From the NCBI GenBank assembly GCA_942493095.1, contig OW818675.1:2670001-2702000 (forward strand): DNA of 32,000 nucleotides, written 5' to 3'. The notes beneath the pieces are model-generated. The model was given only the letters and a program-made list of their open reading frames with translations. It was not told where the DNA came from and did no database searches. The position numbers were made by a program, and so were the translations under genes. Positions 1 through 32,000 of this stretch are shown here, one piece after another (positions within the stretch are counted from its first letter, which is position 1; each line of letters starts with the position of its first letter). The stretch comes from Candidatus Electronema halotolerans (lineage in GTDB: Bacteria; Desulfobacterota; Desulfobulbia; Desulfobulbales; Desulfobulbaceae).

Positions 1-1170
1 TACAGAGCAATACCTGTCAGAATCAGAGCCAGTCCAGCGCCAGCCTGCGGAGTATGAATAAAGTTGCGGGCCAGCCTGAACATTCTGTTCCTTATGATGG
101 CCTGCCCCCATATTGTGGCCCAACTCATGAATAACGGTGTAAGTCCATCCAGCCTGCTGGACGCGGATAAGGGAAAAGGCGTAATCAGGGAAACCGTCAG
201 GCAGGTAATCGCTCATAAGAGCGTATCCCAGCCCCCCGGTATCCTCCACCAGCGCAAACAAAGTCACCAAGTCGGCACCATAAGTCGTGCGCCACGTATG
301 AACATCATCCATATAACCATCTGAGGTCTCTTGAAGTCGGTCAAGATCAGTGTCTGAACTGCCGCTCTCTGTGTAACTCACCTCAGCAGAATGCACCAAA
401 CGAACATGCAGCATGGTGCTGCTGTTGTCCAGTGCCTGCTGTCCTCTTGACATAGCCTGACTGATGACGCTGTCAATCCCATCGCCATTGCTGTCAGCCC
501 ATGCTTTTGCCGCAGGTGTATAAACAACCATGACATCCACAGTCACTTCTTCATTCGGATCGGGGGTGTCGGCAGATGTCTCTGTTGACAATTTCCCTCT
601 GTTTGCAGGCGGAACGATTGGCGGCAAATCTTCAGGGACTTTGATGCGCTCCTGTGGAATTTCATAAAGCGTATGCTCTCCTGTCTGACGGTTAAAAACA
701 ACCTCGAACTTCCTCTTGTTAGAGGAATTGTCAAAAGTCAAAAGCAACTTGTCGCCGTCAATGGAAATGTAAAAGAAGTCATAGGCACTCCCCTGCACAG
801 GCCCACGCAGCGTAGTGACATGGTTGACATCAGTTTCCACCGCTTGAATTTCCAAAACGGCCTGCTCACCGTCAAACAAATTCATCAAAATCGTGTCGCC
901 GGGCCGCATTGTTCGTGAGGCATCAAAAAAATCAGCATTGATGCTGACCGCAGCAACGTTTGTGGCTATGGCAGCAAATTCAGGTGCAGATGCGTTGGAG
1001 GAAGCAGCATTTACAGAACTTGTGGCATCTTGCAGGGCAAAAGATTGAAACAGATTATGCTGATTTCCAGTTTCTTCAGCAAAGGCGGTCTTGGAAAGGC
1101 CAACACCGCTCAAAAATACCATAAAGAAAGCAAGCAGAATCAACTGAAGCTGAAAACAAATGAATTTCAT
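1..1170 (-). CDS. secreted zinc metalloprotease, metzincin / reprolysin-like (partial: C-terminus lies beyond the left window edge)
   Basis: Absent from the ORF track because no stop lies in the window. My translation of the minus strand from ATG 1170-1168 stays open for 390 codons to position 1. It starts MKFICFQLQLILLAFFMVFLSGVGLSKTAFAEE (Sec-type signal peptide). Near the left edge it reads TVIHELGHNMGAGHHKEQ = HExxHxxGxxH metzincin zinc site (about 97-132). GAGG lies 9-10 nt upstream of the ATG. Plus-strand track ORFs 64-324, 673-918 and 1030-1245 lie inside it and are discounted. Confidence 0.8.
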   Translation of the reverse strand, partial: MKFICFQLQLILLAFFMVFLSGVGLSKTAFAEETGNQHNLFQSFALQDATSSVNAASSNASAPEFAAIATNVAAVSINADFFDASRTMRPGDTILMNLFDGEQAVLEIQAVETDVNHVTTLRGPVQGSAYDFFYISIDGDKLLLTFDNSSNKRKFEVVFNRQTGEHTLYEIPQERIKVPEDLPPIVPPANRGKLSTETSADTPDPNEEVTVDVMVVYTPAAKAWADSNGDGIDSVISQAMSRGQQALDNSSTMLHVRLVHSAEVSYTESGSSDTDLDRLQETSDGYMDDVHTWRTTYGADLVTLFALVEDTGGLGYALMSDYLPDGFPDYAFSLIRVQQAGWTYTVIHELGHNMGAGHHKEQNVQAGPQLYSYSAGWRWTGSDSDRYCSV

Positions 1171-1203
1171 TCTAAATACCTCATCTATTTTTTGATTGTG
1201 TTG

Positions 1204-1437
1204 TCAGACTTCCGGCGCAATCCAATGCACATTGCTGCCAGTTAACTGGGAAGGCTCAGGAATTTCCTGCTCCTGCTCAAGGCGGTGCTCCATGACCAGC
1301 GTCAGCACTTCAGCAGCGTTGAACAAGGCTTCGTCCAGAGTTTTCCCTTGCGTCATCGCCTCCTCAAGATCAGGAAAGGCGACAAAGAAGATGCCGTCCT
1401 CCTCCTTTGTGGCTCGTGCCGGATATGCAATTTTCAT
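1204..1437 (-). CDS. HicB-family antitoxin-like protein (N-terminal HicB/DUF1902-like domain only, 77 aa)
   Basis: Last 77 codons of track ORF 1204-1662, starting at ATG 1437. MKIAYPARATKEEDGIFFVAFPDLEEAMTQGKTLDEALFNAAEVLTLVMEHRLEQEQEIPEPS fits the HicB N-domain pattern (Y.a...edG.f.v.fPDl....tqG.TleEAl.na.eal......IP.P). No C-terminal RHH/HTH domain and no hicA partner found in any frame of 1438-1741. The upstream part of the track ORF is the lysS remnant. Confidence 0.6.
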   Translation of the reverse strand: MKIAYPARATKEEDGIFFVAFPDLEEAMTQGKTLDEALFNAAEVLTLVMEHRLEQEQEIPEPSQLTGSNVHWIAPEV

Positions 1438-1451
1438 TTCAGCTTCACGTC

Positions 1452-1532
1452 GGCAGAGAGCTGGATCACAATCCCGGATGGAGTGCGAGTCCGTGAGCAG
1501 CATGGCCCTTCGCCCGCCGCAGAGGGCAATCT
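1452..1532 (-). pseudogene. decayed remnant of a lysyl-tRNA synthetase 3' end (class II motif 3 region)
   Basis: Minus-strand reading gives ...GGRRAMLLTDSHSIRDCD..., compared with the intact lysS C-terminus [22 protein letters not shown]. Hand alignment of 1464-1504 to lysS 2981-3019: 32 of 40 aligned positions identical, with a 1-nt indel. A second block (1506-1530 vs about 3041-3065) matches 21/25 after a ~19-nt deletion. No start, no upstream catalytic domain. Confidence 0.65.
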
Positions 1533-1647
1533 GACTGCTGCACGATAAGCGTGAAACTGCCTGAACAGGCATCGTAGGCATCGGCGTGTTTTTTGTCAAC
1601 AGGAAAGATGGGAAAACTGAAGCGCACGAGCGGCCTGAACTGGACAG

Positions 1648-1672
1648 CACTTGTGAGCGCAACTCACAAGTG
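1648..1672. other. perfect 10-bp inverted repeat CACTTGTGAG-cgcaa-CTCACAAGTG (hairpin or operator-like palindrome)
   Basis: Read directly. A third copy of ACTCACAAG at 1685-1693 and a small palindrome GAGTCaGACTC at 1678-1688 follow. It lies downstream of the 1742 stop and about 210 nt upstream of the HicB-like ATG on the minus strand. No U-tract on the minus strand. Confidence 0.5.
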
Positions 1673-1741
1673 TTTATGAGTCAGACTCACAAGCATGATC
1701 CAGTTTGGCGTGGAAGCACTGCGCGGCAAAGGGGAGTAAAG

Positions 1742-2470
1742 TCAGTTGCGCGGCAATTGGTTGGGATTTGCTTTGTTCATCTCTGATTCCGTGCTGCATT
1801 CTTCCGCTTCCCATTCTGTAACCAAGCGATCAACAGACTGAAATATTTTGGTGACTGCGACTGAGTCAATCAACTCGCTTGCGCCGTGGGCGATCCGGTT
1901 GCGCCTGTCCATGAACTCGTGAAAAAAATCAATATCATCTACTGATATTTCTCCTTGCGAGTACATCTGCTTCAGCAGCCTTGAAGCAGGAAAACGTTCA
2001 ACAGGAATATGTTGAGCAATTGCCCGTTTTCGCAACGCTGCTTCAAAGATGCTCCAGAGGTAAAGCAGGGCAGGTTCAAGGATGCCTTCTGCAATGAGAG
2101 ATTGCGCTTGCCGCAGCTTTGTCGATATCTGCGACCAAGCAGGCAATTCCCTGCTGGTTGTTGGAATATCTAATGAATCAACGTCCTCTAATGTCACCAG
2201 CAAAAAACGCCAGCCAGGATGCTTGGATATCTCCTGAGCAAGCAATTGAAAGCGATCAACAGAAATACGAGATGCGCTTGGCTTCACTTCAATTATCAAT
2301 CCGACATCGCCCTTCGTGGCCACCAAATCTGGTCTGTATTCGCCAAGATCGAAAGGCAGATCATCAACAGATGGTTCCTTGACAACAGTAAATCCTTGTT
2401 GCGTGTAGGATGAAGCCAACGAATCAATTTTTTCATTCTCATTGCTGGCTGTTTTTGCAGAGCTGTTCAT
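1742..2470 (-). CDS. hypothetical two-domain protein: N-terminal PD-(D/E)xK (restriction-endonuclease fold) + C-terminal HEPN-like domain
   Basis: 242-aa ORF. ATG 2470 overlaps the stop of the upstream ORF (ATGA). N-half: EYRPDLVATKGDVGLIIEVKPS = D...ExK nuclease motif preceded by a helix. C-half: all-helical context ending FHEFMDRRNRIAHGAS, with an R-x4-H motif (RNRIAH) as in HEPN RNases (DUF4145/HepT-like). Domain calls are by eye only. Confidence 0.7.
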   Translation of the reverse strand: MNSSAKTASNENEKIDSLASSYTQQGFTVVKEPSVDDLPFDLGEYRPDLVATKGDVGLIIEVKPSASRISVDRFQLLAQEISKHPGWRFLLVTLEDVDSLDIPTTSRELPAWSQISTKLRQAQSLIAEGILEPALLYLWSIFEAALRKRAIAQHIPVERFPASRLLKQMYSQGEISVDDIDFFHEFMDRRNRIAHGASELIDSVAVTKIFQSVDRLVTEWEAEECSTESEMNKANPNQLPRN

Positions 2471-2874
2471 AGGTAACTCCCAAGGTCTTGTGCCTCACTG
2501 ACCCTCACATAGACACATTCATTTCCCTCAGCAACGCCTATTTGGAGCAATGGGGGAAGATTTGTCACATCAATTGGATCGGTCAAAAACCTTCGATGGC
2601 TATCGATATCAGACACAATGCTGTCATCCTCATAAACTAACCCCACGAGAGCATCTTGAATCGGCTTAATAATATTGTCTATGTCTGCTGGTGTGCTATT
2701 GCAAAGATAGACTATCGAAAATCGAAGTGAAGGTGAAGACAATGGAGGAGTGCTGCTGCTCCATACCTTTTTTGCTTCTTTAGTCACGAAGCTCTTCCAT
2801 GCTTGAAGATTTTTTCTGTGTCTCGCCTGCTGTGAAACAGGTCGTTTCCGAATCAGGAATTCAAAGGGCTTCAT
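2467..2874 (-). CDS. RusA-like endodeoxyribonuclease (Holliday-junction resolvase fold) homologue
   Basis: 135-aa ORF. PADIDNIIKPIQDALVGLVYEDDSIVSD matches the RusA-family catalytic core as I remember it (D-[LI]-D-N-x2-K-x3-D-A-L ... DD). The N-terminal FEFLIRKRPVSQQ also resembles the RusA start. No obvious SD before ATG 2874. Lower GC than lysS. Confidence 0.6.
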   Translation of the reverse strand: MKPFEFLIRKRPVSQQARHRKNLQAWKSFVTKEAKKVWSSSTPPLSSPSLRFSIVYLCNSTPADIDNIIKPIQDALVGLVYEDDSIVSDIDSHRRFLTDPIDVTNLPPLLQIGVAEGNECVYVRVSEAQDLGSYL

Positions 2875-2893
2875 ATACGTTTAAACCAGCAAT

Positions 2894-2928
2894 GCAGGTT
2901 GGAAAAATTGAAGCACTCTCCAACCTGC
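2894..2928. other. perfect 10-bp stem / 15-nt loop hairpin between the lysS stop and the RusA-like start
   Basis: GCAGGTTGGA-aaaattgaagcactc-TCCAACCTGC read directly. It lies 19 nt after the lysS stop on the minus strand, with no U-tract after it. It could be a weak terminator, a processing site or an old attachment-site element. Confidence 0.45.
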
Positions 2929-2947
2929 ACAGCTCCTGGACAACGAA

Positions 2948-4432
2948 TCACTTCGCTTCCGCCTTCAAATGCGGAAAGAGAATCACATCCCTGATCGAAG
3001 GCGAATCAGTCAGCAGCATGACCAGCCGGTCAATGCCAATGCCTTCACCCGCTGCTGAGGGCATTCCATACTCCAAGGCGCGGACATAGTCCTGATCCAG
3101 CTCAGGATGAATCTCCTCATCCTCGCCGCGCTCCGCAATCTGCTTGACGAAACGCTCATGCTGATCAATCGGATCATTCAGCTCAGAGAAGGCATTGGCA
3201 ATCTCCCTGCCTGTGATGAACAGCTCGAAGCGGTCGGTCACGCTGGGGTCATCCTCGTTGCGGCGGGCGAGCGGCGATATCTCCGCAGGGTAGGAGGTGA
3301 TGAAGGTCGGGTTGATCAGCTTCTCCTCCACCAGCAGCTCGAACAGGCCGGTGCGGGCCTTGCCCGGCCCGGAGTCTGGCTGCAAGTCCACCTTGTGCTG
3401 CTTGGCCAGCTCCATCACCGCCACATCATCGGCCACTGTAGCCGCATCCAAGCCTGCAATCTCGGTCAGAGCCTCGGTCATCGTCAGCCGCTGCCAGGGC
3501 GGGGCAAGGCTGATCGGCGTGCCTTGGTACGTGATCTGCATGGTGCCGTTCACCTGCTGACAGATGGAGGAAATCATCTCCTCAGTCAGGTCCATCAGGT
3601 CGTCATAAGTCGCATACGCCTGATAAAACTCCAGCATGGTGAACTCAGGATTGTGCCGCGTCGAAAGCCCCTCATTGCGGAAGTTGCGGTTGATCTCAAA
3701 GACCCGCTCAAAGCCGCCCACCACCAGCCGCTTGAGGTACAGCTCCGGGGCGATGCGCAGATACAGCTCCATGTCCAGCGCGTTGTGGTGGGTGATGAAG
3801 GGCTTGGCCGCCGCGCCGCCCGGAATCGGGTGGAGCATCGGCGTTTCCACCTCCAAGAAGCCGCGCTGGCTCAGAAACTCACGCAGCAGACGGATGATCT
3901 CCATGCGCTTGCGAAAGGTGCTGCGCACCTCCGGGTTGACGATCAGGTCAACGTAACGCTGGCGGTAGCGGGTCTCCACATCAGTCAGGCCGTGGAACTT
4001 CTCCGGCAGCGGGCGCAGGGACTTGCTGATCAGATGCAGCTTGGTTGCCTCAATGGACGGCTCGCCAGTCTTGGTCTTGAACGGCCTGCCCTCCACGCCG
4101 ACAATGTCGCCGGTATCCCATTTCTTAAAGTGACCGAACTGCTCCGCGCCGAGCACGTCCAAGCGAGCGTACACCTGGATGCGGGCCGACTCATCCTGCA
4201 AATGAAAGAAGGCGGCCTTGCCAAACTTGCGCATTGACATGACCCGGCCAGCGACTCGGCAGGACACGTCTTCCGGGGCATGCGCTTCCGGCTCCAAGGC
4301 CTCGGCCTGCGGCAGAATCTCGGCAATATGCTGCGGATGCTTGAAATCGTTGCTGAACAGCTTCACGCCGTCATCGGCGAGGCTCTGCGCCTTTTCCCGG
4401 CGCTGCTTGAGGAGGTTGTTGAGATTGTCCAT
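2948..4432 (-). CDS. lysS: lysine--tRNA ligase (class II LysRS)
   Basis: 494-aa ORF with class IIb hallmarks: [23 protein letters not shown] (motif 2 region) and [26 protein letters not shown] (motif 3). ATG 4432 directly abuts the ablB stop (TAAATG). Confidence 0.97.
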
Positions 4433-5314
4433 TTAGTGCATTGATTGATTTGAGGCTGCTTTCGGCTGCATCAGCGGCTTGTGCCAGACATTCATGCTTT
4501 CAATGCTGCCGGAGATATTGGTGTTGTTCTTCAGCCTGCCGGCAAACTGATACGCAGCCTTGGCAAAGGTGATGTTCATGCCCGGCGACATGGCCCTGGC
4601 TATGGTGTAGGCGGTCATGATCTGCTCCTGCCGCAGATGCTGCTCCATGCGGCGGAGCAGATGCAGGGCCAGACTGTTGCCTGTCCATTCCGGCAGGGTG
4701 GCGAAATCAGTGATCTCGGCATTGGCGGCCTCGTGGTCTATTTCCGCCGAACCAAGAGCAACCAGCCTGCCCTTGGTCTCAATACCGAAATAGGCGACAT
4801 GGCTGCGCATGGTCTCCAGCAAATATTCCGCCTCATAGATGGGAAATGGGTAGGAGGGAAAGACCTGCCGGTAAATGGCCGCCATTGCCGCTGCATCCGC
4901 CTCGGTGCAGCGGCGCACTGTGAAAGCGGCATCAAGGGCAGGCATTCCATCGCCCTGCTTTGCCTCGGCCAGCCGAAGAAATTCTTCCATTGCCGCAGCA
5001 TCTGTTTCTTTGCTCCGCTCCTTCTGCAAATAACGGCAGAGAAACAAGGCATTTTCCTGGCCGACAAAGAAACCGGGAATGTCGGCCTCTTCTTGGAAAC
5101 CAATCTCAAGAAAGCCAGCCGCAGCCGTCTCAGGCACCTTGGCGAAGATCTTGGAATAATCGTTCTCCCTTGCAAAGGCGACAAGCTGATCTGGGAAATC
5201 AGCCGCCGCTTCCGGGTCCAAGCGCATCAGATAAACCCGATCATTGTACGGCCCGTGCTGAATCAGGCTGCCGCACAGCTCCTCAATCTTATCCTGCGGC
5301 GGCATCCGACTCAT
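4433..5314 (-). CDS. ablB: beta-lysine N6-acetyltransferase (GNAT, AblB-type)
   Basis: 293-aa ORF immediately downstream of and overlapping ablA. N-terminal [12 protein letters not shown] region plus a GNAT-like C-half ([11 protein letters not shown]...[24 protein letters not shown]). Position after a lysine 2,3-aminomutase is the classic abl arrangement. ATG 5314 overlaps ablA by 26 nt. The alternative ATG 5305 has better spacing from GGGAGG. Confidence 0.8.
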
Positions 5315-6617
5315 CCTCCCGCTTGCTCATCCGCTCGTTGTCCGCAGGCACCAAGGAGATGGTGTCATTATAATCGGCCAGCAGCTTCCTGATCCCGACC
5401 GGCTGGTATTCCGTGGCCTCGTCCAAGGCAAGCTGGAGGTCGCACTGATCGCATTTGCGGTTGCAGAAGACTGGCTCGTAGGAGTCAGGCTCTTTATACG
5501 TGGTGATCACGCCCTCGTAATTGCGCAGCACCACTTTGTTGGTTGACCACGAGATCAGATAGTTAGGCATGACCGGAATCTTGCCGCCACCGCCAGGCGC
5601 ATCAATGACATAGGTCGGCACACTGAAACCGCTTGTATGGCCGATCATGCTCTCGATAATCTCAATGCCCTTGCCCACCGGCGTTCTGAAATGGGACAGC
5701 CCTTCTGAGAGGTCGCACTGGTAGAGATAATAGGGCCTGACCCGGTTAGCGACTAATTTATGCACCAGCGTCCGCATGATTCGAGGACAGTCGTTCACGC
5801 CTGCCAAGAGCACGGTCTGGTTGCCGAGCGGAATGCCTGCGTCGGCCAGTTTAGCCAAAGCGCGCCGGGCTGAGGCTGTCACCTCTCTTGGGTGATTGAA
5901 ATGAGTGTTGATCCAAAGGGGATGATGCTTCTTCAGCATCGCGACCAGCTCATCCGTGATCCGATAGGGCAGGACCACCGGCGTTCTGGTGCCGATGCGG
6001 ACCACCTCAACATGCTTGATCTTGCCCAGTTCGGTGAGGATGTAATCTAAATACTCATCCGAGAGCAGAAAGGGGTCGCCGCCGCTGAGAAGCACATCCC
6101 TAATTCTTGGCGTGCTGCGGATATAGTCCAAGCCCTGCTCAATGACTTCCCGTGACGGGATGCTGTCTCGGTCGCCAACCTTTCGCTTGCGGGTGCAGTG
6201 ACGGCAGTACATGGCGCAGACATTGCTGACCAGAAAAAGCACGCGGTCAGGATAGCGGTGGGTGATGCCCGGCACCGGACTGTCCTGATCCTCATGCAGC
6301 GGGTCAGCCATGTCTGCGTCAGCTATGTCAAGTTCCTTGATCGAAGGAACGGCCTGCATGAACACAGGATCATGTTCAAAATCATCCCGGTTGATCAGCG
6401 ATAAATAATACGGGGTGATGGAGAGAGGAAATTTCTCTATGGTCGTCCGAATCTGCTCTCTGATCTCCTCTTTCAGTTCCAAGTCAAGGAAATTTTCTAT
6501 ATCCTCCAGTGATCTGATCCGGTGCCGCACCTGCCATTTCCAGTCCTGCCACAGCGACTTAGAAACATCCACATCAATCCTTTCTGCTATTTCCTGCTGA
6601 TTTTCCGTATAAATCAT
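5289..6617 (-). CDS. ablA: L-lysine 2,3-aminomutase (radical SAM, KamA/AblA)
   Basis: Radical-SAM [11 protein letters not shown] (CxxxCxxC). KamA-type N-terminus [13 protein letters not shown]-terminal region [15 protein letters not shown]. The track start 6635 is TTG; ATG 6617 (MIYTEN...) is preceded by AAGGA 6 nt upstream and is preferred. Confidence 0.9.
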
Positions 6618-6702
6618 TCCAATCCTTTTGTTCAATGAATGCTTGAGCAGGACTGCTGTTCGCTATTTTAGTCGGAATAAGCAGTCTGCCGCCTATAAAC
6701 CG

Positions 6703-7797
6703 TTAGGTCAGATATTTTGCCCGCAAATTAGCGGACACGGCCTTGGTCATGTCCAGCACCTTCCGGGCGTGTTCCTGCCTGAGCGAGCCAGTGCCGCAGC
6801 TTGGCGTGATCAGCATCTGCCGGAGTAAATCCGCCTGCTCCCGGCCCGGCTTGATAAGTTTTCGTACCTGGTGCTCCCAGAGCAAGGTCAGCGACTCTGC
6901 GCTTTCCTTATCAATATCATAAGGTTTGCCAGTGGGAATACCGCCCCAGGCGAGAATGCCGCCCCGGTCCAAATAGCTGTGGACTTGCTCAGTCAATGCG
7001 GCAAGTTTGTCAAAAAAACTATAGGCATCAAAGCTAAGAATGTCAATTTTTGAGGAAAGCAGGACTTCCCATTCCGTGTTGGCACAGACATGAATTCCGG
7101 CCAGACCGCCTGCCGCGTGGATTGCCTCGGCGACTTCGTTGAGCATTTCCTGAACGGTGGCGTTGCTCACCGAGATGAACGCCGAGGAACCTAATCCGGC
7201 CAAGGCTGGTTCGTCAATAAAAACGATCACCTGCCCGCCGCAGCGTTCAGCAAGGAAGCGGGTCTGCCACGCCGCCTTCATGGCAATGCCTTTGACCACC
7301 ATTTCCCGGACTGTGTCGTCGTAATAACCCGCCCGGCCTTGGCTGTCCTTAATGCCGGTGAGCATGGTGAACGGGCCTGTTACTTGCCCTTTGACGGCAA
7401 CAGGCTGGCGGTTGCTTGCCTCAAGGTTCGCAGCAAACTGATACAGGCCCTCGGCCCGCGCCCGGCTGACTTGGAAGCGGGAGCCGAGCAGCTTGGCCGG
7501 GTCTTCCTGCACGGTCATGTAATCTTCATAAAAAGCCAGCATCTCGGCTTCAAAGTCCGGGCCGCCAGTGTCATAGAAGATGCGGCCTTCCGGCGCGGTC
7601 AGGTTTTCCTCGCAGATGCAGGGAATGCCTTCGGCAAACTGGGGCATCATCTGTTCAAGAGGATTGCCGGGCAGCTGCGGCCAGAGGGGAATCTCCGGCG
7701 TGGCCGTGAAAATCCAGTCAAGGGCCTGCTGGTGGTCGTTGAGCGGCAGAGAGCCGATCAGGACGGGCAGGCCGAAGGGGGTGAAATGATTTGTCAT
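6703..7797 (-). CDS. cobalamin-independent methionine synthase (MetE C-terminal)-like / URO-D-like superfamily protein
   Basis: 364-aa ORF, ATG 7797. GIHVCANTEW and LITPSCGTGS resemble the His/Cys zinc-ligand strings of the MetE catalytic domain (H.C ... CG). Exact function not assignable by eye. Confidence 0.6.
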   Translation of the reverse strand: MTNHFTPFGLPVLIGSLPLNDHQQALDWIFTATPEIPLWPQLPGNPLEQMMPQFAEGIPCICEENLTAPEGRIFYDTGGPDFEAEMLAFYEDYMTVQEDPAKLLGSRFQVSRARAEGLYQFAANLEASNRQPVAVKGQVTGPFTMLTGIKDSQGRAGYYDDTVREMVVKGIAMKAAWQTRFLAERCGGQVIVFIDEPALAGLGSSAFISVSNATVQEMLNEVAEAIHAAGGLAGIHVCANTEWEVLLSSKIDILSFDAYSFFDKLAALTEQVHSYLDRGGILAWGGIPTGKPYDIDKESAESLTLLWEHQVRKLIKPGREQADLLRQMLITPSCGTGSLRQEHARKVLDMTKAVSANLRAKYLT

Positions 7798-7868
7798 AAC
7801 AAAACCTTGCCAACTATTTCAAAAAAAGAATCATTCTTGCATCAGACATGATTGCAATGAGCAGATGT

Positions 7869-8288
7869 TTATCGCTGGAAATCGCTAAAGAACGCACCCC
7901 GAAAGAAACGTTTCCCTTTAACAAGCATAAATGCCCATGCAAGTATAGCAACGCCAGTGACCTGACTGTACGGAATGTTTAAATTTGCAAATTGCTCTGG
8001 AAAAAGCCCAGCAAATCCTAATGGCATTATCGCAACACCTATGTATGGACCAATATCTCTTCCGTTGAAGAAAAATATTCCTGCATAAATTATAATTATT
8101 ATTACCAGATAAGCAGAGAGTGAACCAAAAATGAGAACTGTTAGATATGTAAGCAGCAAGCCAAAACCAGTATATTTTTGTATTGAAGGCCCGAATTCGA
8201 CTAAATATGAGCTGATCAAGGCGGAGATAAAAATACTTGCTGACAAATCATCTACTGCTTTTGCGAAAGTTGTGCTTAATGGCTCCAT
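7869..8288 (-). CDS. small integral membrane protein (4-5 hydrophobic segments), hypothetical
   Basis: Track ORF 7869-8372 trimmed to ATG 8288 (MEPLSTT...). That ATG sits 2 nt after the vapC stop (TAGATATG) with AGGGA 7 nt upstream. Very hydrophobic (LLLTYLTVLIFGSLSAYLVIIIIIYAGIFFF etc.). AT-rich. Confidence 0.55.
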   Translation of the reverse strand: MEPLSTTFAKAVDDLSASIFISALISSYLVEFGPSIQKYTGFGLLLTYLTVLIFGSLSAYLVIIIIIYAGIFFFNGRDIGPYIGVAIMPLGFAGLFPEQFANLNIPYSQVTGVAILAWAFMLVKGKRFFRGAFFSDFQR

Positions 8289-8290
8289 AT

Positions 8291-8710
8291 CTATTCCCTG
8301 TTGTCTTGCTTGTTGTCTGATTTCAATATTTGAATATTCGGTGTTATTCCAGCCTGTCGTGCCTGTTTGCAAAAATTGCGGTCAAAAGTATGCAATGCAG
8401 CTTGACTGCAAGCTGCCAAGTGCATCGCATCGGCGAAATCAGCACCCAATGCATACCATGTTATTGCTTGCTCAAATTGCGCTGCATCTTCCAGCATCAC
8501 ATTTTCAATTTCCAGCAATAAGTTGAAAAACGTGAGCAGTTCGTCACGGCTTTTTCGATAACGTGAACGAAGCACCCATTCTGTTTCGAGCAGAACTGTT
8601 TTTGGCAGAAAAACCGTATTGTCAGCGAGTAATACTTCTGCTGAATCAGCCTGCTCTTTATCATCATCAGCAAGGAAACGAACCAATATGCAGGTGTCAA
8701 ACGCTATCAT
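8291..8710 (-). CDS. vapC: PIN-domain ribonuclease toxin VapC
   Basis: MIAFDTCILVRFL... (conserved Asp at position 5), then LLETEWVL and ADAMHLA acidic/PIN strings. ATG 8710 overlaps the vapB stop (ATGA). The track start 8740 would overlap vapB by 34 nt and is rejected. Confidence 0.85.
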   Translation of the reverse strand: MIAFDTCILVRFLADDDKEQADSAEVLLADNTVFLPKTVLLETEWVLRSRYRKSRDELLTFFNLLLEIENVMLEDAAQFEQAITWYALGADFADAMHLAACSQAALHTFDRNFCKQARQAGITPNIQILKSDNKQDNRE

Positions 8711-8958
8711 TTCTCCTCCGAATAATCCACTGGTGCGCAAAGCTGTTCATTGGATAATGACTGTCCTTTATGTTTAAGAAGACCGCGCAATTCCTCCATC
8801 CGACGTTTTTTTTTCGGCTCGTGCTTGGGATGAATCAGCAGTCCTGATGCAATGATGCTGATATTAAACTCCATTCCGCTTTGCCATCGCAGCATGTCCC
8901 GAATGGCTGCCGGGATATTGAGCTGTCCTGCTTCCGAAAGCTGCACCGTTGTTTTCAT
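8707..8958 (-). CDS. vapB: AbrB/SpoVT/MazE-fold antitoxin VapB
   Basis: 83-aa ORF MKTTVQLSEAGQLNIPAAIRDMLRWQSGMEFNISI... (swapped-hairpin looped-barrel pattern). Sits directly upstream of and overlapping a PIN toxin. Confidence 0.75.
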   Translation of the reverse strand: MKTTVQLSEAGQLNIPAAIRDMLRWQSGMEFNISIIASGLLIHPKHEPKKKRRMEELRGLLKHKGQSLSNEQLCAPVDYSEEK

Positions 8959-8980
8959 ACTTTCACAGTTAGTTAAGAAA

Positions 8981-9321
8981 TTAGCTGGCTATTCTGCCAT
9001 GCAGCACCGTCTTCAAATAATCCTGCGCAGCAACAAATTCCGGTTTCCTGCCGTTCATCTTTTTCATCAGCGGCAGCACGGATGCCCATGCAATCAGCAT
9101 ATCGTAATCCCGCAGCACTTCCATGATCATCCGATTCCGTGCGCACTGCTGCCCGACCAGCATCTCTTCCTCCACGCCGAGCAGAATCATGCCGCCTTGG
9201 AAGTTGGTCATTGCCGCGCTATTTTTTTGGCCAGCTGCTCAGGCCGGATGTCATCCCGCTTGAATTCCAGCCCTGAGTTTTCCCCATTGGCAATCAGTTC
9301 AAGCAGTTCTGTCTTCAGCAT
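8981..9321 (-). pseudogene. frameshifted and internally deleted AlbA_2 / Schlafen-like ATP-dependent DNA-binding protein gene
   Basis: Frame 1 from ATG 9321: MLKTELLELIANGENSGLEFKRDDIRPEQLAKKIARQ*. This has the AlbA_2 hallmark E.(L/V)EFK and stops at 9210-9208. It continues in another frame (track ORF 8981-9211) as MTNFQGGMILLGVEEE..., then jumps to a C-terminal-type string ARNRMIMEVLRDYDMLIAWASVLPLMKKMNGRKPEF. An A7 run (9222-9228) is the likely frameshift site. Total length is about 110 aa, whereas intact family members are several hundred. Confidence 0.6.
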
Positions 9322-10634
9322 GATTCGTGCCTCTCCAGCAACGCCACCGTCTCAATATGGTTAGTCTGGGGAAACATGTCGAGCGGCTGCAAGGCGGCCA
9401 CCTGAAATCCCTTGCCGCAGAGTACTGCCAGATCACGGGCCAGCGTGACAGGATCGCAGGAAATATAGATGATTTTTTCTGGCCTCAGCTCTGGCAGCAG
9501 GGCTGCGCTTTTGCCAATTCCAGCTCGCGGCGGGTCAAGCAGGATGATGTCCACCCGCTGCTGCTCCTTAACCATCTGCCGCAGGCTGGCGTGAACATCA
9601 GCCGCCTGAAAACGGGCCACAACTCTGGCGGCCTCAGCATTGCGCTTGGCCCAGCGCACACTTTCCGAGCTGCCTTCAATGCCAAAGACCGCAGCACCTG
9701 CCAAGGCTGACGGCACGGAAAAATTGCCCATGCCGCAGTACAAGTCAACAACGCTTTTTCCCTGAAAACTCCCGGCAAACTGTAAAACAAGCTGAATAAG
9801 TTGCTCATTCTGAGCGGGATTGACCTGCGAAAAGCAACCGCCTGACCAAGACAGCGTGCATTTCTGCTCTGACAGGATCATCTGCTGCATCAGCGGGTTG
9901 GCAGTGCCGCTGCGGGAATAGAGATGCTGAAAACCCTTTGCATTGGTGCAGCCAATCTGATCGATGCTGGCGCAGGCGGCCAGCTCCTGCACAACCGCTG
10001 CTGGAAGCCGCTGCCTGTTTTTGAGCGGCAGTACCAAGGTGATGCGTCGGTCCGCAGGCGAGCAATGCAGCTCCAGTTCCTGACAGATTTTCCCCAAACA
10101 ACCCAGCGCAGCAAGCTCGGCCAAGGCAATGTTGATCTCATCAGCCGCTGTCGGACAGGAGCTTATGGCAACAAAGTCATTGCTCTGCTTTTTGAAAAAG
10201 CCGAGCTGCCCGTCTGAGCTGATTTTCAGGCGCAGGCGATGCCGGTACGCCCATTGCTGCGGCGAGGGCAGCACCTCGGCAATGGCAACCGCAGACAGAG
10301 GGACATGCGCCCGCTGCATTGTCTCGGCAACAAGAGCCTGTTTGATCCGCAACTGCTCGGCATGACTGCTGTGCTGCAAATCGCAGCCGCCACATTCGCC
10401 ATAGAACGGACAGCGCGGCCCAATCCGTTCAGCGGAAGGTTCCAGCAGCTCGGCCAGCTCCGCCTCAATATAGCCGGACTTTTGCCGCAGCTCCCGCAAC
10501 GCCACGCGCTCGCCGGGCAGGACAAAGCCGGACATGAGCACCTGTCCGGCTTCTGTGCGGGCCAGCCCTTGGCCGCCCGCGATTATTTTTTCAATGGTGA
10601 CGACGTGCTGCGTCTCCTGAGCTGGCTTGCTCAC
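9315..10634 (-). CDS. rlmD: 23S rRNA (uracil-C5)-methyltransferase, RumA/RlmD family (TRAM + Fe-S + SAM MTase)
   Basis: 439-aa ORF (GTG start). Cys cluster CPFYGECGGCDLQH; SAM motif VVDLYCGMGNFS; LLDPPRAG; catalytic-Cys string YISCDPVTLARD. Confidence 0.88.
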   Translation of the reverse strand: MSKPAQETQHVVTIEKIIAGGQGLARTEAGQVLMSGFVLPGERVALRELRQKSGYIEAELAELLEPSAERIGPRCPFYGECGGCDLQHSSHAEQLRIKQALVAETMQRAHVPLSAVAIAEVLPSPQQWAYRHRLRLKISSDGQLGFFKKQSNDFVAISSCPTAADEINIALAELAALGCLGKICQELELHCSPADRRITLVLPLKNRQRLPAAVVQELAACASIDQIGCTNAKGFQHLYSRSGTANPLMQQMILSEQKCTLSWSGGCFSQVNPAQNEQLIQLVLQFAGSFQGKSVVDLYCGMGNFSVPSALAGAAVFGIEGSSESVRWAKRNAEAARVVARFQAADVHASLRQMVKEQQRVDIILLDPPRAGIGKSAALLPELRPEKIIYISCDPVTLARDLAVLCGKGFQVAALQPLDMFPQTNHIETVALLERHESC

Positions 10635-10734
10635 GGCTTGGCCGCCATTAGCTGGCCGGGCAGAGAAACAGCCGCATCGTTCTTGCTATGGCTTGACTGT
10701 CTGCGCATGTCCGAATCCTTGCCTCACCAGATGC

Positions 10735-10780
10735 GCACGAAAGGCAAACAGGAAGACGGTCGCCTGTCCTCCTGTTTGCC
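10735..10780 (-). terminator. strong hairpin after the giant gene (possible intrinsic terminator)
   Basis: Minus strand: GGCAAACAGGAGGAC-aggcgacc-GTCTTCCTGTTTGCC (15-bp stem, one G-U), then TTTCGTG. It begins 10 nt after the TAA at 10793-10791. The U-tract is short, so efficiency is uncertain. Confidence 0.5.
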
Positions 10781-10790
10781 GCAGCACGGT

Positions 10791-13700
10791 TTATTCTCCG
10801 AGCAGATGCAGCTCCACCCGCCGGTTTTTCGCCCGGCCTTCCCGGGTGCTGTTGTCCGCAACCGGATTGTCTTGGCCATAGCCTTTGCTGACCATCAGCT
10901 CTCTCCTGATGCCTTGGCTGATCAGGAAATTGCGCACTGCGTCAGCCCGGCGCTGCGAGATGACTTGGTTTCGCTCCGGGCTGCCCACGCTGTCTGTGTA
11001 GCCTGCAACTTCAAACTTCTGCTCCGCCGCTGCCTGCTTGATCAGGGCGGCGGCAGTGGTCAGGCTTTTCCGGGCCTCATCAGTCAGTTCCGCAGTGCCA
11101 AGGGCAAAATTGACCCCGGAAAGCACAATAGCCCTGCTTTCCTCGCAACCCATTTTATTGACCGTTGCCCCGTTCTGCGTTTCCGGGCAGAGATCCTCGC
11201 CGTCAGCCACGCCGTCGCCGTCCTTATCCGCTGCTGGCTCTTGGGCCGCCGGGGCAGCCTGTTCCGGGCTGTCAGTTTGCTCCTGCGATGCCACTGGCTG
11301 CTGCTTGAGCGCATTCAACTCCGCCTGCAACGATTCGATCTGCTTGCGGCTTTCTGTCAGCTCCGTCTTGAGCTGCTCCGAGTCATCCCCCTCCTGAACA
11401 GCGGCGGCTTCAGCACTTTGCGTCACTTGCTCCATTTTGGCCGCAGCCTGCTCAAGAGCGGCGGATTTTTCATCCAGCGCGGTTTTGAGCTGCTCTATTT
11501 CCTGGCGCAGATTTTCTTTAGCCTCAGTCAGCTCAGTCTCTTTTGCGCTCAGATTCTTCTTGAGACCGTCAATCTCCTCCTGCAAGGCCGCCGCATCCTT
11601 GCCTGCCTCCTGCTGGGCCTGCTGCTTCTTCTGCGCTGCAGCAAGCGCGGTCTCAGCTTCAGCTAATTTGCCTTGAACAGTCTTCAGCTCTTCCTGCAAG
11701 GCAGCGGTCTTGCCCTGCTTCTGCGCTTTTGCCAAGGCCGTCTCTTTTTCTGCCAGCGTTTTTTTCAGGCTGTCCAACTCCTGCTGCAAGGCCGTGTTTT
11801 GCCCTTGGTTCTTCTGAGCTTCAGCAAGTGCGGCTTCGCTTTTGGTCAGCTTGGCTTTAACCGTCTTCAGCTCCTCTGCCAAAGCAGCTATTTTTTCTTG
11901 GGCGGCTTTAAGCTGATCAGCTCCTGTCTGCATCTCCACAGACTGCGCTTCCAAAGCAGCTTCCTTTTCCGCCTGACTTTGCTTCAAGGCAGCAACTTCC
12001 TGCTGCAAGGCAGCGAGCTGCTCCTGGCTCTTCTGCGCTTGGGCAAGCTCGGCTTCCCTCTCGGCCAGCTTGTCCTTCACCGCCTGCAGGTCCGCAACTT
12101 GGACTTCCAAATCGGTATTTTTCTTTTTCGCCTCGGCAAGCTGTTCCTTTAAGGGCTGGAGATTGGCCACTTCCGCTTCCAAGGCAGCAACCTGCTCGGC
12201 AGCAGCCTGCACTTTTTCATGCACTGCCTCCAGATCAGCTAATTTTTTCTCCGCTTCCTGCTTCTGCTGCCGGGCCAGATCCAGCTCCTGCTCCATGTCA
12301 GCAGCCTTGCTTTCCAGTGCCGCAGCCTTCTCGTCCGCCGCCGTCAGTTTGCCTTTGATGTCCTCAGCCTGAGCATCAGCATCAGCAAGCTGGCCGCTCC
12401 GCTCTTCCAACTGCTGCGTTGTTGCTGCCAGCTCGTTATTAGCCGTCTCCAGCTCGCCGGTCAGCTTCTCCTGAGCGGCAGTCAGATCAGCAATTTTCTG
12501 AGTCAGCTCCGCAGCCTGCTGTTTTTTTGCCGCAATCTCGGTCTGCAATTTCTCGTTTTCCGCTCTGAGAACGGTGAGCACCTCATCCTTGCCGGTCAGG
12601 CTCTGCTCTAGACCACGCTCTTTTTCCTTTGCTGCGGCAAGACCTTCTTCGGCTGTCTGCAAGGCCGTCTTGGTTTCCGCAAGCTGCTTTTCCAGAGCTG
12701 CGGCAGCATCTGCTTTCTGTTGCAGCTCCTGCCGCAGCTGTTCGGCCTCTTTCTCCTGCACCTTTTTTTCCTGCATCAGTCCGGTCACTTGCGCAACCAA
12801 ATCCTGACCATAGGCCTTGGCCTCGTCAAGCTGCTCGCGGGCCGCCTCCAGATTGGCCTGCCTTTCGGCAATCTGCCCTTTCAGCTCGGCAATCCGCTGC
12901 TCTGAGGGCGCATATTCCTGCTCCTTTTTTTCGCCATAGCTGAACATGGCCTCAGCCTTCATCTGAGCGGCCTTGAGCGACTGCTCCAGCTCCTTGATTT
13001 TGACAGCAGATGCGACCAACAGACTTTTCTGGTTCTCCAGCTTGAGCTGCCGCTCATCAAGCAGGGACTGGAGCTTTTGCTGCTTGCCGCTGACTTCCTG
13101 CGCATGCTTCTCTGCCGCCGCCTTGGCGATTGCGCCCTGCTCCAGCACTTTTTCCAGCTCGGCGATTTTTGTCTTGGCCGCATCGGCCTGCGACTTGCTC
13201 TCCGCAGCCTGCTTCTTCTGCTCGTCAAGCTGGGCAGTCAACTTTTTAACTTCTCCGGCCAGCCGGTGCTGCTCCCCGGAAGTCTGCTTCAGTTTCTGCT
13301 GCAGATCAGCCAGCTCCGCCTGCCGCTGTTTCAGAGCATCCTGCGCATCTGCCCTGCCCTTCTCGGCTGCGGCTAATTTCTGCTTGAGATCAGCAAGTTG
13401 CTTGTCTTTCGCCGCTGCTGTCTGCTGCAAGGCACTGACCTGCTCGGTCAGCTTCTTGCCTGCCGCATCAGCCGCAGCCTGCTGCTGCTTGGCCTCAGCC
13501 AGCAGCTTCTCCTGCTCCGCAGCCTGCTTTTGCAGCTCGGCCAATTGCTTTTCTGCTGCGGCCAGCTTCTGCCCCTGCTCCTTGCCGTAGCTTGCCAAAG
13601 ACTCAGCCTTGAGTTCAGCCTTGCGCCGCGCTTCTTCAAGAGCAGCCTGCGTTTCCTTGTCAGCAGCAAGCTGCGCCGCTGTCTGCTCGACCTGGCGGTT

Positions 13701-16700
13701 CAGCTCAAAAATACGGCTCTCCGCCGCCTGCTGGGCCTGGCGCAGCTTGGCAATCTCCTCCTGCAAGGTCTGCTTCTTCTGATTCTGTTTACCCTTCCCC
13801 TCGGCAAGGCTGCTGGTCAGCTTGCTGATTTCCTTGGTGAGCTGCTGCTTTTCCAGCTCCAGCTTCTGCTGGACAGCCGCCAAGTCCTCCTGCCGCTGTT
13901 CCAGAGCGTCCTGCGCATCTGTTTTGTCCTTCTCGGCTGCGGCAAGCTGCTGCTTGAGATCAGCCAACTGCTTGTCTTTCGCCGCTGCTGTCTGCTGCAG
14001 CGCATTGATCTGTTCAGCCAGCTTCTCCTGCTCCGCAGCCTGCTTTTGCAGCTCGGCCAATTGCTTCTCTGCTGCGGCCAGCTTCTTTTCCTGCTCCTTG
14101 CCGTAGCTTGCCAAAGACTCAGCCTTGAGTTCAGCCTTGCGCCGCGCTTCTTCAAGAGCAGCCTGCGTTTCCTTGTCAGCAGCAAGCTGCGCCGCTGTCT
14201 GCTCGGCCTGGCGGTTCAGCTCAAAAATACGGCTCTCCGCCGCCTGCTGGGCCTGGCGCAGCTTGGCAATCTCCTCCTGCAAGGTCTGCTTCTTCTGATT
14301 CTGTTTACCCTTCCCCTCGGCAAGGCTGCTGGTCAGCTTGCTGATTTCCTCGGTGAGCTGCTGCTTTTCCAGCTCCAGCTTCTGCTGGACAGCCGCCAAG
14401 TCCTCCTGCCGCTGTTCCAGAGCGTCCTGCGCATCTGCCTTGTCCTTCTCCGCTGCGGCAAGCTGCTGCTTCAGATCAGCCAGCTGCTTGTCTTTCGCCG
14501 CTGCTGTCTGCCGCAGGCCATTGATCTGTTCAGCCAGCTTCTTGCCTACAGCCTGCTGCTGCCTAGCCTCAGCCAGCAGCTTCTCCTGCTCCGCAGCCTG
14601 CTTTTGCAGCTCGGCCAATTGCTTTTCCGCTGTGGCCAGCTTCTTTTCCTGCTCCTTGCCGTAGCTTGCCAAAGACTCAGCCTTGAGTTCAGCCTTGCGC
14701 CGCGCTTCTTCAAGAGCAGCCTGCGTGTCCTTGTCAGCAGCAAGCTGCGCCGCTGTCTGCTCGACCTGGCGGTTCAGCTCAAAAATACGGCTCTCCGCTG
14801 CCTGCTGGGCCTGGCGCAGCTTGGCAATTTCCTCCTGCAAGGTCTGCTTCTTCTGATTCTGTTTACCCTTCCCCTCGGCAAGGCTGCTGGTCAACTTGTT
14901 GATTTCCTCGGTGAGCTGCTGCTTTTCCAGCTCCAGCTTCTGCTGGACAGCCGCCAAGTCGTCCTGCCGCTGTTCCAGAGCGTCCTGCGCATCTGTTTTG
15001 TCCTTCTCCGCTGCGGCAAGCTGCTGCTTCAGATCAGCCAGCTGCTTGTCTTTCGCCGCTGCTGTCTGCTGCAGGCCATTGATCTGTTCAGCCAGCTTCT
15101 TGCCTACAGCCTGCTGCTGCCTAGCCTCAGCCAGCAGCTTCTCCTGCTCCGCAGCCTGCTTTTGCAGCTCGGCCAATTGCTTTTCCGCTGTGGCCAGCTT
15201 CTTTTCCTGCTCCTTGCCGTAGCTTGCCAAAGACTCAGCCTTGAGTTCAGCCTTGCGCCGCGCTTCTTCAAGAGCAGCCTGCGTGTCCTTGTCAGCAGCA
15301 AGCTGCGCCGCTGTCTGCTCGACCTGGCGGTTCAGCTCAAAAATACGGCTCTCCGCCGCCTGCTGGGCCTGGCGCAGCTTGGCAATTTTCTCCTGCAAGG
15401 TCTGCTTCTTCTGATTCTGTTTACCCTTCCCCTCGGCAAGGCTGCTGGTCAACTTGTTGATTTCCTCGGTGAGCTGCTGCTTTTCCAGCTCCAGCTTCTG
15501 CTGGACAGCCGCCAAGTCCTCCTGCCGCTGCTCCAGAGCGTCCTGCGCATCTGCCTTGTCCTTCTCCGCTGCGGCAAGCTGCTGCTTCAGATCAGCCAGC
15601 TGCTTGTCTTTCGCCGCTGCCACCTGCTGCAGCGCATTGATCTGTTCAGCCAGCTTCTTGCCTACAGCCTGCTGCTGCCTAGCCTCAGCCAGCAGCTTCT
15701 CCTGCTCCGCAGCCTGCTTTTGCAGCTCGGTCAATTGCTTTTCCGCTGTGGCCAGCTTCTTTTCCTGCTCCTTGCCGTAGCTTGCCAAAGACTCAGCCTT
15801 GAGTTCAGCCTTGCGCCGCGCTTCTTCAAGGGAAGCCTGCGTTTCCTTGTCAGCAGCAAGCTGCGCCGCTGTCTGCTCGGCCTGGCGGTTCAGCTCAAAA
15901 ATACGGCTCTCCGCCGCCTGCTGGGCCTGGCGCAGCTTGGCAATCTCCTCCTGCAAGGTCTGCTTCTTCTGATTCTGTTTACCCTTCCCCTCGGCAAGGC
16001 TGCTGGTCAGCTTGCTGATTTCCTCGGTGAGCTGCTGCTTTTCCAGCTCCAGCTTCTGCTGGACAGCCGCCAAGTCGTCCTGCCGCTGTTCCAGAGCGTC
16101 CTGCGCATCTGCCTTGTCCTTCTCCGCTGCGGCAAGCTGCTGCTTCAGATCAGCCAGCTGCTTGTCTTTCGCCGCTGCCACCTGCTGCAGGCCATTGATC
16201 TGTTCAGCCAGCTTGTCCTGCTCCGCTGCCTGCTTTTGCAGCTCGGCCAATTGCTTTTCCGCTGCGGCCAGCTTCTTTTCCTGCTCCTTGCCGTAGCTCA
16301 TCAGCGACTCAGCCTTGAGTTCAGCCTTGCGCCGCGCTTCTTCAAGGGAAGCCTGCGTTTCCTTGTCAGCAGCAAGCTGCGCCGCTGTCTGCCCGGCCTG
16401 GCGGTTCAAGGCGAAAATGCGGCTCTCCGCAGCCTGCTGGGCCTGCTGGAGCTGCGCAATCTTTTCCTGCAAGGACTGCTTGGTCTGATTTTGCTGATTC
16501 TTTTGTTGGGCAAGGCTGTCAGTCAGTTTGCTGATTTTTTGAGTAAGCTGCTGCTTCTCCTGCGCCAGCTGCTGCTGGACAGCCGCCAATTCTTCCTGCC
16601 ACTCCTCCAGAGCGGTCTGCGCATCTGTCTTGTCTTTCTCGGCAGCGGCAAGCTGCTGCTTGAGACCAGCAAGCTGCTTGTCCTTCTCCGCTGCCGCCTG

Positions 16701-18476
16701 CTGCAAGGCATTGATCTGCGCGGCAAGTTTTTTGCCAGCCGCTTCAGCCTCCGCCTGCTGCTGCCGGGCCGTCCGCAGCAGCTTCTCCTGCGCTTGCGCT
16801 TGCTGCTGATACTGGGCCTGCTGCTGTTCCAGGGCAGCCTGTGTATTTTCCTTGTCCTTCTGGACAGCAGCCAGCTGCTGCTTCAGTTCGGCTAGCTGTC
16901 TGCCTTTTTCCACCGCTGTCTGCTGCAAGGCGTTGATCTGCGCAACAAGTTTCTTATCCGCTGCTTCAGTCTGCTTTAGCTTCTGCTGATACTGAGCCTG
17001 CTGCTGTTCCAGGGCAGCCTGTGTATTTTCCTTGTCCTTCTGGACAGCAGCCAGCTGCTGCTTCAATTCAGCCAGCTGTCTGCCTTTTTCCACCGCTGTC
17101 TGCTGCAAGGCATTGATCTGCGCAACAAGTTTCTTATCCGCTGCTTCAGTCTGCTTTAGCTTCTGCTGATACTGAGCCTGCTGCTGTTCCAGTGCAGCCT
17201 GTGTATTTTCCTTGTCCTTCTGGACAGCAGCCAGCCGCTGCTTCAATTCAGCCAGCTGTCTGCCTTTTTCCACTGCTGTCTGCTGCAAGGCGTTGATCTG
17301 CGCAACAAGCTTCTTGCCTGCGGCCTCTGCTTGCGCCTGCTCCTCCTGCAACGCCGCATGCAGAGCTGCTTTTCCTTCCTGTTCTGCCGCTATCTTTCCT
17401 TTCAAATCAGACAACTGCTTATTTTTTCCCGCAACCGTCCGCTGGAGGGCGCTGACCTGTTCAGCTAGCTGCTTGCCAGCTGCTTCCGCCTGCGCCTGCT
17501 GCTGCCGGGTCAGGTGCAGTATTTTTTCCTGCTCCTCAGCCTGCTGCTGCAACTGGGCAAGCTGCTCCTGGGCAGCGGCCAGCTTCTCCTCCTGCTCCTT
17601 GCCATAGCGCATCAAAGCCTCAGACTTGAGTTCGGCCCGATGCAGCTCCTCCTCTACAGCTATCCGTTCCTTTGCCGCCGCAGAAAGTTGCGCCTCGGTC
17701 TGCTGCACTTGGTGCTTGAGTTCAAAGAGACGACCCGCTTCCGCCGTGCTGCTTTGCTGGCGTTCCTCCCGCAGTTTGGCGAGCTGCTCTTCCGCCGCCT
17801 GCACAGCCTGCTTCTGTTCAGCAGTCTTCTGTTCAAAATAAGTTATTTTCGCCTGCAAGTCAGCCGCTGCCGCTTGCTTCTGCTCCAGCTGCTGCCGGGC
17901 TTTCTCCAGCTCCGCATTCAAGCTGTTTTTCGCCTGATTGAGCCGCGCCGCCTCAGCCTGCGAACGGGCCAGATTCGCCTCACTGGCTTTCAGCTTGTCC
18001 AAGAGCTGACGGCTGGCCGCATTTTCACCCTGACTGAGGGCATCAATCTTGTCGTCCGCCTGCACCAGCTTCTTCTGCAAGGTCTTGATTTCGGAATCAT
18101 AATCAGCCTGCATCTGCTGCCATTCAGCCGCGGCCTCCTCCTGCCGGGTCTTCTGGTCGGCAATCTGGGTCTCCAGTTCACTGATTCTGCCACGCAATTG
18201 CAGCGACCACGCTTGTCTCGCCGTTGTCTGATCCTCAGTCAGCTCCTTGCGCAGCCGCCGCACCTCAGCCTTGGCCGCTTCCACCTCCTGCGCAGCTTGC
18301 TGCACTTTCCGCTTGTATTCTTCAGCCTGATTTTGCGGATGGGCGATCACTTCCTGCTTGCTGGCAGCAAGTGCAGCAGTGCCTTTCTTCAGACTGTCAT
18401 TATACGTTGCAAGTGCGATGTACGACAAGGCGACAGCAGCGGCGGCGAGAAGAGCTTTGCGCTTTGTGAATTGCAT
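10791..18476 (-). CDS. giant (2,561 aa) repetitive coiled-coil protein with N-terminal signal/anchor, TSP3-like Ca-binding motif and C-terminal OmpA/MotB peptidoglycan-binding domain
   Basis: Uninterrupted 7,686-nt ORF. ATG 18476 has GGGAG 9 nt upstream. N-terminus MQFTKRKALLAAAAVALSYIALATY. More than 2,300 residues are dominated by A/Q/E/K/L. Near the C-terminus: DKDGDGVADGEDLCPE, then GVNFALGTAELTDEARKSL...VAGYTDSVGSPERNQVISQRRADAVRNFL...NRRVELHL (OmpA_C signature). All long plus-strand ORFs across it are Leu/Ser/Cys-rich mirror artefacts. Confidence 0.93.
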   Translation of the reverse strand: MQFTKRKALLAAAAVALSYIALATYNDSLKKGTAALAASKQEVIAHPQNQAEEYKRKVQQAAQEVEAAKAEVRRLRKELTEDQTTARQAWSLQLRGRISELETQIADQKTRQEEAAAEWQQMQADYDSEIKTLQKKLVQADDKIDALSQGENAASRQLLDKLKASEANLARSQAEAARLNQAKNSLNAELEKARQQLEQKQAAAADLQAKITYFEQKTAEQKQAVQAAEEQLAKLREERQQSSTAEAGRLFELKHQVQQTEAQLSAAAKERIAVEEELHRAELKSEALMRYGKEQEEKLAAAQEQLAQLQQQAEEQEKILHLTRQQQAQAEAAGKQLAEQVSALQRTVAGKNKQLSDLKGKIAAEQEGKAALHAALQEEQAQAEAAGKKLVAQINALQQTAVEKGRQLAELKQRLAAVQKDKENTQAALEQQQAQYQQKLKQTEAADKKLVAQINALQQTAVEKGRQLAELKQQLAAVQKDKENTQAALEQQQAQYQQKLKQTEAADKKLVAQINALQQTAVEKGRQLAELKQQLAAVQKDKENTQAALEQQQAQYQQQAQAQEKLLRTARQQQAEAEAAGKKLAAQINALQQAAAEKDKQLAGLKQQLAAAEKDKTDAQTALEEWQEELAAVQQQLAQEKQQLTQKISKLTDSLAQQKNQQNQTKQSLQEKIAQLQQAQQAAESRIFALNRQAGQTAAQLAADKETQASLEEARRKAELKAESLMSYGKEQEKKLAAAEKQLAELQKQAAEQDKLAEQINGLQQVAAAKDKQLADLKQQLAAAEKDKADAQDALEQRQDDLAAVQQKLELEKQQLTEEISKLTSSLAEGKGKQNQKKQTLQEEIAKLRQAQQAAESRIFELNRQAEQTAAQLAADKETQASLEEARRKAELKAESLASYGKEQEKKLATAEKQLTELQKQAAEQEKLLAEARQQQAVGKKLAEQINALQQVAAAKDKQLADLKQQLAAAEKDKADAQDALEQRQEDLAAVQQKLELEKQQLTEEINKLTSSLAEGKGKQNQKKQTLQEKIAKLRQAQQAAESRIFELNRQVEQTAAQLAADKDTQAALEEARRKAELKAESLASYGKEQEKKLATAEKQLAELQKQAAEQEKLLAEARQQQAVGKKLAEQINGLQQTAAAKDKQLADLKQQLAAAEKDKTDAQDALEQRQDDLAAVQQKLELEKQQLTEEINKLTSSLAEGKGKQNQKKQTLQEEIAKLRQAQQAAESRIFELNRQVEQTAAQLAADKDTQAALEEARRKAELKAESLASYGKEQEKKLATAEKQLAELQKQAAEQEKLLAEARQQQAVGKKLAEQINGLRQTAAAKDKQLADLKQQLAAAEKDKADAQDALEQRQEDLAAVQQKLELEKQQLTEEISKLTSSLAEGKGKQNQKKQTLQEEIAKLRQAQQAAESRIFELNRQAEQTAAQLAADKETQAALEEARRKAELKAESLASYGKEQEKKLAAAEKQLAELQKQAAEQEKLAEQINALQQTAAAKDKQLADLKQQLAAAEKDKTDAQDALEQRQEDLAAVQQKLELEKQQLTKEISKLTSSLAEGKGKQNQKKQTLQEEIAKLRQAQQAAESRIFELNRQVEQTAAQLAADKETQAALEEARRKAELKAESLASYGKEQGQKLAAAEKQLAELQKQAAEQEKLLAEAKQQQAAADAAGKKLTEQVSALQQTAAAKDKQLADLKQKLAAAEKGRADAQDALKQRQAELADLQQKLKQTSGEQHRLAGEVKKLTAQLDEQKKQAAESKSQADAAKTKIAELEKVLEQGAIAKAAAEKHAQEVSGKQQKLQSLLDERQLKLENQKSLLVASAVKIKELEQSLKAAQMKAEAMFSYGEKKEQEYAPSEQRIAELKGQIAERQANLEAAREQLDEAKAYGQDLVAQVTGLMQEKKVQEKEAEQLRQELQQKADAAAALEKQLAETKTALQTAEEGLAAAKEKERGLEQSLTGKDEVLTVLRAENEKLQTEIAAKKQQAAELTQKIADLTAAQEKLTGELETANNELAATTQQLEERSGQLADADAQAEDIKGKLTAADEKAAALESKAADMEQELDLARQQKQEAEKKLADLEAVHEKVQAAAEQVAALEAEVANLQPLKEQLAEAKKKNTDLEVQVADLQAVKDKLAEREAELAQAQKSQEQLAALQQEVAALKQSQAEKEAALEAQSVEMQTGADQLKAAQEKIAALAEELKTVKAKLTKSEAALAEAQKNQGQNTALQQELDSLKKTLAEKETALAKAQKQGKTAALQEELKTVQGKLAEAETALAAAQKKQQAQQEAGKDAAALQEEIDGLKKNLSAKETELTEAKENLRQEIEQLKTALDEKSAALEQAAAKMEQVTQSAEAAAVQEGDDSEQLKTELTESRKQIESLQAELNALKQQPVASQEQTDSPEQAAPAAQEPAADKDGDGVADGEDLCPETQNGATVNKMGCEESRAIVLSGVNFALGTAELTDEARKSLTTAAALIKQAAAEQKFEVAGYTDSVGSPERNQVISQRRADAVRNFLISQGIRRELMVSKGYGQDNPVADNSTREGRAKNRRVELHLLGE
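13260..16790 (-). repeat. in-frame tandem repeat array, about 6.5 units of 558 nt (186 aa) or 516 nt (172 aa), inside the giant gene
   Basis: The string cttg(c/t)tgatttcctcggtgagctgctgcttttccagctccagcttctgctggacagccgccaagtc recurs at about 13822, 14338, 14896, 15454 and 16012, with a diverged copy at about 16528. Spacings are 516, 558, 558, 558, 516. Central units differ by only a few nt per 100 by eye. The 516-nt form lacks 42 nt, coding LAEARQQQAVGKKL (or an equivalent 14-aa register). Confidence 0.9.
16800..17320 (-). repeat. in-frame tandem repeat, about 2.9 x 180 nt (60 aa), inside the giant gene
   Basis: ctgctgatactg(g/a)gcctgctgctgttccag(g/t)gcagcctgtgtattttccttgtccttctggacagcagccag recurs at 16803, 16983 and 17163. 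The protein repeat is KKLVAQINALQQTAVEKGRQLAELKQQLAAVQKDKENTQAALEQQQAQYQQKLKQTEAAD. Confidence 0.9.
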
Positions 18477-18517
18477 GTCAGAAAACTCCCAAATTGCGTT
18501 TGTGTTTTATTATTATG

Positions 18518-20446
18518 TCAGGCGGAACAGGCTGGTTTCAGGATCAGGACGGAGAGCGGCGGCAGAGTCAGCTCAAGGGAGCTGTCCAAGCCGTGCGACG
18601 GCTCCGGCAATGTGCTGATCAGGCCGTTGCTGATGCCGCCGCCCCAATACACGGCCAGATCGCTGTTGATCAGCTCCCGCCACTGCCCGCCCTTGGGCAT
18701 GCCGATACGGTAACGCTCCCGGACGACTGGGGTGAAATTGCACACCGTCACCAGAACATCGTCGGAATTTTTTCCCCGGCGGATGAAGGAGAAAACCGAG
18801 TTGTCGGAATCATTGGCATTGATCCACGAAAAACCCTGCCAGTCATAATCGTTTTCCCAGAGCGCAGGCTCGGCGCGATAGACGTGGTTCAGGTCGCGGA
18901 CAAAACGCTGCATGCCCTGATGATTTTCCGCCTGCAAGGCCGCCCATTCCAGTCCCCGGTCATGGTTCCATTCCTGCCACTGGCCGAAATCGCCGCCCAT
19001 GAAGAGCAGCTTCTTGCCCGGATAACTCCACATGAAGCCAAAATAAGCCCGCAGATTGGCAAACCGCTGCCAGTCGTCACCCGGCATCTTGCTGACCAAG
19101 GAACCTTTCAGATGCACCACCTCGTCATGCGACAGAGGCAGGATAAAGTTTTCATGAAAGGCATAGAGCATGCCAAAGGTCATCTCATTGTGATGAAACT
19201 TGCGGTGAATCGCCTCATGACTCATATAGGTGAGGGTGTCGTGCATCCAGCCCATGTTCCACTTCAGGCTGAAGCCCAGCCCGCCCAGCCACGTGGGCCG
19301 TGAAACCATAGGCCAGGAGGTGGATTCCTCGGCAATGGTCAGCACGCCGGGAAACAGGCCATGCAGCACCTCGTTGGCCTTGCGCAGGAAGCTGATTGCA
19401 GCCAGATTCTCCCGTCCGCCGTGCTCATTGGGCAGCCACTCGCCTTCCTTGCGGGAATAGTCAAGATAGAGCATTGAGGCGACCGCATCCACCCGCAGGC
19501 CGTCAATATGGTATTTGTCGATCCAGAACAGGGCGTTGGAAATCAGGAAGGAACGCACCTCGTTGCGGCCATAGTTGAAGATCATGGTGCCCCAGTCCTG
19601 ATGCTCACCCTGACGCGGGTCCGCATGGGCGTAAAGATGGGTGCCGTCAAAATAGTTAAGACCAGCCCCGTCTTTAGGGAAATGGGCAGGCACCCAGTCA
19701 AGAATCACGCCAATGCCGTGCTGGTGGCACTGATCGACAAAATACATGAAATCCTGCGGACTGCCAAAGCGGCTGGTCGGGGCGAAAAAGCCCAGCACCT
19801 GATAGCCCCAGGAGGCATCCAAGGGATGCTCGGCAATGGGCAGCAGTTCGATGTGGGTGTAACCCATTTCAACTATGTATGGAATCAGCTCCTCGGCCAG
19901 CTCCAGATAGGTCAGCCACGTTCCATCCTCTTTCCGCTTCCACGAGCTGAGATGCACCTCGTAGGTTGAAATCGGGCTGTTCAATGATTGCCGCTCGGCC
20001 CGCTGCGCCAGCCAGTTGGCATCGTTCCACTGGTAGCTGTCCAGATTGACCGCCACTGAGCCGGTGGAGGGGCGCAGCTCCATAGCAAAGCCGTAAGGGT
20101 CTGACTTGTCAAACTGCTCGTTCTGCTGGGTGATGAGCCGATACTTGTAAACCGTCTGTTCCTGGAGGCCGGGGATGAACAAACTCCATATCCCGGAATC
20201 GCTGGAGTGCATGACATGCTCCTGGCCGTCCCAGCTGTTGAACTCGCCGATCACGCTGACTTGGCGGGCATTGGGCGCCCAGACCGCAAAGACAATGCCT
20301 TCCTGGCCGGCAAAGGAGACGAGATGCGCTCCCATCTTTTCATAGGCCCGCTCGTGCGTGCCTTCACCGATCAAATATTTGTCAAAATCACTCAGCCAGT
20401 TCGCAGGAACCGGCTGGCCAGGATAGGAAAGAGATGATGTGCTCAT
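18518..20446 (-). CDS. glgB: 1,4-alpha-glucan branching enzyme (GH13)
   Basis: GH13 branching-enzyme strings [48 protein letters not shown]. The track start 20458 is GTG; ATG 20446 (MSTSSL...) is preferred, and either is possible. The stop lies 41 nt upstream of the giant gene ATG. Confidence 0.93.
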
Positions 20447-20970
20447 CAGACAGGACACCTTGGGGCTGAACGCGGCAGGGCAGGCGGAATAAGACTGCTG
20501 ACTGCCGCTGAAATGGATGATGGAAAAAAACTATCCAGATAAATATAGCTGTTCTGGCGCGGGCTGCAAGTGCTTTTATCCTGCGCGTTCACAGAACGCA
20601 GCTTTCTGTTGTAGCGTGGCGCAGGGTACTTGTCATGCTTTTTCTGTCACTGCCCCGCACTTTTACTGGCAGAGACGCAGGACTGCCTCAATCTGCTCCG
20701 GGCTGCATGCAGGCGATGGGCAGGATGCGGCGTGCTTTTTTTTCTTCATACCCCGAAGGGCTGGGAAAGGCAAGGGATACTCATTGACAGGCTGGCTTTA
20801 TTGGTGGTGTTTTGCAGAAAAATACCAATGGCATTTTTATCCAATTCATCGAACGCGGGTAATTGCCGATGAAATTGACAGGAGGAAGAAAATCAATGAA
20901 AAACTGTTGCGAAAGACTGCGTAATCTGTGGTGATGGCGAGCTGTGCCTGATCAATGAAATGCTCTGTGC

Positions 20971-21873
20971 TCACTTGCTCTTCTTCCGCTTCTGCGGAAC
21001 ATCCTTTTTGGCGCCGCTCTTTTTCCGCACCTGCGGCTCCTGCCGTTCAGCAGCCTCCGTCTCGCGCCACTGCTCCTCAGTCAGCGAGACCTCTGTGCCT
21101 TCCGGCGAGACTGCCAGCACTTTGCCCTGCATGGGCAGCACCCGCGTCACCCGATAGACCGTGCCGTCATGATTGAGCGACTGGCCGGGTTTGGGCATTT
21201 CCTTTTTTATCTCCCGGTAGCTCTCAAACTCATAGGTCAGGCAGCAGAGCAGGCGGTTGCAGACCCCGGAAATCTTGGCCGGATTGAGCGGCAGGTCTTG
21301 GGCCTTGGCCATCTTGATGGACACGGATTCAAAGTTGCGGAGAAAGGAGGCGCAGCACAGCTCCCTGCCGCAGGTGCCGAGGCCGCCAGTCATCTGGGTT
21401 TCGTGGCGCACGCCGATCTGCCGCATCTCCACTCTGGTGCGGAACTCCTGCACCAAGTCCTTGACTAACTCGCGGAAGTCAACCCGGTTTTCAGCAGTGA
21501 AGTAAAAGATGACCTTGGAGCCGTTGAAATAGCACTCCGCCCCCACCAAGTGCATGGGCAGGGCCAAGGCCTTGATCCGCTCCTTGCAGAAGGCGGAAGC
21601 GGCCCGCTCACGGGCAGGCAGTTGCGCGTACCGCTCCTGCTCATCGCTGTAGGCGCGGCGGCTGATCTCGCAGGCGCAGGCTTCGGCCTTGTCCGGGGCC
21701 ACTGTCCGGCAGACGATCACCGCAGGCTCATGTCTGTCCTCTTCCCGGAGCATCACGGTCTCGCCCGGCATGAGATCAGCAATAATGCTGCGGGCAAGGT
21801 GCTCCCGTCCCAGCGGACGGCGGCGGATTCGGCAGTATTGCACTCCCCTGTCTTCTGCTGCGCCTTCTGTCAT
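20971..21873 (-). CDS. PSP1 domain protein (YaaT/RicT-like)
   Basis: 300-aa ORF. PSP1 C-terminal domain string FYFTAENRVDFRELVKDLVQEFRTRVEMRQIGVRHETQMTGGLGTCGRELCCASFL...GVCNRLLCCLTYE. Lies directly downstream of holB, the conserved holB-yaaT pairing. Lys-rich tail. Confidence 0.85.
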   Translation of the reverse strand: MTEGAAEDRGVQYCRIRRRPLGREHLARSIIADLMPGETVMLREEDRHEPAVIVCRTVAPDKAEACACEISRRAYSDEQERYAQLPARERAASAFCKERIKALALPMHLVGAECYFNGSKVIFYFTAENRVDFRELVKDLVQEFRTRVEMRQIGVRHETQMTGGLGTCGRELCCASFLRNFESVSIKMAKAQDLPLNPAKISGVCNRLLCCLTYEFESYREIKKEMPKPGQSLNHDGTVYRVTRVLPMQGKVLAVSPEGTEVSLTEEQWRETEAAERQEPQVRKKSGAKKDVPQKRKKSK

Positions 21874-21913
21874 GAATATATATCAGGCCGGAATCCGGCA
21901 AAAAGTCATAAAA

Positions 21914-22897
21914 TCACTGCGTTTCCCGCCCGCAGAACAGGTCCAGGAGCAGCACCTCGCAAACCAAGGCGCGGCTGCAATTTCTCGCCAGATCGCTGCG
22001 GGCGGCCTCAACCGCACTCACCATAGCAGAAAGCTGCGGCAAATTCCAGCCTTCTCTTGCCGCAAGGACATGATCTGCGGACAGTGCTCTGTGGCAGAGG
22101 ATGCTGGTCATGGCTTCCTTGAAAAACAGGGCCAGCAAATCAAGAAAAAGATGCAGCTCATCCTTGAGTTCCGCCAGCCGCTGGGCCAGGTCAAGGGCCT
22201 GCTCCACAGCCTCGGCCTGGCTCATCTGTTCTTTCAGGGCGGCGAGGCATTCCTGATGCAGCTCCAAAACTTCGCTGCTGTGCAAGGCACCGGTGCGGCC
22301 CGGACAGCCGCCAGTGAGCTTGGCCATAGTCCGCACCTCGTCATGACTCAGTTGAGGATGCGTCTGCTGGATGACCTGCGCTGTCTGTTCCTCAGTCAGC
22401 GGGCCAAAGGGAATGACTTGGCAGCGGGAAATGATGGTGTCCAAGAGCGGCTCCGCGTCTGAGGCGACGAGCAGGAGCAGGTTGTCCGGCGGCGGCTCCT
22501 CCAGCAGCTTGAGCAGGCTGTTGGCTGCCTCCCGGCCCATTGTCTGGGTCTCCTCAATGATCACCACCCGCATTCCCCGCTCAAAGGGCGGAAAATGGAG
22601 AGCCTTTTTCAGCTCCCGGACTTGATTGATCTTGATGCCCGCGCCTTCAGGCTGGAGCTGGAGGAAATCAGGATGACTGCCTGCGGCAACCTTGCGGCAG
22701 CCGGGACAGCAGCCGCAGGGCGGGCCGTCGCCTTTGTCGTGACAGAGCAGCTTGGCAGCCAAGGCGCGGGCCGTGCTGCGTTTGCCCACCCCTTCCGGGC
22801 CGGTGAACAGGTAGCCGTGCGCCAGCCTGCCGCCAGCAAGGGCGCGGCAAAGCAGGTTCAAGGCCTTGGGCTGGCCAATGATGTGCGAAAAGGGCAT
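21914..22897 (-). CDS. holB: DNA polymerase III subunit delta' (clamp-loader AAA+)
   Basis: HGYLFTGPEGVGKRS (P-loop), Zn module CGCCPGCRKV, VVIIEE, SRC motif IISRCQVIPF. The track start 22924 is TTG; ATG 22897 (MPFSHIIGQ...) fits the usual HolB N-terminus. Confidence 0.88.
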   Translation of the reverse strand: MPFSHIIGQPKALNLLCRALAGGRLAHGYLFTGPEGVGKRSTARALAAKLLCHDKGDGPPCGCCPGCRKVAAGSHPDFLQLQPEGAGIKINQVRELKKALHFPPFERGMRVVIIEETQTMGREAANSLLKLLEEPPPDNLLLLVASDAEPLLDTIISRCQVIPFGPLTEEQTAQVIQQTHPQLSHDEVRTMAKLTGGCPGRTGALHSSEVLELHQECLAALKEQMSQAEAVEQALDLAQRLAELKDELHLFLDLLALFFKEAMTSILCHRALSADHVLAAREGWNLPQLSAMVSAVEAARSDLARNCSRALVCEVLLLDLFCGRETQ

Positions 22898-23068
22898 CTG
22901 GAACGCAATCGTTATCTTTCTCAAACCTGTTCAGGCAAAGAGGGAGCAAAGCCGGAAGGTCGGTTTGCGTTGATCTGAAACTGTATGCGGCAGCGTGCAG
23001 GAATGCAATGATTTTCTTGGGCAGGGCTGAAGCATTTCGGAAACCCAGCTTGCAGCCATCCCTGCACC

Positions 23069-23252
23069 ATACTGGTATGCAGCCGCACTGCACAGTGGTG
23101 ATCACGCGCTCCCGACACCAGTGAGGAGCCACGCCGCACACCAGTGATGTCCGTGCCCCGACACTGGTGTGCAGCCGTTATCGATACTGGTGTCGAGCCT
23201 GCCTGCACACTGGTGATCACGCGCTCTCGACACCAGTGTCGAGCTGAAAGAA
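23069..23252. repeat. array of eight exactly phased 23-bp repeats, each with a 10-bp near-palindromic core AYACYRGTGW (iteron/operator-like; adjacent inverted cores can form 3 hairpins)
   Basis: Read directly. The 23-mers start at 23069, 23092, 23115, 23138, 23161, 23184, 23207 and 23230. Cores: ATACTGGTAT, ACAGTGGTGA, ACACCAGTGA, ACACCAGTGA, ACACTGGTGT, ATACTGGTGT, ACACTGGTGA, ACACCAGTGT. The 13-nt GC-rich spacers partly pair up: R2/R7 tcacgcgctc(c/t)cg, R1/R5 gcagccg..., R6/R8 cgagc... Confidence 0.8.
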
Positions 23253-23392
23253 AACCCCATGCTGCCGCATAGGTCATTTTCAGGCGCAAGGATAATCAGA
23301 CGAGACGGCGCAGAGCCTGTCAAGGAGTCTTCGGACGGCTTTTTTGCATGAGCAAAAAAGTGGCGGCAGGGTGATGGCTGAAGAAATGCGCT

Positions 23393-23469
23393 TGGTGCGC
23401 CCGGAGGGATTTGAACCCCCAACCCTCGGATTCGAAGTCCGATGCTCTATCCAGTTGAGCTACGGGCGC
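23393..23469 (-). tRNA. tRNA-Arg (anticodon TCG), CCA encoded
   Basis: Reverse complement GCGCCCGTAGCTCAACTGGATAGAGCATCGGACTTCGAATCCGAGGGTTGGGGGTTCAAATCCCTCCGGGCGCACCA folds as a cloverleaf. 7-bp acceptor stem GCGCCCG/CGGGCGC; anticodon stem TCGGA/TCCGA; loop CTTCGAA. Confidence 0.93.
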
Positions 23470-23489
23470 ATGGCGGGGAGACTGAACGC

Positions 23490-23518
23490 AATATAGCGCA
23501 TTCCAAGCAGCGTGGAAA
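23490..23518 (-). promoter_or_regulatory. candidate sigma70-type promoter for tRNA-Arg
   Basis: Minus strand TTTCCA-N17-TATATT. The -10 element ends 20 nt before the tRNA 5' end. Sequence match only. Confidence 0.35.
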
Positions 23519-23605
23519 GTTTTTTCCGCCTTGGGAGCCGCAATCAGACACGCTTCCTGCCAAGGCAGCAGGAAGCCGGATGCAATCGCCTTGGCTGACG
23601 GCTTG

Positions 23606-24592
23606 TCAAAAAATATAGCCTTCCTGCTTGTACCACTCGCCAGTGCGCTTCAGGCCCTCGTCCAAGTCAATCTTTGGCTGATAGCCCAGCTCGCGCTTGG
23701 CCTTGCTGATGTCAAAGGCCCGGTTCTGGCGGTACCAATCGACCCGGCGGGGGAAAATCGGCGGGGTGATGTTAAAGGGCTTGCAGGCTTTTTCGCAGAC
23801 ATGCCCGGCCAGCACCAGCGGCCAGACCGGATAGTGAGGAATTTTCACCTCCACGCCAAGTGCTTGCGCAGTTTTCCGCACCAAGGTTTCAATGCTGACA
23901 TATTCCTCATCCGCGATCAGATAGGCTTGGCCGCGTCCTTTGCCCGGCTCCATCGCCAGCATGAAGGCATCAGTCAGATTGTCAATATACAGGGGATGAT
24001 ACAAGGTTTTGCCGCTGCCGAACATCGGAAACACGCCCTTGCTTACCCGCCTGAAGATCATCTGAAAACGCTCCGGGTCGCCAGGGCCGTAGATGGCGGT
24101 CGGGCGGATGATCACCGTGTCCATGCCCTTGACGCAATACTCATTAACTATTGGTTCCGCCTCATATTTGGTCTTCTGGTAATAGTCGGCAGGCTGAATG
24201 GGCGCGTTCTCGTCCGCAGGCGGATTGTCAACATTGCCATGCACGCCGCAGGTGGAGCAGTAAACAAACTTCTTCACCTTGTGGGCAAAAGCGGACTCCA
24301 GCACGATGCGGGTGCCTCCCACGTTCACCTCGTCGTAATAGCTGTTCGGCACGTCCAATTCCCGGAAGGCGGCGGCCAGATGGTGAACCACATCCACGCC
24401 TTCCATGCAGCGTTCCACCACTGCTGGCTCAGTGACGCTGCCGATCACCACCTTGGCCCCCCAGGAGCTGATTTCATCGGTCTTCAATCCTTCCTGATAA
24501 TCCAGGCTGACCACCTTGTGGCCAGCTTCAATCAGCCGTTTGACCAAGGCTTTGCCGGTGAAGCCGGTGCCGCCTGTGACAAGCACTTTCAT
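23606..24592 (-). CDS. NAD-dependent epimerase/dehydratase (extended SDR family)
   Basis: MKVLVTGGTGFTGKALVKRL (GxxGxxG Rossmann motif) and YYQKTKYEAE (YxxxK). ATG 24592 overlaps the cytochrome stop (ATGA). Confidence 0.85.
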   Translation of the reverse strand: MKVLVTGGTGFTGKALVKRLIEAGHKVVSLDYQEGLKTDEISSWGAKVVIGSVTEPAVVERCMEGVDVVHHLAAAFRELDVPNSYYDEVNVGGTRIVLESAFAHKVKKFVYCSTCGVHGNVDNPPADENAPIQPADYYQKTKYEAEPIVNEYCVKGMDTVIIRPTAIYGPGDPERFQMIFRRVSKGVFPMFGSGKTLYHPLYIDNLTDAFMLAMEPGKGRGQAYLIADEEYVSIETLVRKTAQALGVEVKIPHYPVWPLVLAGHVCEKACKPFNITPPIFPRRVDWYRQNRAFDISKAKRELGYQPKIDLDEGLKRTGEWYKQEGYIF

Positions 24593-26085
24593 AATGTTTC
24601 TTTGAGTTGATTTATTCTTTCGGGCAGAACCGGCTGCTGCCGGGCTGACTCATTGTCTTCCGGGCCGGTTTTCTTGTTCAGCAGATGGCGGAAACGCTGC
24701 TCATAAAACAGCCCTGCCGGACCGGTGGTGTGCGGTGTATATGGCAGCAGGCCGTGACCGTTGCCGACGATGTTGTCCAATCCGGCAATGATTTCGCCAT
24801 CCGCGTCAGCAGCGGAAAGATGGAGGTCAAGGATGGGCCGGAAAACCTTGATCACGCCGTCCCTGTCCCGCCGGATCAGCATCTTTTCCCAGCGGCGCAG
24901 ATCATATCCTTTCAGCCAGACACCTGCTTTTTTTCTGCCAGTGAGCGTGTCTGTCATGAAGGGGCTGTACTCCTCTCCATTGAGAAACTGCTCCGCCTCA
25001 AAGCTGGACTGCACGGCCAGCGATTCCCATAGCTCGGTGTCTTCAGAATAACTGAGCAGCAGGTGTGTGCCATGATCATTGAAGCTCCACTGCGCATGGC
25101 AGACCTGACAATCCACCTTGCTCTCATACGTTGCATGAGCAGGATGTCTGAGCGTGGGCACGACATGCTCTTTGCCGTCCTGCCGAGCAGTTAGAATAAG
25201 CTGACCGTCTTCAAGGCGCAGATTTTTCAGCGGCAATGTTCTGCCCGGCTTCGGGGCATGGCAGTCCACGCATTTGACTGCCGCCTGCTGGCCGGAAAGT
25301 TCTGCGCCGCTGTGGCAGTCTATGCAGGTCAGGCCGCGCTGTCGGTGAATGTCTTGGGCCAGATCGTGCTGCTCCACCCCGTAAGGCCGGAGAAAGGGTC
25401 GTGGCGTGGCCTGTGGTGAACGGAAGTCACGGCCATAGTCATGCTCGTGCATCCCGGCAAAATCACTGCCCACGTGATTGCCGTAATGACAGCTCAGGCA
25501 CTGCCGCTCGCCCGGCAAGATAAAAGCATGGCTGTCAAGTTTGCCTTCTGTTTTGTCCAGATGGCAGGCAGCGCAGCCCGTGCCGCGCCGGACATAAGGA
25601 TAATTATCTCCAGCCGTATAAACATGGCAGCGCAGGCAGCGGCGGCGGAGCAGATCGTCAACCAGCTCCTCTTTGTTCTGAGGCGGGCCGTTGCGGTCAG
25701 GAATTTTCGTCAGTCCGGCCAAAGGGGCAAGCCCGAAATGGCTGCAAATCAAGTTGACTTCATTTTTCAGCGTGAAATGCGCAGACTGAGCGCAGTTTTC
25801 CGCCTGCCGCGCATGGCATTTGCCGCAGACAGCAGCCATATTTTCAGGGGCAGCGGGTTGGACAATCAAGCCTGCATGAGCCGCATTTTTTTCACTGGCA
25901 CTGCCGCTGCCCTGATGACATTCTGTGCAGGCAAGGTCATGCCTGTTGTCCAAGCGGATGTCGGTGTGATAGCCTTTACAGCCGGATTTAGGGGCAGAAC
26001 GGACTTGTTTGACAGTGTTTTCTTCTTTGCAGCCCGTCATCGCGAAAAGCAGCAGGCCAGCCGCCAGCAGAAAAATTGTTTTCAT
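24589..26085 (-). CDS. octahaem c-type cytochrome, probable lipoprotein
   Basis: Signal peptide plus lipobox-like MKTIFLLAAGLLLFAMTGC. Eight CxxCH motifs (CTECH, CGKCH, CLRCH, CAACH, CLSCH, CIDCH, CVDCH, CQVCH). The last ~170 aa carry no haem motif. Confidence 0.88.
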   Translation of the reverse strand: MKTIFLLAAGLLLFAMTGCKEENTVKQVRSAPKSGCKGYHTDIRLDNRHDLACTECHQGSGSASEKNAAHAGLIVQPAAPENMAAVCGKCHARQAENCAQSAHFTLKNEVNLICSHFGLAPLAGLTKIPDRNGPPQNKEELVDDLLRRRCLRCHVYTAGDNYPYVRRGTGCAACHLDKTEGKLDSHAFILPGERQCLSCHYGNHVGSDFAGMHEHDYGRDFRSPQATPRPFLRPYGVEQHDLAQDIHRQRGLTCIDCHSGAELSGQQAAVKCVDCHAPKPGRTLPLKNLRLEDGQLILTARQDGKEHVVPTLRHPAHATYESKVDCQVCHAQWSFNDHGTHLLLSYSEDTELWESLAVQSSFEAEQFLNGEEYSPFMTDTLTGRKKAGVWLKGYDLRRWEKMLIRRDRDGVIKVFRPILDLHLSAADADGEIIAGLDNIVGNGHGLLPYTPHTTGPAGLFYEQRFRHLLNKKTGPEDNESARQQPVLPERINQLKETL

Positions 26086-26086
26086 C

Positions 26087-26116
26087 TTGACAACTATAGC
26101 ATGAACCTGCTACATA
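26087..26116 (+). promoter_or_regulatory. candidate sigma70-type promoter for tRNA-Thr
   Basis: TTGACA (26087-26092), N18, TACATA (26111-26116), 45 nt upstream of the tRNA 5' end in the divergent gap with the cytochrome gene. The -35 is perfect and the -10 is weak. Sequence match only. Confidence 0.3.
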
Positions 26117-26161
26117 GAAAAGTCCAGATTGCGCAGGCCGTTCCTGACCTGCGGCAGACGG

Positions 26162-26237
<76 letters not shown>

Positions 26238-26485
26238 TCCTGTGTTTTTCTTGGCTGCTTGATCACGGCGCAATTTTTTTCTGATTGACGGTGTTTTTTC
26301 TTGACTTTTTTTTGAAAAAGTTGGATACATGACATCATGACTTGTTGTCACAAAGGTGAGATTGTGACCGAGTCAGCTCGAAAAAATGGCAGCAGAGGAG
26401 GGGAACGCATGACTTGAGGATGTTTTGAGGCAGGGTGTTTTATCTTCTCATATCAAACAAGTGGTTTAAACAAAGGAGTGATTTC

Positions 26486-27076
26486 ATGAGGCTTAAAAAT
26501 TTTTTCATTGCTGCTTCCGCAGCATTTCTACTGATCACGGTGCAGCAAGCCGCTGCGCAACAAGGTCAACCGCCTATGGAGCAACAGCTTCTCCATGCTG
26601 AAAGAGAATATTGGCGGGCCGCCATGTATTTAGCTGATTTGCAGCGGGAAATGGATGATGCTAAAAAAAGCGGTGACTGGAGTGCATACAAAGAGGCAAG
26701 AAAGTTACGCAAGGCCTTTGAAAAAGGTGCATTCAAACAACTCGAAAAAGCCTATAAAGAGGCACAAAAAGGCAATTATATCTGGATTCCAGTGCCAGGA
26801 TGGAATCCGTGGGGAAACAATCCGGGACAACCTGGGCAGGGCGGTGTATGCGATAGAGATCCCGGCCCATGCCTAAAGTGCGAAAATGGCTTTATTGTCC
26901 CAGATGATGGCGACAATCCGAAAAAAAGATGCTATCAGTGCTCAGGTGGTGTAGCCGTGCAGGCCAACGGATATCCCTGCAATGATTACAATCCTTCGAC
27001 ACAAAATGATGTCTGTCGGAACGGGAAGTGCAAAGGCACACCTTTCACCCCGGTCTCTCCTAGCTTGCCCTTCTGA
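26486..27076 (+). CDS. small secreted protein: helical Lys/Glu-rich N-half, Gly/Pro linker, 8-Cys C-terminal module (hypothetical)
   Basis: Track ORF trimmed to ATG 26486, which has AAGGAG 7 nt upstream. MRLKNFFIAASAAFLLITVQQAAAQQ is a signal peptide. The C-terminus VCDRDPGPCLKCENG...RCYQCSGG...PCNDYNPSTQNDVCRNGKCKG has 8 Cys. A strong terminator follows. Lower GC than its neighbours. Confidence 0.7.
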   Translation: MRLKNFFIAASAAFLLITVQQAAAQQGQPPMEQQLLHAEREYWRAAMYLADLQREMDDAKKSGDWSAYKEARKLRKAFEKGAFKQLEKAYKEAQKGNYIWIPVPGWNPWGNNPGQPGQGGVCDRDPGPCLKCENGFIVPDDGDNPKKRCYQCSGGVAVQANGYPCNDYNPSTQNDVCRNGKCKGTPFTPVSPSLPF

Positions 27077-27132
27077 TCAACTGAATGCCAAGGGAAACCG
27101 AGGCAGACAAGCGGCATAAAACTGATGGATGC

Positions 27133-27171
27133 AACAGAGAAGCGGAGATATTCCGTTTCTCTGTTTTTTTT
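27133..27171 (+). terminator. rho-independent terminator
   Basis: AACAGAGAAGCGGA-gatat-TCCGTTTCTCTGTT (14-bp stem with one G-U, 5-nt loop) running into a T8 tract (27164-27171), 57 nt after the stop at 27076. Confidence 0.8.
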
Positions 27172-27214
27172 ATTGTCAACTCAATATCCGCTTCCAGCCT
27201 GCTGATTTTTTTTC

Positions 27215-28027
27215 ATGCGCCGTTTTTTCTACGACCCAGCTCAAGAAAGCGATGGCCATCTGCTGATTGAAGGCGCAGAGGCGCATCACATCAGCACTGT
27301 GCTGCGGCTGCGCCTTGGTGAGACAGCGGAGCTGCTGGACGGCGCAGGCCGGGTGTTGACCGGCCAGATTGAGCGAATCAGCGCGGACAGGGTGCTGTTC
27401 CGCATTCTCAGCCGCCGCCAAGAGCCGGAAAGCCGCAGTCCATTGACCTTGGCAGCGGCTCTGCTCAAAGGCAAAAAGATGGACCTGCTTGTCCAGAAGG
27501 CGACAGAGCTTGGGGTTCACCATTTTATTCCGGTCATCACCCGCTACTGCGAGCCGCAGGGCCGGGATAAACATGCCGCCGACCGCTGGCAGCGGATCAT
27601 GCTGGAAGCCTGCAAGCAGTGCGGACGGCCTTGGTTGATGCGGATCAGCACGCCGCTGCCCCTGCATGAGCTGGAGATTCCAGCGGACAGTTTGAAAATC
27701 ATGCCGTGGGAAAGAGAAACAGCTTGCTCTTTTTCCGATATTACAATGCAAGCCGGGCAGCCTGCGCTGCTGCTGATCGGGCCGGAAGGCGGCTTTCATC
27801 CGCAAGAAGTTGACTTTGCCAAGCAATGCGGCTTCAGAACCGTCTCGCTCGGCCCCAGAATCCTGCGGGCGGAAACCGCCGCCCTGACTGCTGCAGTGCT
27901 GGTCCAGAACGGCTTGGGCAATCTCGCCCCTGCGCCAGAACATCATTTCACACCTGACAATGGCCCTGAGAAAGATAATCACCCATCCTCATCCGGTGCT
28001 GCGGGAGAAAGCAGCGGAAATCAATGA
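27215..28027 (+). CDS. rsmE: 16S rRNA (uracil1498-N3)-methyltransferase
   Basis: MRRFFYDPAQ...GHLLIEGAEAHHISTVLRLRLGE (PUA-like N-terminus), LLIGPEGGF, RAETAAL (SPOUT knot strings). The non-conserved 3' tail overlaps def by 68 nt. Confidence 0.85.
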   Translation: MRRFFYDPAQESDGHLLIEGAEAHHISTVLRLRLGETAELLDGAGRVLTGQIERISADRVLFRILSRRQEPESRSPLTLAAALLKGKKMDLLVQKATELGVHHFIPVITRYCEPQGRDKHAADRWQRIMLEACKQCGRPWLMRISTPLPLHELEIPADSLKIMPWERETACSFSDITMQAGQPALLLIGPEGGFHPQEVDFAKQCGFRTVSLGPRILRAETAALTAAVLVQNGLGNLAPAPEHHFTPDNGPEKDNHPSSSGAAGESSGNQ

Positions 28028-28469
28028 ATTCGATGACAGCCTCCGGCAGCTTGCCAAGGACATGGCGGAAACCATGTATCATGCGCCGGGCGTGGGGCTG
28101 GCCGGCAATCAGATCGGCATTGCCCAGCAAATTATCGTGGTTGACATTTCCAGCAAAGAAGATGAGCGAAAACACATTGTCCTGATCAATCCAGTGCTTT
28201 CTGAAGGCCAAGGCTGCGAGAGCGGCAACGAGGGCTGCCTGAGCGTGCTTGAATATGATGCCAAAGTGGAGCGCTTCACAAAAATTCGCGTCCAAGCCAA
28301 AAATCTGGACGGCAAGGAGCTGGACTTCATTGCTGAAGACCGCTTGGCCCGGATCATCCAGCACGAGGTTGACCATCTGCGCGGCATCCTCTTTATTGAC
28401 CGAATCAGCAGGCTCAAGCAGGATTTGTACAAGCGGAAGCTGAAAAAAATTCTCAACCGGAATACGTGA
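27960..28469 (+). CDS. def: peptide deformylase
   Basis: The three PDF motifs: GVGLAGNQIG, EGCLS, QHEVDHLRG. The N-terminus MALRKIITHPHPVLREKA is typical. Confidence 0.95.
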   Translation: MALRKIITHPHPVLREKAAEINEFDDSLRQLAKDMAETMYHAPGVGLAGNQIGIAQQIIVVDISSKEDERKHIVLINPVLSEGQGCESGNEGCLSVLEYDAKVERFTKIRVQAKNLDGKELDFIAEDRLARIIQHEVDHLRGILFIDRISRLKQDLYKRKLKKILNRNT

Positions 28470-28478
28470 CAAGGCCGG

Positions 28479-29762
28479 ATGCAGCAGTCTGAACACGATT
28501 TTCTTGCCTTTGACCGCCAGCATCTCTGGCATCCCTACACTTCGATGACCGCGCCGCTGCCAGTGCATCTGGCAGCCTCAGCCAGCGGAGTGCGGCTCAG
28601 GCTGGCCGATGGCCGGGAGCTGATCGACGGCATGTCTTCGTGGTGGGCGGCGATCCACGGCTACAATCATCCGGTGCTCAATGCCGCTCTCCGCGCCCAA
28701 GCCGAGAAAATGGCTCATGTCATGTTCGGCGGCCTGACTCATGAGCCTGCCATTGAACTGTGCCAGCTTCTGCTGGAGATTGTTCCAGCCGGATTGGACA
28801 AGGTCTTTCTCTGCGATTCCGGCTCAGTCTCGGTCGAGGTGGCGATGAAAATGGCCCTGCAATATCAGCAGGCCAGAGGCTTGCCGGAAAAAAACCGCTT
28901 CCTCACCGTGCGCGGCGGGTATCATGGCGACACCTTTCATGCCATGTCGGTCTGCGATCCGGTCACAGGAATGCACAGCCTGTTCAGCCGCGCCCTGCCA
29001 AAGCAGCTTTTTGCCCCCCGCCCGCAATGCCGTTTCGGTGCGGACTGGCAGCCGGAGGACATTGCCGAGCTGGCGGCCCTGCTTGCTGCGCATCATAGCG
29101 AAATCGCGGCAGTCATCATCGAGCCGATTGTCCAAGGCGCGGGCGGGATGTGGTTTTATCATCCTCAGTATCTGCGCCAGCTACGCCAGCTCTGCGACCA
29201 GCATGACGCGCTGCTGATTTTTGACGAAATCGCCACTGGTTTTGGCCGCACGGGCAAAATGTTCGCTGCTGAACATGCCGGGGTCAGCCCGGATATTCTC
29301 TGTCTGGGCAAGGCCTTGACTGGCGGGTGCATGACGCTGGCCGCCGCGCTTTGCACAGACAGCGTGGCCCGCGCCATCTGCCAAGGAGAGCCGGGCCTGT
29401 TCATGCACGGCCCGACCTTCATGGCCAATCCTTTAGCCTGCGCAGTGGCGGCGGCTTCCATCAAGCTGCTCCTGCAAACAGACTGGCAGGAGAAAATCCA
29501 CGCGATTGAAGCGCAGTTACGGCAGGAGCTGGAACCAGCCCGGAACATAAACAATGTTGCAGACGTGCGGGTGCTGGGGGCCATTGGCGTGCTTGAACTG
29601 CGCCAGCCGGTTGACATGGCTGCGCTCCAGCAATTTTTTATTGCCCAAGGAGTGTGGATCCGGCCTTTTGGCCGTTTAATCTATCTGATGCCGCCCTATA
29701 TCATCAACACTGCGGAGCTGACCGCGCTGACGCAGGCGGCTCTGCTGGCCGCTTCCTCTTGA
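28479..29762 (+). CDS. bioA: adenosylmethionine-8-amino-7-oxononanoate aminotransferase
   Basis: 427-aa [54 protein letters not shown] (PLP-Lys region). These are typical BioA class III aminotransferase strings. Confidence 0.92.
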
Positions 29763-29843
29763 ACAGAAGCGGCAAATCTTGTATGATTAAAGATTTCTTG
29801 CAAAAGTCTCTCCATTCTATCCCTTCAGCAAACGGCAGGCATC

Positions 29844-30233
29844 GTGAACACAGGCATACGCAACTTCACCCGTATCAACTTCGATCATACGGTGCGGCTG
29901 GATTTCGGACAAAAGCAGTACGATCAGCAAAGCATCTGCAATCTCAGCCTGGGCGGCATCTGCATCAAAGGGCAGTTTGCGCAGAAAAAAGGCGACCGAT
30001 GCGCAATAGAGCTGCATAAAAGCGAGGACATGCTGCTGCCTGTGGAATTCCGGGCCAAAGGTGTGGTCGCGTGGGTGAGCAGCGACCGCATGGCCATTCA
30101 ATTCACGGAGATGGAGCATGAGAGCCTGATTTTTCTTCAGACTGCTCTGCTGTATCAGGCTGATGACCCGATGCTGCTGGGCACGGAATTTGGTCGGGAT
30201 GTGTCCTTTCAGGTGGTGGAGCAGGACGACTGA
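29844..30233 (+). CDS. PilZ domain protein (probable c-di-GMP receptor)
   Basis: 129-aa ORF, GTG start; there is no in-frame ATG between the upstream stop (29784) and 29844. RNFTRINF (RxxxR) and NLSLGGICIKG ((D/N)xSxxG) are the two PilZ motifs. Confidence 0.75.
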   Translation: MNTGIRNFTRINFDHTVRLDFGQKQYDQQSICNLSLGGICIKGQFAQKKGDRCAIELHKSEDMLLPVEFRAKGVVAWVSSDRMAIQFTEMEHESLIFLQTALLYQADDPMLLGTEFGRDVSFQVVEQDD

Positions 30234-30236
30234 GGC

Positions 30237-31325
30237 TTACTGCTTCCTGACAATCGCCATTGCATCGCCGTAGCTGAAAAAGCGGTAGTTCTGTGCCACC
30301 GCCTCAGCGTAGGCGGCCAGAATCCGTTCCCGCCCGGCCAAGGCTGAAACCAGAAAAAGCAGCGATGAGCAGGGCAGGTGAAAATTGGTGATCAGATTAT
30401 CCACCGCTTTGAAGCGATAGCCCGGATAGATGTAGAGGCCGCAGAGTCCTTGGGTCGGCTGAACAAGGCCTGTCTCATCCGCAGCAAATTCAAGGGTGCG
30501 GGCCGTGGTCGTGCCCACTGCCCAAATCCTGCGGCCAGCCTGCCGGGCCGCATTGACCGCCTCGGCAGTCTCTTCTGGAACGCGGACAAATTCCTGATGA
30601 ATCTGATGCTCGCGAATGTCGCGGTGCCGCACCGGGGCAAAGGTGCCGTAGCCGACATGCAGAGTCACGGCAGCCTGCCTGATTCCTTTTTCCTCCAGCT
30701 CCGCCAAAAGCTGCCGACTGAAATGCAGCCCGGCAGTAGGCGCGGCCACTGAGCCAAGCTGCTGCGCATATTCGGTCTGATACCGCTGCGCATCCGCCGC
30801 TGTGCTGCCTGCGGGCCGCCGGATGTAGGGCGGCAGGGGTAGCTGGCCGTGCTGGTCAAGCAGCTGGGCAAGATCAGCCATTGGCGGGTGCAGCAGCCTG
30901 ACCCTGACCTTGCCATCCGGCAGCAGCTCCTCAACGCGGGCTTGGAGATCATCAGCAAAATGCAGACGGCTGCCACGCTTGGGCCGTTTGGAACTCCTGA
31001 GCAGAGCCAAGGCCGTTGCCTCGCCCAGCCTGTTGCTCTCTGGAAAATGAAGCAGAAGCAGCTCCACCTTGCCGCCAGTGTCTTTTGTGCCAAAAAGGCG
31101 GGCCGGAAAGACCTTGCTGTTGTTGACCACAAGCAGATCGCCGGGCCGGAGCAGATCGCCTGCATCGGCAAAACAGCTGTGCCGGAGCGTGTCCTCGACG
31201 CAGTCAATAATCAGCAGCCGGGACTGGTCGCGCTGATCAGCAGGCTGCTGGGCAATCAGACGCTCCGGCAGAGGATAGTCGTAGGACGAGAGGCGGAACT
31301 GCGCCTCCGGGATATGTTCTGGCAT
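30237..31325 (-). CDS. queA: S-adenosylmethionine:tRNA ribosyltransferase-isomerase
   Basis: 362-aa ORF. YDYPLPERLIAQQPADQRDQSRLL, ...GSVAAPTAGLHF..., VGTTTARTLE, FFSYGDAM. These are canonical QueA strings. Confidence 0.93.
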   Translation of the reverse strand: MPEHIPEAQFRLSSYDYPLPERLIAQQPADQRDQSRLLIIDCVEDTLRHSCFADAGDLLRPGDLLVVNNSKVFPARLFGTKDTGGKVELLLLHFPESNRLGEATALALLRSSKRPKRGSRLHFADDLQARVEELLPDGKVRVRLLHPPMADLAQLLDQHGQLPLPPYIRRPAGSTAADAQRYQTEYAQQLGSVAAPTAGLHFSRQLLAELEEKGIRQAAVTLHVGYGTFAPVRHRDIREHQIHQEFVRVPEETAEAVNAARQAGRRIWAVGTTTARTLEFAADETGLVQPTQGLCGLYIYPGYRFKAVDNLITNFHLPCSSLLFLVSALAGRERILAAYAEAVAQNYRFFSYGDAMAIVRKQ

Positions 31326-31388
31326 AAATCTGCTAAGATAAAGAACCGCTGCCGGGGACTCTCGGCAGCGGCTGGGAAGGAAGGCGGC

Positions 31389-32000
31389 TCAGAGCTGGGA
31401 ATCGTTGTAAGGGTTGCCGGGATAAATCGCTTCCGGCGCAGCGGGTCGGTATTCCGGCAGATACGGCCTGTCAAAGGTGATCTCACTGTCATCGCAGAAC
31501 GGAGCGCAGCTTTCTGTCTTGCTGCTTTCAACCTTGACCTTGCTTTTCGACCTGCCGTCAGCATCTGTGACCACAGAGATGTTGATCTTGGTTTCTGTGC
31601 GGTTGGCTGACTTGTTCACAGACGGTCGCACCTTCTTTTTCATGATCTCAATGCTGCGGCCTGTCCATGCGCTGGCGCAGCAGCTGTCCAAGGTGCGGCA
31701 GGAAATTGTCTGCCAGCCAAGATCATGAAAGCGGAAAGGGACATTCATCTCCTGTCCCGGCCTCACCCAGCCGGAATCATACGGATTGCTGTAATTCCAA
31801 TCAGAGCCGGAGGCCACGCACTGCACTCGCACATATCCACCTTGACGGCAGATGCCTGCGGTGACAGGAATGTCAATTGACCTGTCAAGCCGGGCTGCGC
31901 GGGGATGCTCGCTGACTAAGGGGCGGCCCAAGCCTTGGCCTGCGGGATATTTTTCAGGTTCAGGATAGGGAGAGGTTTCTTGGACATAGCCGAGAATCTG
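31389..32000 (-). CDS. hypothetical protein, partial (N-terminus probably beyond the right window edge)
   Basis: The track start at 31931 is a TTG. The same frame stays open for the remaining 23 codons to position 32000 (QILGYVQETSPYPEPEKYPAGQG...). I recognise no domain. It has several Cys and a Lys-rich segment. Confidence 0.5.
   Translation of the reverse strand, partial: QILGYVQETSPYPEPEKYPAGQGLGRPLVSEHPRAARLDRSIDIPVTAGICRQGGYVRVQCVASGSDWNYSNPYDSGWVRPGQEMNVPFRFHDLGWQTISCRTLDSCCASAWTGRSIEIMKKKVRPSVNKSANRTETKINISVVTDADGRSKSKVKVESSKTESCAPFCDDSEITFDRPYLPEYRPAAPEAIYPGNPYNDSQL

Follow-up and report, generated by a model that had tools for sequence, protein, structure and literature searches.

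A RusA-family protein coupled to an AHJR nuclease-HEPN fusion: a candidate mobile two-nuclease conflict module

RusA proteins carry out Mg2+-dependent Holliday junction resolution as homodimers and are classically prophage-borne. In the Escherichia coli enzyme, the residues that we take to be essential are K76 and the catalytic aspartate triad of D70, D72 and D91. Domains of the HEPN and PD-(D/E)xK folds are recurrent conflict effectors, HepT-type minimal HEPN proteins are established toxins, and the Hjc/REase-type class of nucleases is used for target cutting by R2 retrotransposons and by type IIS enzymes. The fusion of a REase_AHJR-like domain to a minimal HEPN domain has already been catalogued in silico, where a single line of a table lists it among the architectures occasionally seen in the HEPN-M/DUF86 group, with no function or operon assigned (Anantharaman et al., 2013; PMC3710099). 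In the text of that survey the word 'RusA' has 0 occurrences and no RusA partner is mentioned. In Lactococcus, the HEPN Abi protein AbiD1 has as its target a Holliday junction resolvase encoded by a phage (cited in PMC3710099). In Planktothrix rubescens, the spacer between mcyT and mcyD can carry a 1194-bp insertion of two ORFs, which is present in 20.6% of filaments at a single site and in a single orientation (Chen et al., 2016; PMC4766695).

The two genes described here, g1 and g2, are located within a low-GC insert that follows lysS at a distance of 73 nt in the cable bacterium Candidatus Electronema halotolerans. The window, meaning the whole stretch of DNA that was analysed, is 32,000 nt long, and the positions below are counted within it.

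1204 to 1662: HicB-like antitoxin fragment, downstream of the pair (PF15919, 36.4 bits, cut-off 27; phrog_497, E = 2e-18)
1471 to 1503, minus strand: DR2, where the lysS 3' end recurs in degenerate form (pattern search, self-BLAST)
1504 to 1741, minus strand: spacer between g2 and DR2, with palindromic motifs and a sigma-70-like site
1742 to 2470, minus strand: g2, ORF for a two-domain protein of 242 aa
1796 to 2089, minus strand: HEPN domain of g2, about residues 128-225 (motif and structure)
2102 to 2461, minus strand: AHJR-like restriction-endonuclease-fold domain of g2, residues 4-123 (PF18743, 88.2 bits)
2467 to 2470, minus strand: 4-nt ATGA shared by the g1 stop codon and g2 start codon (read from the sequence)
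2467 to 2874, minus strand: g1, ORF for a RusA-family endonuclease of 135 aa
2893 to 2929, minus strand: hairpin with a 10-bp stem and no T-tract, in the 73-nt spacer between lysS and g1 (read directly)
2948 to 4432, minus strand: lysS ORF, with its 3' end 73 nt upstream of g1
2987 to 3019, minus strand: DR1, the 3' coding segment of lysS that recurs beyond the pair, on its downstream side (pattern search, self-BLAST)

Judged from its sequence, the ATGA junction couples translation of g1 and g2. A sequence-only reading of this DNA had pointed to the overlapping ORFs, to conserved motifs in both proteins, to a low-GC insert at the 3' end of lysS and to a neighbour of the toxin-antitoxin type, all of which were borne out: the motifs are ADIDNIIKPIQDALVGLVYEDD in g1 and YRPDLV...IIEVK and RRNRIAH in g2, GC content is 0.44-0.47 across the pair versus 0.60-0.61 in lysS, and the neighbour is the HicB-like fragment, beyond which Pfam gave no match on the small ORFs at positions 1-1750. 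A consensus scan for promoters and terminators over positions 2875-2947 returned nothing, including no sigma-70-like promoter between lysS and g1, and no phage genes were found around the pair in the flank of the window.

The g1 product is a genuine but divergent RusA, belonging to a subfamily with an extra conserved C-terminal segment. The Pfam RusA model (PF05866) matches it at 30.4 bits, above the gathering cut-off of 22.8, RusA is the sole Pfam match for 41/41 members of the g1 family, and RusA families of PHROG are matched as well. When the AF2 model (pLDDT 86.7) was compared with the PDB using Foldseek, the best seven matches were all E. coli RusA (1q8r, 2h8c, 2h8e), with query TM-scores of 0.61-0.64, target TM-scores of 0.68-0.78 and a probability of 1.0; the top match, 1q8r/2h8c, reaches 0.64/0.78, and the next non-RusA match falls to 0.34. 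A sequence search of the PDB with the g1 family profile did not retrieve RusA; the link required Pfam and structure. Among 75 non-redundant members, D64, N67, K70, D74, D83 and D84 are invariant (75/75) and D66 is kept in 74; the profile alignment places D64/D66/N67/K70/D74/D83-D84 on D70/D72/N73/K76/D80/D90-D91 of E. coli RusA. With its catalytic residues invariant, g1 looks like an active enzyme.

The partner, g2, joins an Hjc-like (AHJR, PF18743) PD-(D/E)xK nuclease to a HEPN domain of the minimal type. PF18743 covers residues 4-123 at 88.2 bits (cut-off 26.1) and matches 44/44 family members, 40/44 of which also match Hjc; the family comprises 1,770 clusters at 50% identity with E <= 1e-3. 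The nuclease motif reads P47-D48 ... E61-x-K63, and in the same 75 non-redundant pairs P47 is invariant, D48 and E61 are each kept in 70, and K63 is kept in 65 and replaced by Arg in 6, so that the triad is retained in 87-93% of members. In the AF2 model (pLDDT 84), the N-terminal domain matches the Hjc structures 4tkd, 2wiw and 1ob8 and also the R2 endonuclease.

The HEPN domain carries R190-N191-x3-H195 (R190-N191-R-I-A-H195 in the window) at the start of the last long helix, together with a conserved E143/R147 in the first helix; R190 is kept in 62/75 members (83%), and N191 and H195 in 72/75 and 73/75 (96-97%). In structure, the C-terminal domain matches 2hsb (TM 0.73 on the target, rmsd 2.3) as well as 1wol, 1o3u, 4nqf, the HepT toxins 6m6w/7ae6 and Csm6, at probabilities of 0.94-1.0; the E-values are modest, no better than 4e-3, owing to the two-domain query. 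No curated Pfam HEPN model scores above threshold, the best being HEPN_RiboL-PSP at 16.7 bits (cut-off 28.4). This model appears below threshold in 21/44 members (best E = 6e-4), and the remaining weak matches are all HEPN families; the assignment of g2 to HEPN thus rests on motif and structure. All three folds named by the sequence-only reading, RusA, PD-(D/E)xK and HEPN, were upheld in this way. Since the nuclease triad and HEPN motif are largely kept, g2 also looks like an active enzyme. The HEPN Arg is lost in one Nostoc clade, so not every member can need the predicted RNase activity. In Nostocales, g2 has acquired a tail that is RelE/Gp49-like, and a distant homologue is named 'HepT-like ribonuclease' by NCBI. 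The current annotation of the pair, as a recombination/repair resolvase and a hypothetical protein, is misleading.

Together, g1 and g2 form an obligately linked unit. The co-occurrence that had been proposed as a check in other genomes was found from both sides: a g1 homologue lies directly upstream in 27/30 loci picked via g2, and a g2 homologue directly downstream in 77/77 testable loci picked via g1. The 4-nt ATGA overlap is kept in 108/109 related loci of other genomes, some of which are near-identical (75 pairs are non-redundant at 95% g2 identity), and this recurrence indicates that the layout is not due to chance. The same -4 junction is present in representatives at about 30% identity, and the pair is retained at about 26-31% identity on Rhizobiaceae plasmids and in distant representatives. 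Pairwise identities of g1 and g2 are correlated (r = 0.90), and in Rugamonas the two genes are naturally fused in frame. In 99% of comparisons g1 is the slower-evolving partner. Assigning g1 the role of sensor and g2 that of effector, as previously suggested, is not favoured, because g1 evolves more slowly and has an invariant active site, while the g2 sites are sometimes lost.

The pair is spread patchily across phyla, in Desulfobacterota, Cyanobacteria and Alpha-, Beta- and Gammaproteobacteria; some copies are carried by Ti plasmids, symbiosis plasmids or a Pseudomonas prophage. It is fixed in Nostocales, where 19 genomes carry it at one syntenic site by vertical inheritance. Even here, g1 has decayed in 3/19 genomes, and in two Dolichospermum genomes (L006 and L007) it is reduced to its last ~25 codons with the PD..EVK and RNRLAH motifs of g2 intact.

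Elsewhere the pair behaves as accessory, mobile cargo. In one close relative (L042) panB comes straight after lysS, an empty junction, and another (L043) has TacAT in this position. Between loci with unrelated flanks, nucleotide homology begins 1-21 nt ahead of the g1 ATG and gives out 0-32 nt past the g2 stop codon, and the copies in Pseudanabaena and a Pseudomonas prophage share 85.7% nucleotide identity exactly over the two ORFs; on these alignments the pair travels as a 1.1-kb cassette. In many loci it is the only insert, with housekeeping genes on either side. A search of the cassette ends found neither terminal inverted repeats nor target duplications nor a shared motif, and a conserved leader of 25-30 nt is confined to one clade. 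A test for an integron attC site (about 60-140 nt) gave no conserved element downstream of g2, where homology ends 0-32 nt past the stop codon, and the annotated loci contain no integrase genes except for a prophage integrase in one (L031).

In the window, the pair is bracketed by repeats of the lysS 3' end. The repeat pattern occurs in exactly 2 copies in 32 kb, with 0 expected, and self-BLAST aligns DR1 and DR2 at 79% identity over 43 nt; between them they enclose a 1516-nt unit of g1, g2 and spacer. In the relatives L042 and L043 the lysS 3' end occurs only once, and DR1 and DR2 each differ from it at 4/33 positions, a tie that speaks neither for nor against DR1 as a copy borne by the element. 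In a further related locus (L050) the order is permuted to spacer, lysS-3' remnant, g1 and g2, without the lysS body. That L050 might be an excised circle was rejected, as its contig ends do not overlap. The spacer in the window contains two CTTGTGAGT palindromic motifs (1662-1670 and 1685-1693) and a sigma-70-like site, TTGACA-17-TACGAT (1599->1571), directed into the HicB-like gene. Its homologue lies upstream of the pair in L050; the spacer is probably part of an adjoining cargo unit and not of the pair.

These properties recommend the pair as a candidate defence or selfish element of a new kind. Our preferred reading, which we hold tentatively, is that g1 and g2 constitute a self-contained mobile two-nuclease conflict module for phage/plasmid defence or addiction. 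Coupling through ATGA would supply two proteins in fixed proportion that may assemble into one complex. Its invariant catalytic core would be the RusA-type subunit, which would recognise and cut branched DNA such as four-way junctions, forks and recombination-dependent replication intermediates, the last presumed to be plentiful where invading DNA replicates. To this g2 would contribute, besides a HEPN RNase, a further junction nuclease of the Hjc-like type, and once the complex was engaged, RNA cleavage by the RNase would lead to growth arrest. This reading is based on the folds, catalytic conservation, obligate linkage, co-divergence, patchy spread and some conflict-related contexts, and is opposed by the lack of a PADLOC match, the many housekeeping neighbourhoods and the lost HEPN Arg in the Nostoc clade. 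Nor do defence systems usually keep to a single syntenic site, as the pair does in 19 Nostocales genomes.

Genomic context does no more than hint at a defence role. The expectation that homologues would sit in defence islands elsewhere held in part: some neighbourhoods are of the defence or toxin-antitoxin type, but many are plain housekeeping, and the Nostocales site is fixed. In one context the pair lies near SLATT/SMODS, PaaA2 and IS66, in another it is adjoined by TacAT, and elsewhere AbiEii, a restriction enzyme and UvrD are nearby; on a Rhizobium plasmid xth is close by, and the Agrobacterium Ti plasmid copy has imuA-imuB-dnaE2 and ligD as its neighbours. A set of 114 neighbours includes TIR/ThsB-like proteins (3), HamA and PD-T4-6, as raw counts. 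One homologous pair is located in the accessory region of a P2-like prophage, beside a PLD nuclease and not among replication genes. In Nostocales the pair adjoins a DHH/DHHA1 (RecJ-like) gene and an HNH gene. These were rejected as conserved third partners, being a matter of Nostocales synteny only; outside this order no conserved third gene lies beside the pair. Nucleotidyltransferase genes are not among its conserved neighbours in any group. Searches of 2.9 million viral contigs (IMG/VR) and 50,697 phage genomes (INPHARED, tblastn) found no g2, and for g1 distant generic RusA only; a fold search of BFVD gave no full-length viral structural counterpart. The earlier statement that no named system fits was confirmed, as PADLOC-DB 2.0.0 matched no system (g1 without a match, g2 only to a Cas4 nuclease fold at E = 0.017), and a search of a literature library found nothing linking RusA with HEPN or treating the pair as defence, PMC4766695 being the sole relevant paper.

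A second explanation, unlikely in our estimate yet the strongest of the rivals, is a selfish, self-mobilising cassette, in which the Hjc/REase-type domain of g2 would break the empty site and RusA would resolve the recombination junctions, resulting in homing or Campbell-type insertion, with HEPN-based addiction as a possible addition. The polymorphic 1194-bp 'RusA' insertion in Planktothrix, which by its published description consists of precisely the g1 and g2 ORFs at one site and in one orientation, speaks for it (PMC4766695). Homology between unrelated flanks that stops at the ORF edges is consistent with it, but sharp limits could also result if purifying selection preserves the ORFs while the flanks decay fast, and terminal inverted repeats, target duplications and conserved end motifs are lacking. 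The structural match of the g2 N-terminal domain to the R2 endonuclease, and the lone inserts among housekeeping genes, also argue in its favour. A homing enzyme normally has one target, and the diversity of insertion sites argues against a single one here. The lysS-3' direct repeats around the pair in the window and the permuted L050 are suggestive of mobilisation, but the repeats enclose the pair along with a spacer that seems to be part of the cargo unit beyond. In Nostocales the pair has stayed in one place over long vertical descent, which fits poorly with this explanation; the conserved RNase motif is also left without an explained role. More specifically, the pair could be a new autonomous element requiring no transposase or integrase, relying on an REase-type cut and RusA resolution and maintained through HEPN addiction; this would explain the insertion polymorphisms of 1.1-1.2 kb and the cassette-sharp transfers between phyla, and we give it a slim chance.

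Less likely again is a type II-like toxin-antitoxin pair, in which g2 would be the toxin, through its HEPN RNase and/or DNase, and the upstream coupled g1 the antitoxin. The sequence-only reading had offered such a pair as an option, and the operon format suits it, since in such systems a small gene typically comes first and overlaps the larger gene behind it. Support also comes from minimal HEPN proteins such as the HepT toxins as the closest structures to the g2 C-terminal domain, from the NCBI name of the distant homologue, from the RelE/Gp49-like tail of Nostocales g2 and from the location of pairs beside HicB, TacAT, PaaA2 and AbiE modules. Conversely, a complete, invariant RusA active site and slower evolution are unexpected of a mere binding antitoxin, and MNT nucleotidyltransferase, the defining partner of HepT, is absent. 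The simple form of this explanation is weakened further by the two Dolichospermum genomes, in which g2 motifs stay intact with g1 truncated.

To a cellular DNA repair or recombination factor, that is, an alternative junction-resolving complex that happens to transfer horizontally, we assign a low probability. Both proteins are of Holliday junction resolvase lineages, inheritance in Nostocales is vertical and beside the DHH/DHHA1 (RecJ-like) and HNH genes, and repair genes are found next to the pair on the Agrobacterium Ti plasmid (imuA-imuB-dnaE2 and ligD) and near it on the Rhizobium plasmid (xth). Against it stand the strain-level patchiness, the accessory status in Electronema and Planktothrix and the decay of g1 in 3/19 Nostocales genomes; in addition, no third repair gene is conserved outside Nostocales, and the conserved HEPN RNase motif has no obvious role in repair. 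Lastly, a lambdoid-type prophage remnant with g2 as an unrelated neighbour, for which the classical prophage location of RusA, the PHROG RusA matches of g1 and the one pair inside a P2-like prophage could be cited, is extremely improbable and essentially refuted by the absence of g2 from viral collections and its obligate linkage to g1, with the window flank free of phage genes, only distant generic RusA and no full-length structural counterpart in viruses, and the P2-like copy lying in an accessory region away from replication genes.

Should g1-g2 prove to act in defence or addiction, no earlier module of this kind would have had a RusA-type junction resolvase as a core component, and branched DNA would be indicated as a feature for recognising or destroying invaders that few known systems exploit. 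If instead it is self-mobilising, it would represent a new route of gene mobility in which neither transposase nor integrase is needed. On either reading, the family, with about 900-1,800 clusters at 50% identity, is large and widely spread, and at 1.1 kb the pair is small enough for direct testing.

Compared with known systems, g1 has the fold and catalytic constellation of E. coli RusA (DLP12 prophage; PF05866; 1q8r, 2h8c), but it is merely 14-18% identical to it and carries an extra conserved C-terminal segment (H93-R94-R95 ... E119-C120). Unlike E. coli RusA, g1 is not phage-borne, and whereas canonical RusA is not coupled to a second nuclease gene, g1 always is. The N-terminal domain of g2 matches both archaeal Hjc and the RLE endonuclease of R2 retrotransposons in sequence and structure, with the PD...ExK motif conserved. 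In contrast to these, g2 is bacterial, HEPN-fused and RusA-paired; the Glu in the first helix of Hjc is kept by only part of the g2 family (E13, 30/75), and no reverse transcriptase accompanies g1-g2 as it would in R2 elements. Minimal HEPN/HepT proteins are the closest structures to the C-terminal domain (2hsb, 6m6w, 7ae6, 8yuf), and HepT-MNT systems (HEPN-MNT, type VII) have an RNase motif and a two-gene operon format in common with the pair. However, the partner of HepT is the MNT nucleotidyltransferase, while that of g2 is RusA in every locus examined; g2 additionally has a DNase domain and in some genomes persists without g1. AbiD1, for which no homology to g2 is claimed, is a precedent for a link between HEPN and a Holliday junction resolvase in phage infection, with the difference that its resolvase is a RuvC-like phage target and the resolvase-like g1 is encoded by the module itself.

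The description of the module as uncharacterised, made in the sequence-only reading, stands for the pairing, which had not been interpreted before, but not for the components, since the g2 architecture was listed in 2013 and the pair was seen as the Planktothrix insertion. The latter was treated as a neutral insertion polymorphism only, and neither its HEPN domain nor the conservation of the pairing nor its broad distribution was recognised (PMC4766695). The g2 of the window shares the architecture of the earlier catalogued fusion proteins, PF18743 followed by an R-N-x3-H HEPN domain (PMC3710099). What is new is thus not this architecture itself but the pairing of g1 with g2.

The gene pair that the sequence-only reading had proposed as a candidate defence or toxin module consists of g1, a RusA-family gene, and g2, which encodes an AHJR/Hjc-like PD-(D/E)xK nuclease with a HEPN domain. 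All the features claimed for the window (overlapping reading frames, motifs, low GC, an insert beside lysS and a toxin-antitoxin-type neighbor) are present, and the description holds, as the frames, their ATGA overlap, the GC drop, lysS and a HicB-like fragment were each seen:

2874..2467, minus strand: g1, 135 aa
2470..1742, minus strand: g2, 242 aa
2467-2470, minus strand: ATGA, four bases common to the g1 stop and g2 start
2948..4432, minus strand: lysS, adjoining the pair, its 3' end 73 nt upstream of g1
2987-3019 and 1471-1503, minus strand: direct repeats of the lysS 3' end (last lysS codons), 1516 nt apart
within 1204-1700, minus strand: HicB-like antitoxin fragment, downstream of the pair (PF15919, 36.4 bits; phrog_497, E = 2e-18)

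The pair has a GC content of 0.44-0.47 versus 0.60-0.61 in adjacent lysS, whose product is identical to CAK8722293.1 of the cable bacterium Candidatus Electronema halotolerans. The direct repeats, of which none are expected by chance, enclose g1, g2 and a 238-nt spacer. In a related metagenome contig (L050:114-372), the pair is preceded by the spacer and a 26-codon lysS remnant, the body of lysS being missing; this order, together with the repeats, suggests that the 3' end of lysS has taken up an array of cargo units. The HicB-like fragment comprises only the N-terminal domain (about 77 aa, from MKIAYPA...); upstream of its gene are a strong predicted sigma-70-like site (TTGACA-17-TACGAT, 1599->1571) and two CTTGTGAGT palindromes. 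Pfam recognised no HicA partner beside it, so the fragment may be what is left of a TA module. Positions 1-1200 have a reduced GC (0.46-0.53) and contain short ORFs only, none of them matched by Pfam; they are probably further island DNA in decay, with the insert's far border beyond the window.

Elsewhere in the window, the following features were recorded:

4433-5314, minus strand: GNAT acetyltransferase, upstream of lysS, scanned
5289-6635, minus strand: protein of 448 aa, also upstream of lysS, resembling lysine 2,3-aminomutase and bearing a radical-SAM motif (CxxxCxxC)
7751-9000: second low-GC patch (0.39-0.44)
7869-8372, minus strand: hydrophobic 167-aa ORF inside that patch
10791-18476, minus strand: giant ORF, 2561 aa

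The GNAT and radical-SAM genes together resemble an operon of the ablAB type for the osmolyte N-acetyl-beta-lysine, as would suit a halotolerant cable bacterium. The second low-GC patch may be another insert. The giant ORF has a strongly negative AT skew (-0.2 to -0.4) over at least its first ~1.2 kb, the composition profile having run to 12000.

The RusA fold claimed for g1 is borne out. Its match to Pfam RusA scores 30.4 bits (cut-off 22.8), and all 41 aligned homologues match RusA and no other family. The seven best PDB matches of its AF2 model (pLDDT 86.7) are E. coli RusA, with TM 0.61-0.78, the next fold being far weaker. In a profile alignment, D64, D66, N67, K70, D74 and D83-D84 fall on E. 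coli RusA D70, D72, N73, K76, D80 and D90-D91, and these residues are unchanged, or altered in one of 75, among non-redundant members. All the same, this is a divergent RusA family: a PDB sequence search with its profile did not retrieve RusA, and it carries an additional conserved C-terminal segment.

For g2, the predicted restriction-endonuclease fold finds agreement in a PF18743 (REase_AHJR-like) match of 88 bits over residues 4-123, a secondary match to Hjc, the motif P47-D48...E61-x-K63 (retained in 87-93% of members) and structural similarity of the N-terminal half to Hjc and R2 endonuclease. The HEPN assignment stands on motif and structure: E143, R147 and R190-N191-x3-H195 all lie in the C-terminal half, which in the AF2 model of g2 (pLDDT 84) overlays minimal HEPN proteins as well as HepT toxins (2hsb, TM 0.73), while curated HEPN sequence models gave only sub-threshold matches to g2 and family members. 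Clustered at 50% identity, the g2 family yields 1,770 clusters with E <= 1e-3 and 925 with E <= 1e-10, most members being 215-230 aa long and matching over both domains.

The central finding is that the two genes are linked in other genomes. g1 lies directly upstream of g2 in 27 of 30 genome loci found via g2; the other three (L006, L007, L019) retain only the last ~25 codons of g1. Of 80 metagenome loci found via g1, 77 have g2 directly downstream and three run off the contig. The 4-nt overlap is retained in 108/109 loci, a count that includes some near-identical loci (75 non-redundant pairs). Pairing holds on Rhizobium and Agrobacterium plasmids at g2 identities of 26-31%, and in both distant representatives (about 30% identity) open to examination. 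Pairwise identities of g1 and g2 correlate at r = 0.90, with g1 the more conserved partner in 99% of comparisons (mean 61% vs 44%). In Rugamonas sp. DEMB1, a 323-aa protein (P0072) joins both in frame (...CDAQQPEELL-MTISTQ...), which may be real or result from a frameshift error; the neighboring species has two separate genes. Several sequence-level features point to a stoichiometric complex: g1 evolves slowly and keeps its active site unchanged, translational coupling is strict, the two genes diverge in step, and a fusion occurs naturally. In such a complex, the RusA-type junction nuclease would be the constant catalytic core, with g2 adding an RNase and a further junction-type DNase.

The pair is accessory in the Electronema lineage: in one relative with LysS at least 90% identical, panB directly follows lysS, and in a second a TacAT module does. 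Elsewhere, it lies beside a PLD nuclease in the accessory region of a Pseudomonas P2-like prophage, and adjoins SLATT/SMODS, PaaA2 and IS66 in P. syringae, TacAT at a further locus, AbiEii, a restriction enzyme and UvrD on a Rhizobium plasmid, and imuA-imuB-dnaE2 and ligD on a Ti plasmid; in Rugamonas and others it sits between ordinary metabolic or regulatory genes. Among 114 neighbors at 14 independent non-Nostocales loci, PADLOC matches (raw counts) were three TIR/ThsB-like, one HamA, one PD-T4-6 and several candidate systems, and Pfam found three Uma2 proteins. The expected setting in defence islands is seen in part; the remaining neighbors are for the most part housekeeping genes. On pTi_CFBP2177 (Agrobacterium, L047) and pT136b (Rhizobium, L048), a ~650-aa 'ATP-binding protein' is encoded just downstream on the opposite strand; on pT136b an IS5 element intervenes, and a restriction endonuclease and UvrD helicase follow. 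A distant pair (about 30% identity; L131:1884-4093) precedes a DUF87 (HerA-like) ATPase and a weak dCTP-deaminase-like gene, which could be a further defence-type neighborhood.

Given this accessory, patchy and transfer-prone distribution with partly conflict-related neighborhoods, a role in genetic conflict is tentatively favored, its mechanism reaching beyond sequence-level facts. One possibility is that the complex would attack the branched intermediates that invading DNA forms as it replicates or recombines, growth arrest being brought about by HEPN; alternatively, it may serve addiction.

There is evidence that the pair moves as a cassette, to which the lysS repeats in the window and the order in L050 also belong. 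Where the flanks of two loci are unrelated, their shared nucleotide sequence starts 1-21 nt ahead of the g1 ATG and stops 0-32 nt past the g2 stop, most clearly between Pseudanabaena and a Pseudomonas prophage (85.7% identity over 1078 nt, limits -2 and +9). In Planktothrix rubescens, according to a population study of 2016, the mcyT-mcyD spacer carries a polymorphic insertion of 1194 bp, made up of a RusA ORF that overlaps an Hjc-like ORF of 227 aa and occurring in 20.6% of filaments at a single site and in a single orientation (PMC4766695). Neither terminal inverted repeats nor target duplications were found, nor any attC-like element. That the cassette mobilises itself, as its sharp limits and the Planktothrix polymorphism would suggest, is rather unlikely given this lack of end structures and the diversity of insertion sites. 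Separately, nearly identical contigs (98-99%; L088 vs L089, L091, L092, L096 and L097) lose flank homology at different points, 37 or 191 nt past g2 or 198 nt ahead of g1, which indicates strain-level rearrangements right beside the pair.

A classical toxin-antitoxin pair is improbable, since g1 is conserved in an enzyme-like manner and two Dolichospermum genomes keep g2, with catalytic motifs intact, after g1 loss. Nostocales g2 proteins frequently carry C-terminal extensions, reaching 300-440 aa in Dolichospermum (L006, L007, L037) and Nostoc (L010, L019), with a RelE/Gp49-like terminal segment (...YRIIFEV...IIDIVNYKR...) in the former and repeated 'LSPE(D/A)LAAFR.WF.EFD.A.WDKQIEKDV' segments in the latter. 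The HEPN arginine is lost in a Nostoc clade, many Nostoc proteins having W or S instead.

More doubtful still is a repair or recombination factor, which the Ti-plasmid neighbors and Nostocales synteny would suit, but strain-level presence/absence and the RNase motif in g2 speak against. A single syntenic site in 19 Nostocales loci (alr, HNH, DHH/DHHA1, pair, His_Phos, gltA, ndh) shows that the pair is vertically inherited there; HNH and DHH/DHHA1 genes always precede it, the synteny being limited to that order. With the 165-aa HNH protein and the 428-445-aa DHH/DHHA1 (RecJ- or nanoRNase-like) protein (L033:6582-9359, L037:4959-7399), g1 and g2 make a cluster of four nucleic-acid enzymes.

A prophage remnant is essentially excluded: the pair is not a phage gene, as g2 was not found in 2.9 million IMG/VR contigs and 50,697 phage genomes, g1 had only distant generic RusA matches there, and a viral fold search gave no full-length structural counterpart.

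In the searchable literature, no account was found of the obligate RusA partnership, its breadth, its cassette behavior or experimental work on the pair. The domains themselves are already known. The fusion of an Hjc-like REase to a minimal HEPN was catalogued in a 2013 HEPN survey that nowhere mentions RusA (PMC3710099), and the pair has been reported once, uninterpreted. Beside these known elements, the pair represents a well-defined and easily testable candidate for a nuclease-based conflict or mobile module.

Follow-up and report, generated by a model that had tools for sequence, protein, structure and literature searches.

A giant coiled-coil protein with a C-terminal OmpA-like domain, probably a peptidoglycan-tethered periplasmic rod, in the cable bacterium Candidatus Electronema halotolerans

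Thermotoga maritima Omp-alpha, SlpA and OmpM are tethers composed of SLH and coiled-coil parts, in which a wall-binding domain is combined with a long periplasmic coiled-coil rod and one hydrophobic terminal anchor. The C-terminal OmpA-like fold with its conserved residues is found in MotB, PomB, TagL, YiaD, Pal and OprF, which attach it to a beta-barrel, a lipid anchor or a short transmembrane segment plus linker. Lpp and domain II of TolA are helical periplasmic connectors involving peptidoglycan or an inner-membrane anchor. CrvA, which forms a periplasmic filament in Vibrio cholerae, crescentin, FilP and Scy are long structural coiled-coil proteins, most of them cytoplasmic. The polar landmark proteins HubP, FimV and TspA use an N-terminal LysM domain to bind the wall, and their repeats lie in the cytoplasm beyond a transmembrane helix. 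The protein described here, from the cable bacterium Candidatus Electronema halotolerans, resembles Omp-alpha, SlpA and OmpM in its wall-binding domain, coiled-coil rod and single hydrophobic terminal anchor. It differs from them in having an OmpA-like module instead of SLH, the reverse domain order and tandem modules, as well as in its size of 2,561 aa, compared with about 400 aa (rod of ~50 nm), and no sequence relationship to them was detected with Pfam.

The window, that is, the whole stretch of 32,000 nucleotides analysed, contains on its reverse strand an uninterrupted ORF with an ATG start that codes for 2,561 aa plus stop. The elements of the locus are the following:

10791..18476 (-), complete CDS of the giant protein (ORF call; homologous N- and C-terminal fragments elsewhere keep the same frame)
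18486..18490 (-), ribosome-binding site GGGAG, 9 nt upstream of the ATG (direct sequence reading)
18512..18541 (-), candidate sigma-70-like promoter CTGAAA-18-CATAAT with TG before the -10 (consensus match only)
18518..20458 (-), glgB, the conserved upstream neighbour, outside the protein (Pfam)

This ORF is a genuine gene of Ca. Electronema halotolerans. Six of the proteins encoded around it match proteins of this organism, on a contig of 3,199,950 bp, without any difference. The uninterrupted frame, the good ribosome-binding site and the start 41 nt after glgB, all put forward in the original prediction, were confirmed from the sequence: no stop or frameshift occurs across 7.7 kb, and the glgB stop ends at 18518, which leaves a spacer of 41 nt. 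The promoter match overlaps the 3' end of glgB and is a weak consensus hint, and the interval from glgB to the giant gene gave nothing terminator-like in the terminator scan. The predicted product has a mass of 281.5 kDa and a pI of 5.4. A 1,165-aa antisense ORF at 13398-16895 (+) was taken to mirror the composition of the repeats and rejected. The predicted protein includes the peptides AELKAESLASYGK, IFELNR and FEVAGYTDSVGSPER.

Along the protein, from the N- to the C-terminus, the following parts were distinguished:

18405..18476 (-), putative export signal or signal-anchor, residues 1-24 (sole hydrophobic segment and family conservation)
17487..18404 (-), unique N-terminal rod, residues 25-330 (first AELKSEALMRYGKE motif at residues ~281-294)
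16776..17315 (-), three tandem 60-aa repeats, residues 388-567 (at the DNA level 3 copies of 180 nt, 16803-17342)
13476..16508 (-), array of 186/172-aa modules, residues ~657-1667 (DNA and protein repeats)
11301..13475 (-), unique C-terminal rod, residues 1668-2392 (divergent motif copy at residue 1847; conserved island SLTGKDEVLTV)
11232..11300 (-), Pro/Gln-rich flexible linker, residues 2393-2415 (AF2 pLDDT <50 at model residues 86-96)
11142..11231 (-), TSP3-like Asp-rich loop DKDGDGVADGEDLCPE with two Cys (sequence, structure alignment and A3 alignment)
10794..11141 (-), OmpA-like peptidoglycan-binding domain (Pfam match 10821-11108, AF2, Foldseek)

The N-terminus consists of KRK followed by ALLAAAAVALSYIALA, with A-L-A at positions -3 to -1. 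The only hydrophobic segment of the protein (residues ~8-26, 16-19 residues long) is located here, and L17, Y19, I20, L22 and A23 are invariant among 7 family members; the signal peptide or anchor proposed earlier is thus predicted again from a single conserved segment. Because there is one hydrophobic segment, the rod and the OmpA-like domain are expected on the same, periplasmic, side. A HubP-like arrangement of cytoplasmic rod and periplasmic anchor was ruled out in the absence of a second transmembrane segment: like HubP, FimV and TspA, the protein is giant, acidic and repeat-containing and has a peptidoglycan-binding domain, but its rod would be periplasmic. A lipoprotein was also ruled out, as the N-terminal region contains no Cys; there is none in the first 2,429 residues. 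With the lipobox Cys absent and no Pfam match to the LPP, TolA or SLH families, the protein does not belong among these connectors. Lpp, moreover, is a lipid-anchored protein of 58 aa with a covalent wall link, and TolA has no wall-binding domain.

Between the N-terminal segment and the linker, the sequence has the character of a coiled coil. Alanine, glutamine, glutamate, leucine and lysine make up 19.8, 16.0, 12.8, 11.9 and 11.6 % of the composition, respectively (72 % in sum), and residues 48-2393 contain 3 prolines. The a positions of the heptad are occupied by L (40 %), A (18 %) and I (11 %) and the d positions by L (35 %) and A (21 %), with Leu at 2 % elsewhere. The hydrophobic fraction at a/d is 0.686, compared with 0.587 +/- 0.006 in shuffled sequences, which is about 17 sd above; hydrophobic a/d positions extend over long helical stretches, and the heptad-patterned helix spans ~2,370 residues. 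The heptad statistics and an all-helix AF2 model both agree with the earlier description of more than 2,300 residues of helix-type, coiled-coil sequence. Matches to profiles of other long coiled coils, namely Rod_CreS (21 bits, cut-off 100), Filament (23.3 bits, cut-off 40) and SMC (33-36 bits, cut-offs 567-729, for the SMC/Rad50 coiled coils), reflect similarity at the level of composition and do not place the protein in these families. CrvA acts in the periplasm, where the present rod is also predicted to lie, and Scy has long non-heptad repeat units; to our knowledge, none of CrvA, crescentin, FilP and Scy has an OmpA-like anchor.

The central part of the rod is built of large tandem modules. 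At the DNA level, 6 copies of 558/516 nt are present at 13475-16508 (5 of them with 93-98 % nucleotide identity, the sixth with 85 %), a copy number that is taken from one metagenomic long-read assembly. At the protein level, the units are 172, 186, 186, 186 and 172 aa long, and the elements AVGKK (3x), EGKGK (5x) and SYGK recur in them. The two forms differ by exactly 14 aa, that is, two heptads, and the heptad phase is kept. Each module has a single copy of both the AELKAESLASYGKE motif and the EGKGK hinge. The heptad pattern is interrupted where the family motif AELKxExLxxYGKE lies, and, as judged from the family's sequences, SYGK is part of this most conserved motif and not a mere helix breaker. 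The AlphaFold prediction that had been suggested for a repeat unit gave long helices: the AF2 repeat model is all-helix (pLDDT 83) and the helix breaks only at EGKGK, which gives helices of ~182 residues, while SYGK and AVGKK stay helical at pLDDT 80-90. The expectation of three helix breakers per repeat was therefore not borne out. The model is a monomer with a pTM of 0.39, from which packing and oligomeric state are not reliable, and Foldseek searches with it returned generic long-helix matches, none significant (best E 0.16).

The C-terminal 249 aa, scanned alone, match the Pfam family OmpA (PF00691) with 77.6 bits (cut-off 27.2, E 9.5e-22, model positions 2-98/98). The HMMER scan of the full-length protein against Pfam missed this domain, which is attributed to the handling of biased composition by HMMER and is not evidence of degeneracy. 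The AF2 model of the C-terminus (pLDDT 94-98) has the beta-alpha-beta-alpha-beta-beta order of the fold, and among solved structures Capnocytophaga gingivalis OmpA, which carries TSP3 repeats (5wtl, 5wtp), comes closest; there a TSP3-type Asp loop precedes the domain, as a candidate TSP3-like loop does here. The C-terminus matches PDB 5wtl with E 1e-25, and Foldseek aligned the domain to 5wtp with a TM score of 0.84 and an rmsd of 1.1 A, as well as to OprF, YiaD, TagL and Pal. In a 39-sequence alignment (A3), T183, D184, R199 and N240-R241-R242-V243 are invariant, so that the conserved Asp/Arg and NRRV residues of the fold are present. D184 and R199 are, we assume, the equivalents of D271 and R286 of A. 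baumannii OmpA, which contact diaminopimelate. Scores against the NCBIfam equivalogs were all far under their cut-offs, and, unlike in MotB, PomB, TagL, YiaD, Pal and OprF, the domain caps a rod of ~2,370 residues. The preceding loop (residues 2417-2432) gave no Pfam match to TSP3 (PF02412) at E <= 0.001 in the window protein. Its alignment with the four TSP3 repeats in 5wtl is weak, faint PF02412 matches occur in relatives, and D106, D108, D110, G111 and D114 are nearly invariant in the same alignment. The only 2 Cys of the whole protein are residues 2430 and 2444. The original prediction of a canonical OmpA domain is hence well supported; of the two Pfam families it expected, OmpA was found and TSP3 gave no match at the threshold above, and neither a degenerate domain nor a lack of coiled coil, either of which would have spoken against it, appeared in the structure predictions.

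The protein seems to represent a small uncharacterised family. An exhaustive phmmer search of 1.84 billion representative proteins with the N-terminal 330 aa gave 5 matches, all fragments, and the named ones come from Electrothrix AR3, Electrothrix AR5 and a 'Desulfobulbus sp.' MAG. Relatives of the C-terminus with an upstream coiled coil include those of Electronema sp. TJ, Electrothrix AX1, GM3_4 and EH2. Word-index searches with the full-length protein or the N-terminal 330 aa returned none, and their candidate list is believed to have been filled by low-complexity coiled-coil proteins. The order of glgB followed by the giant gene is found at four loci of three genus-level lineages, across which GlgB is ~76 % identical; the three lineages share this synteny as well as the conserved N-terminus, motif and C-terminus, and the length and number of repeats differ between them. 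Another gene, a putatively malQ-like ORF of 633 aa, takes this place after glgB in a Desulfurivibrio MAG. Among the matches listed in a GlgB scan of genome contigs, the best was 63 % identical, and these matches came from unrelated phyla and had no giant neighbouring ORF. Two scans of metagenome contigs gave no match; the alignment of the motif is short for confirmation by tblastn, and the 8-mer patterns taken from the N-terminus are highly specific. The family is proposed to be recognised by LxYIxLA at the N-terminus, at least one [LM]Kx[ED][AS][LM]xxYG[KR]E motif within the coiled coil, an OmpA-like domain at the C-terminus and glgB as the immediate upstream neighbour, all of which are present in the window protein. 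The named relatives are almost all cable bacteria, and the family is apparently limited to this group, a distribution on which the fast evolution of the coiled coil and metagenome fragments without taxonomy bear. Every other member seen is a contig-cut fragment or carries a scaffold gap, the short-read relatives breaking or having gaps inside the repeats. Annotation can easily pass over the family, since the OmpA domain escapes HMMER when the full-length protein is scanned and assemblies of short reads are interrupted within the gene. The view that there is no characterised homologue held in protein, profile and literature searches, and no paper describing the giant protein was found in the cable-bacteria literature searched.

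The best reading of these results, with the function inferred, is that of a peptidoglycan-tethered periplasmic rod or scaffold lying along the sacculus (probability of about 0.6). The N-terminal segment would carry the protein across the inner membrane, or anchor it with the N-terminus inside, and the remainder would be periplasmic because the single hydrophobic segment is N-terminal. About 2,370 residues would then form an alpha-helical coiled-coil rod of lineage-variable tandem modules, in which one conserved motif and one flexible EGKGK hinge per large module may create a periodicity of ~27 nm. The Pro/Gln linker and the TSP3-like loop, probably Ca2+-binding and disulfide-stapled, would lead to the OmpA-like domain, and this domain would grip the peptidoglycan stem peptide non-covalently. 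With docking sites at regular intervals, such a wall-tethered fibre may serve as a tether, a ruler or a structural scaffold. An alpha-helix rises ~0.15 nm per residue; ~2,370 helical residues would therefore have a straight length of ~350 nm, which makes a simple perpendicular strut implausible. This estimate supports the earlier claim that the protein, ~350 nm when extended, is no simple Lpp/TolA-like strut. The length of the rod far exceeds what an orientation perpendicular to the wall would allow, so that it most likely lies along the sacculus.

A strut could nevertheless be formed if the rod, with its N-terminus in the inner membrane and its OmpA domain on peptidoglycan, folded back at EGKGK into ~27-nm antiparallel bundles. 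Like Lpp, TolA or Thermotoga Omp-alpha, it would in this form fix or buffer how far the wall stands from the inner membrane, or how high the enlarged periplasm of the ridges is. The 16-19-residue hydrophobic segment with its invariant YIxLA core fits a retained anchor, hinges do occur every 172-186 residues, and the combination of anchor, coiled coil and wall-binding domain has its parallel in periplasmic struts. However, positions -3/-1 are always small (A/S/C-L-A), as for a cleaved signal peptide, residues 25-330 and 1668-2392 contain no EGKGK hinges, and lineage-specific repeat length and number would be odd for a fixed spacer; the unreliable packing of the AF2 model (pTM 0.39) lends the bundles no help either. 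Folding back, both as an arrangement and as a means of spacing, is accordingly judged unlikely. The spectrin-like helical-bundle chain, offered earlier as an alternative, would be a shorter and elastic string of beads, with each 186-aa unit forming a three-helix bundle bounded by AVGKK, EGKGK and SYGK. It seems highly improbable: although every full unit contains all three of the elements with Gly, two of them remain helical in the AF2 model, and the segments they delimit (38, 77 and 71 residues) do not resemble the roughly equal helices of the 106-aa spectrin repeat. Neither three-helix units of that size nor a Pfam match to spectrin or any other bundle family was found, and the best Foldseek hit, as given above, was not significant.

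Cable bacteria glide, and a wall-anchored rod might be a gliding track, an elastic link or a part of septal junctions that hold the cells of the filament together. This would suit a long, periodic, wall-anchored architecture and named relatives that are filamentous, gliding cable bacteria, but motility or septal genes are absent nearby in every locus examined and profile searches found nothing that resembles known proteins of gliding or septal junctions at the family level, which makes such a role very unlikely. A more basic concern is that the array was mis-assembled or expanded, or that the gene is decaying into a non-functional low-complexity remnant. The five closest 558/516-nt copies are similar enough to be hard to assemble, all short-read relatives are broken or gapped in the repeats, and a search of the protein collection did not return the exact 2,561-aa protein. 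Against this, the source genome is a circular MAG obtained from Nanopore reads by Flye assembly with Illumina polishing, with an SNP rate <0.1 % (PMC10030654). An open frame of 7.7 kb, the preserved heptad phase with its exact 14-aa indel, and the conservation of the N-terminus, motif, C-terminus and synteny in three lineages likewise argue for an intact gene, and an artefact or remnant is hardly credible.

The lying rod could also be considered in relation to the conductive envelope of its host. Cable bacteria conduct electrons over centimetres by means of periplasmic fibres, and a three- or four-stranded coiled coil would, by our own estimate, be ~3 nm thick. A polysaccharide layer, probably peptidoglycan, supports the fibres and keeps them together (PMC8238962), the components of fibre strands are 3.1 nm thick (PMC11976967), and nickel nanoribbons are embedded in a protein-strand matrix (bioRxiv 10.1101/2025.10.10.681601). 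In the cable-bacteria literature searched, no protein is named for fibre parts, sheath, strands or wall attachment. The giant protein might be a structural component or template of the conduction apparatus, either as a thin protein strand of the fibres or the cartwheel or as a tether of the fibres to the peptidoglycan 'basal sheath', but this is regarded as quite unlikely. If it were true, the motif would position fibre components every ~27 nm. Even if unrelated to conduction, the protein would stand out by its size among periplasmic 'periskeletal' proteins, and a 281-kDa wall-anchored rod with a periodic motif is a testable candidate organiser of the cable-bacterial envelope. The lineage-specific repeat expansions of this gene suggest that rod length is an evolving trait.

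The original prediction of an uninterrupted giant gene with a good ribosome-binding site, starting 41 nt after glgB, agrees with the sequence, and all the features it listed were found in the gene or its product. The ribosome-binding site is GGGAG, 9 nt 5' of the ATG, and the 41 nt separate the gene from the glgB stop. The gene and its neighbours are:

10791-18476, minus strand: giant gene, a single ORF of 2,561 codons in one frame with an ATG start (read from the sequence)
18518-20458: glgB, upstream, identified by its CBM_48, alpha-amylase and Alpha-amylase_C domains (Pfam)
9315-10634: TrmA/RlmD-type methyltransferase gene, downstream of the giant gene (Pfam)

The predicted protein has a computed mass of 281.5 kDa and a pI of 5.4. 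It is A/Q/E/K/L-rich, as had been proposed, with Ala, Gln, Glu, Leu and Lys accounting for 72% of residues; three prolines occur between residues 48 and 2393, and both of its cysteines are close to the C-terminus. An antisense ORF of 1,165 aa (13398-16895, plus strand) overlaps the gene, and several opposite-strand ORFs of 100-400 aa are also present. None of the antisense ORFs looks like a real gene; they resemble shadows cast by a codon composition that is repetitive and strand-skewed (AT skew about -0.4).

The proposed N-terminal signal peptide or anchor corresponds to the only hydrophobic segment of the protein (residues about 8-26), which is preceded by Lys-Arg-Lys and ends in Ala-Leu-Ala. 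As this segment is single, the inner membrane cannot separate the rod from the C-terminal domain. An alignment of seven family members shows no variation at L17, Y19, I20, L22 or A23 and has only Ala, Ser or Cys at position -3, a pattern that fits a signal-peptidase site and also a conserved membrane anchor. At the other end, the helix stops near residue 2392 and is followed by a Pro/Gln linker, predicted to be disordered, the loop DKDGDGVADGEDLCPE...C and an OmpA-like domain. A Pfam search had been expected to return OmpA and TSP_3 only; the canonical OmpA domain was recovered over the full model (77.6 bits), while the other profile matches lay far below the curated cut-offs and reflect composition only. 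This score was obtained when the domain was scanned alone. HMMER did not report it in the full-length protein, most likely because the rest of the protein is strongly composition-biased. The domain matches PDB 5wtl (E 1e-25), and its AlphaFold model, built with 39 homologues, reaches a pLDDT of 94-98 and superposes on 5wtp (TM 0.84, rmsd 1.1 A). The 39-homologue alignment shows no substitution at the Thr-Asp, Arg or Asn-Arg-Arg-Val residues. The full-model match, the superposition and these residues rule out a degenerate OmpA domain.

The region between the termini is strongly repetitive. At the DNA level, a 558/516-nt unit is present in six copies (five at 93-98% identity, the sixth at 85%) and a 180-nt unit in three; the corresponding protein repeats are 172, 186, 186, 186 and 172 aa, with partial units at the flanks, and three units of 60 aa. 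When the best heptad register was assigned per 28-residue window, Leu made up 40% of a and 35% of d positions and 2% of the other five, which are occupied by Gln, Ala, Glu and Lys. The hydrophobic fraction at a/d was 0.686 vs 0.587 +/- 0.006 in shuffled sequence, and both results support the coiled-coil rod first proposed. The register changes every 45-190 residues. Each of the repeat lengths 186, 172 and 60 is a multiple of seven plus four, and the two module forms differ by exactly 14 residues, or two heptads, as selection for heptad continuity would be expected to produce. The most conserved internal element of the family, [AS][EQ]LKx[ED][AS][LM]xxYG[KR]E, falls on a heptad discontinuity. 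It occurs eight times in the giant protein, spaced 172-186 residues within the array, and twice in the Electrothrix AR5 fragment, about 197 residues apart. A motif recurring every ~27 nm along the rod would suit a scaffold or ruler whose binding sites are regularly spaced.

The giant protein would most likely be a periplasmic rod tethered to peptidoglycan. A straight rod would measure about 350 nm (2,370 residues x 0.15 nm), which exceeds the width of any periplasm, cable-bacterium ridges included, so the earlier argument against a simple strut holds. Being far longer than the periplasm is wide, the rod should run more or less parallel to the wall or be folded back at hinges. A wall-tethered, in-plane periplasmic scaffold or tether is the reading we favour, with a probability of roughly 0.6; a folded-back strut between the inner membrane and the wall is considered unlikely. 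The AlphaFold2 model of about two modules (residues 886-1290; mean pLDDT 83) is all helical except for two four-residue breaks, which coincide with both EGKGK sites and leave inter-hinge helices of about 182 residues, roughly 27 nm; it is a monomer with a pTM of 0.39, and its packing is not trustworthy. Three helix breakers per repeat had been suggested, but SYGK and AVGKK remain helical in this model and EGKGK alone breaks the helix. Together with the length of the helices and the absence of a significant Foldseek match for the repeat model, this speaks against the spectrin-like chain of helical bundles, which receives a smaller weight, as does a motility or junction element. The same applies to an artefactual gene, since the source genome is a circular MAG for which Nanopore reads were assembled using Flye and the result was polished with Racon, Medaka and Illumina data, giving a SNP rate <0.1% (PMC10030654); a short-read assembly artefact thereby largely ceases to be a concern. 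Six further window proteins match entries of that genome, Candidatus Electronema halotolerans, with full identity (CAK8722293 to CAK8722390; 3,199,950-bp contig).

As a wall-binding domain joined to a coiled coil, the scaffold or tether would work like Omp-alpha, SlpA, Lpp and TolA, and its topology resembles that of the TM-linker-OmpA proteins MotB, TagL and YiaD. Membership in any of these families was rejected on the far sub-cut-off scores of non-OmpA profiles, in line with the original statement that no characterised homologue is known. CrvA (periplasmic) and crescentin, Scy and FilP (cytoplasmic) are analogous in function only.

The best matches to the last 209 aa were fragments in which a coiled coil precedes the Asp loop and OmpA domain (100, 70, 63, 61 and 59% identity), most of them cut by contig ends; they include Ca. 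Electronema sp. TJ and Ca. Electrothrix spp. AX1, GM3_4 and EH2. When the N-terminal 330 aa were searched exhaustively with phmmer in a set of 1.84 billion representative proteins (E <0.001), only five matches came back, all N-terminal fragments, among them two from Electrothrix (AR3, AR5) and one from a 'Desulfobulbus sp.' MAG. Judged from these matches, the family appears limited to the cable-bacterium clade. The exact protein was not found in a 15-billion-sequence collection, and word-index searches returned nothing, apparently because unrelated coiled-coil proteins crowd the candidate list. Automated annotation probably under-calls the family.

Four relatives' loci were read, one from Electrothrix AR5 (L083) and three of a third lineage from different metagenomes (L081, L084, L086). 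In all four the giant gene starts 43-57 nt after glgB, so that, the window included, this order is kept in three genus-level lineages with spacers of 41-57 nt, while the genes beyond glgB and downstream of the giant gene vary. No terminator-like site lies between the two genes in the window, and their co-transcription is possible. GlgB identity is 76-77% among the three lineages and 59% to Desulfurivibrio GlgB; the Desulfurivibrio MAG has another gene after glgB, a 633-aa ORF read as putative malQ-like. The third-lineage protein has at least 1,140-1,190 residues and carries a 24-aa tandem repeat (QEKITGLEAQIAELQKKSGDLAAA) of a family distinct from the repeats of the window protein:

L081, 9400-9760: 24-aa tandem repeat
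L084, 4150-4350: 24-aa tandem repeat
L086, 9440-9780: 24-aa tandem repeat

The repeat runs into an N stretch in all three independent metagenome scaffolds (100 N counted in L086). As the tandem repeats differ per lineage, the internal repeats expanded independently.

The conductive fibres of cable bacteria rest on a layer, probably peptidoglycan, that also holds them together (PMC8238962); they have 3.1-nm strand components (PMC11976967) and contain a protein-strand matrix whose protein identity is not established (bioRxiv 10.1101/2025.10.10.681601). Because it is apparently clade-limited, wall-anchored and rod-forming, the family is a reasonable, unproven candidate for a component, template or tether of the fibre apparatus, a role we regard as a long shot. 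Among the papers searched, none links cable bacteria with OmpA or a coiled coil in a way that concerns this protein.

On the Ca. Electrothrix sp. AX1 contig (L082, 5275-10436), a tolQ-tolR-tolA-tolB cluster lies a few kb downstream of the contig-cut OmpA fragment; the next gene after tolB encodes a TPR (CpoB-like) protein, with no pal in between. The window also contains:

1742-2874, minus strand: AHJR-like and RusA-like nuclease genes, low-GC patch (45%)
7869-9364: two ORFs without a Pfam match, second low-GC patch (42%, 8001-9000)
23396-23469, minus strand: tRNA gene (Rfam RF00005, about 74 bits)
26162-26234, plus strand: tRNA gene (Rfam RF00005, about 74 bits)
24589-26085, minus strand: multihaem c-type cytochrome, 498 aa, Cytochrome_C7 and c3 matches (CAK8722360.1)

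The low-GC patches may be remnants of mobile elements. The cytochrome, named 'tetrahaem cytochrome domain-containing protein' and encoded next to an NAD-dependent epimerase gene, has no link to the giant protein and might bear on electron transfer in cable bacteria.

Follow-up and report, generated by a model that had tools for sequence, protein, structure and literature searches.

The array of eight 23-bp repeats at positions 23069-23252 of the window (the whole 32,000-nt stretch of Candidatus Electronema halotolerans DNA that was analysed) is probably an orphan, or "satellite", copy of the cis element of a protein family that joins an HU-DNA_bdg domain to a DUF4469 domain, and, judging from sequence comparison, it would recruit a protein of that family. 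We assign this reading a probability of about 60%; the candidate binder would be encoded elsewhere in the genome, outside the window. The array shares a strict period of ~23 bp, a palindromic core and homology with the arrays linked to HU-DNA_bdg/DUF4469 genes, a class of elements defined in this analysis by, among other features, at least four such units; the array has eight. Phased arrays of binding sites are familiar in themselves; what is new is the partner protein family. The array, its units and its neighbours are as follows.

23069..23252, plus strand: array of eight direct 23-bp units, each a 10-bp dyad core followed by a 13-bp GC-rich spacer
23069..23078: core of unit 1, ATACTGGTAT, degenerate with one mismatch to AYACYRGTGW, in register
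23092..23101: core of unit 2, ACAGTGGTGA, degenerate with one mismatch to AYACYRGTGW; spacer TCACGCGCTCCCG, the "B" type
23115..23124: core of unit 3, ACACCAGTGA, exact
23138..23147: core of unit 4, ACACCAGTGA, exact; spacer TGTCCGTGCCCCG matches L185, L046 and L053
23161..23170: core of unit 5, ACACTGGTGT, exact, a perfect dyad except at the centre; spacer GCAGCCGTTATCG matches L251, L253 and L053
23184..23193: core of unit 6, ATACTGGTGT, exact
23207..23216: core of unit 7, ACACTGGTGA, exact; spacer TCACGCGCTCTCG duplicates that of unit 2
23230..23239: core of unit 8, ACACCAGTGT, exact, the final unit
23256..23273, minus strand: terminator-like hairpin CCTATGCGGCAGCATGGG followed by GTTTTCTTTC, between tRNA-Arg and the array
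23393..23469, minus strand: tRNA-Arg, anticodon TCG, 141 nt from the array
22980..23008, minus strand: weak candidate holB promoter, TTGCAT-17 nt-TACAGT, 7/12 to consensus
21914..22897, minus strand: holB (DNA polymerase III delta'), downstream of the array
20971-21873: PSP1, following holB

The consensus unit consists of the core ACACYRGTGT, a symmetric dyad whose centre is restricted to Y-R, and a spacer of the form sCAGCC…C; the polarity of the array on the plus strand is that of the canonical arrays described below. The sequence-only reading had counted eight cores without a phase slip, and the positions and register stand; only six of these cores, at 23115, 23138, 23161, 23184, 23207 and 23230 on the plus strand, match AYACYRGTGW exactly, the first two each carrying one mismatch. 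Over both strands there are 8 matches to this motif, compared with 0.25 expected by chance and no more than 2 in any of 100 shuffles, and the rest of the 32 kb holds none. The pattern of central dinucleotides (TG TG CA CA TG TG TG CA) had been read correctly, as had the two nearly identical loops, which are the spacers TCACGCGCTC[C/T]CG and form part of a 61-nt internal duplication (23069-23129 and 23184-23244, 84% identical). The core is strongly conserved while the spacers drift, and lag-23 autocorrelation is the sole periodic non-coding signal in the window. The array sequence is identical across three independent sequencing runs (L271-L273) and is therefore no assembly artefact. A CRISPR array was rejected as well, given a conserved part of 10 bp, interrelated spacers of 13 bp and no cas domains in the neighbours.

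Units 2-5 of the window array (23092-23183) align colinearly, at ~87% identity, with arrays at other loci in L185 and L046, and are also related to arrays at other loci in L251, L253 and L053. In its canonical setting, found in L046 (two copies), L185, L251, L253 and the Electrothrix sequence L261, a conserved TTGACA…TTACGCT promoter, sigma-70-like rather than sigma-54-like, comes after the type-1 array, and a gene for a 358-aa protein comes next. At all five type-1 loci, which represent three lineages, the -35 box is preceded by dyad centres at distances of exactly 40, 63, 86, 109, 132 … bp, and at both type-2 loci the distances are 25, 48, 71, 94, 117 and 140 bp. The core type follows the HU-Ig paralogue in cable bacteria: CAC-YR-GTG accompanies the type-1 gene, CAC-N4-GTG the paralogues P0213 and P0211, and GCATAC/GTATGC the paralogue P0232. 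In the 283 kb of cable-bacterial DNA covered, lag 23 is the only period seen in non-coding arrays, and these adjoin HU-Ig genes, apart from a few satellites. Besides the array of the window, orphan arrays were found in L053, in L261 (415-552) and in three genomes (L087, L091 and L244) in which a type-1 array lies 10-25 nt upstream of a GAF/sigma-54 activator gene.

The 358-aa type-1 protein matches HU-DNA_bdg and DUF4469 only below the Pfam thresholds (19 bits), and a phmmer comparison of the cable-bacterial protein with PDB sequences gave no match. Its AlphaFold2 model (pLDDT 84.8) has PDB 4FMR as its best fold match (E = 3e-12), a relationship found by the fold search alone, and its N-terminal domain resembles HU/IHF (TM 0.66-0.82). 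The architecture and fold are thus those of the Ig-fused HU-HIG clade (PF14848 + PF14734; PDB 4FMR, BVU_2165; PMC5499826), and in the cable-bacterial family, too, the paralogues have expanded lineage-specifically and diverged rapidly. One search gave 905 matches and another 791 representatives, and the cable-bacterial proteins carry an additional C-terminal domain of ~130 aa. The 2017 study reported no conserved linkages for the HU-HIG clade (PMC5499826); here, in contrast, a paralogue-specific 23-bp array adjoins every tested gene. In the literature searched, no cognate nucleic-acid site for the clade is described; a search with the literal core sequence returned primers and eukaryotic sequences only, and searches on "23-bp repeats" and FopS sRNAs returned nothing relevant.

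The same pairing of gene and array is found beyond cable bacteria. An array of the same core and period in Cerasicoccus lies 90 nt from a gene with HU-DNA_bdg (57 bits) and DUF4469 (38 bits) domains, and the Cerasicoccus and cable-bacterial HU-DUF4469 proteins are mutual phmmer matches. Eight further loci were found through the protein alone (Cerasicoccus, Fulvitalea, Treponema, four Parabacteroides paralogues and a phage), spanning Bacteroidota, Spirochaetota, Verrucomicrobiota and a phage. In 8/8 of them, lag 23 gives the top autocorrelation among lags 12-35 directly beside the gene, an outcome with a chance of ~(1/24)^8 under a uniform null, and each locus has a palindromic unit of its own. 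In Parabacteroides and Treponema the array begins 4-30 nt after the stop codon. Searches were also started from the core. The two-core pattern ACACYRGTG-N14-ACACYRGTG is too loose, and the matches listed, among which the Desulfobulbaceae and Cerasicoccus arrays appear, are mostly single chance matches. Most matches of a triple-core metagenome scan were ordinary perfect 23-bp tandem repeats, for instance in termite-gut Tannerellaceae, and were rejected; such repeats are selected by the pattern itself and are therefore not counted as evidence. Cable-type arrays appeared in that scan only in L185, L244 and L251. The family HMM detected no HU-Ig gene at the Tannerellaceae loci, a weak negative since cable-bacterial sequences dominate that HMM.

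Taken together, the satellite reading envisages a protein of the family expanded in cable bacteria, an Ig subclade of HU-HIG whose ~358 aa run from an N-terminal HU-DNA_bdg domain through a DUF4469 Ig-like domain to an additional beta domain at the C terminus, acting as a dimer on double-stranded DNA. Each 23-bp unit would be a two-fold symmetric site with two ACACY half-sites, probably occupied by one homodimer of the type-1 paralogue (the orthologue of Ca. Electronema aureum CDV28_1103). Because the 23-bp step amounts to ~2.2 helical turns, a set of eight dimers would assemble into a nucleoprotein filament or wrapped complex that is regular and rotates slowly, and the fixed register of the canonical array with the -35 box of the protein's own gene suggests autoregulation. 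A partial copy of such an array may then have come to lie between the terminator of tRNA-Arg and the region of the holB promoter, where it most likely recruits the same type-1 protein and could modulate or insulate holB-PSP1 transcription; alternatively, it may simply be an extra binding or titration site.

Several observations run counter to this favoured reading. No HU-DUF4469 gene was found in the 32-kb window by tblastn or by the family HMM on six-frame ORFs, which bears out the earlier remark that no cognate binding protein is evident nearby and would place the candidate binder elsewhere in the genome. The sub-threshold Pfam score of the cable-bacterial protein is a further point. Burroughs et al. 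2017 (PMC5499826) argued from the 4FMR structure that the Ig domain occludes the HU clasp, and on that ground considered HU-HIG proteins unlikely to be classical DNA binders or sequence-specific factors.

The setting of the array in the window is another point against the reading, as it differs from the canonical one: there is no canonical promoter and the array is inverted relative to holB. The tRNA-Arg gene lies 141 nt away, in agreement with the original estimate of ~140 nt, and the intervening hairpin would, to judge from its sequence, terminate the tRNA transcript ahead of the array. On the holB side, the start is likely ATG 22897 rather than TTG 22924, so that the array lies 172-355 nt upstream of it, which corrects the earlier figure of 145-330 nt. 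The candidate holB promoter, which the consensus promoter scan did not report, falls within 135 nt of sequence that is conserved in L127, the closest relative. Its -35 box is a weak candidate, and the nearest dyad centre lies 65 bp upstream of that box, compared with 63 bp in the canonical arrangement. The other neighbours of the array are genes for an NAD-dependent epimerase and a multihaem cytochrome. An island attachment site at tRNA-Arg found no support, as neither an integrase nor a duplication of the tRNA end was seen.

The sequence-only reading had proposed a comparison with the orthologous tRNA-Arg/holB spacer of relatives, and one of the outcomes that it named as refuting came about. 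The array is absent from the holB loci of four of four relatives (holB proteins 89%, 82%, 75% and 72% identical), and in L127 the upstream similarity ends ~135 nt above the ATG. These loci imply that the array is dispensable for holB expression and rule out a conserved holB regulator; the upstream synteny is broken there too, so the absence argues against such a regulator and not against function as such. Gene calls that extend too far sometimes swallow elements of the 23-bp class; the example is L127, where holB is called at 456 aa.

The earlier reading had left open a protein-binding array, a structured RNA or a REP-type element; of these, protein binding is favoured, with HU-DNA_bdg + DUF4469 as the candidate family, the argument for RNA from hairpins and compensatory change is unsupported, being a by-product of the palindromic core, and the REP option is weakened by the survey of 283 kb. 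Neighbouring cores can indeed pair, as do 23207-23215 and 23231-23239 (9/9, with a 15-nt loop), and the TG/CA switch had been taken for a compensatory change that preserves this pairing. That interpretation fails, as all four YR centres (TG, CA, CG and TA) are found among homologous arrays, the centre flips without compensation between the close relatives L251 and L253, and 28 of 89 neighbouring cores are complementary, compared with 29.1 expected by permutation. The switch and the inter-core hairpins arise because the core is palindromic and show no sign of selection, and a centre that is only Y-R and flips freely fits two identical half-sites on duplex DNA. A structured RNA, in which the array would be transcribed as a long holB 5' leader or an independent RNA and act through tandem hairpins, is something we regard as very unlikely. 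It is true that folding beats shuffles on both strands (z = -2.8 on the minus strand and -4.35 on the plus strand), but this foldability is a consequence of the palindromic cores, and none of the Rfam 15 covariance models overlaps 23069-23252 even at E <= 10, only the tRNA scoring. On the transcribed strand the terminator-like hairpin comes before the array, and the conserved promoter candidate for holB lies downstream of it; likewise, the arrays of cable bacteria, Cerasicoccus and Fulvitalea lie upstream of a -35 box or past a terminator. The Bacteroidota and Spirochaetota arrays point the other way, since those in Parabacteroides and Treponema start so close to the stop codon that they are probably co-transcribed, in the 3' UTR, which leaves room for a role at the RNA level; HU-fold proteins are able to bind RNA. 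A neutral dispersed repeat of the REP/BIME or MITE kind, duplicated selfishly or passively and linked to HU-Ig genes merely through its place of origin, is unlikely. It would account for homologous arrays at non-orthologous positions, for the array-free holB upstream region of L127, for the internal duplication in the window and for a 305-bp segment of array plus promoter duplicated in L046 at 99% identity, and the REP/BIME elements of gamma-proteobacteria are likewise intergenic clusters of short imperfect palindromes with few recurring linker types that vary between close relatives. REP elements, however, occur in hundreds of copies in strictly alternating orientation, with no fixed period and tied to RAYT transposases, whereas the 23-bp arrays are direct repeats with one spacer polarity, an exact period and a fixed register with the promoter. 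REP/BIME was rejected on orientation, and no transposase or RAYT gene is adjacent. Copy number is also low, with one array in the 32 kb and none in 91 kb of relatives' holB-anchored loci or in the flanks of the HU-Ig loci. A neutral repeat would further have to reconcile conserved cores with drifting spacers, and the retention of the array above the sigma-54 activator gene in three genomes.

Those same three loci (L087, L091 and L244) would fit an array serving another regulator, namely the GAF/sigma-54 activator itself or some other dimeric transcription factor, and GCAC…GTGC-flavoured dyad sites loosely recall those of enhancer-binding proteins. We regard this as distinctly unlikely, given that the HU-DUF4469 linkage recurs in five phylum-level groups without an adjacent sigma-54 activator, that the core type changes with the HU-Ig paralogue and that the canonical promoter is of the sigma-70 kind. 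It is highly improbable that the array is the partition centromere or the iteron-type origin of replication of a mobile element, whether integrated or ancestral. The form of the array is iteron-like, the site adjoins a tRNA gene, dnaA is 1-2 kb away from two cable-bacterial arrays, and 23-bp arrays that share the core occur in phage contigs, within or next to genes resembling those of HTH replication proteins (L120/L123/L126 and L125, the last with a 23-bp CCACCGGTGTCCC array within an O-like HTH gene). Lambdoid origins offer a close parallel, as O dimers bind dyad-symmetric iterons arrayed inside the O gene to give the O-some; there as in the window, several phased dyad sites of ~20 bp would each take a dimer and yield a wrapped nucleoprotein complex. 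In contrast to that system, the window has neither a replication gene nor an adjacent AT-rich region (the region is 57% G+C, with no AT-rich stretch visible in 22900-23400 and no evident unwinding region), the arrays exist in multiple copies per chromosome, and the candidate binder has an HU fold rather than an O-type winged helix. Plasmid and phage centromeres such as R1 parC/ParR, the pSM19035 omega heptads, F sopC/SopB and tubC/TubR also place short tandem repeats, at times of mixed site orientation, beside the gene for a small dimeric protein that forms a regular filament along the array and controls its own expression from the adjacent promoter. The 23-bp arrays differ from these in period, dyad core and protein fold, have no linked partition ATPase/GTPase, and are chromosomal, beside many paralogues in one genome. 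The initiator or ParR/ParG-like binder suggested earlier finds no counterpart in the window, where no initiator gene of the Rep/O/RepA type adjoins or encloses the array, no genes for a partition NTPase or centromere-binding protein occur among the ORFs scanned, and no integrase gene lies in the neighbourhood. The homologous arrays are spread over several unrelated loci of the chromosome, the array is missing from relatives, and its flanking genes are core housekeeping genes.

Returning to the HU-Ig reading, the wider proposal is that HU-HIG proteins (HU-DNA_bdg + DUF4469 Ig) and 23-bp palindromic arrays form a widespread, unrecognised two-part system, a view toward which we lean slightly. Each paralogue would lie beside its own "address" array, placed in fixed register upstream of the paralogue's promoter in cable bacteria and just past the stop codon in Bacteroidota, Spirochaetota and Verrucomicrobiota, and orphan arrays would mark further chromosomal targets. 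The HU-HIG/DUF4469 clade is among the largest unexplained expansions of a DNA-binding fold in Bacteroidota, with up to ~20 copies per genome, and it has undergone a great expansion in cable bacteria as well; we know of no function or target for it. If the proposal is correct, these lineage expansions would consist of chromatin or regulatory proteins that bind arrays in a sequence-specific manner, contradicting the published inference against specific DNA binding by HU-HIG proteins. Lag-23 periodicity would offer a simple genomic signature for annotating such elements, which are at present unannotated. With a paralogue-specific array, each HU-HIG protein would have a target open to test, the fixed register with the promoter yields a testable hypothesis of regulation, and the orphan arrays point to a candidate regulon that may include holB-PSP1, the sigma-54 activator gene and a putative hydrogenase-maturation protease gene (provisionally assigned from its N-terminal sequence).

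The array comprises eight 23-bp units at 23069-23252, each consisting of a 10-bp core (AYACYRGTGW) and a 13-bp spacer. A pattern search and a reading of 22700-23700 place the cores as follows:

23115, 23138, 23161, 23184, 23207 and 23230, plus strand: six exact cores at a constant 23-bp step
23092: core ACAGTGGTGA, found with one mismatch allowed, in the same 23-bp register
23069: eighth core, ATACTGGTAT, read directly off the sequence, in the same 23-bp register

The register described by the sequence-only reading therefore holds for all eight cores; an exact match to AYACYRGTGW does not, since two are degenerate. Its list of central dinucleotides is correct, and the two spacers it called nearly identical are so, both belonging to a 61-nt internal duplication. 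On both strands, AYACYRGTGW matches eight times against 0.25 expected (maximum of 2 in 100 shuffles), and the pattern search revealed no further core copies outside the array in the 32-kb window. The array is base-for-base identical in contigs of three independent sequencing runs (L271-L273; L-numbers denote fetched loci of other genomes or metagenomes) and is therefore no assembly artefact; it is real and non-random. The unit logo displays a conserved C three bases 5' of the core and a spacer beginning GCAGCC-like, so that the units are direct repeats with polarity in which a dyad is embedded.

This dyad accounts for the proposed hairpins. ACACTGGTGT and ACACCAGTGT are mutual reverse complements, and the sole asymmetry of the 10-bp core is its central dinucleotide. 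Homologous arrays contain all four Y-R centres (TG, CA, CG, TA) and no R-Y centre, and ACACY is therefore the sequence of each half-site. Since the cores are all self-complementary, pairing is possible between any two of them, and both the hairpins and the TG/CA switch, which had been taken for a compensatory change, arise automatically. Two tests gave no sign of selection for pairing: between the near-identical relatives L251 and L253, homologous units differ (TA/CA, TG/CA, CA/TA) without a matching change in their neighbours, and neighbouring cores in 12 arrays are complementary in 28 of 89 cases, with 29.1 expected by permutation. Folding beats shuffles on both strands (z = -2.8 and -4.35) because palindromes must fold, and Rfam returned no match at the array.

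Homologues were sought with a loose genome pattern scan and a three-core metagenome scan. Among the matches listed, most in both scans arose by chance or were perfect 23-bp tandem repeats of an ordinary kind; arrays of the window's type, which comprise 7-14 units and conserve the core while the spacers drift, were found in Desulfobulbaceae and cable bacteria (L046 twice, L053, L087, L091, L185, L244, L251) and in Cerasicoccus of the Verrucomicrobiota (L019, L043, L058, L066). Unit by unit, window units 2-5 are colinear with L185 and L046 (~87% identity), and individual window spacers recur in L251, L253 and L053; judged by these alignments, the cable-bacterial arrays are homologous to that of the window as whole elements. 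A lag-23 scan of 283 kb of cable-bacterial DNA recovered only the known arrays and one more orphan, that is, a copy without an adjoining gene of the HU-Ig family described below; other lags from 19 to 27 yielded nothing except one coding repeat. The additional orphan (L261, 415-552, an Electrothrix contig) alternates a CAC-N4-GTG dyad, resembling that of the type-2 arrays below, with CTCC-N4-GGAG near an RHH_1 gene.

Several cable-bacterial copies lie apart from genes of that family. In L046, a 305-bp segment holding array, promoter, 5' leader and first HU-Ig codons is duplicated at 99% identity (471-775 and 3046-3350, 2.6 kb apart); behind the second copy there is only an ORF of 22 codons, with a pyruvate-kinase-like gene downstream, so that this copy amounts to a relocated array-plus-promoter cassette. 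Orphan arrays in three cable-bacterial genomes (L087 7560-7720, L091 1230-1390, L244 278-415) precede the start codons of orthologous GAF/sigma-54 activator genes by 10-25 nt, and that of L053 lies upstream of a candidate hydrogenase-maturation protease gene, read from its N-terminal sequence only. In L046 and L091, dnaA lies within 1-2 kb of an array. Nearly perfect 23-bp arrays of 20-33 units with ACACCRGTG-type cores adjoin SusC-like and ECF-sigma genes in a Tannerellaceae MAG (L062 5886-6345, L028 4238-4720, L115 6315-6842), and comparable arrays occur in metagenome contigs L143, L180, L213 and others; these may be orphan arrays of a Bacteroidota HU-HIG paralogue. Phage contigs carry 23-bp CACYRGTG-core arrays inside a lambda-O-like HTH gene, followed by TAGAACCGTCAA repeats (L125, 3536-3660), or just upstream of HTH replication-type ORFs (L120 3470-3585, L123 1401-1470, L126 6519-6610); no HU-Ig gene was seen beside these four.

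In L046 (both copies), L185, L251 and L253, a conserved promoter of sigma-70-like type (cTGTTGACAgaagccgcagcccg..TTACGCT) comes after the array and, apart from the second L046 copy, leads to a gene for a 358-aa protein. This protein matches HU-DNA_bdg (PF14848) and DUF4469 (PF14734), both under Pfam's thresholds; the best PDB match of its AlphaFold2 model (pLDDT 84.8), by a wide margin, is 4FMR (E = 3e-12), the prototype structure for Ig-fused HU-HIG proteins, and the N-terminal domain of the model superposes on HU/IHF structures. Independently of these loci, a gene with confident matches to both Pfam models (57 and 38 bits) stands 90 nt from the Cerasicoccus array L043, and its product and the 358-aa protein are reciprocal phmmer matches. 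Cable bacteria show a great expansion of this family: one search gave 905 matches, a full HMMER scan gave 791 representative clusters, and Ca. Electronema aureum has four or more paralogues.

We compared the upstream regions of eight family genes, all of which share a TTGACA…TTAcGCTG promoter. Upstream of the -35 box they carry:

Type-1 gene (358 aa), including its Electrothrix orthologue (L251, L253, L261): CAC-YR-GTG arrays
Type-2, orthologues of family members P0213/P0211 (L260, L263): 23-bp arrays with the longer dyad CAC-N4-GTG
P0232 (L256): GCATAC/GTATGC, 2-3 units
P0150/P0145 (L254, L262): no array

Dyad centres lie exactly 40, 63, 86, 109, 132 … bp from the -35 box at all five type-1 loci, which span three lineages, and 25, 48, 71, 94, 117 and 140 bp from it at both type-2 loci.

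The linkage extends across phyla. A tblastn search of plasmid and phage records with the Cerasicoccus and Fulvitalea proteins gave seven further loci, selected by protein alone: Fulvitalea pFA1, Treponema saccharophilum pTS2, four Parabacteroides distasonis paralogues and one gut phage. At these and L043 (8/8), lag 23 gives the strongest autocorrelation of lags 12-35 over the ~5.5-kb locus, beside the gene (probability ~1e-11 with a uniform null on which lag ranks first). The array begins 4-30 nt past the stop codon in five of the eight, follows a terminator in two and is ~600 nt away in the phage, and each array is built of a distinct unit whose core is palindromic, such as TTAGGGATATCCTAA, CATGATAGCTTTCATG or ATAC-N4-GTAT. 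In T. saccharophilum (L265, 2489-5141), the HU-DUF4469 gene, the array, a small ORF and a leucine-rich-repeat protein follow one another, an order matching the T. denticola TDE_2259/TDE_2258 (lrrA) neighbourhood; these two genes fall together in a trtA mutant, in a study that merely notes the architecture of TDE_2259 (PMC12724145). The only comparative study of the HU-HIG clade that our literature search found reports no conserved linkages; on the basis of 4FMR it holds that the HU clasp is blocked by the Ig domain and that the proteins of this clade are unlikely to be sequence-specific factors (PMC5499826). The search found no description of the arrays reported here.

The observed homology, promoter register and gene linkage argue for a binding platform for HU-Ig protein, to which we assign a probability of roughly 0.6. 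A neutral dispersed repeat would suit the patchy distribution and the duplications, yet it fits neither the low copy number nor the conservation of cores over spacers nor the promoter register, and we consider it unlikely. Binding by another regulator, for example a sigma-54 activator, would leave the cross-phylum linkage and the paralogue-specific cores unexplained and is decidedly unlikely. The array's position in cable bacteria, Cerasicoccus and Fulvitalea disfavours an RNA role, which we hold to be improbable, although the Bacteroidota and Spirochaetota arrays abutting a stop codon may have one. A replication origin or centromere appears very improbable: similar phage arrays do stand beside replication-type HTH genes, but rep or par genes are not linked and the array has many chromosomal copies.

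In the window, the genes around the array are all on the minus strand:

23393-23469, minus: tRNA-Arg(TCG)
23273-23256, minus: terminator-like hairpin between tRNA-Arg and the array
23008-22980, minus: weak holB promoter candidate, TTGCAT-17-TACAGT, unreported by the consensus scan
22897, minus: ATG, likely start of holB, downstream of the array
next after holB, minus: PSP1

Window holB shares 72-76% identity with its counterparts in named Ca. Electronema species and 89-92% with metagenome contigs, which places the window in a freshwater cable bacterium of the Desulfobulbaceae. Neither array nor tRNA lies upstream of holB at any of four relatives' loci (L127, 89%; L128, 82%; L130, 75%; L132, 72%), and similarity to L127 ends ~135 nt upstream of the ATG, a conserved block that includes the promoter candidate and leaves the array outside; conserved control of holB is therefore not the array's role. 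The public holB call in L127, the closest relative (2580-3950, 456 aa), runs 129 aa beyond the conserved protein through the non-coding upstream region, an example of spacers hidden by over-extended ORFs. A perfect 9-bp inverted repeat, CTTTTTTGC-atga-GCAAAAAAG (23339-23360), stands on the minus strand 33 nt beyond the 3' end of tRNA-Arg; after it comes a TTGACA hexamer (23322-23317) with no acceptable -10 box. Elsewhere in the window, a minus-strand ORF of 2561 aa (10791-18476) combines strong strand composition skew with internal repeats, namely a 180-bp unit in 2.9 copies (16798-17315, 96% matches) and an 18-bp motif every 558 bp (14531, 15089, 15647); its product looks like a long, repetitive protein that is probably coiled-coil.

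With no HU-Ig gene in the window and no canonical promoter on the expected side, the window array is an orphan copy. It is flanked by the terminator-like hairpin, where the transcript of tRNA-Arg should stop, and by the conserved block with the holB promoter candidate; from the weak -35 box candidate to the closest dyad centre is 65 bp, where the canonical series would give 63. Its most likely function is that of a platform on double-stranded DNA that would recruit the type-1 HU-Ig protein as up to eight dimers; a local effect on holB-PSP1 transcription, by modulation, insulation or titration, is possible. Phased binding-site arrays are a familiar kind of element; no earlier description appears to exist of the protein partner, of the universal 23-bp period or of paralogue-specific addressing, and the array is a member of a repeat class linked here to the HU-HIG/DUF4469 family.
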